Source: an uncultured Candidatus Saccharibacteria bacterium (GTDB lineage: Bacteria > Patescibacteriota > Doudnabacteria > UBA920). From it: a DNA stretch of 48,954 bases. Shown piece by piece: positions 1-48,954 of the stretch. The stretch lies in the NCBI GenBank assembly GCA_964592725.1, contig CAZQFQ010000003.1:1-48954 (forward strand). The letters are read 5' to 3'. The notes beneath the pieces were generated by a model. That model saw only the letters and a list, made by a program, of their open reading frames with translations, was not told the DNA's origin and made no database searches. How positions within the stretch are numbered: position 1 is the stretch's first letter; the number at the start of each line of letters is the position of its first letter. The position numbers and the translations under genes are program-made.

Positions 1-20
1 AAAAATTAGAAAGGAAATAA

Positions 21-212
21 AGTTTTTCAAAAAAATTGGAGGAAATTTTAAGCGGTTTGCCTAAAATTTACGAAACAGTGGTTGCCCTGCACCTGCAGCA
101 CGATTTAACTTTTCAGGAAATTTCCGAAATCTTAAACGAATCCATCAATACAGTTAAAAGCCGTTATAGGCGGGCATTGCTTATGATCCGCCAAGGCTTT
201 GAACGGCCTTAA
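21..212 (+). CDS. sigma-70 family (ECF-type) sigma factor, C-terminal region 4 only; 5' part off-window and frame broken
   Basis: Frame ending at TAA 210-212 reads ..KKLEEILSGLPKIYETVVALHLQHDLTFQEISEILNESINTVKSRYRRALLMIRQGFERP*, a typical region-4 HTH. There is an in-frame TAA at 18-20. The upstream reading continues in another frame across the A7 run at 29-35. Confidence 0.6.
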   Translation, partial: SFSKKLEEILSGLPKIYETVVALHLQHDLTFQEISEILNESINTVKSRYRRALLMIRQGFERP

Positions 213-257
213 GCTTAAATTGCACCAAAAAGCCTAATATATCGTATAATTAACACT

Positions 258-740
258 ATGGAAGAAACCAACCCAAAACAAATTAAAGGCCAAACGGCCT
301 TGGAGCAGGCTTTAAAAAGCCACTTTGAACAAAACCAATTGCCGGATTTTGGCAATTACCTTTTGAATAAAATCTTAAGCCGCGTAAATTATCAACGCCA
401 GCTTAAAATTTTAAAACCCAAACTTTGGACCGCCATCGGAGTTTTTTTAACCGGTTTGGGGCTTTTGGTCTTAGCCGCTGACGTTTCCTTTAGAGCTTTT
501 GCCCAAACACCGACCTCACATTATTTTGCTTTAATATTTACCGATTTTAGCTTAATAATGGCCAACTGGCAGGATTACTCTTTGGGAATTTTGGAAAACC
601 TGCCCCTGGGAGCCATGGCTTTGCTTCTTTCGTGTTTGCTCGGCAGTATTTTGCTGGTGGATTTTTCAACGCACCGCTTTTTAAATTTTCGCAAAACATT
701 AAACTCTCTGCATTACGAGCCCCGCCACAAATTAGTTTAA
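258..740 (+). CDS. membrane protein downstream of the sigma factor, possible anti-sigma factor
   Basis: 160-aa ORF with a soluble N-terminus followed by 3-4 hydrophobic helices. The anti-sigma idea rests on position next to the ECF sigma gene only; no zf-HC2 motif was seen. Confidence 0.35.
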   Translation: MEETNPKQIKGQTALEQALKSHFEQNQLPDFGNYLLNKILSRVNYQRQLKILKPKLWTAIGVFLTGLGLLVLAADVSFRAFAQTPTSHYFALIFTDFSLIMANWQDYSLGILENLPLGAMALLLSCLLGSILLVDFSTHRFLNFRKTLNSLHYEPRHKLV

Positions 741-780
741 ACCAGAACCTATCTTAAAATTATAAATATCCCATACCCAT

Positions 781-1287
781 ATGGAAACTATCAATGAGAC
801 AAAAAATAATCGGCCGGAAAACAAAACCTCAAAACCGGACGCAAGTCCTAAATCTTCCCAAACCCCGCATTCCCGAATTTTTAAAATTGTAGTGACGCTA
901 TTGGCGGAACTCATCCTTTTAATCGGAGTTTTTTCCCTCGGCATGAACGTGGGCTTTAAAAAGGCCGGCTTTACCTACGACTGGAGCCAAAATTATTCCA
1001 ATAATTTTGGCGGTCGTCTTACGCCGATTCAGGCGCCTCCTAACAGCCAACTTTTTAATGCGCACGGACTGGACGGCACGATATTAACGATTGATAAGGG
1101 CTCTATAATATTAAAAGACGAAGACGGAAACGAAAAAACGGTGGATGTTTCGGCCCAGACAACCATACGGCAAAATTTTAAAAATATAACCGCCGCGGAT
1201 TTAAAAACGGGCGAAGAAATTGTTGTTATCGGCGAACCAAACCCGCGGGGCCAAATTGAAGCAAAATTAATCAGAGCTTTAAATTAA
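781..1287 (+). CDS. membrane-anchored protein with a C-terminal beta-rich domain (DUF5666-like)
   Basis: 168-aa ORF with one TM helix (IVVTLLAELILLIGVFSLGM). The C-terminus ILKDEDGNEKTVDVSAQTTIRQ..GEEIVVIG resembles the protein at 5239-5664. Confidence 0.45.
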   Translation: METINETKNNRPENKTSKPDASPKSSQTPHSRIFKIVVTLLAELILLIGVFSLGMNVGFKKAGFTYDWSQNYSNNFGGRLTPIQAPPNSQLFNAHGLDGTILTIDKGSIILKDEDGNEKTVDVSAQTTIRQNFKNITAADLKTGEEIVVIGEPNPRGQIEAKLIRALN

Positions 1288-1316
1288 CACCGGGCTTAGA
1301 CAGCCCTTTAAAAAAT

Positions 1317-3083
1317 ATGACAACCGATATTCCCGCCCAAAGCGGAAACAAACTTTTTAAATCATTGGCAAATAACAAAAAAAAACTCGCGGCAATTATT
1401 ATTGCCGTTTTAATCATCGGCTGGTTTGTTTACCGTCACTATAATACTTCCGCCGCCCCCACGACCTATCTGACGGCAACTGTCCAAAAACAAACGGTTA
1501 TCTCCACGGTTACGGGAACGGGGCAGGTGTCTAATAACCAAAGCGTGAATATTACTCCCCAGTCCAGCGGAAAACTCACCGCGGTCAATTTTAAACAAAA
1601 CGATACGGTAAAAGCGGGGGATATAATTGCCATTGTTGATGAGACCGATAACACCATCGCCTTAAATCAGGCCCAAGCCGGATTGGCCAACGCCCAGGCC
1701 AGCTATGACGAAGTTATGGCCGGCTCTACGCCCCAGGACATCCAGCTGGCGGAATTAACCGTCGCTTCCGACCAGGAAGCTTTGGCTAACGCCACCTCCA
1801 GTTTGGCAACCGTCATCAAACAGCAAAACCAGGCCGTAGCAAACGCGCTGAGCAACTATTTAAACGGCGGTCTTGAGGCCGTGCCCAACACCAATAACGT
1901 CGGCACCGGCGCTATCACAATCAGCGGGACATACTCCCAAACGGTCCAGGGATCATACACAATTACCGCTTACAGCACGGGCGGCGGCTTGCAATTTAAT
2001 TACACCGGACTGGAGTCGGGAAGCGGCCAGATAAGTAAAACAACGCCGATCGCTTTGGGGACAAGCGGGCTGTATATACTATTTTCCGGAAATATTAATA
2101 ACAATGATTCGTGGACCATATCCATTCCAAACCCGATGGCGTCAAGCTACTCAAGCAACAGCAACGCTTACCAAAGCGCGCTTACAAACCAGCAGTCGGC
2201 CATAACCAACGCGCAAAATCAGGTCCAAAGCGCCCAAAACAAACTTCAGCAAGATCAGATAAACCTGGAGGTCAAGGAGGAACCGCCGACCCAACAACAG
2301 GTGGAAAGCGCCCAGGCCCAGCTGACCCAGGCGCAATCCCAGCTGCAAAACGCCCAAATCAACTACAACAACAATATTTTAAAAGCGCCCTTTGACGGCG
2401 TGATTGCGCAGTTAAACAACCAAGTAGGGGATCAGGTTACCGGCTCAACCGTAGTCGCGACAGTTGTGGACAATCAGCCGCTCGCGATAGTCACCTTAAA
2501 CGAGGACGACGTGGCCCAAATCGCGCTTGGCGACAAGGCGACCATGACCTTTAACGCGATTGACGGGTTGACTATAACCGGCAAGGTGGCGGAAATAGAC
2601 AACATCGGCACGGTCAGCCAGGGCGTGGTCAGCTACAACGTCAAAATTTCTTTTGACACTCCGGATCCGCGCATTAAGGCCGGCATGAGCGTTTCCGCCT
2701 CTATAATCACTCAAATTGCGGCCGACGTGTTAACGGTACCCGACTCCGCGGTACAAACCCAAGGATCAACTAACTACGTACTCACTTTGGATCCCAAACA
2801 GACGCAAAGCGTGGCCGGCCAGACCGGGGTAACTTCCAGCGCTCAACCCAAGGAGGTGGCGGTGGGGGTCGGCATTTCCGACGACACCAACACCGAAATT
2901 ACCAGCGGCTTAAATGAAGGGGATACCGTAGTGACTCAAACCATAAACGCAAGCGCCGCCAAATCGGCGGCAGCTTCAGCCACCAGCGCGTTGCGTTTGG
3001 GCGGGGGCGGCTTTGGCGGGGGCGGAGGCGCGGTAAGAACTACAACGTCCGCGACACCGGCAGCCAGAGCAACGGTACCGTAA
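1317..3083 (+). CDS. HlyD/MacA-family periplasmic adaptor (membrane fusion protein) with a large insert and Gly-rich tail
   Basis: N-terminal TM helix, a lipoyl-like motif (VKAGDIIAIVD), coiled-coil halves and a beta-barrel domain (ILKAPFDGVIAQL). It sits directly upstream of the MacB-type ATPase and permease. Confidence 0.8.
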   Translation: MTTDIPAQSGNKLFKSLANNKKKLAAIIIAVLIIGWFVYRHYNTSAAPTTYLTATVQKQTVISTVTGTGQVSNNQSVNITPQSSGKLTAVNFKQNDTVKAGDIIAIVDETDNTIALNQAQAGLANAQASYDEVMAGSTPQDIQLAELTVASDQEALANATSSLATVIKQQNQAVANALSNYLNGGLEAVPNTNNVGTGAITISGTYSQTVQGSYTITAYSTGGGLQFNYTGLESGSGQISKTTPIALGTSGLYILFSGNINNNDSWTISIPNPMASSYSSNSNAYQSALTNQQSAITNAQNQVQSAQNKLQQDQINLEVKEEPPTQQQVESAQAQLTQAQSQLQNAQINYNNNILKAPFDGVIAQLNNQVGDQVTGSTVVATVVDNQPLAIVTLNEDDVAQIALGDKATMTFNAIDGLTITGKVAEIDNIGTVSQGVVSYNVKISFDTPDPRIKAGMSVSASIITQIAADVLTVPDSAVQTQGSTNYVLTLDPKQTQSVAGQTGVTSSAQPKEVAVGVGISDDTNTEITSGLNEGDTVVTQTINASAAKSAAASATSALRLGGGGFGGGGGAVRTTTSATPAARATVP

Positions 3084-3108
3084 ACTTTAAAAAGCATCCT
3101 AAATTATA

Positions 3109-3831
3109 ATGATAGAAATTCAACACATTTCCAAAACCTACAAAAGCGGCGACAATGAAACCCAGGCCCTAAAAGACGTAAGCTTCACCATCAAAGACGG
3201 CGAATTTGTAGCCATTATGGGTCCGTCCGGCAGCGGCAAATCCACGCTGATGCATATTATCGGCGCGCTTGATATTCCGACCAGCGGCAAATATTTTTTG
3301 GACGGGAAAGACGTTTCCACGCTTTCGGAAGACGAGCTCGGCGAGATCCGCAAAAAACACATCGGCTTTGTTTTTCAGGCGTTCAACCTTCTTCCTAGGA
3401 CAACAGTGTTAAGGAATGTTGAATTGCCGCTGATGTACGCCGAAGTCCCCAAGGCTGAACGCGAGACGCTGGCTAAAAATGCGCTCCTTGCCGCGGGCAT
3501 GAGCGAAGACCGCTTTTCGCATTTTTCCAACCAGCTTTCCGGCGGGCAAATGCAACGGGTGGCCATTGCCCGGGCATTGGTAAACAACCCATCGCTTATT
3601 TTAGCCGACGAGCCTACGGGAAACTTGGACACAAAAACCGGAGAAATAGTTTTGGGTACTTTTCAAAAACTAAACAAAGAAGGGCATACAGTGGTTTTAA
3701 TTACCCACGAACGCGACGTGGCCGAACACGCCCAAAAAATAATTCTGCTTCGAGACGGGGAAATCGTGACCGAAGAAAAAAATCATGAACAAAAAATAGC
3801 TAAACAGGACCAGGTCAATGATCTAACTTAA
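3109..3831 (+). CDS. ABC transporter ATP-binding protein, MacB/LolD type
   Basis: Walker [10 protein letters not shown], signature LSGGQMQR, Walker [14 protein letters not shown]-loop ITHE. Confidence 0.9.
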
Positions 3832-3918
3832 ACCCCGGCTAAGGTTATCGAAAAAAAGAGACTCGCGCCGTCAATTTGCTTATTTTTTCCAGGTGGAAAA
3901 TTCAATTTCAATTAATTT

Positions 3919-5148
3919 ATGCTGACAAGAGATTTATTTGAAGAAACTTACTGGGCGCTTTCCGCCAACAAAGTCAGGAGCTTTCTGACGATTTTGGGTA
4001 TTGTCATAGGCGTCGGCTCAGTCGTAGCTATGATAGCCGTTGGCCAGGGCTCCCAGGCCAGCATTCAATCCAGCATCCAGGCCTCGGGAGCCAACCTGCT
4101 GACCGTTATTCCGGGCGCGGCGGCGGGGGTGGGAGTGCAAGTCAGCGCCGGCCGCGGCAGCGCGCAAACCCTGACCCAAGATGACGCCGCGGCCATTTCA
4201 CAGCAAGTTTCCCTCATAAAAGCAATTTCGCCGGAATTTACCAAGCGCTCCCAAGTTACGGCCAAAGGAACCAATACCAACACTTCAGTAATCGGAGCGG
4301 AACCCGCTTACATGACCGTGCATAACGTAGCAATTGACCTGGGCGCCTTTATTACCGACCAACAGCAGTCTACCGCCGCGCGCGTAGCCGTACTTGGCCC
4401 GACGGCGCGCGACGACCTGTTTGGTACGGGAGCCAATGCTGTAGGAAGTACTATTGTTATCAACAGTCAGGAATTTAAAGTCATTGGCGTGACCGTGTCC
4501 AAAGGAGGCACCGGCTTTAACAACCCCGACGATTATATCTATGTTCCGTTATCGACCATGGAGCACTTTTTGGCCGGCGACACCACCGGTTATTTAAGCT
4601 CCATAGCCGTAAGCGTTTCCAACCAGTCCGCCATGAATGAAGTCCAAAACCAAATTACCTCGTTACTTTTAGCCAGGCACAAAATTTCCGACCCGACGCA
4701 AGCGGACTTTAGTATTGTTAACCAGGCCGATATTGTGGCCAGCGCTTCCACAGTCACCAATACTTTTACCGTGCTTTTGGCCTCGGTTGCGGGAATATCA
4801 TTATTAGTCGGGGGCATCGGCATTATGAATATGATGCTTACCACCGTAACCGAACGCACCCGCGAAATCGGTTTGCGCAAGGCCATCGGCGCGCACAAAA
4901 CCGACATCACCAAACAATTTTTGGCGGAAGCCATTATGCTGACATTGCTTGGCGGCATTATCGGAGTAATTTTAGGGTGGCTGATGTCCCTAGCGGTGAC
5001 TTATTTTGCCAACATTGCCACCCAAATTTCCGGTTCTTCCATTATTTTAGCTTTTGGCGTTTCGGCCGGCATCGGCATAATTTTTGGATACTACCCGGCC
5101 CGCCGCGCCGCGGGGCTAAGCCCGATTGAGGCTTTAAGGTACGAGTAA
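3919..5148 (+). CDS. ABC transporter permease, MacB/FtsX-like fold
   Basis: 409 aa with an N-terminal TM helix, a large extracytoplasmic domain and three C-terminal TM helices. Conserved TERTREIGLRKAIGA motif. Confidence 0.9.
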   Translation: MLTRDLFEETYWALSANKVRSFLTILGIVIGVGSVVAMIAVGQGSQASIQSSIQASGANLLTVIPGAAAGVGVQVSAGRGSAQTLTQDDAAAISQQVSLIKAISPEFTKRSQVTAKGTNTNTSVIGAEPAYMTVHNVAIDLGAFITDQQQSTAARVAVLGPTARDDLFGTGANAVGSTIVINSQEFKVIGVTVSKGGTGFNNPDDYIYVPLSTMEHFLAGDTTGYLSSIAVSVSNQSAMNEVQNQITSLLLARHKISDPTQADFSIVNQADIVASASTVTNTFTVLLASVAGISLLVGGIGIMNMMLTTVTERTREIGLRKAIGAHKTDITKQFLAEAIMLTLLGGIIGVILGWLMSLAVTYFANIATQISGSSIILAFGVSAGIGIIFGYYPARRAAGLSPIEALRYE

Positions 5149-5238
5149 AAAAATCGAATTTACGAATTCGTAGGCCTTCGTAGATTCGTCTAATTCGTTG
5201 ATTCGATTTCTTTATAAAATAATTAACTAAGGACAAAT

Positions 5239-5664
5239 ATGAACACCAAACAATGGGTAGTCTTGATCGTTGTCGCCGTAGTTTTTGCCGGCGGCGGATT
5301 CTTTGGGGGGATAAAGTATCAGCAAAGCAAAACGCCGGCGGCCGCTGTAAGGACAGCGGGTGCGGCCGGATTTGCCGGAAGAAGGGGAGGGGCCGGCGGT
5401 TCCAATATGGGCTTCACCAACGGCCAGGTTTTGAGCGTTGATCAAAACACTATCACCGTAAAGCTACAAACCGGCGGCAGCCAAAATGTGATTTTGGCGC
5501 CTTCCACCACGTACCGCAAAGCGGTTGACGGCACAAGTTCCGACGTTACTGTCGGCAGTCAGGTAACCGTAACCGGAACAACCAATTCCGACGGCAGTTT
5601 AACGGCGCAAAGCGTGCAAATCCGCGCGGCGAGCTCCACGCCGACGGGCATTCCCGGGCAGTAA
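5239..5664 (+). CDS. secreted or membrane-anchored DUF5666-like protein
   Basis: 141 aa with an N-terminal TM/signal helix, a Gly/Ala-rich linker and a beta-rich C-terminus (TVKLQTGGSQNVILAPSTTYRK..VTVTG). Paralogous in style to 781-1287. Confidence 0.5.
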   Translation: MNTKQWVVLIVVAVVFAGGGFFGGIKYQQSKTPAAAVRTAGAAGFAGRRGGAGGSNMGFTNGQVLSVDQNTITVKLQTGGSQNVILAPSTTYRKAVDGTSSDVTVGSQVTVTGTTNSDGSLTAQSVQIRAASSTPTGIPGQ

Positions 5665-5674
5665 CAATTTTTAC

Positions 5675-5709
5675 AAATCCCCGTTCAAGCTTTGGCTGGA
5701 CGGGGATTT
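5675..5709 (+). terminator. stem-loop terminator after 5239-5664
   Basis: AAATCCCCGT..ACGGGGATTT inverted repeat located 10 nt after the stop codon. Confidence 0.5.
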
Positions 5710-5723
5710 ATGATATAATAATA

Positions 5724-5885
5724 AGAACCTATTTTAAAAATAATTTGTAGGCGAAATTACAGGATTTTGAGCGGATTGGCCCTTAACAAATTTTGACGTT
5801 TAGCCGAAGCTAAGCGGAAAAATTTTTAAGGCCAAGACGCCAAAATCCTGGAATTGCAGCCCGAAGGATTTTTAAAATAGGTTCT
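5724..5885 (+). mobile_element. MITE-like full-length palindromic element, copy 1
   Basis: 18-bp perfect termini (AGAACCTATTTTAAAAAT / ATTTTTAAAATAGGTTCT). The conserved core GGATTTTGAGCGGATTGGCCCTTAACAAATTTTGACGTTTAGCCGAAGCTAAGCGGAAAAATTTTTAAGGCCAAGACGCCAAAATCC recurs at 13641-13804 and 14419-14580. Confidence 0.75.
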
Positions 5886-5903
5886 AAGCTAAACTCGACA
5901 AAA

Positions 5904-6551
5904 ATGAGCAAACTTACCCAAAGATATAACTCCATTAGATCGCACAAATTTTTTTACATCCAACTGGCTATAGGGGTTTTATTTTTATCCCTCAGCCTGT
6001 TTTTTAATTATTACGCGCAAGCCTTTACCGCAACCCATGCCAGTAATTCCGTAACCGATATAATTTTAGACCATTTGCCAGCCAAAAATGTCGACGATGT
6101 TTTTCTGGAAGGCATGTTGATTTTTATTGCTTTTGTCACCTTGCTGGCTTTGCATAAACCCAGCCGCATTCCTTTTATTCTTAAAGCCTCCGCCTTATTT
6201 ATCTTTACAAGGGCGATTTTTATCACCTTAACCCATTTAGCGCCCCCCGCCCATATGACCACCGTCCATTCGGTAAGCTTTTTGGAAAGGTTGATCTCCG
6301 GTTCCGGGGATGATTTATTTTTTTCCGCTCATACCGGCTTTCCGTATTTAATGGCATTGATATTTTGGGAGACAAAATATCTGCGCTGGCTGTTTCTGGC
6401 GACATCCATATTTTTTGCCGGAGCAGTGCTTTTGGGGCATTTGCACTACTCAATAGACGTCTTCTCCGCTTTCTTTATAACCTACGGCATTTTCAACATC
6501 GCTAAGCGCTGGTTCAAAAAAGATTACGAATTTTTTTACTACCACAAATGA
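5904..6551 (+). CDS. integral membrane protein, PAP2_C / sphingomyelin-synthase-like phosphatase fold
   Basis: 215 aa with about 6 TM helices. Motifs SAHTGFP and GHLHYSIDVF match the C2/C3 motifs of the PAP2 superfamily. Confidence 0.5.
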   Translation: MSKLTQRYNSIRSHKFFYIQLAIGVLFLSLSLFFNYYAQAFTATHASNSVTDIILDHLPAKNVDDVFLEGMLIFIAFVTLLALHKPSRIPFILKASALFIFTRAIFITLTHLAPPAHMTTVHSVSFLERLISGSGDDLFFSAHTGFPYLMALIFWETKYLRWLFLATSIFFAGAVLLGHLHYSIDVFSAFFITYGIFNIAKRWFKKDYEFFYYHK

Positions 6552-6637
6552 CAAACTTTTAAAAAATTTAAGGCTTGCCCAGTTGATTTTTTTTTGGATT
6601 TTTGATAAAATAGCTTAAGTTAAACAAGCAAATATCC

Positions 6638-6723
6638 GGGCAGGTGGTAGAGCGGTCAATTACAACAGACTGTAAATCTGTCGCCTTCGGGCTACGCAGG
6701 TTCGAATCCTGCCCTGCCCACCA
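6638..6723 (+). tRNA. tRNA-Tyr (GUA), type II with long variable arm, CCA encoded
   Basis: Acceptor GGGCAGG/CCTGCCC, anticodon loop CTGTAAA, variable arm CGCCTTCGGGCTAC, T arm GCAGG-TTCGAAT-CCTGC, then A-CCA. Confidence 0.9.
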
Positions 6724-6822
6724 GTAAAATCCACCAAATAATTTGGTGGCTTTTACTTTAAGTGTGATTTTGACTTTTATATAATAAAGTGCAAAAATAA
6801 GGGTAGTTTTCCAAATATATAT

Positions 6823-7287
6823 ATGGACGCAAACGACCCATTTAAAAAGTTACTTTCGGAAGCAAAAGAGTTTTATCAAAGCATTGATAAAACAAGATGC
6901 CCTGCTTTAAATGCTGAGGTGCATTTTACATCAGAGGGTTTTCATCACCTCCGTTACGACCGCTCTCTCAAAGAAAGAAGCAAACTGGAACGCAGAAATA
7001 AACTATCCCATATCGCCGCTGCGGTTGAGACAATAAAGTTATCATCGACTATCCAGGAATACCGAGTTACTTTAGAAGCCGCGGGCTTAAAAGATGCTCA
7101 AGGACTGCGTTCGGCAGTTAAAGTTAATTACTATGCATTTTGGGCCGTCTTGAATAAAAAAACTAGAGTGAAAGCGATTGTAAGGCAGGTTGAAAATGGC
7201 CAATATAACTTTTGGAGTGTAATGCCTTACTGGACCGAGATCAATGGACATAAAGTATTTGGTTCCGTTCGGATGACCGACGAATAG
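6823..7287 (+). CDS. hypothetical protein (weak resemblance to BECR-fold phage/toxin nucleases)
   Basis: 154-aa ORF, the first gene of the AT-rich segment after tRNA-Tyr. The pattern HFTSEGFHHLRY...VKAIVRQVENGQYNFWSVMP is reminiscent of Barnase/EndoU/RelE-like toxin domains. This is pattern resemblance only. Confidence 0.3.
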   Translation: MDANDPFKKLLSEAKEFYQSIDKTRCPALNAEVHFTSEGFHHLRYDRSLKERSKLERRNKLSHIAAAVETIKLSSTIQEYRVTLEAAGLKDAQGLRSAVKVNYYAFWAVLNKKTRVKAIVRQVENGQYNFWSVMPYWTEINGHKVFGSVRMTDE

Positions 7288-7295
7288 AAAATATA

Positions 7296-7318
7296 AAAAC
7301 GACCAACACGGTCGTTTT
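7296..7318 (+). terminator. rho-independent terminator
   Basis: AAAACGACC-aacac-GGTCGTTTT located 9 nt after the stop at 7287. Confidence 0.7.
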
Positions 7319-7421
7319 AAAACTATTCTATTGTGTGCTTGCTTTTCGGCTTACTGGCTATTGCCTTAGCCGAACAGGACTAAGTCCACAAGCACAGAAC
7401 CATTATACCTTAACTAATTAG

Positions 7422-8084
7422 ATGTGTCAAAAGATTTATCCACCTGTTATTTTAAACCAAAATCTGCTATATTTTAGGCATATGGGATTATTTACAAAAC
7501 AACCAAATGCTGTGGAAAAAACAGCAATAATTTTTCTTGATGAATTCCCCGCTTGGGCTGTAAAACACTCAATATCTCTTATTTCCGAGCTAAAAAACTC
7601 AAGTGAAGCTTGGAGAGATATATTAAATAAGGGTGGCGAGACGGAAGCAATGCTGACTGATTGCCTGACTGGCGCACATATTATGTATCTTAAATTATCG
7701 ATGCCGCAAAGTCTTTTGACTTTGCTGGGTGGTGAGAAGAAAATTTTTAAAACAATTTCTTTTTGGCCAAAAACAGCTCAAAATTTTATACAACTTTCTT
7801 CTAAGTATTTAGAAAAAGAACACGAGTTGAGAGCCCGTGGAGAACGCACATTTTTAGATGCGTTAAATGATTTTTATAAAAATGACAGCGGCAAACCAGC
7901 TGAACCTTTATCGGCAAATTTTGCAACAGTCGCAACTAATTTTTGTGCGGAACAATCAAAAAAATTTGAAGGTAGCCCCTTTTTAGTTGCAGATTTGTAT
8001 AAAATATTTTTTAGTTTGGATAATGAGCAAATTAATTGGATTTCTAAATACGTTCTAGCAAAAGCCAAAACTCAACCTGTATAA
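7422..8084 (+). CDS. hypothetical protein, predicted all-alpha
   Basis: 220-aa ORF in the AT-rich island. A more likely start is Met21 at 7482 (MGLFTKQ..). No recognisable motif. Confidence 0.5.
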   Translation: MCQKIYPPVILNQNLLYFRHMGLFTKQPNAVEKTAIIFLDEFPAWAVKHSISLISELKNSSEAWRDILNKGGETEAMLTDCLTGAHIMYLKLSMPQSLLTLLGGEKKIFKTISFWPKTAQNFIQLSSKYLEKEHELRARGERTFLDALNDFYKNDSGKPAEPLSANFATVATNFCAEQSKKFEGSPFLVADLYKIFFSLDNEQINWISKYVLAKAKTQPV

Positions 8085-8090
8085 TATTTC

Positions 8091-8564
8091 GTGAATAAAA
8101 AAGATTTTATAATCAATTACATCTGTAATCAGCCGCAAAAAATCAGAGCTCATTTTAATTACGATTTATTTCTTAAGGACGCCAATATTTTAATCAGTTC
8201 AAAAAAAATTAAATTAAAAGAGTTTGAAAAATTTTATACTCCTTGGCACCAAAAGAATGGTAAGATTTGTGGGACAATAGAAACAGTTGAAACTGACCCC
8301 GAATACCGCACAATAAAAATTTTGGAAGTTGTTAACTACCCAGAAAAAAAGCCAACAGGAAAATTACCAACAGTATTTGAGCCTATACCGTTGCTTACCG
8401 ATAAATCAACAAAAAAAACTTTGGTTTTAGACAGCAATCATCTACTTGGGGAAGCAATCCAAAAATTGCCAAAAAATAAATTATTTGATGTTTTTGAAAT
8501 AGTTAGCGAGAATGCCGAACTCTTGGTAAAGGATTTTAAAATAATAAACCGAGATGTAGTTTAA
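8091..8564 (+). CDS. hypothetical protein
   Basis: 157-aa ORF with a GTG start, 6 nt after the previous stop. AT-rich and Lys-rich, with no recognisable motif. Confidence 0.5.
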   Translation: MNKKDFIINYICNQPQKIRAHFNYDLFLKDANILISSKKIKLKEFEKFYTPWHQKNGKICGTIETVETDPEYRTIKILEVVNYPEKKPTGKLPTVFEPIPLLTDKSTKKTLVLDSNHLLGEAIQKLPKNKLFDVFEIVSENAELLVKDFKIINRDVV

Positions 8565-8591
8565 TTTTTTAAAATAATTAATTTATATTTT

Positions 8592-8777
8592 ATGTGGTTA
8601 TTGGTTATAATTGCCATCATCTTGTTTGTTCTTTACGAGTGGAGAAAAGAGAAAGCTTCTGAAAAACACGCTGACTGGATGATGAAGAATGACCCGGAAA
8701 TTCAAAAAGATAACGCCACCTTGAGAGGGCTTGGGTTTGATGAATATGGAAACCCCCTTTCAAAAAAATCCAAATAG
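8592..8777 (+). CDS. small single-pass membrane protein
   Basis: 61 aa with N-terminal TM helix MWLLVIIAIILFVLY. Last ORF of the AT-rich island. Confidence 0.4.
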   Translation: MWLLVIIAIILFVLYEWRKEKASEKHADWMMKNDPEIQKDNATLRGLGFDEYGNPLSKKSK

Positions 8778-8858
8778 TTTGCCTGATTCGTGGTTATAAT
8801 GGACTTTTGATATTTGCAATTTCCATTCCAACTTTGTCAAACAGTGCCCACCAAAATT

Positions 8859-8886
8859 AAAAAGCCAAGCGTTAGCTTGGCTTTTT
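8859..8886. terminator. bidirectional rho-independent terminator
   Basis: AAAAAGCCAAGC-gtta-GCTTGGCTTTTT, with A and T tracts on both sides. Lies between convergent genes. Confidence 0.7.
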
Positions 8887-8998
8887 AATTTTGTACCGAG
8901 CGAACATGAGCTTGTCGAAGGAGAATCGAGGGGCATAAAAACACAACCACGCACCGAGGACGATGCGTGGTTTTTACATTAATGCATTATTACGGGTA

Positions 8999-9436
8999 CT
9001 ACAATATCTCCACGGAAATTTCGGGCAGGCCTTTTGGGGGTTGGGGACCGATGGCGACAAAGGCTAGCTTAACCTGAATTTGCGGATTGGTTTTGGCCAG
9101 CTTGGCCTTGGCTTTGTGCAAAGATTCCACAATTACGGCTTTTTCTTCGGCCGGAACCTGTGGTGCGCCTTTTAACGCAAACCCGCCGCATTCCGCGTGG
9201 CCGACAATGCCGAATTTCGTAACATGGTGGGCATTGATTGAAACCTTTTCAAACAGCCACATGAATGTATCCTTATGCTCCGGCTCGTGGGGCTCTGTCA
9301 TCCACAAAGGCGGACCGGCGTAGTTCAAACAATCGTAATCGCCTGGCTCAAAGCCAAAGGCGTTGGCGATCTTTATCGAGTTTTCGCCCTGCAACCTGCA
9401 ATCCATGCAGTTGATAAGCAATGAGTTACAATGCAT
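8999..9436 (-). CDS. beta-class carbonic-anhydrase-like protein (short form)
   Basis: 145 aa with CMDCR (CxDxR) and HAECGG (HxxC) zinc-ligand motifs in the order expected for beta-CA. Shorter than typical beta-CAs. Confidence 0.5.
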   Translation of the reverse strand: MHCNSLLINCMDCRLQGENSIKIANAFGFEPGDYDCLNYAGPPLWMTEPHEPEHKDTFMWLFEKVSINAHHVTKFGIVGHAECGGFALKGAPQVPAEEKAVIVESLHKAKAKLAKTNPQIQVKLAFVAIGPQPPKGLPEISVEIL

Positions 9437-9536
9437 CTTTTTCTATTTTTCCTTCTTTGGGATTTTGCAACCCCAAAAGTTTAGCTTATTTTTTGCTTAA
9501 TGTCAATGAAATTACAATAATTTTCAGAAAAATTTT

Positions 9537-9583
9537 ACCCTCTCTGCCGCCCTTTCGGCGGCATCTCCCCCAGAGGGGGAGAG
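9537..9583 (+). repeat. CTCTCCC/GGGGGAGA hairpin repeat, copy a
   Basis: ACCCTCTCTGCCGCCCTTTCGGCGGCATCTCCCCCAGAGGGGGAGAG. An inverted copy lies at 42949-42994 and a related insert lies in prfB at 34937-35002. Confidence 0.7.
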
Positions 9584-9601
9584 CTCCGCGGTTATCCTTA
9601 A

Positions 9602-10882
9602 TTAAGTGCCCTCTTGCCAACTCGCCAAATACTTTTTTTGCGCTGGGGTTAATACATCAATTTTTACCCCAAGCGCCGCCAACTTTAATCGCGACACTTT
9701 TTGGTCTATTTCTTTGGGCACTTCGTAAACCTTATTTTCCAATTGCCGATGATGTTTAACCAGCCACTCGCAGGTCAGCGCCTGGTCCGCAAAAGACATA
9801 TCCATAACCGCCGACGGGTGCCCTTCGGCCGCGCCCAAATTCATCAATCTTCCTTCGGCGATTAAATACAGTTTACGTCCGTCCTTCATCGTAAATTCTT
9901 CCAGAGAATTCCTGACCTGCCTTTTGCCTTTTGCCTCTTTTGCTAATTGCTCCCCATTAATCTCCACATTAAAGTGCCCGCTGTTGCCCAAAATCGCGCC
10001 GTCCTTCATCAGTTCAAAATGCGCCGCTGTTAAAACGTCTTTATCGCCGGTAGCCGTTAAAAATATATCGCCGATTTTTGCGGCCTGCGCCATTGGCATA
10101 ACACCAAAACCGTCCATAGCCGCCTGCAACGCCGGCAGGGGATCCACCTCGGTAACGATTACCCTCGCACCCAAACCTTTAGCGCGCAAAGCTATACCCT
10201 TGCCGCAATACCCGTATCCGGCCACAACCAAAATTTTTCCGGCCAACAAAATATTGGTGGCGCGCAACAAGCCGTCCATTGTCGACTGTCCGGTGCCGTA
10301 GTAATTGTCAAACATATGCTTAGTCGGGGTATCGTTTACGGCCACAACCGGATATTTTAAGGCGCCGTCTTTGGCCATGGCTTTTAATCTGATAACTCCG
10401 GTGGTGGTCTCTTCCTGGCCGGCCCAAACGGTTTTTAACAGCTCTTTGCGCCCGGAATGGATAAGCGAAATTACGTCGGCGCCGTCGTCTATGGTAATTT
10501 GCGGTTTGAAATCTAAAACCTGATTCAGTGCCCAATAATAATCTTTATTGGAAATATGCTTCCAGGCAAACACGTTAATGCCGCTCTCGGCCAAAGCCGC
10601 GGCAACGTCGTCCTGCGTAGACAGGGGATTGCTGCCGCACAAAGCCACTTTCGCCCCGCCGGCTTTTAAGGCGTGCATCAGCACCGCGGTTTCTTTGGTT
10701 ACGTGGAGGCACGCGGCAATTGTTATGCCTTCAAATGGTCGGCGCTTTTTTCCGCCGGAGGCGGGTCCGCCTTTGGCGGAAAAATCTTTGGCGATAATCC
10801 GCAAAACCGGCATTTCCCGTTCGGCTAAAGCGATATTTATATGCCCTTGTTTAGCAAGCTTGATGTCTTTTACTTTGTGCAT
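9602..10882 (-). CDS. ahcY: adenosylhomocysteinase
   Basis: 426 aa with family-typical blocks: ITIDDGAD, EETTTG, AVNDTPTKHMFDNYYGTGQS, NAD-binding VAGYGYCGKG, GHFNVEI. Contains a repeat-derived insert, SAKGGPASGGKKR. Confidence 0.95.
   Translation of the reverse strand: MHKVKDIKLAKQGHINIALAEREMPVLRIIAKDFSAKGGPASGGKKRRPFEGITIAACLHVTKETAVLMHALKAGGAKVALCGSNPLSTQDDVAAALAESGINVFAWKHISNKDYYWALNQVLDFKPQITIDDGADVISLIHSGRKELLKTVWAGQEETTTGVIRLKAMAKDGALKYPVVAVNDTPTKHMFDNYYGTGQSTMDGLLRATNILLAGKILVVAGYGYCGKGIALRAKGLGARVIVTEVDPLPALQAAMDGFGVMPMAQAAKIGDIFLTATGDKDVLTAAHFELMKDGAILGNSGHFNVEINGEQLAKEAKGKRQVRNSLEEFTMKDGRKLYLIAEGRLMNLGAAEGHPSAVMDMSFADQALTCEWLVKHHRQLENKVYEVPKEIDQKVSRLKLAALGVKIDVLTPAQKKYLASWQEGT
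10746..10784. repeat. TTTTCCGCC..GGCGGAAAA double-hairpin repeat inserted in frame in ahcY
   Basis: TTTTTTCCGCCGGAGGCGGGTCCGCCTTTGGCGGAAAAA. Other copies at 27291-27325, 30698-30734 and 47804-47838. Confidence 0.75.
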
Positions 10883-10959
10883 TTTGTGGTTGATTATTTA
10901 TTAAGCTTTAAAAGTATAACAAAAATTCGCGATTGTAGCGAGAAAAAAATCTCTAAACT

Positions 10960-11072
10960 CCGGCATCATCCTGATCCTGTCATCCGTAAAACCAAGCGAG
11001 CGAAGGATCTCTTCTTCTTCGAGATTCTTCGGCCTTCAAAAGTATGCTATTAGGGCCTCAGAATGACGCCGG
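10960..11072. repeat. GTCATCCTGAG...CGAAGGATCTC palindromic element
   Basis: Termini CCGGCATCATCCTGA / CTCAGAATGACGCCGG and centre CGAAGGATCTC..GAGATTCTTCG. Same family as 17351-17452, 30767-30891 and 40048-40148. Confidence 0.7.
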
Positions 11073-11082
11073 ACGCAAAATA

Positions 11083-11592
11083 TCATTTTGCCAGTTTCCT
11101 GGTTAAATAATTATACTCGTGCCAAATTATGATTACGAACACGGCATCAAATATAGTAAGCGCCGAAAGCAAAAGTGAATGGTCAAGCGCAATCCTAAAA
11201 ATCTGGTACAGCATAAACGAGCACAAAACGCCGATGGCAACCAAATAAGCCCAAGTTTTTTCTTTTATCAGTCCTAAAACCAGGAGTAAATTTATAATGC
11301 CGTGGGCTAAAATGTAAAGACCGGCGAAATCTTTTGTTCCGGCTGTCAAATGGTTAAGATACTGATGCGCGTAAGCCAGAAAAAAATCCTGCGGGTCCTC
11401 AAGTTGTTCGCCGCGCGACAACCTGTTTAAAATCACGGTTAAAGCACTCGGGCTTAAATAAACAAGCAAAAAACCGCTGACAGTTTCCACTAAGCCAGTG
11501 AGGGTTTTTATGCAGATGCTGATAATAAAGAATTCGTGCCAGTATTTTTCTTTTAACCTCATATTTTTAAAAATATTTAGGGATGTTCTCAC
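11083..11592 (-). CDS. DUF2127-like integral membrane protein
   Basis: 169 aa with 4 TM helices. The start may be Met11 (MRLKEKYWHEFF..). Pattern typical of DUF2127. Confidence 0.5.
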   Translation of the reverse strand: MRTSLNIFKNMRLKEKYWHEFFIISICIKTLTGLVETVSGFLLVYLSPSALTVILNRLSRGEQLEDPQDFFLAYAHQYLNHLTAGTKDFAGLYILAHGIINLLLVLGLIKEKTWAYLVAIGVLCSFMLYQIFRIALDHSLLLSALTIFDAVFVIIIWHEYNYLTRKLAK

Positions 11593-11826
11593 ATCACACC
11601 CTCTAATATGAATTATATCAAAAAACCTCCTTATTAGCGACGTAGAGCGAGCGAAAGTTATCCGCCTCAGGCGGATAACTTTCCGAGCCCAAGGAGTCTT
11701 AATACAGGTTCAATACCTCAGAGCTCTGCTCCGAGGAACCTTTATTTAAAAGTCTTTTAAAACCGATAATTTAACAAAAAATGAAACAATTTTTTAGGAA
11801 GTTACGTAATAATAAATATAAAGGAC

Positions 11827-12765
11827 TTGAACGATATGAAATTTAAACCAAGTATTTATAATATCGCCTTAGGCATAAGTTTAATTTTAACGGCGTCGTT
11901 AACGCTGAGCCAAAATACGGCTTTTGCCCAAACCGTGCCTACGCCTGCGCCAAATTCCGGTGCCGGAGCGAACGCCTCTTATAACTGGGCGGGGTATGTT
12001 TCTTCCGGCGGCGGTTTTTCTTCCGTTACCGGCACCTGGACAATCCCGCAAATCCCCACGGCATCGGGTTTAACAGGCGACGCGACCTGGGTAGGCATCG
12101 GCGGCGTGACCGGCACGGATTTAATCCAAGCCGGAACCCAAGCTCTTACTAATATCAATAATTCTTCCGTAACTTACCAGGCTTGGTACGAAACTTTACC
12201 CGGCTATTCCCAACCTATATCCATCACGGTAAATCCGGGAGACTCTATTACAGCCACCTTAACCGAACAGACGCAAAACCAATGGGTTATTGCTCTAAGG
12301 GATAATACCAACGGACAAAATTTCCAGACAATGGTACCTTACGATTCTTCCTTGTCCAGCGCCGAATGGATAGAGGAAATGCCCACGCAGGTCGGCGGAG
12401 GGTTTATTCCCTTGGATAATTTTGGCACGATGCAGTTTAGCGGCGGGACAACGGTAAAAAACGGGCAAACGCTGACCATAGCGCAATCCGGCGCCCAATC
12501 TATGACAATGCTTAATTCCGGCCAGCAGGCTTTAGCCACACCGTCGGGGCTTGGTTATGATGGAGCAAGTTTTAACGTGAGCCGGTCAAGCGCGGCCGCA
12601 ACTTCGCCGAGCGCAACTCCGGGCATCCGCCGCGGCTGGACAAGAACCGGCGTGGGAGTCCAAGGTTTTGGAGGATTTTCGCGGGGATCGCAAAGCATAC
12701 GCCAGTCTTACCGAGGCCAATTTTTTAGATTTCGGACAAGGCTATCTGCGCGTAAATCTTTTTAG
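11827..12765 (+). CDS. secreted peptidase, family G1 (eqolisin / Peptidase_A4-like)
   Basis: Signal peptide, then NWAGY, WVGIGG, LIQAGTQ, YQAWYETLP and AEWIEEMP blocks characteristic of glutamic peptidases. Basic C-terminal tail. ATG at 11836 is the likelier start. Confidence 0.75.
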   Translation: MNDMKFKPSIYNIALGISLILTASLTLSQNTAFAQTVPTPAPNSGAGANASYNWAGYVSSGGGFSSVTGTWTIPQIPTASGLTGDATWVGIGGVTGTDLIQAGTQALTNINNSSVTYQAWYETLPGYSQPISITVNPGDSITATLTEQTQNQWVIALRDNTNGQNFQTMVPYDSSLSSAEWIEEMPTQVGGGFIPLDNFGTMQFSGGTTVKNGQTLTIAQSGAQSMTMLNSGQQALATPSGLGYDGASFNVSRSSAAATSPSATPGIRRGWTRTGVGVQGFGGFSRGSQSIRQSYRGQFFRFRTRLSARKSF

Positions 12766-12975
12766 AAAATTGCCTCTCTTTTAAATGGAGTTAGGGGGCT
12801 AGGCCGGAGTGAGTTAGAAACAAGCAGCTTTGTTTCCGCTCGGCCTAACCCGCTTACTCCAACTAAGGCCTAAAACGCCGAAACAAAGACGGACGTAAGC
12901 GTAAAATTTTTGTTTCTCACAAAAACATCCTTACGAAGTTAAGGGTGCTTTTGTTAACCCTAAATTTACAAATCC

Positions 12976-13004
12976 TGGACAATTTAGCTTGTTTATAGTA
13001 GAAT
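12976..13004 (+). promoter_or_regulatory. sigma70-type promoter upstream of tRNA-Thr
   Basis: TGGACA, 17-nt spacer, TAGAAT, about 80 nt upstream of the tRNA. Confidence 0.5.
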
Positions 13005-13082
13005 ATATAGAGCTTGCCGTAGCTTCCGCCTTCGTTTAAAACTTCGGTGGACAGGCAGTTGGCAGACCCACTTTCGCTTTTG

Positions 13083-13158
13083 GCCAGCGTAGCTCAGTTG
13101 GCAGAGCAGCTGTTTTGTAAACAGCAGGTCATCGGTTCAAATCCGATCGCTGGCTCCA
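13083..13158 (+). tRNA. tRNA-Thr (UGU), CCA encoded
   Basis: Acceptor GCCAGCG/CGCTGGC, D arm GCTC-AGTTGGCA-GAGC, anticodon loop TTTGTAA, T arm ATCGG-TTCAAAT-CCGAT. Confidence 0.9.
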
Positions 13159-13190
13159 CAAGAAGCTTCGGCGGGCAAGGCAACGGTTTT

Positions 13191-13275
13191 GCCGAAGGTC
13201 CGACGTAGTCCCGACTAGTCGGGACGAAGTTGGATAAACCGTAGGTCGTCGGTTCAAACCCGACCATCGGCTCCA
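13191..13275 (+). pseudogene. tRNA-like remnant (intact T arm and acceptor 3' strand, non-canonical body)
   Basis: GTCGTCGGTTCAAACCCGACCATCGGCTCCA is a good T arm plus acceptor end that can pair with GCCGAAG at 13191. The interior is an 18-nt perfect palindrome (GTCCCGACTAGTCGGGAC) and does not fold as D or anticodon arms. Confidence 0.4.
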
Positions 13276-13458
13276 GATTTAACGGGGTGAAAATCCGACA
13301 GCTGGCTCCACATTTTGCGCAACAAAATGTGCCCGACGAAGCCTTGGCGAAGCCGGGCTTTAAACGTCATTGATGGATCGATGGCGTTAACAGATTTTCC
13401 TGACGCCCAGGACAATCACAATTCATAACTCCTAATTCTTAATTCATAATTCCATCAT

Positions 13459-13614
13459 ATGTCCCAGGACCATCTCATAAACATGGAGTGCACGGTTTGC
13501 CATAATTTAAATTATCAAACCCAAAAGAACAAAAAAAATACCGCCAAGCGTTTGGAACTGCAAAAATTCTGCAAATTCTGCAAAAAGAAAACCTTGCACA
13601 AGGAAACCAAATAG
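13459..13614 (+). CDS. rpmG: 50S ribosomal protein L33
   Basis: 51-aa ORF absent from the ORF track: [51 protein letters not shown]. Has the CxxC..CxxC zinc ribbon and KNKKN signature. Confidence 0.9.
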
Positions 13615-13640
13615 GTTAATATAACTGATAATTTATAATT

Positions 13641-13804
13641 AGAAGCTATCTCAAAATTAGCTTTTGAGGAAAAATTGAGGAATTTTGAGCGGATTGGCCT
13701 TTAACAAATTTTGACGTTTAGCCGGAGCTAAGCGGAAAAATTTTTAAGGACAAGACGCCAAAATTACTCGATTTTAACCAAAATGGAATTTTGAGATAGC
13801 TTCT
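13641..13804 (+). mobile_element. MITE-like palindromic element, copy 2 (diverged arms, conserved core)
   Basis: Termini AGAAGCTATCTCAAAATT / AATTTTGAGATAGCTTCT are perfectly complementary. The core is about 90% identical to copy 1. Confidence 0.75.
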
Positions 13805-13878
13805 AATAACAAATAACTAAGACGCGCGTTATTAGTTATTATCGTTATTAGTTATTATTATGGTTATCAGTTATCCCT

Positions 13879-13952
13879 GGGGGGTTCGTATAACGGTAGT
13901 ACAACGGTCTCCAAAACCGTATGCGAAGGTCCGACTCCTTCACCCCCTGCCA
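13879..13952 (+). tRNA. tRNA-Trp (CCA), CCA end encoded
   Basis: Acceptor GGGGGGT/ACCCCCT (G1-U72 wobble), anticodon stem ACGGT/ACCGT, loop CTCCAAA, T arm GAAGG-TCCGACT-CCTTC. Confidence 0.85.
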
Positions 13953-14003
13953 TAGAAAGTTTTTTTATTTCCACCACCTTGCGTTTAGTCTGACCTGAAT
14001 CAT

Positions 14004-14327
14004 TTGCATTTAATGTATTCTTTTATGGAAACACACAAACACAATGACGGTTTTTTGCTGATTTCGCTGATGATTGTGTTGGCGATTATGGCTATATTGT
14101 TTGTGGTAATGTACGGCAAGTCACGTAATGGCGGGCCTAGTACGGCGCAAACATACCAAAACGATATTCAGGCGGCCAAGCAGGTTACAAATTTGCAAAA
14201 CCAACAAACCCTGGACATTCAAAACCAGCTTAATTCCCCGGGCGGCGCTCCGGCGAGCATCGGACACAGGGCAATACAGCAGGCCAAGGGGTTGCAATCA
14301 CAAAGTTCCTCCGGACAGCAATACTAA
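14004..14327 (+). CDS. small prepilin-like protein (type IV pilin-type N-terminal helix, Ser instead of Glu at +5)
   Basis: ..NDGFLLISLMIVLAIMAILFVV resembles the G|F(T/L)L(I/L)E prepilin cleavage/methylation segment. The rest is Gln/Asn-rich. Likely start is Met8 at 14025. Confidence 0.45.
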   Translation: MHLMYSFMETHKHNDGFLLISLMIVLAIMAILFVVMYGKSRNGGPSTAQTYQNDIQAAKQVTNLQNQQTLDIQNQLNSPGGAPASIGHRAIQQAKGLQSQSSSGQQY

Positions 14328-14358
14328 AAATTCATCAATAACCTTGTTTTACGATAAA

Positions 14359-14387
14359 AAACCGCAACTAAGATGCTGCGGTTTTTT
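14359..14387 (+). terminator. rho-independent terminator
   Basis: AACCGCA-actaagatgc-TGCGGTT followed by TTTTT. Confidence 0.75.
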
Positions 14388-14418
14388 ATATATATCCATC
14401 AATCTCCCAATATCAACT

Positions 14419-14580
14419 AGAAGCTATCTTAAAAATCCTTCGGGCTGCAATTCCAGGATTTTGGCGTCTTGGCCTTAAAAATTTTTCCGCTTAGCTTCGG
14501 CTAAACGTCAAAATTTGTTAAGGGCCAATCCGCTCAAAATCCTGTAATTTCGCCTACAAATTATTTTTAAGACAGCTTCT
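14419..14580 (-). mobile_element. MITE-like palindromic element, copy 3 (inverted relative to copies 1 and 2)
   Basis: Its reverse complement is identical to copy 1 except for about 12 bp at each terminus. There is one terminal mismatch, which is a G-T pair only in the orientation of copies 1 and 2. Confidence 0.75.
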
Positions 14581-14584
14581 AATA

Positions 14585-15523
14585 TCATTCTAACGAACTC
14601 CCTACAAAGTCCCTGTACCCATTTAAAAAATCGTTAACGGCAACTTCAGACTTCCCCTCGAGCTGAAGTTGTTTTATTTGCAAAAAAGTATTATTGCCGC
14701 ACGCCACAACCCCTCCTTCAAGAACTTTACCGAATCCGTAGGCATCCGTAGATTCGTGTTCAATCCGTAGATCCGTGTTAACTACACAATCAGTAATCTT
14801 TAATATCTTCCCGTTCCAAGTTGTCCAAATCCCCGGCCAAATATAAAACGCGCGGAATTGGTTGTAAATTTCAGCGGCCGATTTTGCCCAGTCAACTTTG
14901 CCGTCAGCCTTGGTGATAATTTTCGTAAAAGACGCCGCGGCTTCATCCTGGGGCAGGGGAGTAGTCTTGCCGCCGGCATAATCAGCGATAACCTGATTAA
15001 TAATTCCCGCAGAAACCTTGGCCAATTTGTCCGATAATGTAAAATAATTATCCCAAGGTTCTATGCCGGCGGCTTCTTGCGCGAGCAAAGGACCGTCGTC
15101 AATTTTTTTGTCCAGCAAAAATATGGATGTGCCGGTTTGCTCGTCGCCGTTAAGCAAAGTGAACTGAATGGGCGATGGGCCGCGATACTTTGGCAATACG
15201 GAAAAATGGACGTTAACGGTTTTATATTTCGGCAGATTGATAATTTCCATCGGTAAAATTTTCCCATAGGCGACCACCACAAAAATATCAGCTCCCAAAA
15301 CCTGTAACTCCTTATAAAAATTTTCATCTTTGATTTTTTCAGGTTTGAAAATTTTTAGCTTTAAATCATTAGCCAAAGCCGAAACCGGGCTTTCCTGCAA
15401 CTCCTGCGACCGTCCCGCTTCCGCGTCCGGTTTTGTTACCACAGCCAAAATCTCATGCTGTTTTTTTAAAGCTTCTAATATGGGCAAAGCCGCGTTGGCC
15501 GTGCCAAAAAAAACAATTTTCAT
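14585..15523 (-). CDS. fmt: methionyl-tRNA formyltransferase
   Basis: 312 aa: MKIVFFGT.., formyltransferase core NVHFSLLPKYRGPSPIQ and a C-terminal Fmt domain. Carries a repeat-like insert NTDLRIEHESTDAYGF (14731-14782). Confidence 0.9.
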   Translation of the reverse strand: MKIVFFGTANAALPILEALKKQHEILAVVTKPDAEAGRSQELQESPVSALANDLKLKIFKPEKIKDENFYKELQVLGADIFVVVAYGKILPMEIINLPKYKTVNVHFSVLPKYRGPSPIQFTLLNGDEQTGTSIFLLDKKIDDGPLLAQEAAGIEPWDNYFTLSDKLAKVSAGIINQVIADYAGGKTTPLPQDEAAASFTKIITKADGKVDWAKSAAEIYNQFRAFYIWPGIWTTWNGKILKITDCVVNTDLRIEHESTDAYGFGKVLEGGVVACGNNTFLQIKQLQLEGKSEVAVNDFLNGYRDFVGSSLE

Positions 15524-15610
15524 ATTCCGCTGATCTGTTGCCGATTGGTGCGCCGATAAGTCGCTGAGCGCTGCTGTCGGCGTCTACTCAGCGTACATAT
15601 CGGCGACCAA

Positions 15611-16177
15611 TCAGCGGGTTTTAAGAATTTTTCTTAGAACATCCGCCTCAATCCTGCAATCCACCAAAGCATTATGCATTTGCTTTTTGTCGATTTTAAT
15701 CTTCAACTTTTTTATTAAATATTCCAACCCGAAACCGGCAAAATCTTTTTTGGATTTTAGTTGGTTATTTTTGGCCAGTACGCCATAAAATAACGCCCAC
15801 AAATCAAAATAGTGGTAATCAAACGGCCACTTTATTTTTGCCTGTCGATAGGCCTCAAGCAAAATGCGTTTATCATTATACCCGACATAAAAGGCCTGCA
15901 TCACATTGTGGGGGAAAGCTCGGTTGAATTTTATCACGGCCTCAGCGACAGTCGGAGCGTCTTTAACCATATCCCAGCTGATTTTATTGACCTTCATGGA
16001 CTCTCTGTCCCTATTTTTCCAATGGTTAGGTCTGACATAGCTGGAAAAATATTTTTTTTCTTTTAAAGTTTTCCTGTCCAAAAGCACGGCCGCGATTTGC
16101 AGTAAATCGTGCTTTTTGGGAAAATCAAAACCGGAAAACTCCGTATCGATTAACAAAATATCTCTTTTGAAGTTCAT
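15611..16177 (-). CDS. DEDDh 3'-5' exonuclease (DnaQ/epsilon-like domain)
   Basis: Exo I motif LLIDTEFSG, Exo III motif HNALVDCRIEADV. 188 aa. Confidence 0.65.
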   Translation of the reverse strand: MNFKRDILLIDTEFSGFDFPKKHDLLQIAAVLLDRKTLKEKKYFSSYVRPNHWKNRDRESMKVNKISWDMVKDAPTVAEAVIKFNRAFPHNVMQAFYVGYNDKRILLEAYRQAKIKWPFDYHYFDLWALFYGVLAKNNQLKSKKDFAGFGLEYLIKKLKIKIDKKQMHNALVDCRIEADVLRKILKTR

Positions 16178-16213
16178 AATCTATAAATTTCTTTATTTCC
16201 CAATTTCTTAATA

Positions 16214-16750
16214 TCAAACCTCTCGTATTATTCTCCTAAATATCTCCGCCGCAAGCCTGACTTTCTCCATCATATCGTAGGGATTTTTTTGCTTCAACCT
16301 GAAATAGTCCAGAAGAGTTTGGAAGGTCGGCATTTTATTGAGCCCATAATTTAAGGTGTAGATATAACCTAACGTCCATAGCTGAATAACGTGGTAGTCG
16401 TAGTCGTAAGTTACGGCCGCTTTCTTAAAGGCATTTTTTAAAAACCACAAATTATTGGAACTGTGCGTTGCCAGCAATAAATCCGCGCCGAATTTTTTAT
16501 GAAAATTTTTGATAGCATCGTAAACTTTCGGGCTCTTGCGGAGTGTCTCGTAATCAGTATGCAAAATTTTGGCGTGCTCGTTAATGACGCTGTCCAAATA
16601 ACTAATCCTGATAAAAGTGTTAAAATTATTTTTTTCCAGCAAATTGTCCTTGTCCAGCAAAACCGCGGAGAGTTGGATTATGGAATCCTTATCCGCGTCG
16701 TGTCCGGTGGTCTGGATTTCAAAAAATAGAATGTCTTTGATAAACTTCAT
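16214..16750 (-). CDS. exonuclease-like paralog with a degenerate active site
   Basis: 178 aa, same length class and architecture as 15611-16177. Exo I reads FFEIQTTG (first Asp lost) and no H-x4-D Exo III motif is evident. Confidence 0.45.
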   Translation of the reverse strand: MKFIKDILFFEIQTTGHDADKDSIIQLSAVLLDKDNLLEKNNFNTFIRISYLDSVINEHAKILHTDYETLRKSPKVYDAIKNFHKKFGADLLLATHSSNNLWFLKNAFKKAAVTYDYDYHVIQLWTLGYIYTLNYGLNKMPTFQTLLDYFRLKQKNPYDMMEKVRLAAEIFRRIIREV

Positions 16751-16832
16751 AGATCACTGATTTATCACAGATTGCGCGGATGCCGCTGATGCGATTTGCG
16801 ACATCTGCGTCATTTGCGTTTATATCTGTGAT

Positions 16833-17336
16833 CTATAATAATTTTTTCTTTTTCCACTCCTTAACAATTTCCGCACCCTGAGTGTATTTTTTTATAAAAT
16901 CGATAATAAGACGGCCGTTGATGTGATCGATTTCGTGCTGGGTAACACGGGCAACCCAGCCGTCATCCATAAATTGCACGGTTTTGCCTTCCGCGGTCTG
17001 CGCTTCCACAGTGACTTTTTTGGGACGCTTGACCATACCGAACACTTCGGGAATGGACAAACACCCTTCTTCAATTTCGGTTTTGGCAAAACTTTTGGAA
17101 ACTATTTTGGGATTATAAAGCACCACAAGCGGGACGCCGCTTTTCTCTAAATTGACAATAATCAGCTTAACCGATTTTCCAACTTGCGGCGCGGCCAAAC
17201 CGATGCCGTCGGCCTTGCGCACCGTGTCTATCATATCCTCGGTTAATTTCCTGATTTCCTTGGTCAACGGAAAAACCACCGGCTCGGTCGGGTTTCTTAA
17301 AACAGGATCGGGATAAGTTTTAATTGGTAATACCAT
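16833..17336 (-). CDS. def: peptide deformylase
   Basis: Motifs GIGLAAPQVG, EGCLSIP and HEIDHINGRL. Confidence 0.95.
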   Translation of the reverse strand: MVLPIKTYPDPVLRNPTEPVVFPLTKEIRKLTEDMIDTVRKADGIGLAAPQVGKSVKLIIVNLEKSGVPLVVLYNPKIVSKSFAKTEIEEGCLSIPEVFGMVKRPKKVTVEAQTAEGKTVQFMDDGWVARVTQHEIDHINGRLIIDFIKKYTQGAEIVKEWKKKKLL

Positions 17337-17350
17337 ACGGCTCTGGTGAT

Positions 17351-17452
17351 GGCGTCATTCTGAGTCCCGAATGCATCTGAGGGGCGAAGAATCTCTTCCT
17401 TTACCTAAGATGAGATCCTTCGCATCGGATGCACTCCGCTCAGGATGACGCC
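17351..17452. repeat. GTCATCCTGAG...CGAAGGATCTC palindromic element
   Basis: GGCGTCATTCTGAG..CGAAGAATCTC..GAGATCCTTCG..CTCAGGATGACGCC. A half copy lies at 17732-17773. These repeats supply the first and last codons of the ORF-track call 17440-17754. Confidence 0.75.
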
Positions 17453-17754
17453 GACTGTGATTGCTGGTTATTCTTTTTAATTAAATAGGCAAACAGCTTG
17501 CCCGGGCTCTTTACATCTTTCCCTTCCAAAACCTGGCCCATCAGGCTCCTTAAAAAATTGTGGTCATACAAAGTGGCCATTTTTAAATAAAAGCCAAAAT
17601 GCTTTTTATCGTTCAGCTTTACCGACAGCTCATCGGCCAGCAAATGAGCGGGGGAGTGGAGGTGGGTATCCTTCTTCGGTTTTGCCGATGAAAATTTGGC
17701 AATTTTTCCTATGGATTCCATAAACCTCTCCGGCGTCATTCTGAGGCCTTGCAT
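17440..17754 (-). CDS. hypothetical protein
   Basis: 104-aa ORF. Residues 1-11 and the last 4 residues are encoded by flanking repeat copies, so the likely true start is MESIGK at 17721. Confidence 0.5.
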   Translation of the reverse strand: MQGLRMTPERFMESIGKIAKFSSAKPKKDTHLHSPAHLLADELSVKLNDKKHFGFYLKMATLYDHNFLRSLMGQVLEGKDVKSPGKLFAYLIKKNNQQSQSASS

Positions 17755-17833
17755 TCCGGCCGAAGAATCTCTTAATTAAGCTTATTCAAATTATACAGTA
17801 TTTCAACTAATTTGGCTATCAAATAAGGCTAAA

Positions 17834-19177
17834 ATGCGATATAATTTAAGTATGACGAAATTTGACATCGCCGGATTAAAAGTTGATTCCATTACTAAAA
17901 AAGAGCTGATTGACGGAATTATCAGCCGGATAAAAAACGGACAAAAGACGTTCGTTATAACGCCTTATTCCGAATTTCTTTACCATGGTTTTCAGGATCC
18001 AAAACTTTTGGAAATTTTTAACCAGGCCGACTTTTCCGTGGCCGACGGGATTGGTTTGTTTTGGGCCAAACGGTTTTTGGATATACCGCTCACGGCTAAA
18101 AGCTATTGGGGAAAAGTTTTCCAATCCGCGTGGCAAATAGCATATTCGCTTGCCGCGATAATATTTAACCCGCGATGGATTAAATCGGCTTTGCCGGAAA
18201 AAATAGTGGGCGCGGATTTGATTTGGGACTTGGCGGAGATAGCCGCGAAAAATAATCTATCAATTTTTCTTTTAGGCGGATTTAACGACACAGCCCAAAA
18301 AACCGCCCTGCAGCTAAATATCTATGCTAGTAAAAAATGCGGCCGCATTTTAAACCAACAATGGTCAAATAAAAATCCGGATGATTTATCAGTAATTGAG
18401 GACATAAACAAATCAAACTCCGATATATTGTTCGTTGCCTATGGACCGACGCGCCAGGAAAAATGGATCGCGGAAAATTTGCCGAAGCTGAATGTCAAAT
18501 TGGCCATTGGCCTTGGCGGAACCTTTGATTACATAGCCGGCAAAAAATCGACGCCTCCCGAATTTATCCGCTACTCCGGCCTGGAATGGCTCTGGCGCCT
18601 GATAACCCAACCCTACCGCGCAAAAAGAATTTTTCACGCGACTTTTGGTTTAGCTTCCGGGCTTTGGCATTATAAAGTTTTTATGAGTCTGCCTTACCGA
18701 CCAAATGCAATTTCTATAATTTTAAATGCCCAGAACGAACTTCTTGTTGCTTTAAGAAATCCACACGACAAAGACCTAAAAGATATCGGCGATTTAGATA
18801 CAGTAAAATTTCAGAATTATTGGCAATTTTCCCAAGGCGGTATTGAACGGGGAGAAAACTTGGAGGGAAGTGCCAGACGTGAGATTTTTGAAGAACTTGG
18901 CATCAAAAACTTGAAGTTTTTGTTCATCTCAAATAGAACTTCGAATTACGTTTGGAAAAACGCGCTACGTCCATTTTTCAACATCTATCATTACAAAGGC
19001 CAAGAGCAACAAATACTTTATTTCAAATTTACCGGAGGTGAAAGCGAAATAAAAGTCGATAATCAGGAATTTATACAATACAAATGGGTTGATCTTTGGG
19101 ATTTAAATAAAATAGTGCATCCCGAAAAATTCAATATAGTAAAAATTGTCCAAGAAGACTTGAAAAATCTGCTTTAA
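17834..19177 (+). CDS. fusion protein: WecG/TagA/CpsF-family glycosyltransferase (GT26) plus C-terminal Nudix hydrolase
   Basis: The N-terminal ~270 aa have GT26 blocks (VADGIGL, FLLGG, YGPTRQEKW, GLEWLWRLITQPYRAKR). The C-terminus has a complete Nudix box GGIERGENLEGSARREIFEELGI. Confidence 0.75.
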   Translation: MRYNLSMTKFDIAGLKVDSITKKELIDGIISRIKNGQKTFVITPYSEFLYHGFQDPKLLEIFNQADFSVADGIGLFWAKRFLDIPLTAKSYWGKVFQSAWQIAYSLAAIIFNPRWIKSALPEKIVGADLIWDLAEIAAKNNLSIFLLGGFNDTAQKTALQLNIYASKKCGRILNQQWSNKNPDDLSVIEDINKSNSDILFVAYGPTRQEKWIAENLPKLNVKLAIGLGGTFDYIAGKKSTPPEFIRYSGLEWLWRLITQPYRAKRIFHATFGLASGLWHYKVFMSLPYRPNAISIILNAQNELLVALRNPHDKDLKDIGDLDTVKFQNYWQFSQGGIERGENLEGSARREIFEELGIKNLKFLFISNRTSNYVWKNALRPFFNIYHYKGQEQQILYFKFTGGESEIKVDNQEFIQYKWVDLWDLNKIVHPEKFNIVKIVQEDLKNLL

Positions 19178-19209
19178 ATTGCTAGAATAATAGGACAAAT
19201 AGGAATTAT

Positions 19210-20733
19210 TTGACATATATGGCCGAAAAAAAACCATCGATTAGAACCCGCTTTGCCCCCAGCCCCACCGGGTTTGTTCATATTGGCAGTTTGCGAACCG
19301 CGCTGTTTGCTTTTTTATTCGCCCGCCACAACGGCGGCACAAATTTATTGCGGATTGAAGACACTGACCAAAACCGGCTAGTTGAAGGATCTTTGGAAAA
19401 TATGCTTTCGGTTTTTCAAAAAATGGGCATAACATTTGATGAAGGCCCTTATGTTGAAAACGGCTCTATAAGGCAAAAAGGTGGATTCGGCCCCTATATC
19501 CAGTCCGAGAGAAAAGCCAAGGGGATATACCAAAAATACGCCGAACAGCTCGTAGCAGAAAAAAAGGCTTACTACTGTTTTTGCAGTGAAGAGCGTCTGG
19601 ATGAAATGCGCAAAGAGCAGACCGCTTTAAAAAAGCCGCCGATGTATGACCGCCGATGCAGGAATTTATCCGCCGATGAAGTGCAAAAACAGCTGGCAGA
19701 ATTTAAGGCGGCCGGAAAAAATCCGGTAATCCGTTTCGCCATTCCTTTGGAAGGCCGTACTGTTATCCGTGATTTGATTTACGGCGACATAACTTACGAA
19801 AATAAAATTTTAGACGATCAGATAATTTTAAAAGCCGACGGTTTTCCTACATATCATTTGGCCGTCGTGGTGGACGACCATTTTATGGAAATTACCCACG
19901 TAATCCGCGGCGAGGAATGGATACCTTCCACACCCAAGCATTTACTGATTTATCAGGCGCTTGGATGGGAGCCAACGCAATTCGCGCATCTGCCTCTGAT
20001 TGTAAATCCAGATAAAACCAAATTAAGCAAACGCCAGGGCGACGTGGCAGTGGAAGATTATTTAAAAGCGGGATATTCCCCCGAAGTGCTCATAAACTTT
20101 ATCGTTCTGCTCGGCTGGAACCCGAAAACCGAACAGGAAATTTTTTCCCTGCAACAGCTTATTGAACAATTTGATTTGGCGAAAGTGAACAATTCCAACG
20201 CGGTGTTTGACAAAAATAAACTGGATTGGATTAGCGGACAATACATTAGGACAAAATCGGAAAAAGAACTTGCCGAATCACTTAAACCATTTTGGCAGGA
20301 GGCGGGGATTGACGTTACAAAATACAGCGAGAAATATTTACAGGCCATTGCCGGCTTGGAAAAAGAACGCCTAAAAAAGCTTTCCGAGATAGGGGAGAGG
20401 ACTAAGTATTTTTTTGAGGCTCCTGATTATGACGCAAATATGTTAATTTGGAAAAAGTCAGAAAAGGTGAAAACCAAACAAGCTTTACAGGATTTGGCAT
20501 ATTTATTTAACTCCATCGGCGATTTTTCTAAAGAGAATCTGGAAACCGAGATTAAAAAATTTATTTCGGAAAAAAAATACGACAACGGCTCAGTTCTTTG
20601 GCCGCTTAGGGTTGCTTTGACCGGACTTGAAAAAAGTCCCGGTCCTTTTGAGGTTTGCGCCACGCTGGCTTTAGGCTTAGGCAAGGATGAAATTTTAGAA
20701 AGACTAAATACGGCTATAATAAAATTAGAGTAG
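19210..20733 (+). CDS. gltX: glutamate--tRNA ligase
   Basis: HIGH motif (PTGFVHIGSLR), KLSKRQG (KMSKS) and class I Glu/Gln blocks. ATG at 19219 is the likelier start. Confidence 0.95.
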   Translation: MTYMAEKKPSIRTRFAPSPTGFVHIGSLRTALFAFLFARHNGGTNLLRIEDTDQNRLVEGSLENMLSVFQKMGITFDEGPYVENGSIRQKGGFGPYIQSERKAKGIYQKYAEQLVAEKKAYYCFCSEERLDEMRKEQTALKKPPMYDRRCRNLSADEVQKQLAEFKAAGKNPVIRFAIPLEGRTVIRDLIYGDITYENKILDDQIILKADGFPTYHLAVVVDDHFMEITHVIRGEEWIPSTPKHLLIYQALGWEPTQFAHLPLIVNPDKTKLSKRQGDVAVEDYLKAGYSPEVLINFIVLLGWNPKTEQEIFSLQQLIEQFDLAKVNNSNAVFDKNKLDWISGQYIRTKSEKELAESLKPFWQEAGIDVTKYSEKYLQAIAGLEKERLKKLSEIGERTKYFFEAPDYDANMLIWKKSEKVKTKQALQDLAYLFNSIGDFSKENLETEIKKFISEKKYDNGSVLWPLRVALTGLEKSPGPFEVCATLALGLGKDEILERLNTAIIKLE

Positions 20734-20830
20734 GGACAGGACTTGCCCGCCCGCTTACCGATGAGAGGTCGGCTGAGGCCGGCCCCTACAAATATGACAT
20801 CAGACCTTTTTGTTGGTATAATAACAGCAA

Positions 20831-22126
20831 ATGGAACGGCTTTATGAGACCAAAAGAAACACAAAAATTGCCTTAGGCCTGATTATTGCCTTATGTTTAG
20901 GCTTGACTTTCAACTTATCGAACGCGGACACCGCATCCGACCAGCTAACCGCCAGCCAGCAAAAATTACTGCAAATCAATCAGCAAATAAGGGGCTATCA
21001 ACAGCAAGTCGCCGACACCCAGGCTAAATCCAGTTCTTTAAAAAATGAGGTTTCAATTTATAACGACCAAATTTCCTCGCTGGAGCTGGAAATTGAGGCT
21101 AATCAAACCCAAATTGAAGATGCCAATTTACAAATTACGCAACTCCAGCAGTTAATCGACGCAAAGAGCCAGGACATTTCGGATAATAAAAACGTACTCG
21201 GACAGTTGATAGTCGAGCTCAACGAAGACGACGACCAATACGCCCTGCAAACCAGCGTAGGCAGTAATAGCCTTTCAGATTTTTTGGACCAAATCCAATA
21301 TACTCAAAGTCTGCAAAATAAAATTTATCAGCTGGTGGAAAAAATCAAAAATCTAAAAACCCAGCTCCAAACACAGCAGAATAATCTGCAAATACAAATA
21401 ACCCAGTTAAACCAATCGCAGGATCAGTTGCAGGTCAGCCAAAATTCTTTAACAACCATACGGGACCAAAAGCAACAGCTGTACAATGAAACGCGCGGCC
21501 TGGAAGTAAATTTCCAAAAACTTTTGGCTTCCAGCCAGCAGGACGCCGTTGATTTGCAAAAAGAAATCCAGCAGCTGGATTCACAGGCCACGGCCAAAGT
21601 AGGTTCAAACGCGATTACAGGAACACCGGGGCTTCTGGCTTGGCCGATAGACGGAATCATTACCCAGGGTTACGGCAACACCGGTTTTACCGCTTTGGGA
21701 TACGATTTCCACAACGGTATTGATATTGCCGGTCCGCCCGGGCAGCCGATTTACGCCGCGGCCGACGGCGACGTTTTATATACCGATGAGAGCGACGCGG
21801 ACTTTGGCAACTGGGTGGCGCTTAAAAGCACAATTACCACCGCCAAAGGTCCGGCAAAAATTGTGACGCTTTACGCGCATATGGAAAGTTTCAAAGTCCA
21901 GGTCGGCCAGCATCTTTCACAGGGGGATTTAATCGGTTACGAAGGCAACACCGGTAATACGACGCGTTTACTTTACGGCCCCGAAAGGGGATACCACCTG
22001 CATTTTGGCGTTTATGATGCCACGGGCTTTGGGGTAAGCCAGGGAGCATATACCAAAGTTTACGGCGATTATAAGGTGCCTTATGGATATACTTACAATC
22101 CTCTTGACTTTTTAAGCCCGGATTAA
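20831..22126 (+). CDS. secreted coiled-coil protein with C-terminal M23 (LytM-type) peptidoglycan endopeptidase domain
   Basis: Signal/TM segment, about 230 aa of Gln-rich coiled coil, then HNGIDIAGPPGQPIYAAADG and HLHFGVY M23 motifs. EnvC-like layout. Confidence 0.85.
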   Translation: MERLYETKRNTKIALGLIIALCLGLTFNLSNADTASDQLTASQQKLLQINQQIRGYQQQVADTQAKSSSLKNEVSIYNDQISSLELEIEANQTQIEDANLQITQLQQLIDAKSQDISDNKNVLGQLIVELNEDDDQYALQTSVGSNSLSDFLDQIQYTQSLQNKIYQLVEKIKNLKTQLQTQQNNLQIQITQLNQSQDQLQVSQNSLTTIRDQKQQLYNETRGLEVNFQKLLASSQQDAVDLQKEIQQLDSQATAKVGSNAITGTPGLLAWPIDGIITQGYGNTGFTALGYDFHNGIDIAGPPGQPIYAAADGDVLYTDESDADFGNWVALKSTITTAKGPAKIVTLYAHMESFKVQVGQHLSQGDLIGYEGNTGNTTRLLYGPERGYHLHFGVYDATGFGVSQGAYTKVYGDYKVPYGYTYNPLDFLSPD

Positions 22127-22154
22127 AATTAAATTCTACTTTTATAAATCACTG

Positions 22155-23006
22155 ATGCCGATCAAATTCAAAACCCTTTTTCTCTCCCTGCTCCTGGTTG
22201 AACTCCTTTTTGCCTATGCTCCGGCCTTTGCCCAAAGCCCGTCGCCGGATTACAGCAAAGCCGGGGTATCCACGCAAATTGAAACCTATCTCTGCAATCC
22301 CACCGATACGACCGGGGGGATCCTGTATAAATGCATTAACCAAATTTACAAATTTGCCATAGTGGTGGCCAGCGTTATGGGCGTGTTCTTTATTGTCATT
22401 GCCGGCTATGTTTATATGTCGGCCGAGGGCAACAGCGAATCCACAACCAAAGCCAAGGACATCTTAGTTAGCACCATCACCGCTTTGGTCATCCTGTTTG
22501 GCGGCTACGCCTTGCTCAACACCATCAACCCCGACCTGGTCCAATTCCACGGCAATACCTTACAGCCGGTGAATATTGCGGCGCCGGCAGTAACAACGGG
22601 AATTACTACGCCTTTAGCAGGTTACAATATTGGTGCATATGATGCCGGTGAGCCCCAACAAGCCGTTGCCGTAACCTCCATATATAATAGACTTTTGGCA
22701 TTAAATCTGTCTACGGCAGATCAAATGACGCAGTATATGAATAGCTCAGCCCAAGGTATCGGAAAAAGCGGGAGTCCAATTACCGGGCAAATGGTTCTAA
22801 GTGCCTCTTCTGCCACAAATGTTGACCCTAAAATGGTTATGGCGATTATGGAAGAAGAAAGCCATTATGGAAGCGATGGGGCAAGCACCGCAGTTGCTAA
22901 TTTTAACCCGGGAAATATACAATCAGGAAATTCTGACATAAATTACGGTAATTGGCAGGCGGGAGTAAATGCGGTAGCTAATTGGCTTAATGGCCATAGG
23001 GCTTGA
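22155..23006 (+). CDS. TrbC/VirB2-type pilin-like N-terminal module fused to a GH73/lysozyme-like C-terminal domain
   Basis: Signal peptide, Cys pair, two TM helices (FAIVVASVMGVFFIVIAGYVYM; TALVILFGGYALL) and NPDLV. The C-terminus VDPKMVMAIMEEESHYG..NFNPGNI..NYGNWQAGVNAVANWL fits a glucosaminidase-type muramidase pattern. Confidence 0.55.
   Translation: MPIKFKTLFLSLLLVELLFAYAPAFAQSPSPDYSKAGVSTQIETYLCNPTDTTGGILYKCINQIYKFAIVVASVMGVFFIVIAGYVYMSAEGNSESTTKAKDILVSTITALVILFGGYALLNTINPDLVQFHGNTLQPVNIAAPAVTTGITTPLAGYNIGAYDAGEPQQAVAVTSIYNRLLALNLSTADQMTQYMNSSAQGIGKSGSPITGQMVLSASSATNVDPKMVMAIMEEESHYGSDGASTAVANFNPGNIQSGNSDINYGNWQAGVNAVANWLNGHRA
22167..22597 (+). repeat. 431-bp exact direct repeat, copy 1 (5' module of the pilin-like genes)
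   Basis: Base-for-base identical to 23438-23868 by direct comparison of the printed sequence. Confidence 0.9.
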
Positions 23007-23419
23007 ATTTTATGACCAACAAATTAAAAATAACAATTATAGCCCTTAGTGTTTTAATATTTTTGGGGATTTTAGGAATCTTCCTTGTTTTGATATCGAA
23101 CAAAAATAACTCTGCGCAGACTGCACAAACTTATTCTTCTTATACTTTTTCGGCCACGGAATTTGACAAAATCGTTACAGAAAAAGTAACGGCCAATGGG
23201 CAAAACATACCGATAAACTCTGATAATTTAAATCAATACGGGATTGTGACCTTTAACACCCCCCATGACATTATGTGGGTTTTGTGCCCTAATGGCTATA
23301 AACAAAGCAATCCGACCAGCTCAACTAACAACAGACCCGACCTGGTCCAGGATGTAGGATCTACTATTGATATCACAGAAGGCGTTCAAAACAATTTAAC
23401 TGTAACTTGCAGCAAATAA
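23003..23419 (+). CDS. small membrane-anchored protein between the two pilin-like genes
   Basis: 138-aa ORF. ATG at 23012 is the likely start (MTNKLKITIIALSVLIFLGILGIFLVLI). Extracytoplasmic domain has 2 Cys and no known motif. Confidence 0.5.
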   Translation: MNFMTNKLKITIIALSVLIFLGILGIFLVLISNKNNSAQTAQTYSSYTFSATEFDKIVTEKVTANGQNIPINSDNLNQYGIVTFNTPHDIMWVLCPNGYKQSNPTSSTNNRPDLVQDVGSTIDITEGVQNNLTVTCSK

Positions 23420-23425
23420 ATCTTT

Positions 23426-24301
23426 ATGCCCCAAACCTTCAAAACCCTTTTTCTCTCCCTGCTCCTGGTTGAACTCCTTTTTGCCTATGCTCCGGCCTTT
23501 GCCCAAAGCCCGTCGCCGGATTACAGCAAAGCCGGGGTATCCACGCAAATTGAAACCTATCTCTGCAATCCCACCGATACGACCGGGGGGATCCTGTATA
23601 AATGCATTAACCAAATTTACAAATTTGCCATAGTGGTGGCCAGCGTTATGGGCGTGTTCTTTATTGTCATTGCCGGCTATGTTTATATGTCGGCCGAGGG
23701 CAACAGCGAATCCACAACCAAAGCCAAGGACATCTTAGTTAGCACCATCACCGCTTTGGTCATCCTGTTTGGCGGCTACGCCTTGCTCAACACCATCAAC
23801 CCCGACCTGGTCCAATTCCACGGCAATACCTTACAGCCGGTGAATATTGCGGCGCCGGCAGTAACAACAGTAACTCCGGTCACAACCGCATGCAACCAAA
23901 CTTTTGGAGGTAGCGCATCTGTGGGATGTAGCGGATCAAGCTGCGTGAATGTATCATCTTATACTTCTAGCCATGACTGCAGTAGTAATGGGGGAGTATG
24001 TCTGCTTTCCCAGCAAGCCGCTCAAAAAGCCCAAAATCTCATCAATAATTTTAACCAAGCGGGGGCCGGTTGTACTTTAAAAATATCAGCAGCAATTGAA
24101 AGCGCCACAGGACCCAGTATTTCTTCTTGTCATAGTAACGGAACTTGCGCTGATTTTAACCTAATACCCTACAATTCCACCTGTGCACAGGCATTTTATA
24201 ATGCGGCTCAAGCCGCTGGCGCAGTTTCACTTTTGGATGAATATGTCCCAGCTTGCGTAGCCGGCTCGACCACAGGGGGAAATATCCACGTAAATTTTTA
24301 A
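23426..24301 (+). CDS. TrbC/VirB2-type pilin-like N-terminal module fused to a Cys-rich LAS/M15-like (D-Ala-D-Ala peptidase fold) C-terminal domain
   Basis: The N-terminal 148 aa are identical to 22155-23006 from residue 5 onward. The C-terminus has SSCHSNGTCADFNL (SxHxxGxAxD) and a terminal GGNIHVNF, consistent with a zinc peptidase of the LAS/M15 type. Confidence 0.5.
   Translation: MPQTFKTLFLSLLLVELLFAYAPAFAQSPSPDYSKAGVSTQIETYLCNPTDTTGGILYKCINQIYKFAIVVASVMGVFFIVIAGYVYMSAEGNSESTTKAKDILVSTITALVILFGGYALLNTINPDLVQFHGNTLQPVNIAAPAVTTVTPVTTACNQTFGGSASVGCSGSSCVNVSSYTSSHDCSSNGGVCLLSQQAAQKAQNLINNFNQAGAGCTLKISAAIESATGPSISSCHSNGTCADFNLIPYNSTCAQAFYNAAQAAGAVSLLDEYVPACVAGSTTGGNIHVNF
23438..23868 (+). 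repeat. 431-bp exact direct repeat, copy 2
   Basis: Identical to 22167-22597. Confidence 0.9.
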
Positions 24302-24470
24302 TTTTATATGCCAAAAAGCAGATCACACAGCCACTTCTTAAAAAAGGAAGCGGTTTTTTTGATTTTAATTAATCAATGCCGCAATTAAAAAGGCTTTATA
24401 AATATATGAAGTCGCATAACCTACATTGAGCGCCCTCATAGATATCTAATTTTCCACAACTCCCTATAAA

Positions 24471-24502
24471 AATAAGCCATCCTTTATAAGGGTGGCTTAT
24501 TT
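24471..24502. terminator. bidirectional stem-loop terminator
   Basis: AATAAGCCATCC-tttataa-GGGTGGCTTATT, flanked by A-rich sequence on the left and T-rich sequence on the right. Lies between convergent genes. Confidence 0.6.
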
Positions 24503-24661
24503 GTTGTTTTTTCCTTATTTATTTGTTTTAACGAAATATTTTATTACGTTATTAGAGTTTTGATAATATTTTCTTTTTGCTCTGGCAATTTTAATCCCCT
24601 GCTTACATACTTTTAACTTCTTAAATTTATCTTGTCGTGTTAAATTGAAAGTTATGCTTAA

Positions 24662-25999
24662 CTAGAAGCTTTTCGATTTCCTTAGTTGGACAATGATTGC
24701 GGGCAAAACTTTTAATACGTAGTCTAAATCCGCTTTGGTCGTTGTTTTGCCCATACTGATCCTTATACTGCTTTTGGCTTCCTTTTTTGACTTACCAATA
24801 GCTAATAGGACATGAGAAGCGTCGCTACTGCCGGTACTGCAGGCACTGCCTGTGGAAACTGCTATGCCATAGCTGTCTAAATATAACATTAGCGCTTCAC
24901 CCTCAACGCCTTTAATAGCAATATTGATGTTATTCGGCAATCTATACGAGGCCGAGGGTAACCCTCGGCTGGAGGGTTGCTTTTGTCCGAGGGTTACCCT
25001 CGGGTCGGGACCATTTAACGTCACCCCATCAATTTCCATCAGTTTTTCTATAAAATACCTCTGCAATTTCCCAATTTCCCAATTTCCCAATTTCTTTTCA
25101 TTTTCTGCAATCTCCAAAGCTTTGGCCAGTCCGACAATCCCCGGAACATTTTCTGTGCCGCTTCTTAAACCCCGCTCCTGCCCGCCGCCGTAAACCAGGG
25201 GCTTTAAATTCACCCCGCTCCTAACATATAAAAAGCCTGTCTGTTTTGGACCATAAATTTTACTCCCGTTTACGGACATTAAATCAACACCCAAACGATT
25301 AACGTTGATATCAAGATACCCTGCGGCTTGACAAGCATCGGTATGCAATACTATCCGTGTTAATCCTTTCCGTTCCCTATCCGTGTTTATCTGTCTCACC
25401 CACTTCCCTATTTTGGCAACAGGTTCTATTGTGCCGATTTCATTATTGGCCAACATTACTGAAATCAAAATTGTTTCGGGTTTGATAGCGGATTTGAGTT
25501 GATCGATTTTTATAAAACCACCTGTCTCAACCCCTATCAAACTTGTCTTATACCCCTCCCCTTCCAGCGCCTTAAAAGAATTTAACACGCAGTGGTGTTC
25601 TATGGCTGAAGTTATAAGATGCGGCGATCCGTGTTTATTCGTTTTAGAATCCGTGTTCATCCGTACCGTACCAAATATTGCAAGATTAACGCTCTCCGTT
25701 CCGCCGGCCGTAAAAATAATTTCCGATGGTTTGGCCCCAATAATATCGGCTATCTTTTTTCTGGATTCTTCAACTGCTTTTTTTGCCTCAATCCCCTGCT
25801 TATACAAACTGGATGGATTGCCAAAAGAACTGCTCCAAAAAGGAGTCATTGCTTTTAAAACCCGCGGATCAACCGGCGTGGACGCCGCGTGGTCCAAATA
25901 AATTAATTTTTTTTGAGGCTTAATTTTTGGTAACATAAAAGTTAAATGAAAGCCGCCGGATAAAATAACCGGCGGCAAAAGAAGGATAGTGTCCACCAA
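24662..25999 (-). CDS. iscS: cysteine desulfurase, IscS/NifS type (class V aminotransferase)
   Basis: YLDHAAST, HTDACQA, SVNGSKIYGPK (PLP Lys) and STGSACSTGS (catalytic Cys loop). The likely true start is MLPKIKPQ at 25936. The CDS carries four repeat-like in-frame inserts. Confidence 0.85.
   Translation of the reverse strand: MVDTILLLPPVILSGGFHLTFMLPKIKPQKKLIYLDHAASTPVDPRVLKAMTPFWSSSFGNPSSLYKQGIEAKKAVEESRKKIADIIGAKPSEIIFTAGGTESVNLAIFGTVRMNTDSKTNKHGSPHLITSAIEHHCVLNSFKALEGEGYKTSLIGVETGGFIKIDQLKSAIKPETILISVMLANNEIGTIEPVAKIGKWVRQINTDRERKGLTRIVLHTDACQAAGYLDINVNRLGVDLMSVNGSKIYGPKQTGFLYVRSGVNLKPLVYGGGQERGLRSGTENVPGIVGLAKALEIAENEKKLGNWEIGKLQRYFIEKLMEIDGVTLNGPDPRVTLGQKQPSSRGLPSASYRLPNNINIAIKGVEGEALMLYLDSYGIAVSTGSACSTGSSDASHVLLAIGKSKKEAKSSIRISMGKTTTKADLDYVLKVLPAIIVQLRKSKSF
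24950..25014. repeat. CCGAGGGT(T/A)ACCCTCGG twin-palindrome element inserted in frame in iscS
   Basis: CCGAGGGTAACCCTCGG, 18-nt spacer, CCGAGGGTTACCCTCGG. Encodes ..PRVTLGQKQPSSRGLPSA.. Same design as 46599-46662 and 47055-47118. Confidence 0.75.
25064..25095. repeat. 8-bp tandem repeat (CAATTTCC x3 plus one imperfect unit) inside iscS
   Basis: Read directly from the sequence. Encodes LGNWEIGKL on the minus strand. Confidence 0.85.
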
Positions 26000-26440
26000 A
26001 AGCTTCGCCCTATAATGGAGAAGCGCCAGAGCTTATCTTTCTGCGGATCAGTTACCTAATCAGCTGGGTGAGCCGAAGATCGCCTGTCTTCGTTTAGTAT
26101 TACTCCCCGTAACACCATCCTCCTTCTTGCCACGTCCCTTGTGTGTTTACCCATTAAGAGTAAAATCGTTGGAATTGCTCCCAAGATCCGGCCGCGCTAT
26201 GCCGGCACAAAAGGCGCTCCGCATGACACCCGCAGAGCAAAGGCTCGGTACTATCTTCCCGGTATTGCATTAGACCTTCGTGAATGTTCCACTTCCCGGA
26301 GCCCCTTTGCCTCCGGTAACCACTAACTAGCTGCAGTTAGTATCACCCTCATCACGAAGAGTAATTATTTCACTTTGGCCTAAGAATACCGATCAAAACT
26401 CCCGATCGATTACAGCTAATAGTACAAAAAGATTAAGAAT
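25990..26440. ncRNA. candidate large structured ncRNA of unknown class
   Basis: About 0.4 kb with stops in all frames and visibly higher GC than the flanks. Many local helices on the minus-strand reading: GCAAAGGGGCUC/GAGCCUUUGC, UUGGGA-GCAA-UUCCAA (GNRA loop), GAAGA-CAGGCGA-UCUUC, CUCUGC-GGGUGUCAU-GCGGAG. Strand and ends not determined. Confidence 0.35.
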
Positions 26441-26443
26441 TTG

Positions 26444-26845
26444 TCAACGGCTGGATTTAATAAACCCGGCGGCCAGGGCTTCGGCTTCGGTGTTAAAGCA
26501 TTGTTCGGGTTTTACGCGCGCGTAAAACGCGCCGCCCTGGACATGGTAAATCTTTTTGCCGGTTGAAGAGATATTTCCTTTTACTATGCACGACGCTGAA
26601 GCCTGGGTGCTGGTTGCCTGCTTGGCAGTCCCCTGTCCTGTTGTGCCGGTTTCCGCGGCCGCTGGTTTTTTAGCCGGAACTGTGGTATAATTTGGATAAG
26701 GTTTACTGCTTTTGTTTGTCTCACGAACATAACTCCCCGCGCCAAAACCGACTATAAAAACCAACACAAAACTAAGCCCCAGCACGAGCTTATCTTTATT
26801 TTCTTTTTGTTTCAGCCAGTCTTTTGCTTTTTCGTAAAACGCCAT
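26444..26845 (-). CDS. membrane-anchored protein with a C-terminal 'sunset'-type small domain
   Basis: N-terminal TM helix, a Thr/Ala-rich linker, then CIVKGNISSTGKKIYHVQGGAFYARVKPEQCFNTEAEALAAGF. This is the KGNI..KIYH..G..Y...CF.[ST]E.EA.AAGF pattern. Confidence 0.5.
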   Translation of the reverse strand: MAFYEKAKDWLKQKENKDKLVLGLSFVLVFIVGFGAGSYVRETNKSSKPYPNYTTVPAKKPAAAETGTTGQGTAKQATSTQASASCIVKGNISSTGKKIYHVQGGAFYARVKPEQCFNTEAEALAAGFIKSSR

Positions 26846-26876
26846 TGGCTTAACTATAGCACATTTTACCTGACTT

Positions 26877-28253
26877 ATGAAATACGCCTTTATTTTAGGG
26901 AGGGTTTATACTTTATCGGTCGCCGAACTTTTGGCTGTTTTGGAAAAAACAGATGCCTCTTTAAATTTAACCGGAGAGCCTGTCAAAATTTTGGAAGCTT
27001 CGGAAGAAGTTTTGATAGTGGAAACTAGCAAACCCCTTAACGCGGAGCGTCTGCAAAAAAAACTGGGCGGAGTAATAAAAATTTTGGAAGTTGTTGATAT
27101 TATAAAAAAACGCGAGCAGGATTCGGTTAACTTTGCCCTAAAGCATTATTTTAAACCGGGAATTTTAAAAAATAAATTCTTTAAAGATTACAAAGGCAAA
27201 GTGCAATTCGGTTTGAGCATTTATGTTTTGGATATGGATTTGCTCAAGCGGCCTCAACCGAATTTCAGAGATAAAGATCGGGGGCAATCTTTTTCCGCCG
27301 GAGGCGGATCGTCCCTTGGCGGAAACTCCATCTTTAGTGAACCAAAGCGCATCGGAATGATGATAAAAAACGGGCTCACCGAAAGCGGCGCGAGCGCAAG
27401 ACTGGTTTTGCCGGAATACAATTCCCTATCTTTGGCTTCCGTAGTCGTTACCAAAAATTTATTGTTGCAAAAAGGCGCGGAAATTTGCATTCTGGCGGCC
27501 AAAGATAACATTTTTACCGCCAAGACTTTAACCGTGCAGGATTTTGAAGACTACGGCAGAAGGGATTACCAACGTCCTGCCCGCAACGAAAAACAGGGAA
27601 TGATTCCGCCGAAAGTGGCGCAAATTATGCTTAACCTTTCGGGTTGTAAATCCGGTAACGGAATTTTGGATCCGTTTTGCGGCATCGGCACAATCATTCA
27701 GGAAGGTTTACTGCTCGGCTTCCGGATGATTGGCAGTGATATTAATAAAATCGCGATAAAGGGTTCGGAGCAAAATTTGGAATGGTTCCGCAACCGCTAC
27801 AAAATCGCCCCGGGGAAATACGGCGTAGAAGTTTCCGACGCGGCAAAAGTCGCCGATCTAATTGAAAAATCTAAAAGCCAAATAGCCGCCATTGTTACCG
27901 AAGGCACACTTGGACCGATTTACGGCCAATACCCCAAAGCCGATGAAATTGCCAAAAATTTTAAAGACCTGGAAAAACTTTACAAAGCCAGTTTTAAAGA
28001 GTTTGCCAAATTCCTGCCAAAACAAGCCAGAATTGTTATGTGTATTCCGGCTTACAGAAAAAACCGCGACCAATACGAAATGTTCCCCTCTCTTGACTTC
28101 GCGACCGAGTTAGGATATAATTTAGTGGATATTATTTCTCCGACCGTAACTAAAAAGCTTAAATTCCTTAAGCTCACAGCCAGAAACACGGCAATTTACG
28201 ATCGAAAGGATCAGGTAGTCGCGAGGGAGATAGTTGTTTTTCAAAAAAATTAA
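26877..28253 (+). CDS. putative SAM-dependent RNA methyltransferase (Trm11/UPF0020-like)
   Basis: C-terminal Rossmann motif I, ILDPFCGIGTIIQEG, and GSDIN. The motif IV position reads TEGTLGP rather than DPPYG. Contains the repeat-derived insert SFSAGGGSSLGGN. Confidence 0.5.
   Translation: MKYAFILGRVYTLSVAELLAVLEKTDASLNLTGEPVKILEASEEVLIVETSKPLNAERLQKKLGGVIKILEVVDIIKKREQDSVNFALKHYFKPGILKNKFFKDYKGKVQFGLSIYVLDMDLLKRPQPNFRDKDRGQSFSAGGGSSLGGNSIFSEPKRIGMMIKNGLTESGASARLVLPEYNSLSLASVVVTKNLLLQKGAEICILAAKDNIFTAKTLTVQDFEDYGRRDYQRPARNEKQGMIPPKVAQIMLNLSGCKSGNGILDPFCGIGTIIQEGLLLGFRMIGSDINKIAIKGSEQNLEWFRNRYKIAPGKYGVEVSDAAKVADLIEKSKSQIAAIVTEGTLGPIYGQYPKADEIAKNFKDLEKLYKASFKEFAKFLPKQARIVMCIPAYRKNRDQYEMFPSLDFATELGYNLVDIISPTVTKKLKFLKLTARNTAIYDRKDQVVAREIVVFQKN
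27291..27325. repeat. TTTTCCGCC..GGCGGAAA double-hairpin repeat inserted in frame in the methyltransferase gene
   Basis: TTTTCCGCCGGAGGCGGATCGTCCCTTGGCGGAAA. Confidence 0.75.
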
Positions 28254-28327
28254 TTTAGCGAATAGGCAATAGTCAATAGGCAACAGTCCTATTCCCTATT
28301 CTCTATTCCCTATTCTCTAGGTAAAAT

Positions 28328-28609
28328 ATGGCTCATAAAAAAGCAGGCGGCAGTACAGCACTAGGCCGCGATTCAGTATCTAAAAGATTAGGCGTTAAAA
28401 TTTTCGGCGACCAGGCCGTAAAAAAAGGCCAAATTATTGTCCGCCAAAAAGGCACCAAATACCACCCCGGCAAGAATGTTGACATGGGCGGCGATTCTAC
28501 TTTGTATTCCCTGGCCGATGGCCTTGTCCAATTCCAGCATAAAATGACAAAAAGATTCCACGGCAATTTACGAAAGACAAAAATAGTAAATGTTGTACCT
28601 GCAAAATAG
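28328..28609 (+). CDS. rpmA: 50S ribosomal protein L27
   Basis: [45 protein letters not shown], a canonical L27 N-terminus. Confidence 0.95.
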
Positions 28610-28636
28610 GTCTTATAGGACTAATTCGACAAATTT

Positions 28637-28665
28637 AAAACCCCGCTACTTAGGCGGGGTTTTTT
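28637..28665. terminator. bidirectional rho-independent terminator
   Basis: AAAACCCCGC-tactta-GGCGGGGTTTTTT. Confidence 0.8.
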
Positions 28666-28987
28666 GTAAATTCTCTAAGGCCCTTTTGAGCGTTGGCATA
28701 GCAACTTCATTCAAATGTTTTGAAACTAATCCTTCGGGCAAATCTAAATTCGGGCTGTCGTTCCAATCTGTTGAACTAAGAATAAAAGCATGAAAAAATT
28801 GACTTTCATCAGCGGCATTACCTCTGCTTCTCCAACCCCTAACAGGAATTGTAATCAAATCTGTTTCCAACTGCTCATAAACATCAACATTTAATTTTAA
28901 TATCTTCCTAAACAAACCGTACATTTCATGAACCTTGCAATTAAAGTCCGCCAAAGCCGCTTCTTTTTTTTCGACTTCAAAATCCAT
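28646..28987 (-). CDS. hypothetical protein
   Basis: 113-aa ORF whose start lies 1 nt from the pyrG stop. No recognisable motif. Its 3' end runs into the terminator hairpin. Confidence 0.45.
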   Translation of the reverse strand: MDFEVEKKEAALADFNCKVHEMYGLFRKILKLNVDVYEQLETDLITIPVRGWRSRGNAADESQFFHAFILSSTDWNDSPNLDLPEGLVSKHLNEVAMPTLKRALENLQKTPPK

Positions 28988-28988
28988 A

Positions 28989-30686
28989 TTATTTCTTTAA
29001 TTTCACCACAGCTTTCATAAACCCGGCAAATAGCGGATGCGGGGAAAGCGGGCGGGATTGGAATTCCGGGTGGAATTGGGAGCCCACAAAGAATGGGTGA
29101 TTTTTTAGCTCGACGATTTCAACAAGTTTGCCGTCCGGAGTTGTTCCGGATATTATAAGGCCGGCTTTTTCCAGGCGCTCGCGATAGGCGTTGTTAAATT
29201 CATAACGGTGGCGGTGGCGTTCGTTAATCTTAGCCTTGCCGGTTTTACCGATTAGTTTAGCTTCGAGATAGCATTTTTCCGTCAGCGTGCCGCGAGTTAT
29301 AACGCAATCCCAGCCTCCCAATCTCATTGTGGCACCGTATTCGCGGTTTAGGAGCTTCTTTTCCTGGTCAGGCATAATGTGGATAACCGGGTGCGGGGTA
29401 TCGTCGTCAACTTCGGTTGTATTGGCCGATTTTAATCCTGCCACGTGGCGGGCAAATTCAATAGTGGCCATTTGCATACCGTAGCACAAACCCAAATATG
29501 GAATGTTATTTTCCCGCGCGTATTCAATAGTTTGAATCATACCTTCAGTTCCTCTTGTGCCAAAGCCGCCAGGCACCACAATCCCGTCAAATTTTTCCAA
29601 AACTTTTTTAGCTCCTTGCTTTTCCACGTCTATGCTGGAAATCCAGTGCAAATTCGCCTTGACGCCGTTATGCCAGGAACCGTGTTTGATGGCCTCCACG
29701 ACGGATATATAAACGTCGGCAAGTTTGTAGGCGCCGGTTTCGTAATATTTTCCCACGACCGCGATGTTAACTTCTTTTTTCGAAGAGTTAATTCGCGTAA
29801 TATTGCCGACAAGCTTTTTCCACTCTTTAAAATCGTTTTTTCTCGGCCTCATACCGAATTCTTCCAAAATTTTGTCCGTCAAATGCTGTTGTTCAAAATT
29901 CATCGGCACTTTATATATGCTGTCCACATTCGGCGCCGCTATAATGTGCTGGACCGGCACGCTGGTGACCCACGCCAAAGTTTCCTTGCGGCGGTCGTCA
30001 ATGGGTTTTTCCGCGCGGCAAATTAAAAAGTCGGGCTGGATGCCGCTGCCGTTTAAAATCCTGACTGAAGTCTGAACGGGCTTGGATTTCATTTCACCGA
30101 CGCTCGGCGGAGTCGGCAAATAACCGACGTGGACATGAATGACATCCCGCCCATCGCGATACTTCATAATGCGGTTGGCTTCCATATACAAAACGTTTTG
30201 ATACTCCCCTACCGTGCCCCCGATTTCCACAATCACAAAATCCGCCTTGCGCTCCTGTGCCGCCTTTTCAAACCGCGCGATAATGGCTTCCGGAACATGC
30301 GGCACAATTTCCACGTCTTCGCCGTCGTATTCAAAATTGCGTTCTTTTTGGATGATGCTCTGGTAAATTTGGCCGTTGGTTACGTAGTTGGAAGATGACA
30401 AATCGGTGTTAATAAAGCGCTCATAATTGCCCAGGTCCTGGTCGGTTTCCACACCGTCCTTGGTTACAAACACTTCGCCGTGCTCCTGCGGACGGATGGT
30501 TCCGGCATCCACGTTTAAATACATATCGCACTTTACCGGCGCCACGCTGTATCCGCGGCTTTCAAGCAACGCGGCAATGGACGCTGTGGTAACTCCTTTA
30601 CCGACCGACGATATAACGCCTCCGGAAACAAAAATAAACTTGGTGTCTAACTTTTTGGCCTTGCGGGCTTTGATGTGATAGGACAT
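28989..30686 (-). CDS. pyrG: CTP synthase
   Basis: 565 aa: KFIFVSGGVISSVGKG, a synthase domain and a GATase domain with LGLCYGMQ (Cys nucleophile) and HRHRYE. Confidence 0.97.
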   Translation of the reverse strand: MSYHIKARKAKKLDTKFIFVSGGVISSVGKGVTTASIAALLESRGYSVAPVKCDMYLNVDAGTIRPQEHGEVFVTKDGVETDQDLGNYERFINTDLSSSNYVTNGQIYQSIIQKERNFEYDGEDVEIVPHVPEAIIARFEKAAQERKADFVIVEIGGTVGEYQNVLYMEANRIMKYRDGRDVIHVHVGYLPTPPSVGEMKSKPVQTSVRILNGSGIQPDFLICRAEKPIDDRRKETLAWVTSVPVQHIIAAPNVDSIYKVPMNFEQQHLTDKILEEFGMRPRKNDFKEWKKLVGNITRINSSKKEVNIAVVGKYYETGAYKLADVYISVVEAIKHGSWHNGVKANLHWISSIDVEKQGAKKVLEKFDGIVVPGGFGTRGTEGMIQTIEYARENNIPYLGLCYGMQMATIEFARHVAGLKSANTTEVDDDTPHPVIHIMPDQEKKLLNREYGATMRLGGWDCVITRGTLTEKCYLEAKLIGKTGKAKINERHRHRYEFNNAYRERLEKAGLIISGTTPDGKLVEIVELKNHPFFVGSQFHPEFQSRPLSPHPLFAGFMKAVVKLKK

Positions 30687-30697
30687 AGGATTGATTA

Positions 30698-30734
30698 TTT
30701 TCCACCGAAGGTGGATCCGCCTCTGGCGGAAAAG
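30698..30734. repeat. TTTTCCACC..GGCGGAAAA double-hairpin repeat (intergenic copy)
   Basis: TTTTCCACCGAAGGTGGATCCGCCTCTGGCGGAAAAG. Confidence 0.7.
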
Positions 30735-30766
30735 ATTAAATGATTTAATGATTGAAAGATTTTACA

Positions 30767-30891
30767 GTGTCATTGTGAGGAGTGCATCCGATTTATCCGC
30801 CAAAGCTTTAGTGAAGGCGGACGAAGCAGTCAATCATTAGCCCTTTGAAGCCCTTTGATTAAGACCGCTTCGGCTGCACTCGCGATGACAC
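30767..30891. repeat. diverged GTCAT(T/C)..GATGAC palindromic element
   Basis: GTGTCATTGTGAGGAGTGCATCCGA....CGGCTGCACTCGCGATGACAC. Termini and the GTGCATCCGA word are shared with the 40048 and 17351 copies. Confidence 0.55.
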
Positions 30892-30895
30892 AATA

Positions 30896-31480
30896 TTAAT
30901 TGGTAAATTTAAAAGTTTTAATAATTTCGGCAAATTCATTACCTATCTGATCGGGAACGAGAGTATCAATTCGATAAGTATTTCCCTTATGGTCAACGAG
31001 TATTTGGAAATCAGGGCTGTCTGTTTCGTAATCGGCCGTTTCGCCGCCAATGGTTATAATTTCGTTCGGCATATTTCTCCTCCTAATAAGTTCAGCGGCA
31101 CTAATACAATTAAAACAACCCTCGTTGGTAGGATATATGCTTATAGCCACACCGCACACAACACCCAAGTTGACTATATACTGTTTACCTGCCTGGCCAA
31201 AACAAAGGTCTCCATTTAACTGCGATTCGGTCCAGCCTTGGGGAATATTCATCTGGAAGCCATACTGTGAATTTTTATAAGTTTTCCAGCTTTCGGTTTG
31301 CGCGGGAGTCGTTGTTGCCGATGGTTTGCTCATCGGCACGGCAGTATAGGCCGCTTCAAGGTCTATTTCAGCTTTTTCCTGGAAATACGCGTCATATTGT
31401 TTATAAACCAACAGCCCGGCGCCGCTGGCGAAGAAAAATACGATTAAACAAAAAAATGCGGATTGTTGTTTGTCGGACAT
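30896..31480 (-). CDS. hypothetical membrane-anchored or secreted protein
   Basis: 194 aa with an N-terminal TM helix (FFCLIVFFFASGAGLLVY). No recognisable motif. Confidence 0.5.
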   Translation of the reverse strand: MSDKQQSAFFCLIVFFFASGAGLLVYKQYDAYFQEKAEIDLEAAYTAVPMSKPSATTTPAQTESWKTYKNSQYGFQMNIPQGWTESQLNGDLCFGQAGKQYIVNLGVVCGVAISIYPTNEGCFNCISAAELIRRRNMPNEIITIGGETADYETDSPDFQILVDHKGNTYRIDTLVPDQIGNEFAEIIKTFKFTN

Positions 31481-31496
31481 ATTACAAGTTATAAAG

Positions 31497-31946
31497 TTAT
31501 AAAACAGCTTCCACTTTAATTTTTACATCAGCAACTATCCCACCGGACAATTTAACTTTTATTTGATGCTCGCCCAGCTGTTTTATGGGGTCGCTTATAT
31601 CAACCTGATTTTTTTCGACCTCAAGGCCGATTTTATCCGAAATTACTTTTGCTACGTCCTTTTCATGCACCCCGCCAAATACCTGGCCTTTATCCCCCAC
31701 TTTAACTTTAACGATGAATGTTCTTTTTTCTAAATCCTGCTTTAAGGCCTGTAATTTCCCAATTTCCTTTAATTTCTTAATTTCCAACTCTTTTGTTTCT
31801 TTGGCAATCCTGGCCTGGATGTCGGCCGTGGCAACCTGCGCAAAACCCTTGGCAATCAAAAAATTCTTGGCGTAACCGTCGTTTACGTCCCTAATTTCGC
31901 CTTTCTTACCGGCTCCGGCCAATTCTTTTATAAAAATTACTTTCAT
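31497..31946 (-). CDS. rplI: 50S ribosomal protein L9
   Basis: [31 protein letters not shown].., a canonical L9 N-domain, long linker helix and C-domain. Confidence 0.93.
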
Positions 31947-32239
31947 ATTACTGCAAACTGATGAACACGGATTCTTTACGGATTAACGCGGATATCCGTG
32001 TTAATCCGTTTGCTTTGATCCGTGTTTATTTGTGTGTTCTAAATAAAAAAGCCCCGAACGCGAGAGTCGCTGTTTAAGGCTCTTTGTTAGTATATAGGAA
32101 TGCGAATATTTGTCAAATATGCCTGGAAAGTTGTTGGTTTTAAGGCATGGTGGCCAGTTTAGTCGGAAGTCATAAGTTATATGGTACCTCCAACTAATAA
32201 CCTACAACCGTACCGGTCGCCATAACCCAAAACTTCTTA

Positions 32240-33157
32240 CTATGTCTTAAGGTATTTTCGAATCGCCAGCATCGACGAAATTACGGACAGCAACAGCGCC
32301 AAAACAAAAAGGATCAAAACCAAATAGCCAAAATGAAACAGGCTATTGGAATAAATATTCAGTTGCGGGTTTATATAGGCAACTACTTTGGGCAAAACTT
32401 TGTAATAAACCGGCACAAACAAAGCGGCCGTAATAATCGTCGAAAAAATGCTGTACAACAGGCTCTCCATTAAAAACGGCCCGCGGATATACCAGTTGGT
32501 GGCGCCCACCAGCCGCATAATTTCCACTTCTTCTTTGCGGTTATAAATTGTCAGGGTGATGGTATTATATATAACCAAAATGGCGATGAGAGCGAAAATC
32601 GCAACCAAAGCCAAGCCAAAAGTCACCACAAATTTTAGAATCGTATTTAAACGTTCAATAACCACGCGGTTGTCTTCAAAATTTACTTTGTCGATAAAAC
32701 TCTTGTATTGGTCCGATTCCAAATTTTGCGCTACTCCCGGATAGTCGCTCAAATTGTATGTTTTTATGTGCAAGGTCGCCGGCAACGGATTTTGGGTCAG
32801 TTCGTTTAAAGATTCCGTTATAAGCGGGTCATTTTGGTGCGCCGCTTTAAAATTATCAAAAGCCTGCTCGGCGGAAACGTAATCTATTTCCTTAATCCTC
32901 GGATCATGGGCTATGTCATCTTTAATTTTTGTGATTTGGTCGTCGGCCAAACCGATTTTAAAGTACACGCTAATGTCCACGGTATTTTGGATGGTGTGGA
33001 TGGAATAGTTGGTTAAAATAAATACCGTAAAAAGCGAGGAAAAAATTACCAGCGTCACGGTCATAACAATGGTCGCGGCCGCAGACAGCCAAAAATTCCG
33101 CCAAAAATTGACGAAACCGATTTTGATAACGCGTAGGAATGAGATTGAGTCCATCAT
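32240..33157 (-). CDS. ftsX: cell-division ABC permease FtsX
   Basis: 305 aa with an N-terminal TM helix, an extracytoplasmic domain and 3 C-terminal TM helices. Conserved EEVEIMRLVGATNWYIRGPF. Directly downstream of ftsE. Confidence 0.9.
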   Translation of the reverse strand: MMDSISFLRVIKIGFVNFWRNFWLSAAATIVMTVTLVIFSSLFTVFILTNYSIHTIQNTVDISVYFKIGLADDQITKIKDDIAHDPRIKEIDYVSAEQAFDNFKAAHQNDPLITESLNELTQNPLPATLHIKTYNLSDYPGVAQNLESDQYKSFIDKVNFEDNRVVIERLNTILKFVVTFGLALVAIFALIAILVIYNTITLTIYNRKEEVEIMRLVGATNWYIRGPFLMESLLYSIFSTIITAALFVPVYYKVLPKVVAYINPQLNIYSNSLFHFGYLVLILFVLALLLSVISSMLAIRKYLKT

Positions 33158-33253
33158 AAGTTAATTGACAAAATTTAAAAAATTTAAATAATTGACAAAA
33201 TTAGGCTGCAGTTTATTTTTGTCAATTTTGTTCAATTATGTCATTTTTGTTCA

Positions 33254-33931
33254 TTACAACTTATATCTTCCCTTCTCCTGTTGCAAAGTAATTTTTCCGT
33301 CCTCGATTGTGACGACCCGCTTGTTAATTTTGTTAACGAGATCGGACGCGTGGGTGGCTAAAATTACCGTGGTGCCGAGCTGGTTGATTTTTAATAAAAG
33401 GTCCAAAACTTCCGCCGCGTTGACCTCGTCCAAATTACCGGTCGGCTCGTCGGCTAAAAGAAGAACCGGGCGATGAGACAGGGCACGGGCAATGGCCACA
33501 CGCTGTTTTTCCCCGCCGGACATTTCTTCCGGGAAACTGTCTCTTTTGTGCAACAGCCCGACCAATTCCAAAATTTTTGGCACCTCGCTTTGGATTTTGT
33601 CGGCATTGTGCCCGCAAACTTCCATGGCAAAAGCCACATTTTCAAAAGCGGTGCGCCGCGGTAAGAGCTTCATATCCTGAAACACTATGCCGATTTTCCG
33701 CCTTAAATAAGGCAAATCCGATTTCCTGACCTGGGAAATATCTATGTCGTCTATCAAAATTTTCCCGCCGTCAATTTGCTCTTCGCCAATAATCAGCTTA
33801 AACAAAGTAGTTTTTCCCGCTCCCGAAAGCCCGACCAAAGAAATAAACTCGCCGTGATGCACCTGCAAATTCACGCCGTCTAGAGCCTTGTTGTCCTGAT
33901 ATTGTTTTACTACGTTTTCGAACTTTATCAT
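33254..33931 (-). CDS. ftsE: cell-division ABC ATPase FtsE
   Basis: Walker A GLSGAGKTT, signature MSGGEKQR, Walker [13 protein letters not shown]. Confidence 0.92.
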   Translation of the reverse strand: MIKFENVVKQYQDNKALDGVNLQVHHGEFISLVGLSGAGKTTLFKLIIGEEQIDGGKILIDDIDISQVRKSDLPYLRRKIGIVFQDMKLLPRRTAFENVAFAMEVCGHNADKIQSEVPKILELVGLLHKRDSFPEEMSGGEKQRVAIARALSHRPVLLLADEPTGNLDEVNAAEVLDLLLKINQLGTTVILATHASDLVNKINKRVVTIEDGKITLQQEKGRYKL

Positions 33932-34103
33932 AGCTTATCAGTCTATCAGCTGATCAGCTGATCAGCGAGTCAGAATTTGTTTCAAAAGGGTCTTTATAAA
34001 TTCATTTTACCAAAAAATAAACAAAAAGGAAAGAAAACCGCCTTGATTCTAGATCCCGGATATCGTTCGGATGCACTCACGATTCCGGGATGACACAACC
34101 TTT

Positions 34104-35255
34104 CTACTTTCTACTTTCTACTGCATTTTGTTCAAGATATTTTTCCACGAATTCATCAAGTTCTCCATTAAGCACGGAGTCGGGGTCGGCGGATTCAAAA
34201 TTTGTACGATGGTCTTTGACGAGTTTGTAGGGATGAACTACGTACGATCTAATCTGATTTCCCCATTCCGCGGATTTAAATTCGCCGCGGATTTCCTGTT
34301 TTTCGGCCTGGAGCTTTTGTTCTTCCAGGGTTTTTAACTTGGCCATTAAAATTTTCATCGCTATCTCGCGATTTTGATGTTGGGATCGCTCGTTCTGGAT
34401 GGAAACTTTGATACCGGACGGGATATGTGTGATTCTTATCGCGGAATAAGTCGTGTTGACGGATTGCCCGCCGTGGCCGGAAGAAGTGTTAGCCTCAATT
34501 TTTAAATCTTTATCATCCACTTTAAATTCTTCCTGCTGTTCCAAAAGCGGCAGCAATTCCAAAAGCGCGAACGAAGTTTCGCGCGTATGCGCGGGGTTAA
34601 AGGGCGATAACCTGACCAAACGGTGGACTCCGGCTTCGCTCTTAAGCAATCCATAAGCGTATGGACCGAAAACTTCCACCACCGCTGTCTTAACTCCGCC
34701 CTGCTCGCCTTTGCTCATTTCAACAACTTCCGTCTGGAACCCCTTAATATCACAATATCTTAATATCATTCTTAGTATCATTCCAGCCCAATCCTGCGCG
34801 TCCACTCCCCCGGCACCGCTATGCACGGAAAAAATCGCGTTGTGGTCGTCGTACTTTTTTGATAAAAGTGCGACAAAACGATTTTTCCTGTATTGCAATT
34901 CCAGTTCGTCCGTGTGCTTTTTAAGATAATTTTCGTCTCCCTCTCCCTTCTTGTCCGCAATAGCTTCAGCGGCGGCGGATGGGAGAGGGTCGGGGTGAGG
35001 GTTTGCCGATTTTACCAACTCCAATGTTTCCAAAACGTCCTTTTCCAGCCCCATCCAAAAATCATAAAACTTTTTTAACTGATTGTATTCTCGGCTGACG
35101 TTTTGCGCGTGCTCGTTGTCCGCCCAAAAATCTTTTCCCTGCATCTGCTCTTCCAATTCCAAAATCCTCTGCTCCTTTTGCGGCAGGTTTAAATGGGATT
35201 TCAGATTTACAATTTCAGATTTAAGATTTTCTAAACGCTTAATAAGTTCGTTCAT
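34104..35255 (-). CDS. prfB: peptide chain release factor 2 (single ORF, no programmed +1 frameshift)
   Basis: SPF tripeptide (RLSPFNP) and GGQ (SSGHGGQSVN). The reading frame is continuous from Met1. An extra segment of about 20 aa (NPHPDPLPSAAAEAIADKKGEGD) is encoded by a palindromic insert. Confidence 0.93.
   Translation of the reverse strand: MNELIKRLENLKSEIVNLKSHLNLPQKEQRILELEEQMQGKDFWADNEHAQNVSREYNQLKKFYDFWMGLEKDVLETLELVKSANPHPDPLPSAAAEAIADKKGEGDENYLKKHTDELELQYRKNRFVALLSKKYDDHNAIFSVHSGAGGVDAQDWAGMILRMILRYCDIKGFQTEVVEMSKGEQGGVKTAVVEVFGPYAYGLLKSEAGVHRLVRLSPFNPAHTRETSFALLELLPLLEQQEEFKVDDKDLKIEANTSSGHGGQSVNTTYSAIRITHIPSGIKVSIQNERSQHQNREIAMKILMAKLKTLEEQKLQAEKQEIRGEFKSAEWGNQIRSYVVHPYKLVKDHRTNFESADPDSVLNGELDEFVEKYLEQNAVESRK
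34937..35002. repeat. CTCCCTCTCCC...GGGAGAGGG palindromic insert within prfB
   Basis: TCTCCCTCTCCC..(33 nt)..GGGAGAGGGTCGGGGTGAGGGT. Related in word content to 9537-9583 and 42949-42994. Confidence 0.55.
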
Positions 35256-35340
35256 ACCTTTATATTATAACATCAAATGATGAAGGCCGCTTCCCCTAAC
35301 CCCGGTTCCAAGAGGATACGAGAACAGCGGCCGTCTTTCG

Positions 35341-35772
35341 CTAATGCACCACGCCCCAGCGCTTGCGGAGACTTTCCACAATAAGCCGGGACAATTCCTC
35401 CTTCCTGAGCAGGCAGCCGTCCCGCTCAAACCTCTCCAAAAACTCCAAAAATGCCCACAGTAGCTGGCAAAGCTGCTGGCACACCGAGAGGTTGGATTCG
35501 TGCGCATACTGCCGAACGAAATCCGCCTCAACCCGCGAGAGCTTAACTTTGTCGTCAACAGGCACCGTATCAAAATCAAACTCTGTTGGCGCGAGCCGAA
35601 AGATTTTCTCGGTTTGGGCAATAGGCAGTAAAATTTCGAAACAGAGCACCATAAACTGGTGAGTGCTCATGCCCCGATGCTCTGCTGCCTTCCGGAGCGC
35701 CTTTGACAGCCGCCGGCTCATCTTAATCGAGAATAAAACAGGCGGCAACTCTTTTTTCGCATCCGTGCTCAT
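35341..35772 (-). CDS. ribbon-helix-helix (CopG/Arc-like) domain protein
   Basis: 143 aa. The N-terminus VLFSIKMSRRLSKALRKAAEHRGMSTHQFMVLCFE fits a beta-strand/helix/helix RHH pattern. The local region is more GC-rich. Confidence 0.45.
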   Translation of the reverse strand: MSTDAKKELPPVLFSIKMSRRLSKALRKAAEHRGMSTHQFMVLCFEILLPIAQTEKIFRLAPTEFDFDTVPVDDKVKLSRVEADFVRQYAHESNLSVCQQLCQLLWAFLEFLERFERDGCLLRKEELSRLIVESLRKRWGVVH

Positions 35773-35892
35773 ACATCGCGCGGAAATAACCAGACCTTCC
35801 CGTTCCCGGAGCAGGAACTGAAGGTTAAAAAATTATATCAAAAAGCCCCGGGAAAATCCAGGGGCTGAAACTAGGGCTAAAAACTCCCACGC

Positions 35893-36516
35893 TTAAGCTT
35901 CTATCTTATCGTATGCGCCCAACAAACCCAAAGTCAGGTTGATTATTTGTTTTATCTCCTTTATCTGGCTTTCAACCATTACCCTAATATCTTCCGGCAC
36001 TTCACCTTCAATCGGAACTCTTGAGTCGCCCTGGCCCAGCGCCACAAAAATAAGGAACTCCTGGCGCAAGTCCTCGTCCATCAGGGTAAGCGATCTGTTA
36101 ACAATTTCTGATTCCGCGGCTCCGGGCAAATCAATCAGCGCCTGGCTTCGGGCTTTCCGGAATGCTTCCCTAAGATGTTCCGGCGCTTTATCCAAATGGT
36201 CGTCGGGCTTGTCTATAAATTGAATTTTTTCCCTGGCGGCCAGCAATTCCCCAATCCTGTGCACCGAATGCAAAAGCAGCTCGCATTTCTGTTTGGAGAT
36301 AATTTTTTTCCTTACGATTTGCAGCAAAATCGTCTGGACCCCGAAAAAAAAAGTGGCGGATAGCTTTGAAGGTTTGTCGGCAGGCTGTTCCCTGTTTGTC
36401 GGTACAACATCGTTATAATTCCTGTTTAACTCCACCAAAGCGTCTATTGCCATTTTTTTAGCAATTTCTTTCTGGGATTCCACATCCTTTTGCTCGGACC
36501 GATGTTCAACCATCAT
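35893..36516 (-). CDS. hypothetical protein, predicted helical
   Basis: 207-aa ORF upstream of the RHH gene on the same strand. No recognisable motif. Confidence 0.5.
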   Translation of the reverse strand: MMVEHRSEQKDVESQKEIAKKMAIDALVELNRNYNDVVPTNREQPADKPSKLSATFFFGVQTILLQIVRKKIISKQKCELLLHSVHRIGELLAAREKIQFIDKPDDHLDKAPEHLREAFRKARSQALIDLPGAAESEIVNRSLTLMDEDLRQEFLIFVALGQGDSRVPIEGEVPEDIRVMVESQIKEIKQIINLTLGLLGAYDKIEA

Positions 36517-36583
36517 AATTTTAAATAATTAGGGTTAATTACAAATTTAAGGACTGCCTTGACCGGTATTAAGGCTGGTCAAA

Positions 36584-37063
36584 TCACTTTTTCTTTTGGT
36601 ATACGGCAAAAGCAAATTTAAAATTTCTTTCTTCCTGGATTTTATCCCACTGGCTCCAATCGATTTTTACAAAATATGCGTCGCCCGGATAATTGCCGTG
36701 GATATGGGTCATATACATTTTTTCGGCATAAGGCAAAGCGAGCTTAAAAATCTGCTCGCCGCCGATAATATATAAATCTTCATTTTTCAAAGCTTCAAAA
36801 GCCTGCTCCAGGCTGCCGAACACCAACACTCCCTGGGGCACTTTATAGTCGGCCTGCCTTGTAATAACCACATTTTTCCGCCCCGGCAGGGGCTTGCCCA
36901 GGCGCTTGACTATGGAATCGTAGGTCTTTCTGCCCATGACCACAGTCTTGCCCAAAGTGATTTCCTTAAACCGCTTGAGGTCTTCGGGAAAATACCAGGG
37001 CAGTTCATTGTCGCTGCCGATAACCAAATTGTCCGCCACTGCCACCGGGCCAAGAATAATCAT
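36584..37063 (-). CDS. folA: dihydrofolate reductase
   Basis: VIGSDNELPWYFPEDLKRFKEITLGKTVVMGRKTYDSI, LYIIGGEQIF. ATGA overlap with the upstream gene. Confidence 0.92.
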   Translation of the reverse strand: MIILGPVAVADNLVIGSDNELPWYFPEDLKRFKEITLGKTVVMGRKTYDSIVKRLGKPLPGRKNVVITRQADYKVPQGVLVFGSLEQAFEALKNEDLYIIGGEQIFKLALPYAEKMYMTHIHGNYPGDAYFVKIDWSQWDKIQEERNFKFAFAVYQKKK

Positions 37064-37443
37064 AAATATTGTTTCAAAAAAATTAAGATATCGCCAACTG
37101 ACGCATAGCGTATGATTTTAAAATTTGGATCTTGTATGCCCAGAATCATACGGGTAACTTTGGCGTCTTTTTGAGCTACTGCCAAAACTTTTTTTCCTAA
37201 ATTTAATCCCGTCGCGATTTCAAATCCCAAACCGGTGGAAGGATATGAGACTTCCGCCAAAAGCAGATCGCAATTTTTTACGCAACCAATGTCATGCCTA
37301 AAAACGGCCTCGGCATTACCATTAATCAAACCCAAATATTCTGAAACTTCGTGATCTTGGCTTAATTTTGACCTAAGCTTTGCCATTTCCGATTTGTATT
37401 CTTCGGGGGCATGGGTTAGGGAGTTTGCCAGATATATTTTCAT
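37060..37443 (-). CDS. nucleoside 2-deoxyribosyltransferase / Rcl(DNPH1)-like protein
   Basis: 127 aa from MKIYLANSL... The ATG at 37443 overlaps the tmk stop as ATGA. ..CDLLLAEVSYPSTGLGFEIATGLNLGKKV fits the family core. The longer ORF-track call (to 37542) overlaps tmk and was not used. Confidence 0.5.
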   Translation of the reverse strand: MKIYLANSLTHAPEEYKSEMAKLRSKLSQDHEVSEYLGLINGNAEAVFRHDIGCVKNCDLLLAEVSYPSTGLGFEIATGLNLGKKVLAVAQKDAKVTRMILGIQDPNFKIIRYASVGDILIFLKQYL

Positions 37444-38186
37444 GTTCTTGGCTTTATATCTTTTAAAGCTATCCTCCTGACCAGCTCCCAGACTTTGTTG
37501 TGGATTTGTTCGGGGGACATCAGCTCCTTGCCGGCCATGCATTCCACCAGTTTGGTGTTGGGGAAAAGTTTGGCGATTTGCAAGTAAACTTTTTCCGCGT
37601 TTTTTAAATGATTGAGGTCGGCCTCATGCAGGTCGCGCTTTTTACCGTTGGCGTATTTTCTTTCATCAGCCGATTTTAAATCCACCAATTTCTGCGCCAC
37701 TTCCGCCGGCACGTGCAAAATGATATTTAAGTCGGGTTTGGGGATGCCAAAAATGTTGTATTCAAGATTGTCCAGCCATTTAAAAAACTTCAGCCGGTCC
37801 AAATCATCGGCAATTTTGCCTCCCTGGTGTCCGGCGTTGGCCGTAACATAGCGATTGGAAATTACGATTTTCCCTTCGTTTAGCCAATTGCGGATTTTAA
37901 AGCTGGCGTCAAACCTGTCAATCGCGTAAAAGATAGACGCGGCTTCGGGTCCAACCTGCCCGTATTTTCCGTTTAAATATTCTTCAATAAGCCCCGCGGA
38001 TTTTGTGCCGTACTGCGGAAAGTCCGTCATCTCCAAAGGATATCCGTTCTTTTTTAACTCTTCTACAAGCAATTTAGTTTGTGTGGCCTTGCCAGTGCCG
38101 TCAGTGCCGTCAATAACTATAAACCTGCCTTTTTGGGGGGAAGATTTGAATTTTTTACTTTTACCAAAGGATAATTTGTTGAGCAT
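37440..38186 (-). CDS. tmk: thymidylate kinase
   Basis: P-loop FIVIDGTDGTGKATQ, a DRF-type motif (AIDRFD) and a lid region. Confidence 0.9.
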   Translation of the reverse strand: MLNKLSFGKSKKFKSSPQKGRFIVIDGTDGTGKATQTKLLVEELKKNGYPLEMTDFPQYGTKSAGLIEEYLNGKYGQVGPEAASIFYAIDRFDASFKIRNWLNEGKIVISNRYVTANAGHQGGKIADDLDRLKFFKWLDNLEYNIFGIPKPDLNIILHVPAEVAQKLVDLKSADERKYANGKKRDLHEADLNHLKNAEKVYLQIAKLFPNTKLVECMAGKELMSPEQIHNKVWELVRRIALKDIKPRT

Positions 38187-38192
38187 ATAAAA

Positions 38193-38975
38193 CTAACCCC
38201 GTTCCTTTTGGGCTTTATTAATGGCGGCTAACTGTTCAATTTCGAATTTTACTATTTCATAGGCCTTATGTTTTCTATAATCAGTTTCATAATGTGCTTC
38301 AAGAATTTGACCCTTGAAATCCATTTGGACATCTCTGTTTAATCGGCCACTCAGCTCTGTAAACAATTTCTGTTCATATTTGTCTGTCACCTGGCCATCA
38401 ACAAATTCAACTTTTTTGGATTCGACTTGGCCCATAATTTCAGCCCTGCGCGAACCCACTATAAAATCCGGAGACGGGACATACAACCCGGGTTTTAGAA
38501 CAACCTTATCTGCAAAATTTGTTTGATTAATGCCATAAGCCAATACAATACCGTTCGCGTTGGCCCACCATCTTAAATTCCTTTCCGCATAGTCTAAGCC
38601 CGAATAGCCGGAATGATATTTTAACCTGGCTTCAGTTGGAACCCACCAATCCACCCCTCCCTCAAAGGGTTGCTCCGAAATAAATTTTTCGTCGGTGACC
38701 ATAACGTCCACGTCTTTATGTGCGTCCAAATCAGCAATAGTATTACGCGGTTTCCATATTGCTTCCGCAACTCCACCGATTAACAATCCAACTGATTTTC
38801 TTTGTTTTAATAATTCGTCCGCTATTTTCATTCCTTGCAAGCCACGGACGGCATTAGGAAATTCACCATGGCGCAATTCCTGCCTAAAAGACAATAAAGT
38901 CTCCAGCGCCAATTTCTGTTTATGGTTAAACTTTTGTTCCAGCCTGTTTTGCTGTCGAAACTCAAATCCCGGCAT
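38193..38975 (-). CDS. hypothetical protein, possible minimal nucleotidyltransferase fold
   Basis: 260 aa. GLLIGGVAEAIW...HKDVDVMV resembles the G[SG]...DxD signature of pol-beta-type NTases. Embedded in the nucleotide operon. Confidence 0.3.
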   Translation of the reverse strand: MPGFEFRQQNRLEQKFNHKQKLALETLLSFRQELRHGEFPNAVRGLQGMKIADELLKQRKSVGLLIGGVAEAIWKPRNTIADLDAHKDVDVMVTDEKFISEQPFEGGVDWWVPTEARLKYHSGYSGLDYAERNLRWWANANGIVLAYGINQTNFADKVVLKPGLYVPSPDFIVGSRRAEIMGQVESKKVEFVDGQVTDKYEQKLFTELSGRLNRDVQMDFKGQILEAHYETDYRKHKAYEIVKFEIEQLAAINKAQKERG

Positions 38976-38976
38976 T

Positions 38977-39528
38977 TTAATTTTGTAGTTTACTTATAAT
39001 TTCATCCACTTTCTTATAAAGCTCCCCTAAACTTCCCGTGTTATCTATTCTAAAATCCGCCTGCTTGCCCAGTTCGGGAATTTCCAGTTCGGTGCGGCAG
39101 GTTTCGTGCTCTTTAAAATGCTCAAAATCCATTTGCGCGTCATCGGTTTTGCCGCTTTTTCCCCCGCGCCGGTTTTTATAGCGCTCAAATCGCGTCTCAA
39201 TCGGCGCCGTAATATAAATAATTTTTGCTCCCCAGGATTTTACAATGTCCAGCTCGTCCATTCGAATGCCGTTAACCACTCTATAGCCGGCCATAGAGCG
39301 TTTTACTCTTGGCTCCAAAGCGTTAATTAAGACGTGCTCGCCAAAAACTTCGCGAAGCCCCAGACCTAAGTCTATTTCATTTTTTCTGGAAATTTCCAAA
39401 TTCAATTCTTCTAAAATCGCGTCTAAAATGTGGCTAAAACGAAAATGCGAGGCGTTATATTTTTCCGCCATATAATCGGCTACCGTGTCTTTTCCCGCAA
39501 GTTTTTCTCCAACCAGACCTATTATCAT
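38977..39528 (-). CDS. P-loop kinase, phage-type dNMP kinase-like
   Basis: MIIGLVGEKLAGKDTVADYM.. (GxxGxxxAGKDT P-loop). 183 aa, 1 nt upstream of the next gene. Confidence 0.5.
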   Translation of the reverse strand: MIIGLVGEKLAGKDTVADYMAEKYNASHFRFSHILDAILEELNLEISRKNEIDLGLGLREVFGEHVLINALEPRVKRSMAGYRVVNGIRMDELDIVKSWGAKIIYITAPIETRFERYKNRRGGKSGKTDDAQMDFEHFKEHETCRTELEIPELGKQADFRIDNTGSLGELYKKVDEIISKLQN

Positions 39529-39593
39529 ATGTTAAACAATAAATTTCTACCAATTTCCTAATTTCGTGAGGCCGCAGGCCGAACAAATATCCA

Positions 39594-40034
39594 TTAATTC
39601 TGATATCCACCGGTGCTCCCAATCCCCCCACGATCGACATCGCGCAAACTGTCCGCCTCTTCCCACCGCGCCTGCTCGGTTCCGATGAATACGCCCTGCG
39701 CCAGACGCTCACCTTTTTTAACTTCTACGGGGCGGGAAGTAAAATTATGGACAATTATATGGACTTCATCATTAGGTCCGGCATAGTCCGGATCCACGAC
39801 TCCAATGCCGTTGGCCATTGCCAAACCTTTTTTTAGCGGCAGGCTGCTGCGAGCCGCTATGAGTAAAAAATGGCCTTTAGGGGCGGCAATTACCAATCCT
39901 GTGGGTATTTTTGCCACTTCACCCGGAGCTATGGTTATATCGATTGATGAAGCAATGTCAAAGCCGGCCGATTCGGAGGTGTGATATTTGGGAAGCTCAA
40001 CGTCTTTGGTTAATCGCTTAATTTTGGCTTTCAT
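39594..40034 (-). CDS. dut: dUTP diphosphatase (trimeric dUTPase)
   Basis: All five motifs: AGFDI, ARSS, GVVDPDYAGP, RLAQ, RGGIGSTG. Confidence 0.92.
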   Translation of the reverse strand: MKAKIKRLTKDVELPKYHTSESAGFDIASSIDITIAPGEVAKIPTGLVIAAPKGHFLLIAARSSLPLKKGLAMANGIGVVDPDYAGPNDEVHIIVHNFTSRPVEVKKGERLAQGVFIGTEQARWEEADSLRDVDRGGIGSTGGYQN

Positions 40035-40047
40035 AGGTATATCTCAC

Positions 40048-40148
40048 GGGCGTCATCCTGAGGAAGTGCATCCGACCGAAGGATCTCTTTACCGATTTGA
40101 GATCCTTCGCCCGCTTAGTTTTGCCGATGACGGGCTCAGGATGACGCC
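40048..40148. repeat. GTCATCCTGAG...CGAAGGATCTC palindromic element
   Basis: GGGCGTCATCCTGAGGAAGTGCATCCGACCGAAGGATCTC..GAGATCCTTCG..CTCAGGATGACGCC. Supplies the last codons of 40136-40696. Confidence 0.75.
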
Positions 40149-40696
40149 AGGTTGGTTAATACTTGATCGATTTTAGTAAACAACTCCTCCCTGCTCCCTT
40201 CGTTCACAATCGTCCAGTCCGCGCGCGCAATCGGTCCGGCCTGGTGGAGATTTTCAATTTGAGAATAATCGCGCGAAGCCAGCTCTCCCGGAGTCAGCGG
40301 CCGCACCGGCCGTTGCTCCATACGGGCGGTCCTGATTTTTGGCGATGCGTAAATTGCCAAAACTTTAAAACTCTCGCCAAATTGCTTTTTTACTTCCAAA
40401 TATTCTTCCCAGCTGTATAAACTTTCCACGATAACATTTGACGATTTAAATAATTCCTTAATCTTCGGCATATTAGCAACAGCCATTGCCCCGAGACCGT
40501 CTTTGTCGCGAAATTCCTCCCGCACTTCCCTCTCTCCGGCTTCCCCGGGTTTTCCCCGCCGCGCGGCCTCGTCTATAACCGCCTGCCCAAAATAAACTTT
40601 CGGCCAGCCGGTCTTTTTTAACAAATATTGCACAACTTCGGTTTTCCCGGCTCCGGGCAGACCGACTACTGCGAGAATAATTTTTTTCATAATCAT
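40136..40696 (-). CDS. P-loop nucleotide kinase (dephospho-CoA-kinase/UPF0200-like)
   Basis: ILAVVGLPGAGKTEVVQYL P-loop. 186 aa. ATGA overlap with the dCMP deaminase stop. Confidence 0.5.
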   Translation of the reverse strand: MIMKKIILAVVGLPGAGKTEVVQYLLKKTGWPKVYFGQAVIDEAARRGKPGEAGEREVREEFRDKDGLGAMAVANMPKIKELFKSSNVIVESLYSWEEYLEVKKQFGESFKVLAIYASPKIRTARMEQRPVRPLTPGELASRDYSQIENLHQAGPIARADWTIVNEGSREELFTKIDQVLTNLASS

Positions 40697-41181
40697 CTAC
40701 TGAATAATTCACTCGCTCCTTCGCACAAATAAACATCCCTAATACCGGCTGACAGCATTTTGTCCCAGCAAGGCTTACAACACCACCAATGGCCGTACAT
40801 ATAAAGATCGGCGCCGGAGATTGCGGCGTTTTTTCGCAAAGCGTCCAAAACCGCCCTGGCTTCCGCGTGATGCCTAAAACTGGCACAGCCCGGGCAAAGC
40901 CAATATTTTTGGCCTGAAGGAATATTTAACAAACGCCGAACGCAAAAATATTTTTTATGCCATCGTTTTAGAGTTTCATTTTTTAAAGCCGACTGGTTAG
41001 CCCCCCTGCCAATTACTACACCGTCTTTGACGACAACGGCTCCGGTCGAATGGGCGGTATCAGTCGAATCCCCTTTACAAACTTTCATGGCCTCCAGCAT
41101 GAATTCATTATTAAAGGGCGCGTATTTTATATCCTTGCCTTGCGGCATATAAGGATAGGGTTTTGATGAAATATATACCAT
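40693..41181 (-). CDS. dCMP deaminase (ComEB-type cytidine/deoxycytidylate deaminase)
   Basis: Zinc motifs HAEARAV and CKPCWDKM. 162 aa. Confidence 0.8.
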   Translation of the reverse strand: MVYISSKPYPYMPQGKDIKYAPFNNEFMLEAMKVCKGDSTDTAHSTGAVVVKDGVVIGRGANQSALKNETLKRWHKKYFCVRRLLNIPSGQKYWLCPGCASFRHHAEARAVLDALRKNAAISGADLYMYGHWWCCKPCWDKMLSAGIRDVYLCEGASELFSR

Positions 41182-41187
41182 CTACTA

Positions 41188-41853
41188 TTATACTTTTTTA
41201 AAAGGGAACTTTGCTTTTAAACCGTCAATATCGCCTTTTTTAATAAACGCAATTTCTTCTTCATTGTCGGTGCGGGCTTCCAAATTTACGGCTGTGGCAT
41301 TATCATACTTCGCGTGATCTACGCCGTGTTTAGCCGCGTCCGCTTCGGAAAGTTCGCTTGCCAAAAAATGGAATAAAAGCTGATAAGCACGTTCGCCCGG
41401 GTACAGCCTTAAACTATGATTTGTGCTGTTCTGCACGGGTATCAGCAAATGGCCTTTATAGCCCACGTCGACTATGCCGCCCTGGGTCACAAAACCTCGG
41501 CGAACAATGGAGCTGCGCGGATAAAGCACGGCTGAAATGTCCCTGGACCTAAATTCGACTTTTTCAAATGAGGAAATTAGCACTGACTCCTGCGGGAGCA
41601 CCTCAAAATATTGCCCGGCCTTTAATTTTATTAACTTTAAATAGTCCTGGTTGAATTCCTTGGTTAAATAGTCCGGCTGTACCGCTACTCTGCCGGCGTC
41701 GGTTAATTTCCAGCTTTCGGGCAAATAAAAACTGGTTCCTATGCGAAGGTCAATGGAATTAGGCTGGATTTGGAACTCGTCAAGTTGGGGGGAAAAGACA
41801 ATTTTGCCCTCTTCAATATATTTTACCAACTCGGTTTTTCCTAACATCGACAT
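41188..41853 (-). CDS. dCTP deaminase-family (dUTPase-fold) protein lacking the canonical catalytic Glu
   Basis: N-terminus ..IQPNSIDLRIG and core YPRSSIVRRG..VDVGYKGHLLIPVQN align by eye to Dcd (..VDVRLG; GRSSLARLG..IDPGWSGCIVLEFYN). The Glu of (V/T)LE is Pro here. Confidence 0.6.
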   Translation of the reverse strand: MSMLGKTELVKYIEEGKIVFSPQLDEFQIQPNSIDLRIGTSFYLPESWKLTDAGRVAVQPDYLTKEFNQDYLKLIKLKAGQYFEVLPQESVLISSFEKVEFRSRDISAVLYPRSSIVRRGFVTQGGIVDVGYKGHLLIPVQNSTNHSLRLYPGERAYQLLFHFLASELSEADAAKHGVDHAKYDNATAVNLEARTDNEEEIAFIKKGDIDGLKAKFPFKKV

Positions 41854-41874
41854 AACTTTGTAATTTTAATAATA

Positions 41875-42717
41875 TTACAAGACTATTTTTAACCCGGCTA
41901 TGGGCGGCATGGGCTCATATTGGGATGTCAGTATCCCCGTAATTTCCTCCACTAATTTTTCATCCCCAAGTTCGGCCCGGCCAAACCAATCCGGCTGGGC
42001 GTCCAATAGGACTTCCGGGTGTTTGTTCTCGCGCTCCAATAATTCCCAGGACTGTTTATAATGAATATCATAAATATGGGCGTTGGAAATGGAATGCGTG
42101 TAAGTCCCGGGCTTTACCCCTAAGCGCGCCGCCAATAAATGCTGCAATAAAGAAAATCCGGCAACATCATGGGGGCAGCCCAATATCATATCGTTTGAAC
42201 GGACCACGTTATGCAAATGTAATTTGTTGCCGATAATATTGACTGTAAATGTAAATGGGCAAGGCACATTTTTTTTCGGCGTGGATTTAAGTCCCGGGCC
42301 GTATAAACCATCGTCGGCCGGATCCCAAGTAACGACCACCGCCTGCCTCGAATGAGGCTCTATTTCCAAATGTTTGACCAACTGGCCAAGCTGATCGCGG
42401 CCAAAATGGTGGCGCCAGCGGTAGCCGTAAGCCGCCGCTACGGTGCCGTCGCTTTCCGTAAAATCTTTCCAAATGCCGGTGTATTTATTTAAAAACTCAT
42501 CCGGCCTTTTAGACCCCATAATATACCAAATCATTTCCGCCACAAATAACTTAATCGGAATTTTTCTTAGAGTCAACAGGGGAAAACCGTTATCCACGCG
42601 AATGGTTACACCGGGTAAAATCTTTATTTTATGCCCGGTTCTTTCATTTAGCTCCTCATAACCCTTGTTCATTATGTCCAAAATGGCTTTTTTGTATTCC
42701 TGATCAAATTGCGTCAT
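41875..42717 (-). CDS. thymidylate-synthase-family pyrimidine C5-modifying enzyme (non-canonical; Asp at the Asn177 position)
   Basis: Gap-free TS blocks: ERTG, AEMIWY, YGYRWR, catalytic VPCPF (Cys153, codon 42259-42261), RSNDMILGCPHDVAGF, AHIY. The canonical PFNIA reads PHDVA (Asp184, codon 42166-42168). Strong SD AAGGAGG lies upstream. Confidence 0.8.
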   Translation of the reverse strand: MTQFDQEYKKAILDIMNKGYEELNERTGHKIKILPGVTIRVDNGFPLLTLRKIPIKLFVAEMIWYIMGSKRPDEFLNKYTGIWKDFTESDGTVAAAYGYRWRHHFGRDQLGQLVKHLEIEPHSRQAVVVTWDPADDGLYGPGLKSTPKKNVPCPFTFTVNIIGNKLHLHNVVRSNDMILGCPHDVAGFSLLQHLLAARLGVKPGTYTHSISNAHIYDIHYKQSWELLERENKHPEVLLDAQPDWFGRAELGDEKLVEEITGILTSQYEPMPPIAGLKIVL

Positions 42718-42739
42718 AATCGTACTTTTTTACCTCCTT

Positions 42740-42768
42740 ATTCTACACCAATTTTTAATGGTTGACAA
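42740..42768 (-). promoter_or_regulatory. sigma70-type promoter of the nucleotide operon
   Basis: Minus strand TTGTCA, 17-nt spacer, TAGAAT. Followed by AAGGAGG and the ATG at 42717. Confidence 0.6.
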
Positions 42769-42790
42769 AGTTTTTCAAATACCCTAAAAT
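42762..42790 (+). promoter_or_regulatory. consensus sigma70-type promoter, divergent, sharing its -35 with the operon promoter
   Basis: TTGACA, 17-nt spacer, TAAAAT. Its -35 (42762-42767) overlaps the minus-strand -35 (42763-42768). Confidence 0.6.
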
Positions 42791-42798
42791 TCAAACAA

Positions 42799-42879
42799 AT
42801 GAGCAAAATCTTCTCTTCCAGCATTATCATTATTATTACTCCGACGCCGCTGGCTGTGGGAAGAGTTTTGTTTAGATAG
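42799..42879 (+). CDS. candidate leaderless 26-aa hydrophobic micro-ORF, or a non-coding sRNA of about 130 nt
   Basis: The ATG lies 8 nt after the -10 box. Encodes MSKIFSSSIIIIITPTPLAVGRVLFR*. The unit ends at the strong terminator 42892-42925. Confidence 0.3.
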   Translation: MSKIFSSSIIIIITPTPLAVGRVLFR

Positions 42880-42891
42880 ATTTAAACTCTT

Positions 42892-42925
42892 AACCCCCTG
42901 GCCCAAGCGGCCAGGGGGTTTTTTG
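42892..42925 (+). terminator. rho-independent terminator
   Basis: AACCCCCTGGCC-caag-CGGCCAGGGGGTT followed by TTTT. Confidence 0.85.
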
Positions 42926-42948
42926 TATAGCGCGAAGCAACTTATTTT

Positions 42949-42994
42949 TCTCCCCCTCTGGGGGAGATGCCGAGGCAGCCGAGGCAGAGAGGGT
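42949..42994 (-). repeat. CTCTCCC/GGGGGAGA hairpin repeat, copy b (inverted)
   Basis: Its reverse complement, ACCCTCTCTGCCTCGGCTGCCTCGGCATCTCCCCCAGAGGGGGAGA, matches 9537-9583 at both ends. Confidence 0.7.
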
Positions 42995-43102
42995 TTAGTA
43001 TTCGGGGATAATCTTTGCTGGCACAAGACTGTCCCAACCAGTCTTGTGCCCACAAGGCACTAAAATCCCAGCCGGCGCCGCCGGCAACAAACAGGAGGAG
43101 AC

Positions 43103-43357
43103 ATGAAAAACTGCATCTATGTGCCGCAAGAACTTCGAGTGGATATCGGCCCAGACAGCCTGGTAAAGGGCAAAAGGATTGAAGGTACCGACCTGACAAT
43201 CCTGGAAATTACAGAGCCAAAAACCCTAAGCCCATCTTATTACCTCATCTGTCGGGCTGATGACGGTCAGGAATTTCTCGGGCTTCGCCCCGAAAACAGT
43301 CCTGCTACAGTATTCACATACCATAAGTTGGTAAATTTGGACGATTCGGCCAATTAA
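43103..43357 (+). CDS. hypothetical protein
   Basis: 84-aa ORF with a strong SD (AGGAGGAGAC-ATG), a structured GC-rich 5' region and its own terminator. No recognisable motif. Confidence 0.55.
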   Translation: MKNCIYVPQELRVDIGPDSLVKGKRIEGTDLTILEITEPKTLSPSYYLICRADDGQEFLGLRPENSPATVFTYHKLVNLDDSAN

Positions 43358-43398
43358 ACCGTCCGTTTAGACGACCGATTGCGGAAGATCGCTAACAC

Positions 43399-43440
43399 GG
43401 CGGGAACAGCCAACCGGCTTGTTCCCGCCTTCACTTTTTT
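43399..43440 (+). terminator. rho-independent terminator
   Basis: GGCGGGAACAGCC-aac-CGGCTTGTTCCCGCC followed by a T tract. Confidence 0.75.
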
Positions 43441-43483
43441 AAAAAAAGCCGCCCAATCAAGGCGGCCTTCAAAAAGATAAAAG

Positions 43484-43924
43484 TTAGCTTAAAGGCTTGG
43501 AAAAATCCACTATCTCGTAATTAGGCGGGGTCTCCCCTTTAAACATTTTTTCCTGCACAACCTTTAAAATTGCTTCCGAATTATTCTGGGATTTTAAAAG
43601 GTAGGCCTCAATGCCCAAAGCCTTGGCCGTCTGAATTTCTTCCTGATTGGAAAAATTGCTTAAGACAATCACCATAGTCTTGGAGATGTTTTCATCCGGA
43701 TATTCGCGCAGCCTTTTTAAAAAATCCAGCCCTTTGACTTTTGGCAACAGCAAATCCAAAACGACCAGTTTAGGCAAATGAAAAAGCAATTTTTCCATGG
43801 CCTCTTCGCCGTCATAGGCTAAAGAAACATCCAGGCCGTGGCCGGAAAGGTAGGCGCTCAAAGTGTTGCGGTAGTCAACGTCATCCTCGACAATCAAAAC
43901 TTTTTTGGACAGGTCATCTGACAT
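43484..43924 (-). CDS. stand-alone response-regulator receiver domain (CheY-like)
   Basis: KVLIVEDDVD, VVLDLLLP (phospho-acceptor Asp), VLSN, AYLLKS (Lys). 146 aa with no output domain. Confidence 0.85.
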   Translation of the reverse strand: MSDDLSKKVLIVEDDVDYRNTLSAYLSGHGLDVSLAYDGEEAMEKLLFHLPKLVVLDLLLPKVKGLDFLKRLREYPDENISKTMVIVLSNFSNQEEIQTAKALGIEAYLLKSQNNSEAILKVVQEKMFKGETPPNYEIVDFSKPLS

Positions 43925-43935
43925 AAAAGAAATTG

Positions 43936-44622
43936 CTATTGGACTTTTACTTTTATTCCCGGGCCCATGGTGGAATTCACGGAAACGGAAGAAATAAATT
44001 GCCCTTTAATTGTGGTCGGCTTGCTTTGCAAAATCGCCTGGTATAATGCTTTTAAATTTTCCAGCAAAGCCTTGCTTTCAAAATTGCTTTTGCCGATTAT
44101 TTGATGGATGTTGCCGCTGTCGTCGTTTTTAAAGTTGACCTTGCCGCCGGCGATTTCTTTAATCAGCGCGCCGACGTTCGGACCCACGGTGCCGGTTTTC
44201 GGGTTGGGCATAAGGCCGCGAGTCCCCAAAATTTTGGCAATTTGGGCCAATTTTGGCATCATAGCGGGTTCCGCCACGGCTACGTCAAAGTCCGTTTTTT
44301 CCGTTTCTTTGATTTTTTTAATCAGTTCCTCGCCACCGACAACAAAAGCTCCGGCGTCTTTGGCTTCCTTCTCTTTGGCTTCCGTAACAAAGGCCGCGAC
44401 CTTCTTGGTTTTGCCCGAGCCATGGGGCAGGCTCACGGTACCGCGCACGGACTGGTCGGTTTTTTTGGCGTCAATCATGGTTTTTACGTGTACCTCAACA
44501 GAACCTACAAATTTTGTATTTGCGGTTTTTTTGGCCAGCTCAATCCCCTCTTCCGGCGTGTAGACTTTGTCTTTATCTACCAACCCGTTATTCGCTTTGA
44601 CTCTCTTGGCAATTTTTGCCAT
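43936..44622 (-). CDS. rplA: 50S ribosomal protein L1
   Basis: 228 aa with typical L1 blocks: VRGTVSLPHGSGK, LMPNPKTGTV, IHQIIGK. Confidence 0.95.
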   Translation of the reverse strand: MAKIAKRVKANNGLVDKDKVYTPEEGIELAKKTANTKFVGSVEVHVKTMIDAKKTDQSVRGTVSLPHGSGKTKKVAAFVTEAKEKEAKDAGAFVVGGEELIKKIKETEKTDFDVAVAEPAMMPKLAQIAKILGTRGLMPNPKTGTVGPNVGALIKEIAGGKVNFKNDDSGNIHQIIGKSNFESKALLENLKALYQAILQSKPTTIKGQFISSVSVNSTMGPGIKVKVQ

Positions 44623-44813
44623 AAACTTTTTCCTTCCTGCCCGCCGAAGCTTTACGCGAAGGCGGGTCGTGGTAATAACGAGTCTACTATATTACTAGAT
44701 AGTAATATAGTGCGTGCTCTCCCACAAATTAATTAAGATTTCACAGATACGCAGATGGCACTGATAACACGGACCAAAGTCTGCGTTGTCTGTGAAATCT
44801 GTGTATCTGTGAA

Positions 44814-45146
44814 CTAAACTTCTTTTTTTGCCAATCTCCAATGGTAATACCAAACCGGCGTGGCTACGATTATCATTGCCAAAGCCTCGGCCGCGGTGTT
44901 TTCCCGTTGGGAAGTTTGCTGGTCTTTGGCTTGCTGAGCTTGAGCGTTTAAGGTTGCCTGATCGCAACCGGCAGATGTGTTGCCTGCGGTTACAGGCTGA
45001 GCGCAGGGCGTGGAATAATAATTCATATCCGCCTTAGTAAACACCCATGCTTTTAGCGCCAAGTTAATTAGCATAATCGCGCCGATTACGGCGATGATTA
45101 AAGAAATTGTGGACACTAGATAAAGATATGCTTTTTTTAAACTCAT
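44814..45146 (-). CDS. small membrane protein (two TM helices)
   Basis: 110 aa with an N-terminal and a C-terminal TM helix and a Cys pair in the loop. Lies downstream of the SPFH gene, possibly as its partner. Confidence 0.5.
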   Translation of the reverse strand: MSLKKAYLYLVSTISLIIAVIGAIMLINLALKAWVFTKADMNYYSTPCAQPVTAGNTSAGCDQATLNAQAQQAKDQQTSQRENTAAEALAMIIVATPVWYYHWRLAKKEV

Positions 45147-45155
45147 ATGATTCGC

Positions 45156-45258
45156 CTTTCTACTAAATACTAAATTTACTAAAAGTACGAAATACGAAAA
45201 TCGGAATTCAAGTTTAGTATTTAGTACCTTTCGTATCCTTTAGTATTTAGTAGAGAAA
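45156..45258. repeat. ACTAAATAC-word long hairpin element, copy 1
   Basis: CTTTCTACTAAATACTAAA..TACGAAATACGAAA..AAGTTTAGTATTTAGTACCTTTCGTATCCTTTAGTATTTAGTAGAGAAA. Second copy at 47741-47871. Confidence 0.75.
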
Positions 45259-45264
45259 TTTGGC

Positions 45265-46026
45265 TTACTTTATGCTCTCATCCGAAATAAATTTCTGTAT
45301 ATCTTTAACCGTGCTCATAAATTGGGCGGGAAAAATTATGGTAGAATTTTTCTCTACCGAAATTTCCGACATAGTCTGGAGGTTGCGGAGCTGCAGGGCG
45401 ATTGGATGTTTGGCAATAACGTCCGCGGCGTCGGCCAGTTTTTGCGCCGATAAAAATTCACCTTCGGCCGCAATAATTTTGGCGCGTTTTTCCCGTTCAG
45501 CCTCGGCCTGCTTGGCCATGGCGCGCTGCATATTTTCCGGCAATTCAATATCTTTAATTTCTACCAGCGAGACTACTACCCCCCACGGTTCGGTGTGCGT
45601 ATCCAAGACATCCCGAATTTCCTGGTTGATTGTGACTCTCTCGGAAAGAATTTCATCAAGCTGAAATTTACCTACGATATTGCGGATAGTAGTTTGGGAA
45701 ATTTGGTTAATGGCGGACATTACGTTTTCTATGGCTACGATGCTTTTGACCGCGTCGGTAACCTGATAGTAAGCCACGGCTGAAATATCAACCGAAACGT
45801 TGTCTTTGGTAATAATTTTTTGCGGCGGAATGGGCAGTGTAATGGTGCGCAAATCCACTTTTCTGACTTTATCAATATACGGAATGACCATGGTCAACCC
45901 CGGCTGTTTAATGCCGACAATTTTCCCAAACCTAAATACTACGCCTTTTTGGTACTGCTGGATTACGCGGAAGGCGGGAAGAATGAGGAAGACAAAGATG
46001 ATGATGAGAAGTGAGAGAATGTCCAT
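45265..46026 (-). CDS. SPFH/band-7 (stomatin/prohibitin-like) protein
   Basis: N-terminal TM helix plus an SPFH core (VDLRTITLPIPPQKIITKDNV..; AEREKRAKIIAAEGE). Confidence 0.88.
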   Translation of the reverse strand: MDILSLLIIIFVFLILPAFRVIQQYQKGVVFRFGKIVGIKQPGLTMVIPYIDKVRKVDLRTITLPIPPQKIITKDNVSVDISAVAYYQVTDAVKSIVAIENVMSAINQISQTTIRNIVGKFQLDEILSERVTINQEIRDVLDTHTEPWGVVVSLVEIKDIELPENMQRAMAKQAEAEREKRAKIIAAEGEFLSAQKLADAADVIAKHPIALQLRNLQTMSEISVEKNSTIIFPAQFMSTVKDIQKFISDESIK

Positions 46027-46144
46027 ATGTTTAAAGTTATTGGCTATAGGTTGTGGCGGCCGGTTTAGTTGTAAGGTTTTAGGTGTAGGTACTTATAACC
46101 TATAACCTGCTACCCTACTGGCCGCTTTGCCCTACAACCCATTA

Positions 46145-46567
46145 CTAATCAACGACTTCCACCCCCATAGACCGACATGTGCCGCGGATAATTTTTTCCG
46201 CCGCTTCAAGAGTGTTGGCATTTAAGTCCTGCATTTTCTTTTCCGCGATTTCCTTAATTTGCTTTTGCGTGATTTTGCCAACTTTGGTGGTTAATGGATT
46301 CGCGGATCCTTTTGCCAGGCCGATTGCCTTCATAATCAAATTGGATGCCGGAGGGGTTTTTAAAATAAAGCTAAACGACCTGTCTTCGTAGATAGTCATT
46401 TGCACCGGGATAATCATATCCCCGCCCGCGGTTTTGTCGTTAAATTCTTTAACGAACGCGGCAATATTTACGCCGTGCGGCCCAAGGGCCGTACCAACCG
46501 GCGGCGCCGGGGTCGCTTTTCCGGCCGGAAGCTGTAATTTAAGCTGTACTTTGACTTTCTTAGCCAT
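46145..46567 (-). CDS. rplK: 50S ribosomal protein L11
   Basis: [35 protein letters not shown].., canonical L11. Confidence 0.96.
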
Positions 46568-46598
46568 ACGTTTTTATGATGGTAGACTGCTGCCACTT

Positions 46599-46662
46599 AT
46601 CTCGTGCCCGAGGGTTACCCTCGGAGCCGGGATTATGCCTGACCGAGGGTAACCCTCGGCTT
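46599..46662 (+). repeat. 64-bp twin-palindrome element, copy A
   Basis: ATCTCGTGCCCGAGGGTTACCCTCGGAGCCGGGATTATGCCTGACCGAGGGTAACCCTCGGCTT. 62/64 identical to 47055-47118. Confidence 0.85.
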
Positions 46663-46726
46663 AAGGCATGGGCTTTTTAGTGCAATCGGGACGGATATTT
46701 CCGCCAACCATTCCTTTCTAAAAAAT

Positions 46727-46993
46727 TTATACAAAACTAAGCCTTAAAACATTTCTAATATATTTTGGCGGTACAGAACGTAATTGGGGAAATTCTTTTA
46801 TTACTTCGTTGTACACGTATTCAATCATTGCCTCTTTGCCTTCAGATCGAGAAGGTCTTTCCATAAATTCATCTCTAATAGCATCTACGTAACCTTTAAT
46901 CTCAGGGTCGTGAAGCCAATCCCAAATACTTTTTTCCATGTCAAAATCATATTCTTCGTTACTCTTACTTCTTTGTTCATGCCCTTCTGACAT
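46727..46993 (-). CDS. hypothetical acidic 88-aa protein, bracketed by the 64-bp direct repeats
   Basis: ORF in an AT-rich segment between nusG and rplK. No recognisable motif. Confidence 0.5.
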   Translation of the reverse strand: MSEGHEQRSKSNEEYDFDMEKSIWDWLHDPEIKGYVDAIRDEFMERPSRSEGKEAMIEYVYNEVIKEFPQLRSVPPKYIRNVLRLSFV

Positions 46994-47054
46994 AAGATTG
47001 CGATATTTATATTTTCTTTACTGCAAAAAGTCCAATTTCGCCGCGGTTTCTCTC

Positions 47055-47118
47055 ATCTCGTACCCGAGGGTTACCCTCGGAGCCGGGATTATGCCTGGCC
47101 GAGGGTAACCCTCGGCTT
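47055..47118 (+). repeat. 64-bp twin-palindrome element, copy B
   Basis: Same sequence as copy A with 2 substitutions, in the same orientation. Confidence 0.85.
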
Positions 47119-47180
47119 TTTAATAATTTATGCACCAAGTTTTGCGTCTTTCCGCATTAAGTTCCGCGTCTTTCCGCGAC

Positions 47181-47726
47181 CTAGATTTTCTTGACCTGCA
47201 AAAAATCCAACTCCACCGGAGTTTCGCGGCCAAAGATGGTGACCATGACTTTGACTTTGCCGTGCTGTTCGTCCAGCGAGCCGACTTTGCCTTCGTATTC
47301 TTTGAACGGGCCGTCCTGGATTTTCACCAGGTCGCCAACGGCGAATTCTACTTTGTACTTGGGTTCGTCCGCGCCCATGCGCTTTTTGAGGTAAATCCAT
47401 TCCGCATCATCAATCGGGGAAGGAATTGTTCCGCTGCCCACGAATCCCGTAACGTTAGGCGTGTTGCGGACTACATACCAGGAGTCATCGGTCACAATCA
47501 TATCTATTAAAACATACCCCGGAAAAATTTTTTCTTCAAACGTGGTGCGTTTGCCGTCCTTAATCTTGATTTTCTTTTCCTTGGGCACCATTGCTTCAAA
47601 AATTTTGTCCTGCATGCCCATGCTTTCAATGCGCTGCTTTAAGTTAAAAGCCACGCTGTCCTCGTAACCGCTGTAGGTGTGCAATACGTACCAATGACGT
47701 TCACCTGTAACTTGCTGTCGAGCCAT
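47181..47726 (-). CDS. nusG: transcription termination/antitermination factor NusG
   Basis: WYVLHTYSGYE NGN domain and a C-terminal KOW (GDLVKIQDGPFKEYEGKV). Confidence 0.95.
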   Translation of the reverse strand: MARQQVTGERHWYVLHTYSGYEDSVAFNLKQRIESMGMQDKIFEAMVPKEKKIKIKDGKRTTFEEKIFPGYVLIDMIVTDDSWYVVRNTPNVTGFVGSGTIPSPIDDAEWIYLKKRMGADEPKYKVEFAVGDLVKIQDGPFKEYEGKVGSLDEQHGKVKVMVTIFGRETPVELDFLQVKKI

Positions 47727-47740
47727 AAATATTCTGAAAA

Positions 47741-47871
47741 CTTTCTACTAAATACTAAAAGGTACTAAATATACGAAATACGAAACTAGATTTAAGTTTA
47801 GTATTTTCCGCCAGCGGCGGATCTGCCTCCGGCATGAAGCACCTTTCGTATCTTTTAGTATTTAGTAGAGA
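47741..47871. repeat. ACTAAATAC-word long hairpin element, copy 2, with a nested TTTTCCGCC repeat at 47804-47838
   Basis: Same arms as 45156-45258. TAGT of copy 1 is replaced by TTCCGCCAGCGGCGGATCTGCCTCCGGCATGAAGC. Confidence 0.75.
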
Positions 47872-47881
47872 TAATTAATGC

Positions 47882-48427
47882 TTAGTGAATAGTAAAAAAT
47901 AATACGGATATGAGTAAAATTATTTCCACGTAAAATGTCCAACGGGTGACGTAAAATTTTAAAAAGTTTAACCAATAACCAAAAAAACTTTCCGCACGGA
48001 TTTTTGGCTCCAGCCCGCGATCCTTTAACGCCCATATTTCTTTGTTAAACGGCCACAGCCACATAACCCCGGCAATATCAATGCTGTCCAAAAGAAAGTG
48101 GCTCCAACTGCACACCCACACAAGCAAACCGAACATTTTGTAGTACGGGCTTTGGGCAAAAAAATAAATAAGCAGTCCCGCGATGAGCCACAAAACCGGC
48201 AGGTGGCTACGGAACCTCCGATGGGTTCTATTGTCCACTCCCGGCTTATACCACCACGCCCGAACCTTGGCAAAAGCCGCGAAGCTATCCAAATCCGGTG
48301 CAAAACCAAAGAACGCCCCCCACCATAGTAAACGCGTTTGCTGGGCTTGGGTTATTTGCGGATGGGCAAAATGTAAAAGGGCTTTGGCGGTTAAAAAACC
48401 CGCGGCTATGTGTCCTGGTGGAAGCAT
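47882..48427 (-). CDS. membrane-bound metal-dependent hydrolase-like protein (DUF457/YdjM-like)
   Basis: 181 aa, polytopic. N-terminal PPGHIAAG and later His-containing loops are typical of DUF457. Confidence 0.5.
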   Translation of the reverse strand: MLPPGHIAAGFLTAKALLHFAHPQITQAQQTRLLWWGAFFGFAPDLDSFAAFAKVRAWWYKPGVDNRTHRRFRSHLPVLWLIAGLLIYFFAQSPYYKMFGLLVWVCSWSHFLLDSIDIAGVMWLWPFNKEIWALKDRGLEPKIRAESFFGYWLNFLKFYVTRWTFYVEIILLISVLFFTIH

Positions 48428-48529
48428 GAAGAAATGACAAAATTTAAAAAAATGACAAGACTGACAAAATTATTACTGCGCGATATTTTTGCTCATTTCC
48501 GTCGTTTTTGTCATTTTTGTCAATATTTT

Positions 48530-48706
48530 CTATCTATTAATTATCGCCTGGAAGATTATAAACAGCAAATAATCAAAAGCCCCCAAAAACGAGGCAATGA
48601 TAATGCTGAAAATAATCACTGTAAAAGTATACTTAAGCGTTTCGTTGCGCGTCGGCCAGACAACCTTGGCTAACTCATTTTTTACTTCAATAAAGAATTG
48701 AAACAT
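48530..48706 (-). CDS. secE: preprotein translocase subunit SecE
   Basis: 58-aa ORF absent from the ORF track: MFQFFIEVKNELAKVVWPTRNETLKYTFTVIIFSIIIASFLGAFDYLLFIIFQAIINR*. Has the E.K.E..KV.WP.R.E signature plus a single TM helix. Confidence 0.9.
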   Translation of the reverse strand: MFQFFIEVKNELAKVVWPTRNETLKYTFTVIIFSIIIASFLGAFDYLLFIIFQAIINR

Positions 48707-48855
48707 ATGAAATACTGTTTTTAACGCCGATCCGCGACCTTCAATATAAATCTGAGGGTTCCCTCGTCCGTAGTGGCGGGACTCGGGACGGCAACTATAT
48801 AATTTAATAATATAGTTTGCCGTTTTTAAAAGGCCCTTGCGGCCTTTGTATAAAT

Positions 48856-48884
48856 ATAATACTAAATCCCGCTATATTTGTCAA
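48856..48884 (-). promoter_or_regulatory. sigma70-type promoter upstream of secE
   Basis: Minus strand TTGACA, 17-nt spacer, TATTAT, about 150 nt upstream of the secE ATG. The leader contains several hairpins. Confidence 0.55.
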
Positions 48885-48954
48885 CCCCGCTAACCCGGGT
48901 GTCATTTAAAATTGAAAACCGGACTCCGTAAAGTTAAAAACCGGACTTTGGTGG

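Follow-up and report, generated by a model that had tools for sequence, protein, structure and literature searches.

The 30-nt DNA palindrome described here likely represents (with a probability of about 0.8) a family of selfish, mobile DNA palindromes that are ultra-small and non-autonomous. It inserts exactly at T-T(-T)↓A-A (the arrow marks the point of insertion), without duplication of the target, and within genes copies survive only in the codon phase and orientation encoding S-A-[K/E/Q/R/G]-G-G-S-A-[S>F]-G-G, the translation itself being inferred from selection. The DNA analysed, hereafter the window, is 48,954 nt long and comes from a bacterium of the candidate phyla radiation. An earlier note, made from the sequence alone, had likened a repeat of this window to the RPEs of Rickettsia; this reading was supported by orthologue alignment, by a loop model and by a census. 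The element is not confined to this genome: it is spread, almost letter for letter, over many uncultivated phyla.

The 30-nt unit and its copies in the window

The earlier note had claimed four copies of a ~37-nt element. The number of copies held: a repeat search located 4/4 as one repeat family (10747-10782, 27290-27325, 30697-30732 and 47803-47838), and the earlier consensus gave 3 window matches at ≤3 mismatches vs 0.00 expected (100 shuffles). A search of the window with ≤8 mismatches added no copy to these four. The length was corrected to 30 nt, or 10 aa, and the inserted peptides to those listed in Table 1; the F, K/KKR, S and N residues on either side belong to the native proteins. 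The proposed gene identities (AhcY, an RNA methyltransferase and pyrG) held, as did the claim that both coding copies are frame-preserving, Gly/Ser-rich inserts.

Table 1. Positions of the element copies and of the associated features in the window
Feature	Position	Strand	Description
Copy 1, 30-nt core TCCGCCGGAGGCGGGTCCGCCTTTGGCGGA	10751-10780		In-frame inside ahcY; 1 mismatch; peptide SAKGGPASGG on the minus strand
Copy 1 flank, T-run	10746-10750		
Copy 1 flank, A-run	10781-10784		
Host gene 1, adenosylhomocysteinase (AhcY)	9602-10882	-	426 aa
Copy 2, core TCCGCCGGAGGCGGATCGTCCCTTGGCGGA	27294-27323		In-frame; 2 stem mismatches; peptide SAGGGSSLGG
Host gene 2, UPF0020/Trm11-like methyltransferase	26877-28253	+	458 aa
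Copy 3, core TCCACCGAAGGTGGATCCGCCTCTGGCGGA	30701-30730		Intergenic; upstream of pyrG, 14 nt from its start codon
pyrG (CTP synthase)	28989-30686	-	Directly downstream of copy 3
Copy 4, decayed, TCCGCCAGCGGCGGATCTGCCTCCGGCATGA	47807-47837		Nested in another repeat; 4 mismatches and 1 extra nt
AT-rich palindromic repeat hosting copy 4	47741-47870		Terminal inverted repeats TCTACTAAATACTAAA / TTTAGTATTTAGTAGA
Uninterrupted paralogue of the AT-rich repeat	45156-45256		Serves as the empty site of copy 4

With a length of exactly 30 nt, (TCCGCC-nnn-GGCGGA)x2, the mobile unit is made of a pair of hairpins placed back to back; in each of them a 3-nt loop closes a 6-bp stem (TCCGCC/GGCGGA), and the halves form an inverted pair around a central GGA|TCC. 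The loops fall into the classes NRA and TYN. Both stems are constant across phyla, and so are the final base of loop 1 and the first one of loop 2; the remaining loop bases drift. For perfect copies one long hairpin is the energetic optimum, and this was considered as the conserved structure and ruled out, as the loops do not covary (15/123 were complementary, which is the chance level) and the compensatory changes are local. In decayed copies compensatory pairs fell within a local stem in 16/36 cases, vs 1 for the long-hairpin pairing, and the same was observed in 8/13 copies with two mismatches. Because these changes occur within each 6-bp stem, and not across the long hairpin, the element is a true double hairpin. 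In copy 3 the two mismatches, G>A and C>T in hairpin 1, compensate each other. Most copies in the genome of the window are in decay.

In 1.75 Mb of loci only dimers were found, with no trimers. A monomer form was rejected, the few single hairpins being mostly halves of decayed dimers. A scan of the whole window at the Rfam gathering threshold returned three tRNAs only, and around the intergenic copy a permissive scan yielded no more than a chance match to a snoRNA (E = 0.89); since neither scan matched the element, it is not a described RNA family.

Insertion sites and coding copies

Empty and filled sites were compared in three cases (AhcY, the methyltransferase and the nested copy), and target-site duplication was absent from all three. 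At AhcY site A the empty locus (L122) reads GAT TTT↓AAA AAA, the site is filled in the window and in locus L121, and the difference is exactly 30 nt. Similarly, the methyltransferase site is empty in locus L247 (TCT TTT↓AAC TCC) and filled in the window, again with an exact 30-nt difference, and a relative (L248) carries a perfect copy at the same site. In both genes the insertion is clean at TTT↓AA and adds 10 aa. The same relative has a perfect copy in the pyrG intergenic region, but 33 nt from the start codon. When copy 4 was compared with the uninterrupted paralogue, a clean 31-nt extra block was observed between ..GTATTT and AG.ACC.., so that the earlier proposal that this nested copy is an insertion held, whereas a replacement of 4 nt of its host repeat need not be assumed.

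In a flank-unbiased set, T was present in 59%, 84% and 62% of the copies at positions -3, -2 and -1, with A mirrored on the 3′ side. Because an exact 30-nt block enters at T-T(-T)↓A-A without duplicating the target, the flanks extend the palindrome. Elsewhere, insertions into heptamer arrays and hairpin centres were plain TT↓AA interruptions. The 3-nt direct repeats that apparently flank some intergenic copies were rejected as target-site duplications, as they are heptamer tandem arrays broken at TT↓AA. No partial or extended junction was seen among the copies examined, and neither a transposition intermediate nor a same-population polymorphism was directly observed in the sequences examined.

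The orthologues of the two host proteins confirmed that the extra segments are lineage-specific. Most AhcY orthologues have 416-417 aa, vs 426 aa in the window, and in the closest ones (85-88% identity) DF is followed directly by KK (DF↓KK); likewise, those nearest to the methyltransferase (88-89% identity) have SF↓NS and are insert-free. In the methyltransferase it is a variable linker, upstream of the methylase domain, that contains the insert. The expectation that the inserts map to loops held for AhcY: the AlphaFold model predicts the insert between helix 25-35 and strand 54-59, with a pLDDT <50 for residues 38-43 and high confidence for most of the surrounding fold, and the alignment with a solved SAHH structure has a 10-residue gap exactly at the insert. 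AhcY has been invaded at three sites, in phylogenetically scattered lineages with empty sisters. The shared AhcY insert has 9/10 third positions identical, vs 61% outside, although with p = 0.055 this is suggestive only. The earlier reading would have been refuted if distant orthologues carried the peptide without the palindrome; this was not the case, as the distant orthologues with the peptide also have the perfect nucleotide palindrome.

Among 246 perfect copies, 138 (56%) were inside long ORFs and 44% outside. Phase 0 was used by 124 of the 138 ORF copies, vs ~50-54% of the candidate TT↓AA sites (p about 1e-19), and these phase-0 copies encode S-A-x-G-G-S-A-x-G-G; DFSAKGGSASGGK is an example of an expected junction peptide. 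Furthermore, the sense strand is the one that reads K..S, E..S or Q..S, and the antisense reading would give R..F, G..F or stops (Fisher p = 1.5e-12). It is because of this phase bias and this orientation bias that we infer that the insert is translated and selected, an inference that rests on selection signatures and not on proteomics. The hosts are housekeeping enzymes (MurB, PGI, UvrC, KsgA, an IleS-like protein, a GTPase and XerC/D-like proteins). Repeated independent insertion was seen beyond AhcY as well: UvrC was hit at four sites, and a RecG-like helicase, class-I aminoacyl-tRNA synthetases and T9SS C-terminal domains at three sites each.

Distribution and the search for a mobilising enzyme

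Exact-pattern scans of public genomes and of metagenomes returned at least 120 rows each. These scans accepted exact matches only, and their counts are lower bounds that give neither per-genome copy numbers nor the true taxonomic limits. A set of 120 genome matches comprises 75 Patescibacteria, 36 members of other named phyla and 9 unclassified genomes; the non-Patescibacteria phyla are at least ten named ones, including Omnitrophota, Ignavibacteria and Planctomycetota, and the GC content of the hosts ranges from 28% to 72%. From this spread between phyla horizontal transfer is inferred. Stem-variant subfamilies, such as CCACC/GGTGG or CCTCC/GGAGG, also exist. A second outcome that would have told against the earlier reading, namely only these copies and no insertion polymorphism, was not met, since the census showed hundreds of copies with plentiful presence/absence polymorphism. 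The density was 4 copies per 49 kb in the window and ~20 per Mb of flanking DNA elsewhere. All host sequences are metagenome assemblies, and the element was found in independent assemblies of many studies, Illumina as well as long-read; among them are contigs of 0.9-1.6 Mb and a closed chromosome. Closed or near-closed carriers are ENA ERZ25039512 contig_17402 (949 kb), CAWINB01 (868 and 700 kb), CP070837.1 (Omnitrophota) and CAWIAG01 (Ignavibacteriales), and the source metagenomes include Hainich groundwater and the Microflora Danica long reads.

No match was obtained in plasmids (72,556) or in E. coli genomes (5,426). A phage vector was rejected on the basis of no match in cultured phages and 1 match in 2.9 million viral contigs. 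In the open-access literature no description was found of the nucleotide or peptide strings, or of in-frame palindromes or MITEs in Patescibacteria, the only matches to the element strings being cloning primers and unrelated peptides; a description elsewhere is not excluded.

No transposase was found in the window, and an all-against-all BLASTP comparison of 2,484 ORFs from 241 loci revealed no recurrent neighbour gene family. Y1_Tnp genes were present in 6 of ~240 element loci, vs ~2 expected at one gene per genome, and in locus L246 such a gene directly adjoins the copy-carrying AhcY gene. The element, however, flanks none of the seven Y1_Tnp genes examined (those six and that of L246). In L246 the gene lies between inverted copies of a 19-nt palindrome with a different sequence, AATGGGGACATGACCCATT, and a further Y1_Tnp gene (L058) is associated with yet another one, CGGGGACTGTCCCCG, so that the Y1_Tnp/RAYT lead offered by the neighbour of AhcY was discarded. 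No full-length element ending in these hairpins was found in 1.75 Mb of loci, a search that was not genome-wide.

Known systems and alternative explanations

The element acts like an RPE but belongs to no described family. RPEs are ~100-150 bp long, form ten families and are confined to Rickettsia (PMC10969869, summarising Ogata et al. 2000). They are the best functional analogue, as they too are selfish palindromes found in-frame in unrelated housekeeping genes, where they encode a fold-compatible peptide, and also in intergenic regions. In contrast, the present element has 30 nt and one consensus, and its hosts are Patescibacteria and members of at least ten further named phyla; a sequence relationship is neither seen nor expected, and selection on phase and orientation is documented for the 30-nt element. 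The best structural analogue is provided by mitochondrial palindromic elements, i.e., the yeast GC42 and other GC clusters and the DHEs of Allomyces (PMC4478555 and references therein). These are also tens of nt long and form GC-rich hairpins in AT-richer DNA, with a sporadic distribution, conserved stems and variable loops; they occasionally occur within coding or rRNA genes and pass from one species to another, and no enzyme is known for them. However, they are organellar and mostly intergenic, and the yeast clusters have short flanking direct repeats, whereas the 30-nt element resides in bacterial chromosomes, shows no duplication or direct repeats, has a TT↓AA target and lies in ORFs in more than half of the cases. 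With IS200/IS605 elements and the derived PATEs/MITEs it shares hairpins at both ends (on the same strand), precise boundaries and an exact, duplication-free insertion next to a short specific target. The known derivatives of this type, though, exceed 100 nt and have asymmetric ends and a one-sided target, as opposed to a 30-nt symmetric palindrome with a symmetric target, and a cognate TnpA was not found near the element loci examined. A classical DDE-derived MITE would share the inverted termini, but the target-site duplication of MITEs is absent.

In the reading that we favour, new copies land anywhere, and within a gene a surviving copy is inferred to be expressed, from transcript to protein, together with its host, where a short, flexible and hydrophilic loop is tolerated between secondary-structure elements; the copies then erode through point mutation and small deletions. 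We infer that the constant stems and the two constant loop bases are recognised by a structure- and sequence-specific machinery on single-stranded hairpin DNA. On weaker grounds, this machinery, whose enzyme has not been identified, is probably provided in trans, for instance by a recombinase of the HUH/Y1 type or by another one that binds hairpins. A single known transposase family does not easily account for a 24-nt stem set that is conserved between phyla, and this speaks against the favoured reading. A bolder version is possible, in which this would be the smallest mobile DNA element yet seen, moved by a mechanism outside the known transposon classes that relies on an unknown enzyme or on a conserved host enzyme common to these phyla. 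The symmetric, duplication-free insertion at TT↓AA might then proceed via a 30-nt single-stranded dumbbell or circle, and the element would cross phyla of uncultivated bacteria and seed new surface loops in hundreds of essential proteins.

The alternative that survives best, although we regard it as unlikely, dispenses with a dedicated enzyme: replication template-switching or microhomology-mediated illegitimate recombination would carry the sequence from an existing copy to any TT↓AA site, with the hairpins stalling the polymerase and the T/A flanks offering 2-3 nt of microhomology, and between phyla short DNA fragments or copy-carrying genes would be taken up. In its favour, the insertion is exact and without duplication, the target flanks match the usual donor flanks (TT..AA), as microhomology copying predicts, and neither the window nor the surroundings of the copies yielded a transposase. 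Quasipalindrome mutagenesis by template-switch correction is known to yield compensatory stem changes, and those observed here are the expected product of such correction. Against it, 2-3 nt of microhomology provides a very weak specificity for hundreds of precise 30-nt insertions with no variant junctions, the model does not account for why only this hairpin is common to phyla of 28-72% GC, and the maintenance of the stems while the loops drift resembles recognition by a protein.

It is also improbable that the element is a miniature REPIN, a non-autonomous partner of RAYT moved by the Y1_Tnp genes that are common in these genomes. REP/REPIN sequences are likewise short imperfect palindromes present in tens to hundreds of copies, the inverted hairpin doublet matches the REPIN architecture, in which doublets are kept as hairpins, and target-site duplication is absent; the slight excess of Y1_Tnp genes at the element loci, and the one beside AhcY in L246, point in the same direction. 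REPs, however, are lineage-specific and lie outside genes, have a conserved 5′ tetranucleotide and border their single-copy RAYT gene, and the 30-nt element shares none of these features: it lacks a GTAG-type tetranucleotide, it occurs in many phyla with 56% of its copies in ORFs, and it flanks 0/7 Y1_Tnp genes, two of which are associated with other palindromes.

A host-useful DNA signal that accumulates by molecular drive is very unlikely; it would be a site bound or recognised by a conserved protein (an uptake tag, or a nucleoid, replication or recombination site), and the frame bias would arise as it does for the uptake sequences of Neisseria and Haemophilus. In its favour, the nucleotide sequence of the stems is the same from phylum to phylum, the hairpins are maintained by compensatory changes, and frame and orientation are biased as in coding uptake sequences. 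USS/DUS uptake sequences in coding DNA are biased in reading frame, and a dependence on DNA uptake is assumed for many of the host lineages. Like the element, the DUS of Neisseria and the USS of Pasteurellaceae are short conserved intragenic motifs located in the less constrained parts of proteins. Yet they originate by substitution and recombination, have an even density of ~1 per kb and a cognate receptor and are family-specific, whereas the copies described here are 30 extra nt, and not existing sequence that converged by mutation; their density is low and irregular, most copies in the genome of the window are decaying, and close relatives lack given copies. Finally, the absence of mobility at the DNA level, i.e., a selected Gly/Ser-rich linker peptide moved by recombination or a sequencing/assembly artefact, is all but excluded as far as sequence data go, for although the peptide looks like a flexible linker and every host sequence is a metagenome assembly, 44% of the perfect copies are outside long ORFs and one is within a non-coding repeat, the nucleotides are identical, including synonymous positions, in unrelated proteins and phyla, reading frames are preserved, and the element is seen in independent assemblies, Illumina as well as long-read.

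With a selfish mobile palindrome as the preferred explanation, the in-frame invasion of essential genes by such sequences, hitherto treated as a curiosity of Rickettsia with mitochondrial parallels, now spans the candidate phyla radiation together with at least ten phyla outside it, and it does so with one 30-nt sequence. The mechanistic puzzle is that something recognises two 6-bp hairpins and inserts them, duplication-free, in hosts of 28-72% GC. The motif accounts for many unexplained 10-aa indels in MAG alignments, and it can mislead homology models and phylogenies. It also amounts to a natural experiment, in which the same 10-residue peptide has been placed in hundreds of folds under measurable selection for phase and orientation, and which bears on the tolerance of proteins to loop insertion and on the origin of new loops. 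More speculatively, the element could be a marker of horizontal DNA flow between the episymbionts of the candidate phyla radiation and their hosts, and, if the bolder reading were true, a tracer of this exchange.

Exact 30-nt insertion at TT↓AA targets

The earlier note had reported four copies of the element, and all four were confirmed in the window sequence and grouped into one family by an unsupervised repeat search. The consensus proposed there gave 3 matches at ≤3 mismatches, compared with 0.00 expected from 100 dinucleotide shuffles of the window, and no further credible copy was found in the window with up to 8 mismatches allowed. The names on AhcY homologues and the synteny with the 949-kb contig of a relative identify the window as a chromosome piece of Candidatus Doudnabacteria (Patescibacteria/candidate phyla radiation). 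Its gene content is housekeeping, and no transposase gene was present among its genes.

Coordinates of the features discussed (window positions unless another locus is named; mismatches counted at the 24 fixed positions of TCCGCCnnnGGCGGATCCGCCnnnGGCGGA)
Feature	Position	Strand	Detail
Element copy 1	10751		1 mismatch; in ahcY
Element copy 2	27294		2 mismatches; in methyltransferase gene
Element copy 3	30701		2 mismatches; upstream of pyrG
Element copy 4	47807		4 mismatches; nested in AT-rich repeat
AT-rich palindromic repeat	45156-45256		intergenic; uninterrupted
AT-rich palindromic repeat	47741-47870		intergenic; hosts copy 4
67-nt family	46596-46662		intergenic
67-nt family	47052-47118		intergenic
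67-nt family	24940-25006		diverged, in frame
NifS-like cysteine desulfurase gene	24662-25999	-	hosts diverged 67-nt copy
MITE-like repeat	5722-5888		intergenic
MITE-like repeat	13640-13806		intergenic
Identical 300-nt stretch	22167-22466		5′ end of T4SS-pilin-like gene
Identical 300-nt stretch	23438-23737		5′ end of T4SS-pilin-like gene
T4SS-pilin-like gene	22155-23006
T4SS-pilin-like gene	23426-24301
tRNA-Thr	13083-13158
Extra tRNA 3′ ends	13134-13312		two
Deoxynucleotide-metabolism run	36584-42717	-	DHFR, nucleoside 2-deoxyribosyltransferase, thymidylate kinase, DNMK-like kinase, dUTPase, dCMP deaminase, dCTP deaminase, ThyA
Heptamer array, locus L014	about 2430-2560
Heptamer array, locus L034	about 5080-5200
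Heptamer array, locus L101	about 4380-4500
Insertion next to AhcY, locus L246	11290-12040		Y1_Tnp (223 aa), serine recombinase (316 aa), 171-aa ORF

AhcY orthologues are mostly 416-417 aa long and read ..DF↓KKR.PF.. at the insertion site, where the orthologue alignment placed SAKGG[PS]ASGG between F and K in the window protein and in a small number of others. In DNA, the empty orthologue of locus L122 reads GAT TTT↓AAA AAA, and the window and a relative (L121) read GAT TTT-(TCC GCC AAA GGC GGA yCC GCC TCy GGC GGA)-AAA AAG. The empty methyltransferase site of locus L247 reads TCT TTT↓AAC TCC; in the window and in the 949-kb relative (L248) 30 nt sit between TTT and AAC/AAT. Copy 4 is a plain extra block in one copy of an AT-rich palindromic repeat of ~100 nt (terminal inverted repeats TCTACTAAATACTAAA / TTTAGTATTTAGTAGA), which is uninterrupted in the paralogue. 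These three comparisons show that the mobile unit is 30 nt (10 codons), that it was inserted without target-site duplication, and that the T-run and A-run around it are part of the target, not of the unit. When the window AhcY was aligned with a solved SAHH structure, a 10-residue gap fell exactly at the insert, which an AlphaFold model (mean pLDDT 83) placed after helix 25-35 and before strand 54-59, with pLDDT <50 at residues 38-43 and mostly high confidence in the surrounding fold.

Among 120 AhcY sequences the element occupied three sites: DF↓KK (proteins P0001, P0002, P0012, P0013 and P0020), PF↓K (P0018), and EYTM↓KDG (P0010, P0058, P0070 and P0101; P0090 keeps a half-deleted remnant there). 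It is carried by scattered lineages whose sister sequences lack it. The earlier note would have been refuted by orthologues with the same peptide but no palindrome; this was not borne out, the DNA of P0018 and P0020 carrying perfect nucleotide palindromes. UvrC was occupied at four sites in four genomes, and three sites each were found in a RecG-like helicase, in class-I synthetases and in the T9SS C-terminal domains of Ignavibacteria. Intergenic copies, which invariably interrupt TT↓AA, often lay within heptamer tandem arrays or in the middle of hairpins that were already there. Exact insertion at this target in many independent events is shown; mobility itself is inferred from sequence patterns.

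The arrays (RAAGATT, ATGGTYR, AAAGGTT) are intergenic, belong to non-CPR MAGs and are broken at TT↓AA, where the element sits. In the orthologue alignments, variable loops of the methyltransferase and AhcY carry further recurrent short inserts, namely SFAKA[TS]EGKP in the methyltransferase (P0127, P0146, P0149, P0159) and LRQGSGPAV (P0099) and RSTGSGQV (P0061/P0092) in AhcY, which might be products of more in-frame repeat families in Doudnabacteria.

Hairpin structure and reading phase of the copies

The anatomy was derived from about 250 copies. The centre was GGATCC in 119 of 120; loop 1 was N-R-A (AGA, AAA, GGA, GAA, CGA, CAA) and loop 2 the mirror class T-Y-N, the two being exact complements in just 15/123 copies, which is the chance rate. 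In a flank-unbiased set, T occupied positions -3, -2 and -1 in 59%, 84% and 62%, with A mirrored on the 3′ side. The element was found solely as a dimer, the few single hairpins being mostly half of a decayed one, and no trimers were seen among the copies examined. The optimal fold of perfect copies is one long hairpin; as an evolutionarily kept structure this was rejected, with just 1 of 36 decayed copies fitting its pairing. Compensatory double changes inside one 6-bp stem occurred in 16 of the 36 distinct decayed copies (TCCACC..GGTGGA, TTCGCC..GGCGAA, TCAGCC..GGCTGA, TCCTCC..GGAGGA, TCCGGC..GCCGGA), and in 8/13 of those with two mismatches compared with a few per cent by chance; window copy 3 carries such a pair. 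The earlier description as a double hairpin thus held, since these changes fall within each stem.

By a stop-to-stop ORF heuristic (≥150 codons in all, of which ≥30 to either side of the element), 138/246 perfect copies lay inside genes, with hosts such as MurB, PGI, UvrC, KsgA, an IleS-like synthetase, an EngB-like GTPase, XerC/D-like recombinases and glycosyltransferases. S-A-x-G-G-S-A-x-G-G (phase 0) was read in 124, PPxADPPxAE in 11 and RxxRIRxxR in 3. With each of the element's three phases open, and with 54% of candidate TT↓AA sites in these ORFs in phase 0 and 45% in phase 2, the larger share of phase 0 among the copies (binomial p about 1e-19) reflects selection. Orientation is also under selection: on the sense strand the coding copies read K..S (42), E..S (14) and Q..S (11), and in antisense they would read R..F (35), G..F (15) and R..L (11), and stop codons would appear in 10 copies (Fisher p = 1.5e-12). 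The insert is inferred, from sequence alone, to be translated as part of the host protein, since removal from the RNA would make phase and orientation irrelevant. Post-insertion decay, hairpin-specific conservation and peptide-level filtering of copies are shown.

Other repeats and genes of the window

In a second palindromic family, the unit is 67 nt long and contains two 17-nt hairpins (CCGAGGGTTACCCTCGG .. CCGAGGGTAACCCTCGG). Its two intergenic copies are 96% alike, and the diverged copy encodes ..DPRVTLGQKQPSSRGLPSASY.. within the cysteine desulfurase, whose L248 orthologue lacks 15 residues exactly at this site, so that this family also colonises ORFs. A MITE-like repeat of ~170 nt (87% identity between copies) has inverted termini of roughly 17 nt, AGAACCTATTTTAAAA .. 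TTTTAAAATAGGTTCT. The adjacent T4SS-pilin-like genes share 300 nt at 100% identity; L248 has just one gene at this place, which points to duplication or gene conversion in the recent past. The extra tRNA 3′ ends (GGTTCAAATCCGA..GGCTCCA) after tRNA-Thr are possibly remnants of integration at the tRNA. The deoxynucleotide-metabolism genes form a compact run.

Spread, machinery and relation to known elements

One-genome-per-species GTDB contigs, scanned for the exact pattern including two flanking T and A bases, and JGI/ENA metagenome contigs, scanned for the exact core-only pattern, gave at least 120 matches each. According to depositors' record titles, Patescibacteria accounted for 75/120 genome matches (at least 15 named candidate lineages) and other phyla for 36, with 9 unclassified. 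The other carriers were Omnitrophota (one closed 1.55-Mb chromosome), Ignavibacteria (contigs up to 1.65 Mb), Planctomycetota, Kiritimatiellia, Lentisphaerae, Verrucomicrobiota, Auribacterota, Nitrospirales, Saganbacteria, Bacteroidota and MAGs labelled Gammaproteobacteria. Host loci ranged from 28% to 72% GC, and horizontal transfer between phyla is inferred. A single match was found in 2.9 million viral contigs, and exact-match scans of cultured phages, 72,556 plasmids and E. coli genomes found none. Rfam held no matching entry, and no description was found in the open-access literature searched.

A trans-acting machinery handling hairpin DNA would recognise the conserved stems and one base of each loop (the last in loop 1, the first in loop 2), the inferred recognition determinants. 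The mobilising machinery was not found, and no gene family recurred beside element copies. A Y1_Tnp gene lies directly downstream of the element-bearing AhcY in one relative (L246), but was rejected as a lead, since inverted copies of another palindrome, 19 nt long (AATGGGGACATGACCCATT), lie on both sides of it; six other Y1_Tnp genes in element loci lay 0.6-3.7 kb from the element and none was flanked by it. Alternatively, the element could spread without an enzyme, by template switching at hairpins via TT/AA microhomology and then quasi-palindrome correction. This route is possible, but it accounts poorly for the sequence specificity and the cross-phylum spread.

The L246 gene (Doudnabacteria MFD04434.bin.1.36) belongs to a three-gene insertion between AhcY and VIT1, and its inverted brackets give this candidate-phyla-radiation genome a RAYT/REP-like arrangement. 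At another locus (L058), a further palindrome, which encodes ILSGTVPDK, occurs twice in frame within a homologous Y1_Tnp ORF.

The element resembles Rickettsia palindromic elements in function (PMC10969869), but differs from their defining size and host range. In structure it is like mitochondrial GC clusters and double-hairpin elements (PMC4478555), without the organelle location and flanking repeats of GC clusters. Its architecture is that of a miniature REPIN (an inverted doublet of REP hairpins), yet it lacks the extragenic location of REPs and, in the loci examined, their linkage to RAYT, the REP-associated Y1 tyrosine transposase, as well as the target-site duplication of classical MITEs. 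The element is set apart by its 30-nt size, by one consensus common to many uncultivated phyla, by duplication-free TT↓AA insertion with the majority of perfect copies in genes, and by clear selection on phase and orientation.

Follow-up and report, generated by a model that had tools for sequence, protein, structure and literature searches.

Pilin modules joined to interchangeable, putative peptidoglycan-hydrolase heads at a conserved Doudnabacteria locus

Results

Gene order and features of the locus

The locus lies in a 48,954-nt stretch of DNA (hereafter the window) from a tiny bacterium of a candidate phylum (Doudnabacteria). All four plus-strand open reading frames reported in an initial annotation are present, and their domains and quoted motifs (AIMEEESHYG, NFNPGNI, SCHSNGTCAD...IHV and the AGYVYMSAEGN...KAK loop) were recovered, confirming a real four-gene locus at 20831-24301. 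The features are as follows.

20794..20822, plus strand: promoter-like site, ATGACA-17-TATAAT with a TG extension (11/12 consensus matches; a consensus match only), 8 nt 5' of the ORF1 ATG
20831..22126, plus strand: ORF1, M23 peptidase, 431 aa (PF01551)
22155..23006, plus strand: ORF2, pilin module and GH73-like head, 283 aa (PF18895; PF01832 in relatives)
22167..22597, plus strand: first repeat copy, pilin module, 431 nt, 100% identical to the second copy
22598..23868, plus strand: 1271 nt that include the linker and head of ORF2, ORF3 and the second pilin module, missing from four other assemblies of the population
23012..23419, plus strand: ORF3, small membrane-anchored protein, 135 aa from the ATG (138 aa if TTG 23003 is the start)
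23426..24301, plus strand: ORF4, pilin module and LAS/Hedgehog-fold head, 291 aa (PF18895, Shh-N profile, Foldseek)
23438..23868, plus strand: second repeat copy, pilin module, 431/431 identity to the first
24470..24502, plus strand: terminator-like hairpin, 15-bp stem then T run, 3' of ORF4 and before the convergent NifS gene

With one promoter-like site 5' and one terminator-like hairpin 3', the genes may form a conserved Doudnabacteria operon, a view we hold tentatively as part of the overall reading proposed below. Elsewhere in the window, FtsX and FtsE genes occupy 32240-33931, about 10 kb from the locus.

An EnvC-like peptidase precedes two pilin fusions

ORF1 starts with a signal or anchor sequence and continues into a coiled coil of ~220 aa (aa ~33-255); long coiled-coil-type matches span aa 30-255, and SMC and EnvC/NlpD/DipM are also matched. 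Its Peptidase_M23 domain (PF01551, E=8e-23; aa 293-396, nt 21707-22018) bears out the earlier description as a coiled-coil M23 endopeptidase, and the motifs HNGID, YAHM and HLH, read off the sequence, are unbroken, which points to a catalytically intact enzyme. Residues 39-379 give a full-length alignment (E=1.4e-9) with PDB 8tzk_E, a 382-aa coiled-coil M23 chain that we take to belong to an FtsEX-EnvC complex, and ORF1, with its M23 (LytM) domain, looks EnvC-like in architecture across its whole length.

The N-terminal parts of ORF2 and ORF4 match T4SS_pilin (PF18895) at 28.3 and 27.3 bits, respectively, so that the TrbC/VirB2-type pilin initially proposed passes Pfam's own threshold (gathering score 26.6); the TrbC match of ORF2 is weak (E=0.014). 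PF18895 is matched by 43/43 locus orthologues and by 102 of 119 wider representatives, and TrbC/VirB2 matches within the family reach E=1.5e-13. In ORF2, a signal peptide (aa 1-26, AFA/Q) is followed by an ectodomain stretch containing C47 and C60, then a TM hairpin (helices 56-89 and 94-124), an INPDL motif and a linker (aa ~131-155); AF2 predicts the two-helix hairpin for the pilin modules, and pilin-only short relatives stop just past INPDL. G84, Y87, M88, S89, G92, E95, K99, A100, K101, N125, P126 and D127 are invariant in the hairpin and loop, a level of conservation that exceeds what a plain membrane anchor would need. Judged by homology, the N-module is a complete VirB2/TrbC-type pilin of the T4SS_pilin family.

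The ORF2 head (aa ~156-283, nt 22620-23003) contains E235-S236, and its initial assignment as GH73/lysozyme-like holds at the family level. ORF2 itself gives weak Pfam matches to Glucosaminidase (E=0.017) and SLT (E=0.026) at aa 214-280, 20 of 24 relatives match PF01832 (best E=5e-8), and an MltC catalytic-motif match has E=6e-4. The head is truncated, covering profile positions 4-81 of 123; a Foldseek search with it returned no significant structural match, and the catalytic position of most relatives is Asp, not Glu.

ORF4 joins its pilin module (aa 1-148) to a Cys-rich head (aa ~156-291, nt 23891-24298) that has no Pfam match, M15 models included. This head matches the Sonic hedgehog N-domain profile (E=4e-4) and is modelled by AF2 with pLDDT 85-96; the top 38 Foldseek matches are all Hedgehog N-domains (probability 1.0), followed by weak VanXYc, LdcB and MepA matches. 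H236, D243, E272 and H288 are invariant, and the LAS H-x-H of relatives reads N-I-H in ORF4. Together these results uphold the LAS fold that had been suggested from its motif.

A membrane protein is paired with one head type

ORF3 is anchored by an N-terminal TM segment, beyond which a domain of ~95 aa, predicted to face outward, contains two Cys that are invariant; domain and profile searches matched it to no known family. In related loci, its homologues lie directly 3' of every GH73-like head and of one SLT_3 head, and the loci compared hold no ORF3-type partner gene beside LAS, SLT or C39-like heads. The toxin/immunity logic first attributed to the locus thus stands only partly: the small protein goes with the GH73-like head encoded before it and not with the LAS head that follows, and LAS, SLT and C39-like heads have no such partner. 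The GH73-like head and ORF3 may constitute a travelling two-gene cassette, in which membrane-anchored, outward-facing ORF3 would most simply be a cis-acting inhibitor or guard of the glycosidase.

Homogenised modules and loss of a cassette

Nucleotides 22167-22597 and 23438-23868 are identical at 431/431 positions, far above chance, and until they diverge at residue 149 the ORF2 and ORF4 proteins differ only at residues 3-4. Within-genome identity of the pilin modules is 100%, 99.2%, 100% and 98.4%, with only 83.6% in a fifth genome (L007), while between-genome identity is 69-76% with the single exception of the L005/L006 pair (90%). The modules are homogenised within most genomes, apparently by recombination. 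Near-identical modules within a genome provide a substrate for head swapping; heads would be exchanged via homologous recombination between pilin modules, and gene conversion would keep these modules near-identical.

Four further assemblies from this population (L001-L004) have one hybrid gene after the M23 gene, and then NifS. The hybrid combines the ORF2 start, the repeat and the ORF4 head, and window positions 22598-23868 are missing, a loss exactly between the repeats that is what repeat-repeat recombination would remove. The flanks match the window at 99.98-100% identity except at the M23 3' end of L004, a strain mosaic in which this end is divergent and the cassette identical. The near-identical flanks of these single-gene forms, and a perfect 431-nt repeat longer than typical k-mer sizes, would also be expected if the tandem were an assembly artefact, with a single fusion gene after M23 and an ORF2 head and ORF3 that came from another strain or were mis-looped. 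We regard this as very improbable, given that the tandem order is intact on the 48,954-nt contig, that two independent short contigs (the 997-nt contig of P0001, and L044, which terminates exactly at 23868) hold the ORF2 head and ORF3 with a repeat on either side, that start codons of its own mark the junction of the ORF3 end with the second module (MPQT versus MPIK), and that relatives L007, L014, L034, L045 and L010/L011 carry the genes in this order on single contigs. Even if the tandem were false, the module-swap finding would survive.

Heads vary at a fixed site

One or two pilin fusions occupy the same site, GltX–M23–[fusions]–NifS, in 31 of the 32 genomes found, mostly labelled Doudnabacteria. 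The M23 gene lies directly 5' of the fusions in 31/32 loci, and the short gaps between it and the first fusion gene (median ~20 nt in related loci) suggest that ORF1 and the fusions are co-transcribed. At least seven unrelated head families occur at this site: all cross-genome pairs (894/894) share the N-part and only 13% share the head, which falls into at least seven clusters. Nearly every recognisable head in the wider family is a peptidoglycan enzyme (SLT, M15, M23, C39-like, amidase, CHAP and SGNH). A glycan-cutter together with a peptide-cutter is usual in two-gene loci (the window, L005, L007, L014 and L045), and one distant lineage has kept a fusion pair without the M23 gene. The constant N-module with swapped C-termini noticed in the initial annotation is therefore far more general than one locus, the survey of related genomes having found the module on many other heads. 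The architecture had also been thought undescribed, and the papers searched contain no description of a fusion between a pilin and a cell-wall enzyme.

Discussion

Building on the observed architecture, homologies, synteny, head diversity, homogenisation and ORF3 pairing, we tentatively propose that the fusions represent "VirB2 fused to VirB1-like function", that is, pilin-borne wall-breaching enzymes. After signal-peptide cleavage, the membrane-embedded pilin hairpin would have its two ends on the outer side, which would place the ORF2 and ORF4 heads in an extracytoplasmic position. Conserved Cys pairs fit extracytoplasmic heads. The ORF2 head would cut glycan (GH73-like, acid E235) and the ORF4 head would cut peptide (LAS/Hedgehog-type zinc site H236/D243/H288 with E272); both activities are putative, since the GH73-like head is truncated and has no significant structural match, most of its relatives carry Asp, and ORF4 reads N-I-H. 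The pilin module might target its enzyme to T4SS-like pilus machinery, or the machinery might pull the module from the membrane, and an enzyme carried in this way would breach the wall at the site of pilin insertion or assembly. The breached wall could be the cell's own and, if modules polymerise, also that of a host at the contact site. Unless extraction and polymerisation of the pilin carry it further, a head on a ~25-residue linker above a membrane hairpin can touch only the cell's own wall. T4SS core genes, VirB4 and VirB6 included, were found neither in the 49 kb of the window nor in the related loci of ~12 kb, so it is the homology of the N-module that carries the T4SS link. If this reading is true, the fusions offer a possible way for these bacteria to open cell walls.

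The housekeeping flanks, class-wide presence, co-oriented EnvC-like M23 gene and FtsEX ~10 kb away count against pilin-borne wall breaching; the housekeeping context, EnvC-like M23 and FtsEX fit own-wall growth or division, and an EnvC-like ORF1 suits own-wall remodelling equally well as host attack. It is conceivable, though rather less likely in our view, that these proteins are the cell's own autolysins: one or two membrane-tethered hydrolases and the EnvC-like M23 protein, the latter probably coupled to FtsEX, would split or remodel its peptidoglycan as it grows and divides, and the pilin hairpin would be a co-opted simple anchor with no link to a pilus. Presence in 31/32 genomes with housekeeping synteny, M23–fusion gaps short enough to suggest co-transcription, the full-length alignment with 8tzk_E, FtsX and FtsE in the window, and a short linker holding the head close to the own wall would all follow, and module shuffling is normal among autolysins. 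However, bond specificity varies at an orthologous position (LAS, SLT, GH73-like, C39-like and unknown heads), which fits "any breach will do" or target adaptation rather than a fixed housekeeping cleavage. Moreover, one population seems able to dispense with the ORF2-head/ORF3 cassette, the distant lineage has its fusion pair without an M23 gene, and the hairpin and loop of what is a complete pilin are conserved far past the needs of an anchor.

The swapping of heads would also befit a polymorphic toxin/immunity locus that kills competitors, the pilin module delivering toxic heads and ORF3 conferring immunity. A constant N-terminus with variable C-termini and repeats whose homogenisation favours swaps, a small membrane protein strictly linked to one head type over distant lineages, presence/absence polymorphism of the head and ORF3 cassette, and the L004 mosaic, with its divergent M23 3' end beside an identical cassette, are in keeping with such a locus. 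We nevertheless think it improbable: a partner gene accompanies only the GH73-like heads and one SLT_3 head, with none for LAS, SLT and C39-like heads; no orphan head/immunity cassettes were seen; each genome has a single locus, which occupies a fixed housekeeping site and not an island; and tethering peptidoglycan enzymes to the producer's membrane would be an odd form of toxin delivery.

Several components of the locus have relatives in known systems. The ORF4 head has the fold common to the LAS/Hedgehog-DD-peptidases (M15 VanX/VanY/LdcB, MepA and the Shh N-domain) and keeps the H...D...H zinc triad, with E272 aligned to the glutamate of Shh 'YYES'. Hedgehog N-domains resemble it more closely than VanY or LdcB do; it has no Pfam M15 match, and it differs from these enzymes in its extra disulfide-rich insertions and in having Asn for the first His of H-x-H. 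ORF1 shares the whole-length architecture of EnvC, and the window also encodes FtsEX. The M23 domain of E. coli EnvC is degenerate, whereas ORF1 retains all M23 catalytic residues; there is no amidase partner, and the partner genes that follow ORF1 encode pilin fusions.

Arrays of VirB2-like pilins occur widely in Patescibacteria (Quinonero-Coronel et al. 2025, PMC12102498), and such an array is essential in Southlakia epibionticum (Wang et al. 2023, PMC10633639). Like the modules described here, they belong to the PF18895 family and to CPR hosts with small-genome features. Their pilins are treated as small proteins and VirB1 is mostly missing (PMC12102498, PMC10633639), whereas here the pilin bears a 130-160-aa enzyme head. 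Array pilins have a mean identity of 25% and a maximum of 54%, in contrast to the 100% identical modules here, and the present locus lies away from virB4, at its fixed GltX-M23-...-NifS site. One Doudnabacteria genome appears as VirB4-positive in a literature listing.

"Evolved" T6SS subunits (VgrG, Hcp and PAAR) bear C-terminal effectors, as in V. cholerae VgrG-3 with its immunity protein TsiV3. There too a filament subunit is extended C-terminally by a peptidoglycan-degrading domain and, as for one head type here, a small partner gene lies directly 3'; the machine and fold are different, most heads here are without a partner gene, and filament delivery here is hypothetical. Monoderm T4SSs employ VirB1-like hydrolases such as PrgK of pCF10, TraG of pIP501 and CwlT of ICEBs1, which, like the enzymes proposed here, are outward-facing, membrane-tethered and wall-breaching and cut both glycan and peptide; PrgK also has a LytM/M23 domain, as this locus does through ORF1. 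The monoderm enzymes unite their activities in a single polypeptide that is held by one plain TM anchor and encoded inside a T4SS operon, whereas the Doudnabacteria fusions divide them among separate genes, give each head a complete pilin module, and have their head types swapped between species.

A conserved probable operon with interchangeable enzyme heads

ORF and domain analysis confirmed four consecutive plus-strand ORFs at 20831-24301, as the initial annotation had proposed. The features of the locus are:

20794-20831 region: best-scoring promoter-like site, just upstream of ORF1 and ending 8 nt before its start codon
20831-22126 (+): ORF1, predicted EnvC-like coiled-coil M23 endopeptidase
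22155-23006 (+): ORF2, pilin module with a putative GH73-like head
23012-23419 (+): ORF3, small protein with an N-terminal transmembrane (TM) segment
23426-24301 (+): ORF4, pilin module with a predicted LAS-fold head
after ORF4: strong terminator-like hairpin

With gaps of 28, -4 or 5, and 6 nt between successive genes, ORF1-ORF4 are likely to form one operon. So short a distance between the best promoter-like site and the ORF1 start raises the possibility that the ORF1 mRNA is leaderless or nearly so. ORF1 (431 aa) contains a Peptidase_M23 domain (PF01551, E=8e-23, aa 293-396), in which the motifs HNGID, YAHM and HLH can all be read from the sequence, preceded by a coiled coil of ~220 residues that draws SMC, EnvC, NlpD and DipM-type matches. 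Since aa 39-379 align along a 382-aa coiled-coil M23 chain (PDB 8tzk_E, E=1.4e-9), its architecture is EnvC-like, and ORF1 is predicted to be an EnvC-like protein with an intact active site.

A scan of species-representative genomes yielded 32 loci, 11 of which carry 'Candidatus Doudnabacteria' in their record titles, the rest having other MAG labels, mostly 'uncultured Candidatus Saccharibacteria'. Carriers of the locus include the near-complete Doudnabacteria contigs CAVYGQ010000001.1 (949 kb), CAWINB010000004.1 (868 kb) and CAYYWQ010000001.1 (1.21 Mb). The gene order WecG/NUDIX - GltX - coiled-coil M23 - one or two fusions, accompanied by an ORF3-like gene in some loci - NifS(-) - ArfC(-) is that of the window and recurs in 31/32 loci, with a median gap of ~20 nt between the M23 gene and the first fusion. 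The N-terminal part is common to all 894 cross-genome protein pairs (median identity 48%), the head to 116 only, and at least seven head clusters occupy the GltX-M23-NifS site. As predicted from the families of the heads, two-gene loci usually combine one glycan-cutting and one peptide-cutting enzyme.

Table. Predicted head pairs at two-gene loci
Locus; glycan-cutting head; peptide-cutting head
Window, L014, L045; GH73-like; LAS
L007; GH73-like; C39-like
L005; SLT; LAS

At the GltX ... NifS site of a distant lineage (L045:8667-11320), a GH73-like fusion and an ORF3 homologue are accompanied by a 439-aa fusion with canonical LAS motifs at its C-terminus (PHYKGEAVD ... FHIH); this locus has no M23 gene. 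We also considered a phage lysis cassette, in which the hairpin would be holin-like and the head an endolysin, and rejected it: ORF2, ORF3 and ORF4 match no phage family, and the chromosomal site is fixed across the class.

Elsewhere in the window lie:

1317-5148 (+): MacA/MacB-type efflux set, at the left end
32240-33931 (-): FtsX/FtsE genes, ~8 kb downstream of the pilin-fusion locus
36584-42717 (-): dense nucleotide-salvage cluster in the right part (DHFR, deoxyribosyltransferase, thymidylate kinase, dNMP kinase, dCTP deaminase, thymidylate synthase)
5721-5886 (-) and 14418-14583 (+): intergenic element of ~155-165 nt, present twice in inverted orientation with an almost identical core

The intergenic element carries terminal inverted repeats of its own (CTAGAAGCTATCTTAAAAAT ... 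ATTTTTAAGACAGCTTCTA) and has no match in Rfam; a MITE-like element and a structured small RNA are both conceivable.

The shared N-terminal module is a complete pilin

The N-terminal module of ORF2 and ORF4 passes the Pfam gathering score for T4SS_pilin (PF18895, 26.6 bits) in both proteins, at 28.3 and 27.3 bits respectively, and the family is matched by 43/43 locus orthologues. The TrbC/VirB2 matches (TrbC, PF04956) are weak in both ORF2 (E=0.014) and ORF4, with relatives reaching E=7e-6 to 1.5e-13. A signal-peptide cleavage site (AFA|Q) can be read from the sequence, and in the AF2 model two hydrophobic helices (56-89 and 94-124) are separated by a short loop, which holds the invariant YMSAxGNxExxxKAK; an invariant INPD motif follows the second helix. 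Two conserved cysteines lie in the stretch ahead of the helices, C47 being nearly invariant and C60 invariant. At 283 and 291 aa, with enzyme heads of 130-140 aa, ORF2 and ORF4 are not small stand-alone pilins. Short pilin-only members of the same family stop just after the INPDL motif, and therefore the heads have been added to a whole pilin and not to a fragment. That the module is an ordinary signal anchor or a lipoprotein is rejected: it passes the pilin threshold, lacks a lipobox and comprises a whole pilin whose loop is invariant. Once the signal peptide has been cleaved off, the two ends of the hairpin necessarily lie outside; we therefore infer that the head is extracytoplasmic, with which the Cys-rich heads are consistent.

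The family also takes other forms. A Microgenomates genome (L043:15-3812 (-) and 5809-7168 (+)) has the classic one, three short pilin-only PF18895 genes near YidC and dnaA, next to a gene for a separate giant wall hydrolase of 1265 aa that contains Amidase_2 and SpoIID domains. Some relatives, among them P0195 (820 aa), P0173 (555 aa), P0171 and P0192, contain four to eight matched pilin-module stretches per protein and look like polyproteins of tandem pilin modules.

Two predicted wall-cutting heads

The head of ORF4 had been taken for a LAS-type zinc peptidase from its motifs, and this call is borne out. A profile of 19 ORF4-head relatives matches the N-domains of Sonic and Indian hedgehog in the PDB (E=4e-4), and in a Foldseek search with the AF2 model of the head (pLDDT 85-96) the best 38 matches are all Hedgehog N-domains (probability 1.0, target TM score 0.5-0.63), followed by weak matches to VanXYc, LdcB and MepA. 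All 19 sequences have H236 and D243 (H-x6-D), E272 and H288. Of these, H236 and D243 fall opposite 'LHYEGRAVD' of Sonic hedgehog and E272 opposite the glutamate of its 'YYES', segments that supply two of the zinc ligands together with the catalytic glutamate. The LAS H-x-H reads N-I-H, lacking the first His, in ORF4 and its closest relatives and H-L-H in other members. No Pfam family matches the ORF4 head, hence it has no curated M15 membership; HH_signal (PF01085) is matched by one orthologue (E=6e-4). On this profile and model evidence the ORF4 head is a predicted LAS-fold zinc peptidase. A word-indexed homologue search with this head alone (143 aa, Cys-rich, window 23870-24298) came back empty despite the presence of its parent P0002 and 18 relatives in the database, a sensitivity gap of such searches for compositionally odd domains.

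The ORF2 head, at aa 156-283, matches the Glucosaminidase/GH73 profile (PF01832) weakly, at 16.2 bits (cut-off 30.2; E=0.017; profile positions 4-81 of 123), and 20/24 of its relatives match at E<=0.05, the best at 5e-8. E235 stands where GH73 enzymes have the catalytic acid of a conserved E-S-G-type motif. An acid always precedes the invariant S236 in this family, Glu in ORF2 and Asp in most relatives, and the family profile matches the MltC catalytic motif 'QTES', which holds the SLT-type catalytic Glu (E=6e-4). The AF2 model of the head is confident (pLDDT ~90) and all-helical. Since Foldseek with the ORF2 model gave no significant match in the PDB or BFVD (viral structures), the GH73-like call stands on sequence profiles alone; we call the head a truncated GH73-like, lysozyme-like domain and a putative enzyme. 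Single-sequence PDB searches with ORF2 and ORF4 returned chance matches only.

ORF3 is a partner of the GH73-like head

ORF3 (135-138 aa), with a putative ectodomain at aa ~35-135, has no match in Pfam, NCBIfam, PHROGs or the PDB, and a homologue search returned only ORF3 itself and one relative. At the related loci, its homologues share the TM anchor and two invariant cysteines, and each GH73-like head found (the window, L007, L008, L009, L014, L034, L011 and L045) has one immediately downstream, whether the GH73-like gene comes first or second. One further homologue follows an SLT_3 head (L015), and no ORF3-type partner was found after other head types at these loci, including LAS, SLT and C39-like heads. 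ORF3 thus belongs to the ORF2 head and not to that of ORF4, and the idea that it is an immunity protein for the downstream ORF4 head is rejected, as it stays with the GH73-like head upstream of it in either gene order. The simplest reading is that ORF3 would guard against or inhibit the GH73-like head; alternatively, it may be a cofactor for this truncated domain. The suggestion that the locus follows the logic of polymorphic toxins with an immunity gene is thus upheld in part. It has the constant N-terminal region joined to unrelated C-terminal domains, and a partner follows the GH73-like heads, but the cognate immunity gene that would stand downstream of each toxin domain is missing from the LAS, SLT and C39-like heads.

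Recombination at the pilin modules

Positions 22167-22597 and 23438-23868, 431 nt of each pilin module, are identical in sequence (100%). Within genomes the DNA identity of the two modules is 100% (window), 99.2%, 100%, 98.4% and 83.6%; between genomes it is 69-76%, except in a closely related pair (L005/L006) at 90%. This pattern is one of concerted evolution. In the same population, four further assemblies (L001-L004) lack exactly the segment between the repeats and encode a single hybrid gene (ORF2 start, repeat and ORF4 head), their flanks being 99.98-100% identical to the window apart from a divergent M23 3' end in L004. The middle piece is found on separate short contigs with the repeat at both sides, and the single-gene form may be a genuine deletion haplotype, or else the assembly may have collapsed; the tandem arrangement is backed by relatives with the same gene order. 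In L004 (ENA k141_382815), compared with window 21799-24431, identity at the 3' end of the M23 gene falls to ~81% across ~240 nt; there is a sharp switch near window 22037, downstream of which all is 100% identical, the cassette deletion apart. This mosaic suggests that the pilin-hydrolase cassette was exchanged between strains recently.

Pilin fusions across the wider family

The module-swap idea of the initial annotation, a constant N-terminal module with exchanged C-termini, proved correct and widespread at the conserved site (the 894-pair comparison) and beyond it. A homologue search with ORF2 returned 110 proteins, nearly all of them a pilin module with a C-terminal extension, and these extensions fall into at least ten unrelated clusters, including SLT, SLT_3, M15_4, VanY-like, C39-like and YkuD. 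A whole-library search with the module alone gave 9,172 representative clusters at E<=1e-3; among the best 150 of these, most are fusion-sized (280-400 aa) with the module at the N-terminus. A head survey covered 119 new representatives, and nearly every head that could be recognised is a peptidoglycan enzyme (SLT 10; Peptidase_M15, M15_4, M23 and SLT_3 4 each; C39_2 3; SGNH/GDSL 2-3; Amidase_2 and CHAP 1 each). It seems that surveys scoring PF18895 matches as plain 'pilins' may include enzyme fusions.

Discussion

Our analysis describes a natural case of a pilin, the predicted subunit of a filament, that carries interchangeable enzymes, which gene conversion would keep swappable. What these fusions do is best weighed between two readings. 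We tentatively favour, at a little short of even confidence, pilin-borne wall-breaching enzymes tied to a T4SS-like pilin system. The main rival, which we regard as rather unlikely, is that they are autolysins that act on the cell's own wall together with the EnvC-like M23 protein, the pilin hairpin being a mere anchor. The favoured reading is in keeping with a module that is a whole pilin; the rival is in keeping with the adjoining M23 gene, and no T4SS core genes (VirB4, VirB6 and others) were found within the 49-kb window or the related loci. One Doudnabacteria genome is listed as VirB4-positive, and a literature search on Doudnabacteria and type IV secretion returned nothing. A more elaborate form of the wall-breaching reading, which we offer as speculation and consider improbable as a whole, is that in Doudnabacteria, and by extension many Patescibacteria, a T4SS-type pilus, with active peptidoglycan hydrolases borne externally by all or some of its subunits, would drill through the host wall at the contact site, that recombination would match heads to host wall chemistry, and that ORF3 would guard the producer from the glycan-cutting head.

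The locus suggests one way in which ultrasmall epibionts may open the wall of their own cell or of their host. T4SS-like pilin arrays are essential for epibiotic life in the only Patescibacterium amenable to genetics, and VirB2-like arrays are so described in Southlakia (PMC10633639; PMC12857230). VirB1 is mostly absent ('missing') in these genomes (PMC12102498), whereas many members of the pilin family carry a predicted hydrolase themselves. Enzyme heads on pilins are not described in these three papers or in the other papers found that mention PF18895. Functionally, two known arrangements come closest to the fusions: (i) the membrane-anchored VirB1-like enzymes of monoderm T4SSs, which combine a glycosidase and a peptidase; and (ii) the 'evolved' T6SS subunits, which bear C-terminal effectors.

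Follow-up and report, generated by a model that had tools for sequence, protein, structure and literature searches.

A candidate gene for a multi-domain folded non-coding RNA between sunset-domain and cysteine desulfurase genes in a genus of Candidatus Doudnabacteria

Introduction

OLE, ROOL, GOLLD, raiA and HEARO are orphan large structured non-coding RNAs of bacteria, and no function was known for them at discovery. The adenine riboswitch is an ON-type transcriptional leader in which the 3' strand of helix P1 overlaps the terminator, and the STAB-SD of the Bacillus cryIIIA mRNA is a Shine-Dalgarno (SD)-like "stabiliser" that binds the 30S subunit without translation. A large part of bacterial diversity belongs to the CPR/Patescibacteria, yet a literature search turned up no paper on non-coding RNAs particular to this group.

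Here we describe an RNA locus from this group, located in a stretch of 48,954 nt (the window). Like OLE, ROOL, GOLLD, raiA and HEARO, the RNA exceeds 400 nt, has several folded domains with its own promoter and terminator, is seen in environmental RNA, and is lineage-restricted. Those RNAs span whole phyla, whereas the present RNA occurs in about one genus, and its sequence and even its domain number vary by species while a terminal purine/pyrimidine helix and the terminator stay constant. It resembles ON-type riboswitch and attenuator leaders in lying before a gene and in having a long-range helix P1 that ends at the start of the terminator, with at most 8 nt shared. Unlike them, it lacks a conserved core inside P1, is inverted in one species, carries large extra upstream domains, and often precedes a gene with a promoter of its own. 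With STAB-SD it shares, at the level of sequence, a GAAGGAGG-type tract that is complementary to the 16S tail and has no credible ORF behind it. However, STAB-SD lies at the 5' end, whereas about 285 nt precede the present tract, which in the full-length RNA is paired with an anti-SD-like strand. With slightly better than even confidence, we read the locus as a minus-strand gene that stands alone and encodes a highly folded non-coding RNA of several domains, about 415-467 nt long.

Results

Transcription unit and neighboring genes

A sequence-only reading of the window had proposed a large non-coding RNA on the minus strand at 25990..26440, in a GC-enriched gap without credible ORF between the desulfurase ATG (25936) and the stop of a 133-aa gene (26444). 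Both gap coordinates were confirmed; at the desulfurase start, 12 of 18 relatives align from residue 1 and the other 6 from residues 6-10. The left edge had been set too far inward, as the unit goes on to a second terminator (T2) at 25944. On the minus strand, 25945-26411 forms a transcription unit free of ORFs and enriched in GC, with the following elements and neighbors:

26444..26845, minus strand: upstream neighbor, gene for the 133-aa protein with a C-terminal sunset domain (NF051437, 57.5 bits)
26419..26447, minus strand: sigma-70-like promoter, TTGACA, 17 nt, TACTAT, with TG right before the -10 box; 10 of 12 consensus matches
25945..26411, minus strand: predicted full transcript, about 467 nt to T2 or about 415 nt to T1
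25998..26024, minus strand: T1 terminator, hairpin GCUUCUCC-AUUAUA-GGGCGAAGC followed by UUUU; pair probability 0.85
25944..25976, minus strand: T2 intrinsic terminator, GCCGCCGG-UUAUUUUAU-CCGGCGGC followed by UUUCAUUU; inner five pairs p≥0.99
24662..25936, minus strand: downstream neighbor, NifS/IscS-type cysteine desulfurase gene

The -35 box overlaps the TGA stop of the sunset-domain gene, and the CGTTGACA arrangement at this stop codon recurs in the gaps of several relatives. The transcription start near 26411 was deduced from the -10 box and is unmapped. T2 ends 8 nt upstream of the desulfurase ATG. The proposed GC enrichment was borne out (0.49 at 25976-26402; the window as a whole has 0.442, and the 10 other spacers that measure 200 nt or more have 0.29-0.44). 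So was the lack of a credible ORF: sizeable frames in the gap are limited to a 61-aa GTG frame at 26141-26326 (plus strand) and others that reach at most 85 aa from stop to stop, and a Pfam scan of 8 gap frames gave zero matches at E≤1. Translated comparison, relevant to a possible pseudogene, gave no protein signal either, and similarity among relatives was spread over all frames and both strands rather than being frame-specific.

Predicted fold

The minus strand of 25990-26440 folds at -150.7 kcal/mol (z -2.89, 1 of 100 shuffles as stable), better than the plus strand (z -1.60, 9 of 100 shuffles as stable). The predicted fold of the 415-467 nt RNA has three branched domains, the third being closed by helix P1:

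26245..26405, minus strand: Domain 1, predicted long helix GGUAUUCUUAGGCC/GGUCUAAUGCAAUACC around hairpins and a GAGGGUG junction motif
26129..26244, minus strand: Domain 2, hairpins CUCUGC/GCGGAG, GCCGG/CCGGC, GCAA-capped UUGGGA/UUCCAA and UUACUC/GGGUAA
26111..26131, minus strand: P1 5' strand GGCAAGAAGGAGGAUGGUGUU, with the SD-like purine tract AAGAAGGAGGA at 26128-26118
25974..25994, minus strand: P1 3' strand GGACACUAUCCUUCUUUUGCC, a pyrimidine tract resembling the anti-SD tail, with its last GCC common to the base of T2

The P1 duplex has a predicted energy of -19.6 kcal/mol, equalled by 2 of 200 shuffles, and its inner pairs have p≥0.998. Two hairpins of Domain 2 were tested and gave pair probabilities of 0.92-1.0. 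The GAGGGUG junction motif of Domain 1 is common to three relatives; in the form GNGGGUGR it was found at loci L012, L013, L015 and L025, and in a looser form at L026. Five helices had been proposed in the sequence-only reading. In the full-RNA ensemble, UUGGGA-GCAA-UUCCAA, GAAGA/UCUUC and CUCUGC/GCGGAG stood (p 0.92-1.0). For the 11-bp helix GCAAAGGGGCUC/GAGCCUUUGC and for GUAAACAC/GGUGUUAC the complementarity is real, but pairing is not favored (probability about 0 for both) because the long Domain 1 helix and P1 are more stable and compete. The two CCGGGAAG repeats reported earlier are present, at 26299 and 26262.

The SD-like tract raises the reading that the transcript encodes one or more small proteins, with the tract driving translation of a short ORF inside the P1 domain, in the present copy a 19-20-aa ORF from AUG 26118 or GUG 26115. 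The tract is a perfect SD look-alike in a genome where SD sequences are rare (8 of 60 ORFs have even a 4-mer), and a start codon lies 0-14 nt past the purine tract in most loci. We nevertheless consider this reading very unlikely. The ORFs behind the tract measure 2-84 aa, start mostly with UUG or GUG, and are not conserved; loci L015 and L018 have none, and no frame-specific conservation was seen among relatives. In the present copy no spacer separates the AUG from the SD core (spacing 0), and the tract itself is paired within P1; in several relatives the supposed start, UUGUUUG, forms one side of a stem that covaries. A leader peptide was likewise unsupported by these ORFs.

Contigs from environmental RNA libraries

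Among the sequencing runs listed, 12 of 16 were RNA runs, each holding 0.12-0.41 of the words of the region. Contigs were placed for four runs, one from each of four studies, with RNA runs of small word share (0.12) left out. In all four, contigs of 403-434 nt lay on 25976-26402 with 0 mismatches:

25984-26392: RNA contig, run X3; 0 mismatches, adapter letters at 26392
25976-26402: RNA contig, run X4; 0 mismatches
25997-26398: RNA contig, run X8; 0 mismatches, Illumina adapter letters at both ends (25997 and 26398)
25997-26399: RNA contig, run X9; 0 mismatches

Metatranscriptomes of four studies thus match the predicted unit exactly, although contigs cannot give the true ends, strand or level of an RNA, and their depth cannot rank genes. 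The orientation of the adapters in X3 and X8 fits a minus-strand RNA if the libraries were dUTP-stranded. The X8 and X9 contigs stop at 25997, directly past T1, a weak hint that T1 is used. The only RNA contig reaching the flanking genes was one of 151 nt and depth 3 at 26378-26528 (X3); parts left uncovered carry no weight. Together with the Rfam, genome and relatives' results given below and the missing protein signal, the contigs support the large minus-strand non-coding RNA of the sequence-only reading.

Comparison with known RNA families

Searches with cmscan found no Rfam family (4227 models) in the window at gathering score and none in the gap region at E≤10, which leaves the RNA without a class, as it had been at the outset. 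The loci of 15 relatives gave nothing in Rfam at E≤0.5. Models of OLE, ROOL, GOLLD, HEARO and raiA had no match in the window, the region or the 15 relatives.

A size of 415-467 nt would suit RNase P RNA or tmRNA, and by Rfam models SRP RNA (RF00169/RF01854) and 6S RNA (RF00013) are absent from both the region and the whole genome, so the locus could in principle hold a strongly diverged copy of one of these four. We regard this as extremely improbable. Beyond the absence of any Rfam match at E≤10, RNase P RNA (RF00010/RF00011) and tmRNA (RF00023) are accounted for on other contigs: the former at C25:18303-18766 (79.8 bits, E 7.7e-25, model positions 1-367), the latter at C29:5148-5544 (107.8 bits). 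ARAGORN found three tRNAs and no tmRNA in the window. The sequence-only reading had found no complete set of hallmark motifs of RNase P RNA, tmRNA or SRP RNA in the gap. An SRP RNA would apparently have no Ffh or FtsY as partner. 6S RNA is a long rod of about 180 nt with a central bubble, and it was rejected here for want of a model match and for the multi-branched predicted fold of 415-467 nt, which is not of the rod type.

Two further candidates were discarded. A T-box leader, which is marked by a Stem I with specifier and a conserved T-box sequence in an antiterminator bulge, was considered for the UGGUG behind the purine tract, but Rfam gave no match (region at E≤10, loci of 15 relatives at E≤0.5) and the UGG is paired in the consensus. 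A CsrA sponge was rejected since the genome has no CsrA.

A fast-evolving family at a fixed place

The RNA belongs to an undescribed, fast-evolving RNA family located between sunset-domain and desulfurase genes. Within the genus, where relatives carry the label Candidatus Doudnabacteria, 15 of 19 species have a structured RNA at the same spot, always behind the sunset-domain gene; the desulfurase gene is present in all 18 other species. The hallmark of the family is a long polypurine/polypyrimidine helix that closes the 3' domain and abuts the terminator. The 5' strand of this helix, GCAGAAGGAGGA, is SD-like and complementary to the 16S 3' tail, and the 3' strand mimics the anti-SD tail of the 16S. 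Of the 17 gaps that exceed 230 nt, 13 contain AAGGAGG, 13 contain AGGAGGA and 8 contain CCTCCTT. In 14 co-oriented loci the helix has an energy of -18.6 kcal/mol or lower, a value reached by at most 15 of 200 shuffles at each. The interiors of the P1 domains range from 45 to 280 nt and are unalignable between relatives. Place, an own promoter, the purine/pyrimidine closing helix and the adjoining terminator were found together at the present locus and likewise in 14 further loci of the genus and in L044 and L051. Outside the genus, the family is found in at least two more distant genomes.

Covariation was seen in the terminal hairpin. In an alignment of 7 species, which had been fitted to the model, both partners have changed in 15 of the 26 pairs and 93.8% of cells pair, a result that none of 500 shuffles reached. 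Model R2 hit the expected position in the present locus (15.2 bits, E 0.083) and also found L025, L022, L044 and L051. Over 19 genomes it returned the syntenic sites and two extra matches only (G012:C2 and G000:C33), which proved to be ordinary terminators rather than extra copies. Purine/pyrimidine matches elsewhere in the genome were unrelated palindromic repeats. At E≤0.01 over whole genomes R2 recovers 7 of the 15 known loci, so its silence in the four genomes lacking the RNA at the locus is uninformative. BLASTN of the region against 60 relatives gave a single 30-nt chance match, and nhmmer against 19 syntenic upstream regions matched nothing but the query itself. Homology of the present copy to the family is thus suggested by place and architecture, with the model at E 0.083 and BLASTN and nhmmer silent. 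A metagenome scan with the N-terminus of the desulfurase gave 5 distant loci and nothing usable. Scripts based on architecture were insensitive, one recovering 6 of the 19 loci in the genus and 2 of 68 other loci, another flagging 13 loci.

Such a lack of conserved primary sequence even inside the genus, together with four species without recognisable copy, would also be expected of a decayed gene or a functionless spacer transcribed by chance. This seems very improbable to us: promoter and terminators are retained, compensatory changes keep the helices, GC content and fold exceed background, and no protein remnant was found (8 frames against Pfam; frame comparison among relatives).

Free RNA or leader of the desulfurase mRNA

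To the alternative that the RNA is a cis-acting transcription attenuator, the long leader of the cysteine desulfurase mRNA, we give appreciable but clearly minor weight. The promoter at the sunset stop codon would then serve the desulfurase, P1 would be an antiterminator competing with the base of T2, and a factor on the single-stranded purine tract (the 30S via its anti-SD tail, or a protein) would pick termination or read-through, the RNA of the libraries being the terminated leader. The RNA is co-oriented with and immediately upstream of the desulfurase gene in 14 of the 15 carrying loci, the 16S tail retains CCUCC, and in G010 (L023), which has no RNA, the same promoter leads straight to the desulfurase. 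The desulfurase gene of the present genome lacks both an SD and a good -10 box; since the stretch from T2 to the ATG is free of -10 boxes, expression of the gene may here depend on read-through. Ensemble calculations placed nucleotides shared by P1 and terminator in 10 of 17 loci, which is the layout of a termination switch. At the present locus 3 nt are shared in the full-length fold, with p 0.38 for the GGC:GCC clamp of P1 and p 0.62 for its competitors, the three pairs at the base of T2; none are shared when the 3' domain is folded alone. The overlap is, however, just 0-8 nt, and 7 of the 17 loci have none.

Several observations speak against a leader. The RNA gene of G012 (L016) is inverted with its architecture intact: purine tract and partner strand, a promoter-like site and the terminator with its U7 are all found on the opposite strand. 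A riboswitch or attenuator would always lie on the coding strand directly upstream of its gene and hold a conserved ligand or factor core; here one locus of 15 is inverted, and the widely shared words are AAGGAGG, AGGAGGA and CCTCCTT only. The P1-domain interior is unconserved, which argues against a ligand pocket, and a switch would have no need of the further folded domains, spanning 250-450 nt, that precede P1. Of 21 loci, 9 carry TATAAT 6-15 nt ahead of the desulfurase ATG, and in L024 AATAAT occurs 22 nt ahead of it; a -10 box thus lies past the terminator in at least 10 of 21 loci, and in 3 more loci TATAAT stands at the very end of the extracted stretch. L044 has about 380 nt between the RNA terminator and the desulfurase gene. 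Because the architecture is kept on inversion and the desulfurase usually has its own promoter past the terminator, we infer a free, stable RNA rather than a leader of the desulfurase mRNA.

Discussion

The RNA described here is long and folded, is backed by transcripts in several independent environmental studies and has no Rfam relative. Its signature is unusual, a masked SD look-alike in a genome that barely uses SD sequences. The RNA is a concrete target for work on structure and on ribosome handling or the control of sulfur mobilisation in reduced cells, and its narrow distribution, in a small group of ultra-small CPR bacteria, limits its immediate reach.

A free RNA of this kind might act as scaffold or decoy for a protein or for the anti-SD end of the ribosome. 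Stopping at T1 would leave the purine strand without partner and transcription to T2 would mask it, so that the choice of 3' end could set the amount of exposed SD-like sequence in the cell. A more specific version, which we consider very improbable, would be a lineage-specific, ribosome-directed RNA in which the closing helix reproduces the SD/anti-SD duplex within one molecule and the purine strand, in molecules ending at T1, would be free for the 16S tail. The 16S tail of the present genome, GGAUCACCUCCUUUCU, keeps CCUCC. Such a role is conceivable because the lineage hardly uses SD sequences yet retains the anti-SD, the SRP system is apparently missing, and the RNA gene always follows the gene of a sunset-domain protein, a domain fused to ribosomal proteins in other variants (see below). 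If it were true, the RNA and a membrane-anchored sunset-domain protein could hold or park ribosomes in a new way.

The lineage seems to lack Ffh, FtsY and SRP RNA; no Ffh M domain, SRP54 GTPase domain or ORF with a DTAGR motif was found in the genome. Our literature search listed no relevant paper on the sunset domain or on SRP loss in CPR. The sunset-domain neighbor weakly matches the ArfC sunset variant, and in NCBIfam other variants of the domain are fused to ribosomal proteins L4, L17, L20 and S2.

Results

A structured RNA unit between two minus-strand genes

The sequence-only reading had proposed a GC-rich non-coding RNA of about 0.4 kb and of unidentified class at 25990-26440, where it saw no credible ORF. 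The gap lies between the start of a NifS/IscS-type cysteine desulfurase gene (ATG at 25936) and the stop of a 133-aa sunset-domain gene (26444). The description held: the longest stop-to-stop frames were 85 and 84 aa, both on the plus strand, and none of eight scanned frames of the gap had a Pfam match at E<=1. GC content was 0.49 over 25976-26402 compared to 0.442 for the window, and the remaining spacers of 200 nt or more in the window were all at 0.29-0.44. Folding of 25990-26440 yielded -150.7 kcal/mol on the minus strand (z = -2.89; 1 of 100 shuffles as good), and a z-score of -1.60 on the plus strand. The following signals were located:

26447-26419, minus strand: sigma-70-like promoter, TTGACA-17-TACTAT, the -35 box overlapping the stop codon of the upstream gene
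26024-25998, minus strand: hairpin+U terminator T1, GCUUCUCC-AUUAUA-GGGCGAAGC followed by UUUU
25976-25944, minus strand: hairpin+U terminator T2, GCCGCCGG-UUAUUUUAU-CCGGCGGC followed by UUUCAUUU, ending 8 nt before the desulfurase ATG

The absence of an assigned class was borne out by cmscan of the window against 4227 Rfam families, which returned only three tRNAs at gathering score and no match better than E = 1 in 25850-26550. RNase P RNA and tmRNA were rejected as identities; the genome has its own copies on contigs C25 and C29, respectively. Models for SRP RNA and 6S RNA had no match anywhere in the genome, and no SRP RNA is expected since Ffh M-domain and SRP54-type GTPase genes were not found either. 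Among known kinds, the orphan large ncRNAs (OLE, ROOL, GOLLD, raiA) and the P1/terminator-type leaders come closest, but the RNA belongs to neither. A literature search of limited depth found no publication describing it. The RNA constitutes a new, narrowly distributed family whose general kind is familiar.

Predicted fold and transcripts

Three of the five helices named in the sequence-only reading were strongly favoured in the predicted ensemble; the 11-bp helix and GUAAACAC/GGUGUUAC were outcompeted (p ~0). The predicted fold comprises:

26405-26245, minus strand: Domain 1, closing helix GGUAUUCUUAGGCC/GGUCUAAUGCAAUACC
26244-26129, minus strand: Domain 2, four hairpins
26131-26111 with 25994-25974, minus strand: P1, the purine/pyrimidine helix closing Domain 3, GGCAAGA-A-GGAGGAUGGUGUU pairing with GGACACUAUCCUUCUUUUGCC over ~20 bp

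In the full-length ensemble the G+C clamp of P1 (GGC:GCC) and the three pairs at the base of T2 are in competition, with probabilities of 0.38 and 0.62, respectively. The 3' strand of P1 lies between T1 and T2, and RNAs ending at T1 would therefore be left with an unpaired purine strand according to this fold.

Parts of 25600-26900 were found in 16 public runs from 13 studies; 12 of the runs are metatranscriptomes. Four RNA runs from four studies were compared with 24500-27500, and from each came a single contig, 403-434 nt long, with 0 mismatches:

25984-26392: contig of run X3
25976-26402: contig of run X4
25997-26398: contig of run X8
25997-26399: contig of run X9

Their spans agree with the unit that promoter and terminators had predicted. 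The X8 and X9 contigs end at 25997, directly after T1, and the others run past T1 to 25984 (X3) and 25976 (X4), covering the 3' strand of P1; such contig ends are hints rather than mapped ends, and contigs give no true ends, strand or level. Illumina adapter letters were present at both ends of the X8 contig and at 26392 in X3. The read-1 adapter was on the low-coordinate side, an arrangement consistent with a minus-strand RNA under the assumption of dUTP-stranded libraries.

Conservation of architecture within the genus

The relatives carry the label Candidatus Doudnabacteria. The desulfurase is present in all 18 other species of the genus (55-72% identity), in most of them preceded by the sunset-domain gene and a gap of 94-653 nt. 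The primary sequence of these gaps could not be aligned to our copy, and no frame-specific protein similarity was seen among them. What they share is a promoter located at the sunset-domain stop codon, a GC content above that of the surrounding 1.5 kb (15 of 19 gaps), a purine tract (AAGGAGG in 13, and AGGAGGA likewise in 13, of the 17 gaps exceeding 230 nt) and, downstream, a complementary pyrimidine tract whose end is the start of a G+C-rich terminator. Some species have two such modules. In 14 co-oriented loci the purine/pyrimidine duplex reached -18.6 kcal/mol or lower, values that no more than 15 of 200 dinucleotide shuffles attained.

Covariance models were built for the compact terminal module. 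Covariation, the test suggested from sequence, was evident in a 7-species alignment of this module, fitted to the model and thus favouring structure: both sides had changed in 15 of 26 pairs and 93.8% of cells pair. None of 500 shuffles reached this pairing, and sliding the partner by 1-3 columns lowered it to 46-67%. These figures come from the relatives' terminal module; the structure of our copy is a predicted fold. With filters off, the model hit the expected spots in desulfurase loci L025 (28 bits), L022 (22.6), L044 (17.5) and L051 (12.9), and one unrelated match scored 23.6 bits. Our locus was matched at the expected spot with only 15.2 bits (E = 0.083), so its membership is based mainly on place and architecture. 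A recognisable copy was absent in four species of the genus (L014, L021, L023, L024). Outside the genus the architecture was found at 2 of 68 desulfurase loci (L044, L051), using a script that recovers only 6 of the 19 genus loci.

Free RNA or desulfurase leader

We are inclined to believe that the RNA acts as a free RNA. That it is a leader of the desulfurase gene is possible but rather doubtful, even though 14 of 15 copies lie on the coding strand just before that gene: in the relative G012 (one assembly) the complete unit lies on the other strand and is directed away from the desulfurase. Included in the inversion are a promoter-like site with TG before it (TAGACG-17-TATACT), the purine tract with its partner ~320 nt downstream, and a terminator with U7. 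From T2 to the desulfurase ATG our genome lacks a -10 box, and L023, which lacks the RNA, uses the same promoter for the desulfurase gene, both as a leader would have it. However, a -10 box separates terminator and desulfurase start in at least 10 of 21 loci, nine with a consensus TATAAT, in many cases following a TG, at 6-15 nt upstream of the ATG, and the tenth (L024) with AATAAT at 22 nt; a further three loci show TATAAT right where the extracted sequence ends. At L044 the terminator and the desulfurase gene are ~380 nt apart. P1 and terminator have nucleotides in common in 10 of 17 loci, as in a switch. Neither the inside of the P1 domain (45-280 nt) nor the domains upstream of it show conservation, leaving no candidate ligand pocket, and 250-450 nt of extra folded RNA exceed what a simple switch needs. 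The free-RNA and leader readings are not exclusive: leakage through the terminator would still set desulfurase expression in co-oriented species lacking a second promoter.

A Shine-Dalgarno look-alike

The best-conserved word of the family is complementary to the 16S tail, and the strand that pairs with this word looks like the tail. In our reading the purine tract belongs to the structure of the RNA or is a putative binding site, and is not a translation signal, because the ORFs behind it are inconsistent (2-84 aa, most starting with UUG or GUG, and missing from L015 and L018) and in our copy an AUG touches the Shine-Dalgarno core. We infer that the 30S or a protein might bind the tract; CsrA was not found in the genome.

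Shine-Dalgarno sequences are scarce in the window, where even a 4-mer precedes only 8 of 60 ORFs. TATAAT-like hexamers lie 5-10 nt before the start in 9 of 60 ORFs compared to 66 of 2000 random positions, a sequence pattern suggesting frequent leaderless mRNAs. Despite this scarcity, the 16S rRNA of four genus members (L127-L130) has kept an anti-Shine-Dalgarno tail, ending GGAUCACCUCCUUUCU.

Additional observations

The SRP system appears to be missing from this genome (completeness 99.74%) and from 60 relatives of the same order. The genome had no candidate for the Ffh M domain (PF02978), no SRP54 GTPase domain (PF00448), no ORF with a DTAGR motif and no SRP RNA match (RF00169 at E<=10, RF01854 at E<=1). 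Across the 61 genomes PF00448 gave only weak, P-loop-level matches (19 genomes, <=24.6 bits, ~25-85 of 196 model positions), and among 41 genomes of the family a single one matched RF00169. No publication on SRP loss in the lineage was found in a literature search of limited depth.

The RNase P RNA (C25:18303-18766) is a full-length RF00010 match of 79.8 bits, below the 100-bit gathering score, and would thus be missed by standard annotation. The ~380 nt at L044 (~1660-2000), in a more distant genome, are non-coding and partly palindromic, with their own TATAAT-like box. The small protein encoded upstream of the RNA (26444-26845, minus strand) is hydrophobic at its N-terminus and has the sunset domain (NF051437, 57.5 bits) at its C-terminus; our literature search found no relevant publication on this domain, and NCBIfam lists variants in which it is fused to ArfC or to one of the ribosomal proteins L4, L17, L20 and S2. 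A repeated palindromic element of paired hairpins, of the type CCTCCTTAGAAAGGAGG adjoining CAGCACCACTTTTTTG...CAAAAAAGTGGTGCTGG, occurs in the genome on contigs C29 (~13450-13650) and C45 (~6070-6190 and 6100-6500). The C29 copy seems to lie just before or inside a coding region resembling an aminoacyl-tRNA synthetase.

Follow-up and report, generated by a model that had tools for sequence, protein, structure and literature searches.

The window analysed here, a 48,954-nucleotide stretch of Patescibacteria DNA, carries an operon for pyrimidine deoxynucleotides whose thymidylate synthase (TS) homologue and Dcd-like protein are non-canonical at specificity or catalytic positions, and the question it raises is what these enzymes make. 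A first-pass annotation had offered three readings: a compact dTTP pathway, an alternative route to dTMP in which dCMP is methylated to 5-methyl-dCMP and then deaminated, or a pathway that replaces cytosine in DNA. The second is favoured here, at a probability of roughly 0.6, as a rewired de novo thymidylate route from dCTP through dCMP, 5-methyl-dCMP and dTMP to dTDP, with dihydrofolate reductase (DHFR) recycling the folate; the other two are less supported. Gene identities, residue substitutions and their conservation, TS phylogeny and gene linkage were observed, and from these we infer all substrates.

Operon structure

Ten ORFs, all read from the minus strand, make up the operon (42717 to 36584); they are listed below with a promoter-like site and an intergenic repeat.

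42740..42768, minus strand: promoter-like site TTGTCA-17-TAGAAT, 10/12 matches in a consensus scan
41875..42717, minus strand: TS-family enzyme, 280 aa, predicted dCMP C5-methyltransferase (PF00303, E=6e-50)
41188..41853, minus strand: Dcd/dUTPase-fold protein, 221 aa (PF22769, E=2e-26)
40693..41181, minus strand: divergent CDA-fold zinc deaminase, 162 aa (PF00383, E=4.5e-11)
40136..40696, minus strand: P-loop nucleotide kinase, 186 aa, AdkA-like / UPF0200 type, accessory (profile match)
40049..40148, unstranded: nested palindromic intergenic repeat (14-bp outer stem, 11-bp inner stem, z = -5.9)
39594..40034, minus strand: canonical trimeric dUTPase, 146 aa (TIGR00576, 118 bits against a cutoff of 102.6; PF00692)
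38977..39528, minus strand: dNMP-kinase-like P-loop kinase, 183 aa, PRK08356-like (phrog_139, E=1e-18)
38193..38975, minus strand: orphan protein, 260 aa (G67-G68 / D88-x-D90 / D109 motif)
37440..38186, minus strand: thymidylate kinase Tmk, 248 aa, dTMP to dTDP (PF02223, E=1e-22)
37060..37443, minus strand: Rcl/DNPH1-like 2'-deoxynucleoside 5'-phosphate N-glycosidase, 127 aa (PF05014, Nuc_deoxyrib_tr)
36584..37063, minus strand: DHFR, 159 aa (PF00186, E=1e-50)

Eleven genes had been claimed for this range, but the ORF count is ten, as is the number of genes that the earlier list itself names. The deoxyribosyltransferase-like gene, here the glycosidase, starts at 37443 (127 aa) and not at the upstream ATG of a 160-aa ORF. 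All family assignments of the first-pass annotation agree with Pfam and NCBIfam profile searches, and much of its layout stands: the ATGA overlaps at 40693-40696, 37440-37443 and 37060-37063 match the ORF coordinates, the short spacers, given as 1-21 nt, measure 21, 6, 1 and 6 nt, and the two long ones measure 101 nt (40035-40135) and 65 nt (39529-39593). The palindrome said to fill one long spacer is the nested repeat in the 101-nt spacer; it extends into the final codons of the 186-aa kinase gene, belongs to a dispersed family, and has no match in Rfam. The single promoter proposed upstream is present as a candidate site with the hexamers given above, and an AAGGAGG ribosome-binding site can be read ~14 nt ahead of the ATG at 42717.

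Genomic context and conserved linkage

The operon had been described as a phage-like toolkit, a description that does not fit its surroundings. Its chromosome is that of a Patescibacteria member, where it is flanked by genes for ribosomal proteins and for cell division, and the module adjoins SecE-NusG-L11-L1 in several Patescibacteria lineages; it is not mobile or phage-like, and is a conserved chromosomal housekeeping locus of a Doudnabacteria-like host. Of the 57 loci whose flanks are complete, 45 have the deaminase gene no more than 3 kb from the TS gene, 38 have DHFR there and 29 the Dcd-like gene. Deaminase-TS pairs are both divergent and co-directional, and SHMT is found in the same cluster in other lineages (3/3 reciprocal look-ups). 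The linkage of TS, deaminase, DHFR and the Dcd-like gene is beyond chance, since dozens of independent Patescibacteria genomes show it, with gene order and orientation varying.

Two genes of the operon, those for the 260-aa protein and the 186-aa kinase, are not conserved members: of 80 related loci, none has the former near TS and one has the latter. The former is an accessory passenger. Its product has only 16 homologues besides itself, set in unrelated contexts; Pfam, NCBIfam and further profile searches returned no family, and its AF2 model (pLDDT 80) no PDB, BFVD or profile match. The nucleotidyltransferase once suggested for it thus retains its motif but gains no fold or profile match. 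The 183-aa dNMP-kinase-like gene lies within 3 kb of TS in 14 of the 80 loci, and is recurrent but non-core.

The thymidylate synthase homologue

The TS homologue keeps Cys153, Glu61, Tyr97, Arg26, Arg124, Arg173, Ser174, Asp176, His214 and Tyr216, and its C-terminal lid is complete, as in ThyA and PaMx74 but unlike T4 gp42. In alignment with E. coli ThyA, Asp184 occupies the position of Asn177, the dUMP/dCMP specificity switch, and Pro154 that of His147. With Asn177Asp, ThyA becomes a dCMP methylase (Liu & Santi 1992; Hardy & Nalivaika 1992, as cited in PMC8670742), and positions 177 and 147 best separate the TS genes of cytosine-modified contigs from those of unmodified ones (PMC8670742).

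The specificity-position Asp is kept in 119 of 120 close homologues and in the TS of 79 of 80 related genomes or loci; among 1.8 billion representative proteins, Asn/His-type TS first appear at about rank 94 (E ~1e-32) and are common only from ~1e-29. In a neighbour-joining tree, 111 Asp-type TS form one clade, cleanly apart from 12 Asn-type sequences; the clade includes the PaMx74 TS and the cytosine-specific T4 gp42, the most distant sequence of the comparison, and holds no Asn-type member. Among phage proteins, the best matches come from Pamexvirus and Xanthomonas phages, with PaMx74 among them, at 33-40% identity. Neither thyX nor a second thyA was found in the window or in ~1.2 Mb of flanking sequence from related loci. 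Ser174 and Arg124, the residues that MilA replaces to prefer CMP (Ala176 and Lys133 in MilA), are retained, which argues for a deoxy rather than a ribo substrate. Likewise, the full lid together with the DHFR/SHMT linkage fits a methyl-transferring, DHF-producing TS of the kind found in Xp12 and PaMx74 and not a gp42-type hydroxymethylase.

The Dcd-like protein, the deaminase and auxiliary enzymes

The two members previously flagged as non-canonical both bear the substitutions in question, Asp184 and Pro154 in the TS and Pro139 in the Dcd-like protein. Pro139 stands at the position of the deaminase catalytic Glu and is Pro in 46/46 orthologues; Ser114, Arg118, Asp129 and Tyr132, the triphosphate-hydrolysis residues, are kept, as is the D..Y.G motif. 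The protein is predicted to be a dCTP (or 5-methyl-dCTP) pyrophosphatase that gives the monophosphate. A canonical dut shares its cluster at no fewer than 11 loci, plus 3/3 look-ups, so the Dcd-like protein is probably no substitute dUTPase; with this dut and an Asp-type TS as neighbours, its substrate is more likely to be dCTP or 5mdCTP. The dUTPase of the operon has all five motifs visible in its sequence.

The deaminase carries His105-Ala-Glu107, Cys135 and Cys138, along with an insert that has invariant His75, Cys80, Cys96 and Cys99. It represents a divergent Patescibacteria-specific family, scoring 27 bits against the 219-bit cutoff of ComEB. The best fold matches of its AF2 model (pLDDT 83) are dCMP/dCTP deaminases at TM ~0.5, and both its architecture and its modelled fold are dCMP-deaminase-like. 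We predict that it makes dTMP from 5-methyl-dCMP.

Tmk, a recurrent cluster member in related loci, scores 118.6 bits with NF005923, under the equivalog cutoff. The glycosidase has Rcl/DNPH1 as its nearest solved structures (E=1e-6, active-site motif aligned; MilB, E=0.5), keeps the catalytic Glu of the AEV motif and recurs beside the deaminase in several loci; its predicted role is the removal of unwanted dNMP. The 183-aa kinase could serve dNMP salvage or phosphorylate 5-methyl-dCMP.

Proposed pathway

In the pathway that we propose, the Dcd-derived protein, its deaminase Glu lost, would cleave dCTP to dCMP and PPi; the Asp-type ThyA homologue would then methylate dCMP to 5-methyl-dCMP with CH2-THF, releasing DHF, and DHFR (plus SHMT in related genomes) would close the folate cycle. 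The divergent CDA-fold enzyme would deaminate 5-methyl-dCMP to dTMP, from which Tmk would yield dTDP. Deamination may instead take place on 5mdCTP, which would then be present in the pool: mSCD-B5, the only phage 5mC deaminase characterised in detail, accepts triphosphates alone (bioRxiv 10.1101/2024.12.05.627091). When compared, the deaminase and PaMx74 cd were not orthologues, so findings on the phage cannot simply be carried over. Sanitising the nucleotide pool would fall to the canonical dUTPase and the DNPH1-like N-glycosidase, and the two extra P-loop kinases may phosphorylate dNMPs. In the literature, we found no description of a methylate-then-deaminate dTMP route in cells; the only precedent to date comes from phages whose DNA contains 5-methylcytosine. 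Its confirmation in this ultra-small CPR/Patescibacteria bacterium would establish a third cellular route to thymidylate.

Alternative explanations

An ordinary compact dTTP operon, which we consider unlikely, would have the deaminase convert dCMP to dUMP, dut and the Dcd-like protein convert dUTP to dUMP, and the TS methylate dUMP despite Asp184, with DHFR and Tmk completing the pathway. Asn177Asp ThyA mutants do retain some dUMP activity, and the gene set (dCMP deaminase, Dcd-like, dut, thyA, folA and tmk) is that of the canonical Gram-positive-type pathway. Databases and papers call these enzymes thymidylate synthase and CPR thyA/folA canonical, and the TIGR03284 score of the TS (112.7) lies just above the cutoff (108.35). 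Against this, the Asp is fixed across the TS family, in a clade with cytosine-specific phage enzymes and free of Asn-type members, and His147 is also replaced. Loss of the Glu from every Dcd-like orthologue removes the canonical dCTP to dUTP step, and the deaminase is distant from canonical dCMP deaminases. The Dcd-like protein could still act on dUTP, since Glu-less relatives of Dcd-type sequence in archaea and archaeal viruses are annotated as dUTPase (the virus records say dUTPase or dCTP deaminase); lacking the deaminase Glu, those proteins act as pyrophosphatases. They are, however, only 27-31% identical to the protein here, which, unlike them, is clustered with both a canonical dut and a TS of the Asp type, and a redundant Dcd-type dUTPase in that setting is hard to explain.

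Cytosine replacement is, in our view, distinctly improbable. The Dcd-like protein would deplete dCTP, the TS make 5-methyl-dCMP and one of the extra dNMP kinases phosphorylate it, so that DNA carried 5mC largely or wholly for C, and the deaminase would divert part of the 5mdC to dT, as in Xp12 and PaMx74. In its favour, the operon matches the functional module of the 5mC phage PaMx74, with a pyrophosphohydrolase, an Asp-type TS, a deaminase and DHFR, and it carries two extra P-loop kinases, one of which resembles phage dNMP kinases. The triphosphate substrates of the phage deaminase mSCD-B5 would also suit this reading. Neither extra kinase is a core cluster member, however, and the recurrence of Tmk fits a dTMP intermediate. 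The prior is also very low, since complete replacement of a base is not known in any cellular organism; the literature searched did not mention unusual cytosine in the DNA of CPR bacteria, where it has perhaps never been looked for.

A hydroxymethyl or secondary-metabolite pathway, with the TS hydroxymethylating (d)CMP like gp42 or MilA and the Rcl-like glycosidase freeing the modified base like MilB, would match the mildiomycin pair (CMP hydroxymethylase and hmCMP N-glycosidase) in joining a cellular Asp-type TS to a Nuc_deoxyrib_tr-family hydrolase, but is very hard to credit given the C-terminal lid, Ser and Arg of the deoxy-preferring type at the two MilA positions, a glycosidase that is DNPH1-like and not MilB-like, a housekeeping chromosomal context, and clustering with DHFR, SHMT and Tmk that points to DNA-precursor metabolism, the tight DHFR and SHMT linkage implying a production of DHF that hydroxymethylases do not cause.

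Comparison with known systems

The methylate-then-deaminate route can be set against three known systems. The T-even set (gp42, gp1, gp56, cd and frd), to which the operon had been likened, holds as a loose functional analogy, but the PaMx74 module is the closer parallel. Like T4, the operon has DHFR, a dNMP kinase, an enzyme of the dCMP-deaminase family and an Asp-type TS homologue, the last predicted here to act on dCMP, together with a predicted supply of dCMP from dCTP. Unlike it, the TS has the lid that the distant gp42 lacks, and its chemistry would be methyl rather than hydroxymethyl transfer. T4 gp56 belongs to an all-alpha family of different fold and is no homologue of the Dcd-like protein, and T4 has a separate dUMP-specific td, of which none was seen in the window.

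With the canonical ThyA-DHFR cycle, the operon shares its families (PF00303, PF00186, PF22769, PF00692, PF00383 and PF02223), the logic of the folate cycle and the known thyA-folA synteny. It departs from that cycle in the changes of Asn to Asp, His147 to Pro and the Dcd catalytic Glu to Pro, in a deaminase far under the ComEB equivalog cutoff, and in the predicted reversal of the order of methylation and deamination.

Finally, Xp12 and PaMx74 replace C by 5mC, the latter as a full 5mC-replacement phage; the Xp12 enzyme and 5/7 deaminase-linked Asp-type enzymes were shown to produce 5mdC, and dT was proposed to arise from deaminated 5mdC nucleotides (bioRxiv 10.1101/2024.12.05.627091). The likeness lies in an Asp177/Pro147-type TS homologue with a full C-terminus, in its clustering with a CDA-family deaminase, DHFR and a dNTP pyrophosphohydrolase (pyrophosphohydrolase-thyA-cd-frd in PaMx74), and in the proposed logic of making thymidine nucleotides via deaminated 5-methyl-dC nucleotides. 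The Patescibacteria version differs in that its deaminase is not the orthologue of PaMx74 cd, its predicted pyrophosphatase is Dcd-derived where that of PaMx74 is of the annotated pyrophosphohydrolase type, Tmk, dut, SHMT and the DNPH1-like gene belong to the cluster, and the whole resides in the chromosome of a cellular lineage as a conserved housekeeping locus.

A ten-gene operon in a conserved chromosomal setting

An ORF scan of the minus strand from 42717 to 36584 recovers ten ORFs. The first-pass annotation had counted eleven; its description of the layout is otherwise accurate, except for where the ninth gene starts. Families were assigned through Pfam, NCBIfam, PHROGs and PDB sequence searches, and the genes are listed here from first to last.

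41875-42717, minus strand: thymidylate synthase (TS)-family protein, 280 aa
41188-41853, minus strand: Dcd/dUTPase-fold protein (Dcd-like), 221 aa
40693-41181, minus strand: CDA-type deaminase, 162 aa
40136-40696, minus strand: P-loop kinase, 186 aa
39594-40034, minus strand: dUTPase (dut), 146 aa
38977-39528, minus strand: dNMP-kinase-like protein, 183 aa
38193-38975, minus strand: orphan protein, 260 aa
37440-38186, minus strand: Tmk, 248 aa
37060-37443, minus strand: Rcl/DNPH1-like protein, 127 aa
36584-37063, minus strand: DHFR, 159 aa

Upstream of the first ATG lie a TTGTCA-17-TAGAAT site (42768-42740) and an AAGGAGG ribosome-binding site, and these consensus matches predict a putative promoter and a single transcript. 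Genes are separated by 21, 6, 1 or 6 nt or joined by 4-nt ATGA overlaps, with two exceptions of 101 nt and 65 nt. One of the long spacers had been described as filled by a palindromic repeat, and a nested palindrome does occupy the 101-nt spacer, where it runs into the 3' end of the gene for the 186-aa kinase and folds at -53 kcal/mol (z = -5.9). It belongs to a dispersed family of intergenic nested-palindrome elements of about 100 nt, with outer arms GGCGTCATYCTGAG / CTCAGRATGACGCC and inner arms CGAAGGATCTC / GAGATCCTTCG.

40049-40148: nested palindrome within the operon
10962-11070: nested palindrome
17351-17452: nested palindrome
17732-17745: partial element

Rfam contains no match to the operon palindrome, which could represent either a REP/MITE-like element or a site of transcript processing or attenuation.

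The operon sits in a cellular chromosome. Genes for NusG, L11, a Band-7 protein, DUF5671, L1 and a response regulator flank it on one side, and those for RF2, FtsE, FtsX, L9 and CTP synthase on the other. More distant genes of the window encode a MacB-type transporter, SAH hydrolase, Fmt, deformylase and GltX, and three tRNA genes are present. The window also carries a tandem pair of genes encoding T4SS-pilin-like proteins, which are typical of Patescibacteria (22155-24301, plus strand), and a gene whose 458-aa product contains an N6/N4 DNA-methylase-like domain (26877-28253, plus strand). On the 3' side of DHFR are two further minus-strand ORFs, at 35893-36516 (207 aa) and 35341-35772 (143 aa). 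The nearer begins after a gap of 67 nt in which we found no convincing terminator. Neither ORF matches Pfam or was found near TS in related genomes, and both may be lineage-specific genes co-transcribed with the operon.

The Doudnabacteria relative L087 has the same surroundings (SecE-YdjM-NusG-Band7-L11-DUF5671-L1 and FtsE-FtsX-L9-PyrG) around an operon ordered TS, Dcd-like, deaminase, Tmk, Nuc_deoxyrib_tr, HAD hydrolase and DHFR. The 186-aa and 183-aa kinases, dut and the 260-aa protein, which in the window are grouped between the deaminase and tmk, are absent from it. Two other related loci, L088 (2976-8262) and L089 (2890-8991), are arranged divergently, with TS, Dcd-like and DHFR read one way and the deaminase, dut and tmk the other. 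Modules of this type, again beside SecE-NusG-L11, gain SHMT, an NT5C-type 5'-deoxynucleotidase or a NUDIX hydrolase; L087 has the HAD hydrolase instead of these additions.

A predicted cytosine-type thymidylate synthase homologue

The TS has the expected fold (PF00303, E=6e-50). Aligned with solved ThyA structures and E. coli ThyA, it retains Cys153, Glu61, Tyr97, Arg26, Arg124, Arg173, Ser174, Asp176, His214 and Tyr216, so that the ThyA catalytic set (Cys146, Glu58, Tyr94, Arg21, Arg166 and Asp169 in E. coli numbering) is matched throughout. Two operon members had been described as non-canonical at catalytic or specificity positions, and the alignment bears this out for TS: the uracil-selecting Asn177 and the His147 of ThyA are replaced by Asp184 and Pro154. 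Asn177Asp is the classic switch from ThyA to dCMP methylase, and positions 177 and 147 best separate the TS genes of cytosine-modified from those of unmodified contigs (PMC8670742).

The substitution is a property of the family. Asp occupies the specificity position in 119 of the 120 closest homologues and in 79 of the 80 Patescibacteria genomes retrieved. Among the best 150 representatives from 1.8 billion proteins, Asn/His-type enzymes first appear at about rank 94 (E ~1e-32) and are common only from ~1e-29. A neighbour-joining tree of 123 full-length sequences places 111 Asp-type enzymes cleanly apart from 12 Asn-type enzymes; the former include the window TS, PaMx74 and T4 gp42, and CPR proteins form a tight subclade. 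Close homologues are all from Patescibacteria/CPR (Doudnabacteria, Falkowbacteria, Uhrbacteria, Kuenenbacteria and Parcubacteria). A search of 50,697 phage genomes ranked enzymes of Pamexvirus (PaMx74, PaMx28) and of Xanthomonas phages first, and no close relatives were found among IMG/VR viral contigs. The TS scores 112.7 against TIGR03284 (cutoff 108.35) and falls far under the cutoffs of the NF0024xx equivalogs, e.g. 136 against 327. From these residues and this placement, the window TS is predicted to be of the cytosine-specific type. Neither thyX nor a second thyA occurs in the window or in ~1.2 Mb of related flanks.

Some Asp-type homologues are longer, at 420-470 aa (representative proteins P0124, P0157, P0164 and P0194), with an additional N-terminal domain of ~150-190 aa that may be a fusion with a pathway partner enzyme.

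Transfer of a methyl rather than a hydroxymethyl group is indicated indirectly by the C-terminal segment and by the neighbouring genes. The segment is complete in the window TS, as in ThyA and PaMx74, and missing from T4 gp42. The hydroxymethylase reaction involves no folate oxidation, so a hydroxymethylase does not need DHFR; of the 57 related loci flanked on each side by 3 kb or more, 38 have DHFR no farther than 3 kb from TS. All three look-ups started from deaminase homologues returned one divergent cluster, in which TS, Dcd-like and DHFR run in one direction and the deaminase, (NT5C), dut, tmk, (NUDIX) and SHMT in the other, and which thus holds a complete TS/DHFR/SHMT folate cycle. The Asp and Pro are again found in both readable TSs from these look-ups. 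Together, the C-terminal lid, the coupling to DHFR and the SHMT in the cluster fit a predicted reductive methyl transfer that yields DHF.

Two related identities were rejected for the TS. A dCMP hydroxymethylase of the T4 gp42 type has the Asp, yet the full C-terminal segment and the DHFR/SHMT linkage speak against it. MilA, the CMP hydroxymethylase, prefers CMP because Ala and Lys stand for Ser167 and Arg126 of TS; the window enzyme retains the corresponding Ser174 and Arg124. The resemblance to the T-even dNTP toolkit noted in the first-pass annotation therefore holds at the level of function and not beyond it: gp42 lacks the C-terminal segment and is the most distant TS sequence compared (distance 0.89).

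A Dcd-like protein without the catalytic glutamate

The Dcd-like protein (PF22769, E=2e-26) is the other operon member confirmed as non-canonical. Its Pro139 aligns with the catalytic Glu (Glu138 in E. coli, Glu129 in M. tuberculosis), and Pro stands there in all 46 orthologues from related loci. These orthologues keep the triphosphate-binding Ser114 and Arg118, the motif-III Asp129 and the dUTPase-like Tyr132, and the window protein scores 89.2 against TIGR02274, under the cutoff of 92.8. It is thus predicted to be unable to deaminate, and, with the catalytic Glu lost and the hydrolysis residues kept, is best read as a putative dNTP pyrophosphatase. The window cluster also contains a canonical five-motif dut, as do the clusters of at least 11 of the 80 related loci and of all three reciprocal look-ups; given this companion, Dcd-like is presumably not simply the cell's dUTPase. 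The most economical role would be dCTP -> dCMP + PPi, supplying the Asp-type TS, and sanitisation of 5-methyl-dCTP would be equally compatible. Its nearest viral relatives are archaeal-virus Dcd-like proteins (27-31% identity) annotated as dUTPase or dCTP deaminase, which leaves dUTP a possible substrate.

A lineage-specific deaminase linked to TS

The zinc motifs of the deaminase, HAE (His105-Ala-Glu107) and PCxxC (Cys135/Cys138), are invariant, as are His75, Cys80, Cys96 and Cys99 in an insert of ~40 residues and a GHWWCC segment. The protein scores 27.4 bits against the ComEB equivalog (cutoff 219), and PDB dCMP deaminases match it only at E ~0.04. The structures nearest to an AF2 model (pLDDT 83) are PBCV-1 bi-DCD and the deaminases of cyanophage S-TIM5, T4 (cd) and human (DCTD), at TM ~0.5, with RibD and TadA chains scoring about equally. 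Among the matches listed, every named homologue is from Patescibacteria. Orthology with PaMx74 cd was rejected, the two having no BLASTP similarity. We infer a separate, lineage-specific family.

The deaminase lies within 3 kb of TS in 45 of the 57 fully flanked loci. The two genes are co-directional or divergent depending on the lineage, which is what one would expect if they were coupled in function and not simply kept in an inherited order. TadA appears in a few JGI names, in line with the TadA chains among the fold matches; this identity was rejected because there is no TadA family match, the Cys/His-rich insert is placed as in dCMP deaminases and the gene is fixed beside TS.

The deaminase (40693-41181) and its ATGA-overlapping neighbour, the 186-aa kinase (40136-40696), each give weak partial matches to the anti-phage "dCTP deaminase" models NF041025 and PDLC02373 (E ~1e-6 to 5e-4), in which a deaminase is fused with a kinase-like domain. 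This hints at a possible distant kinship between the anti-phage enzyme and the gene pair. An anti-phage nucleotide-depletion system was rejected on the housekeeping context and on the PADLOC/NCBIfam matches being only weak and partial (E ~5e-6).

An Rcl/DNPH1-like protein and an orphan gene

The Rcl/DNPH1-like protein has the Nuc_deoxyrib_tr fold (PF05014). Aligned with rat/human Rcl/DNPH1 (LAEVSYPSTGLGFE against VAEVTQPSLGVGYE), it keeps the catalytic Glu in an AEV motif and the S..G.G.E phosphate-binding segment.

The 260-aa protein is not a conserved member of the cluster, and we regard its gene as accessory and outside the pathway. A search of 5.8 billion proteins yields only 16 homologues (17 matches with itself), including one with the label Pacearchaeota, and their genomic context gives no clue to identity. 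Searches of Pfam, NCBIfam, PHROG and PADLOC and a PDB profile search returned nothing, and Foldseek found no fold match in PDB or BFVD for its AF2 model (pLDDT 80). The conserved motifs G[GS] ... DxD ... D, those of Pol-beta-type nucleotidyltransferases, hint at a nucleotidyltransferase-like active site on a perhaps undescribed fold.

A proposed route to thymidylate and its alternatives

We propose a methylate-then-deaminate route to thymidylate (dCTP -> dCMP -> 5-methyl-dCMP -> dTMP -> dTDP), to which we assign a probability of roughly 0.6. Dcd-like would convert dCTP to dCMP; the Asp-type TS would methylate dCMP to 5-methyl-dCMP, turning CH2-THF into DHF that DHFR and SHMT would recycle; the deaminase would convert 5-methyl-dCMP to dTMP, and Tmk would phosphorylate this to dTDP. 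Sanitising the pool would fall to Dut and the DNPH1-like glycosidase, and the nearby CTP synthase would fit a cytidine-based supply. We infer every substrate in this scheme from the residues, conservation, phylogenetic position and linkage observed.

The main rival reading, that the operon is canonical and its TS homologue still uses dUMP, is allowed by the gene content. We consider this improbable, since it must ignore three independent departures from canonical enzymes, each fixed family-wide.

A second rival, a phage-like outcome with 5-methyl-dCTP also formed and built into DNA, draws on a module identical to that of 5mC phages, on the phage-type dNMP kinase in the operon and on the fact that the only phage 5mC deaminase examined in depth prefers triphosphates (bioRxiv 10.1101/2024.12.05.627091). 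The operon kinases are not core members, however, and it is Tmk that recurs in the cluster, so we judge this outcome distinctly improbable. A hydroxymethyl or MilA/MilB-like pathway is unlikely in view of the full C-terminus, the DHFR/SHMT linkage, the retained Ser174 and Arg124 and a glycosidase whose nearest solved structures are Rcl/DNPH1 rather than MilB.

The methylate-then-deaminate route may be extended into a broader proposal, in which much of the Patescibacteria has no dUMP-dependent TS and makes all its thymidylate by dCMP methylation and 5-methyl-dCMP deamination; in the strongest form, 5-methyl-dCTP reaches the replisome and 5mC largely or entirely replaces C in the chromosome. We regard this as a long shot. 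If true, a 5mC-substituted chromosome would be the first case of a cellular organism with wholesale base replacement, by an Xp12-type phage module.

Implications

To our knowledge, cells have only two routes to thymidylate, ThyA or ThyX, both from dUMP. A conserved 5-methyl-dCMP route in a major bacterial radiation would, if true, be a third. CPR metabolic reconstructions would change, and the annotations "thyA", "dcd" and "dCMP deaminase" would be functionally wrong; recent CPR papers regard thyA/folA as canonical, and in one of them a CPR folA complements an E. coli folA deletion. In the full-text literature outside subscription journals, we found no paper on a Patescibacteria Asp-type ThyA or a cellular dCMP-methylation route. 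The route would also offer a cellular family of candidate 5mC-selective deaminases, useful for methylation sequencing, and a Dcd-derived dCTP pyrophosphatase as a new enzyme. It raises the question of 5mC-substituted DNA in ultra-small bacteria and bears on the origin of the 5mC-phage toolkit.

Comparison with known systems

Among known systems, the nearest is the pyrophosphohydrolase-thyA-cd-frd module found in PaMx74 and in phages of the Xp12 type. In PaMx74 and Xp12, 5mC takes the place of C; 5mdC is made in vivo by the Xp12 enzyme and by five out of seven related Asp-type enzymes that are linked to a deaminase; and 5mC phages have been proposed to form dT by deaminating 5mdC nucleotides (bioRxiv 10.1101/2024.12.05.627091). 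The window TS has the features of a phage-type dCMP C5-methyltransferase, with Asp at the position equivalent to 177 and the catalytic Cys kept. Unlike the phage module, the window operon belongs to a cellular radiation in which its chromosomal locus is conserved, its deaminase is non-orthologous, its predicted pyrophosphatase is Dcd-derived, and clusters of its type also include tmk, dut, SHMT and a gene of the DNPH1-like kind.
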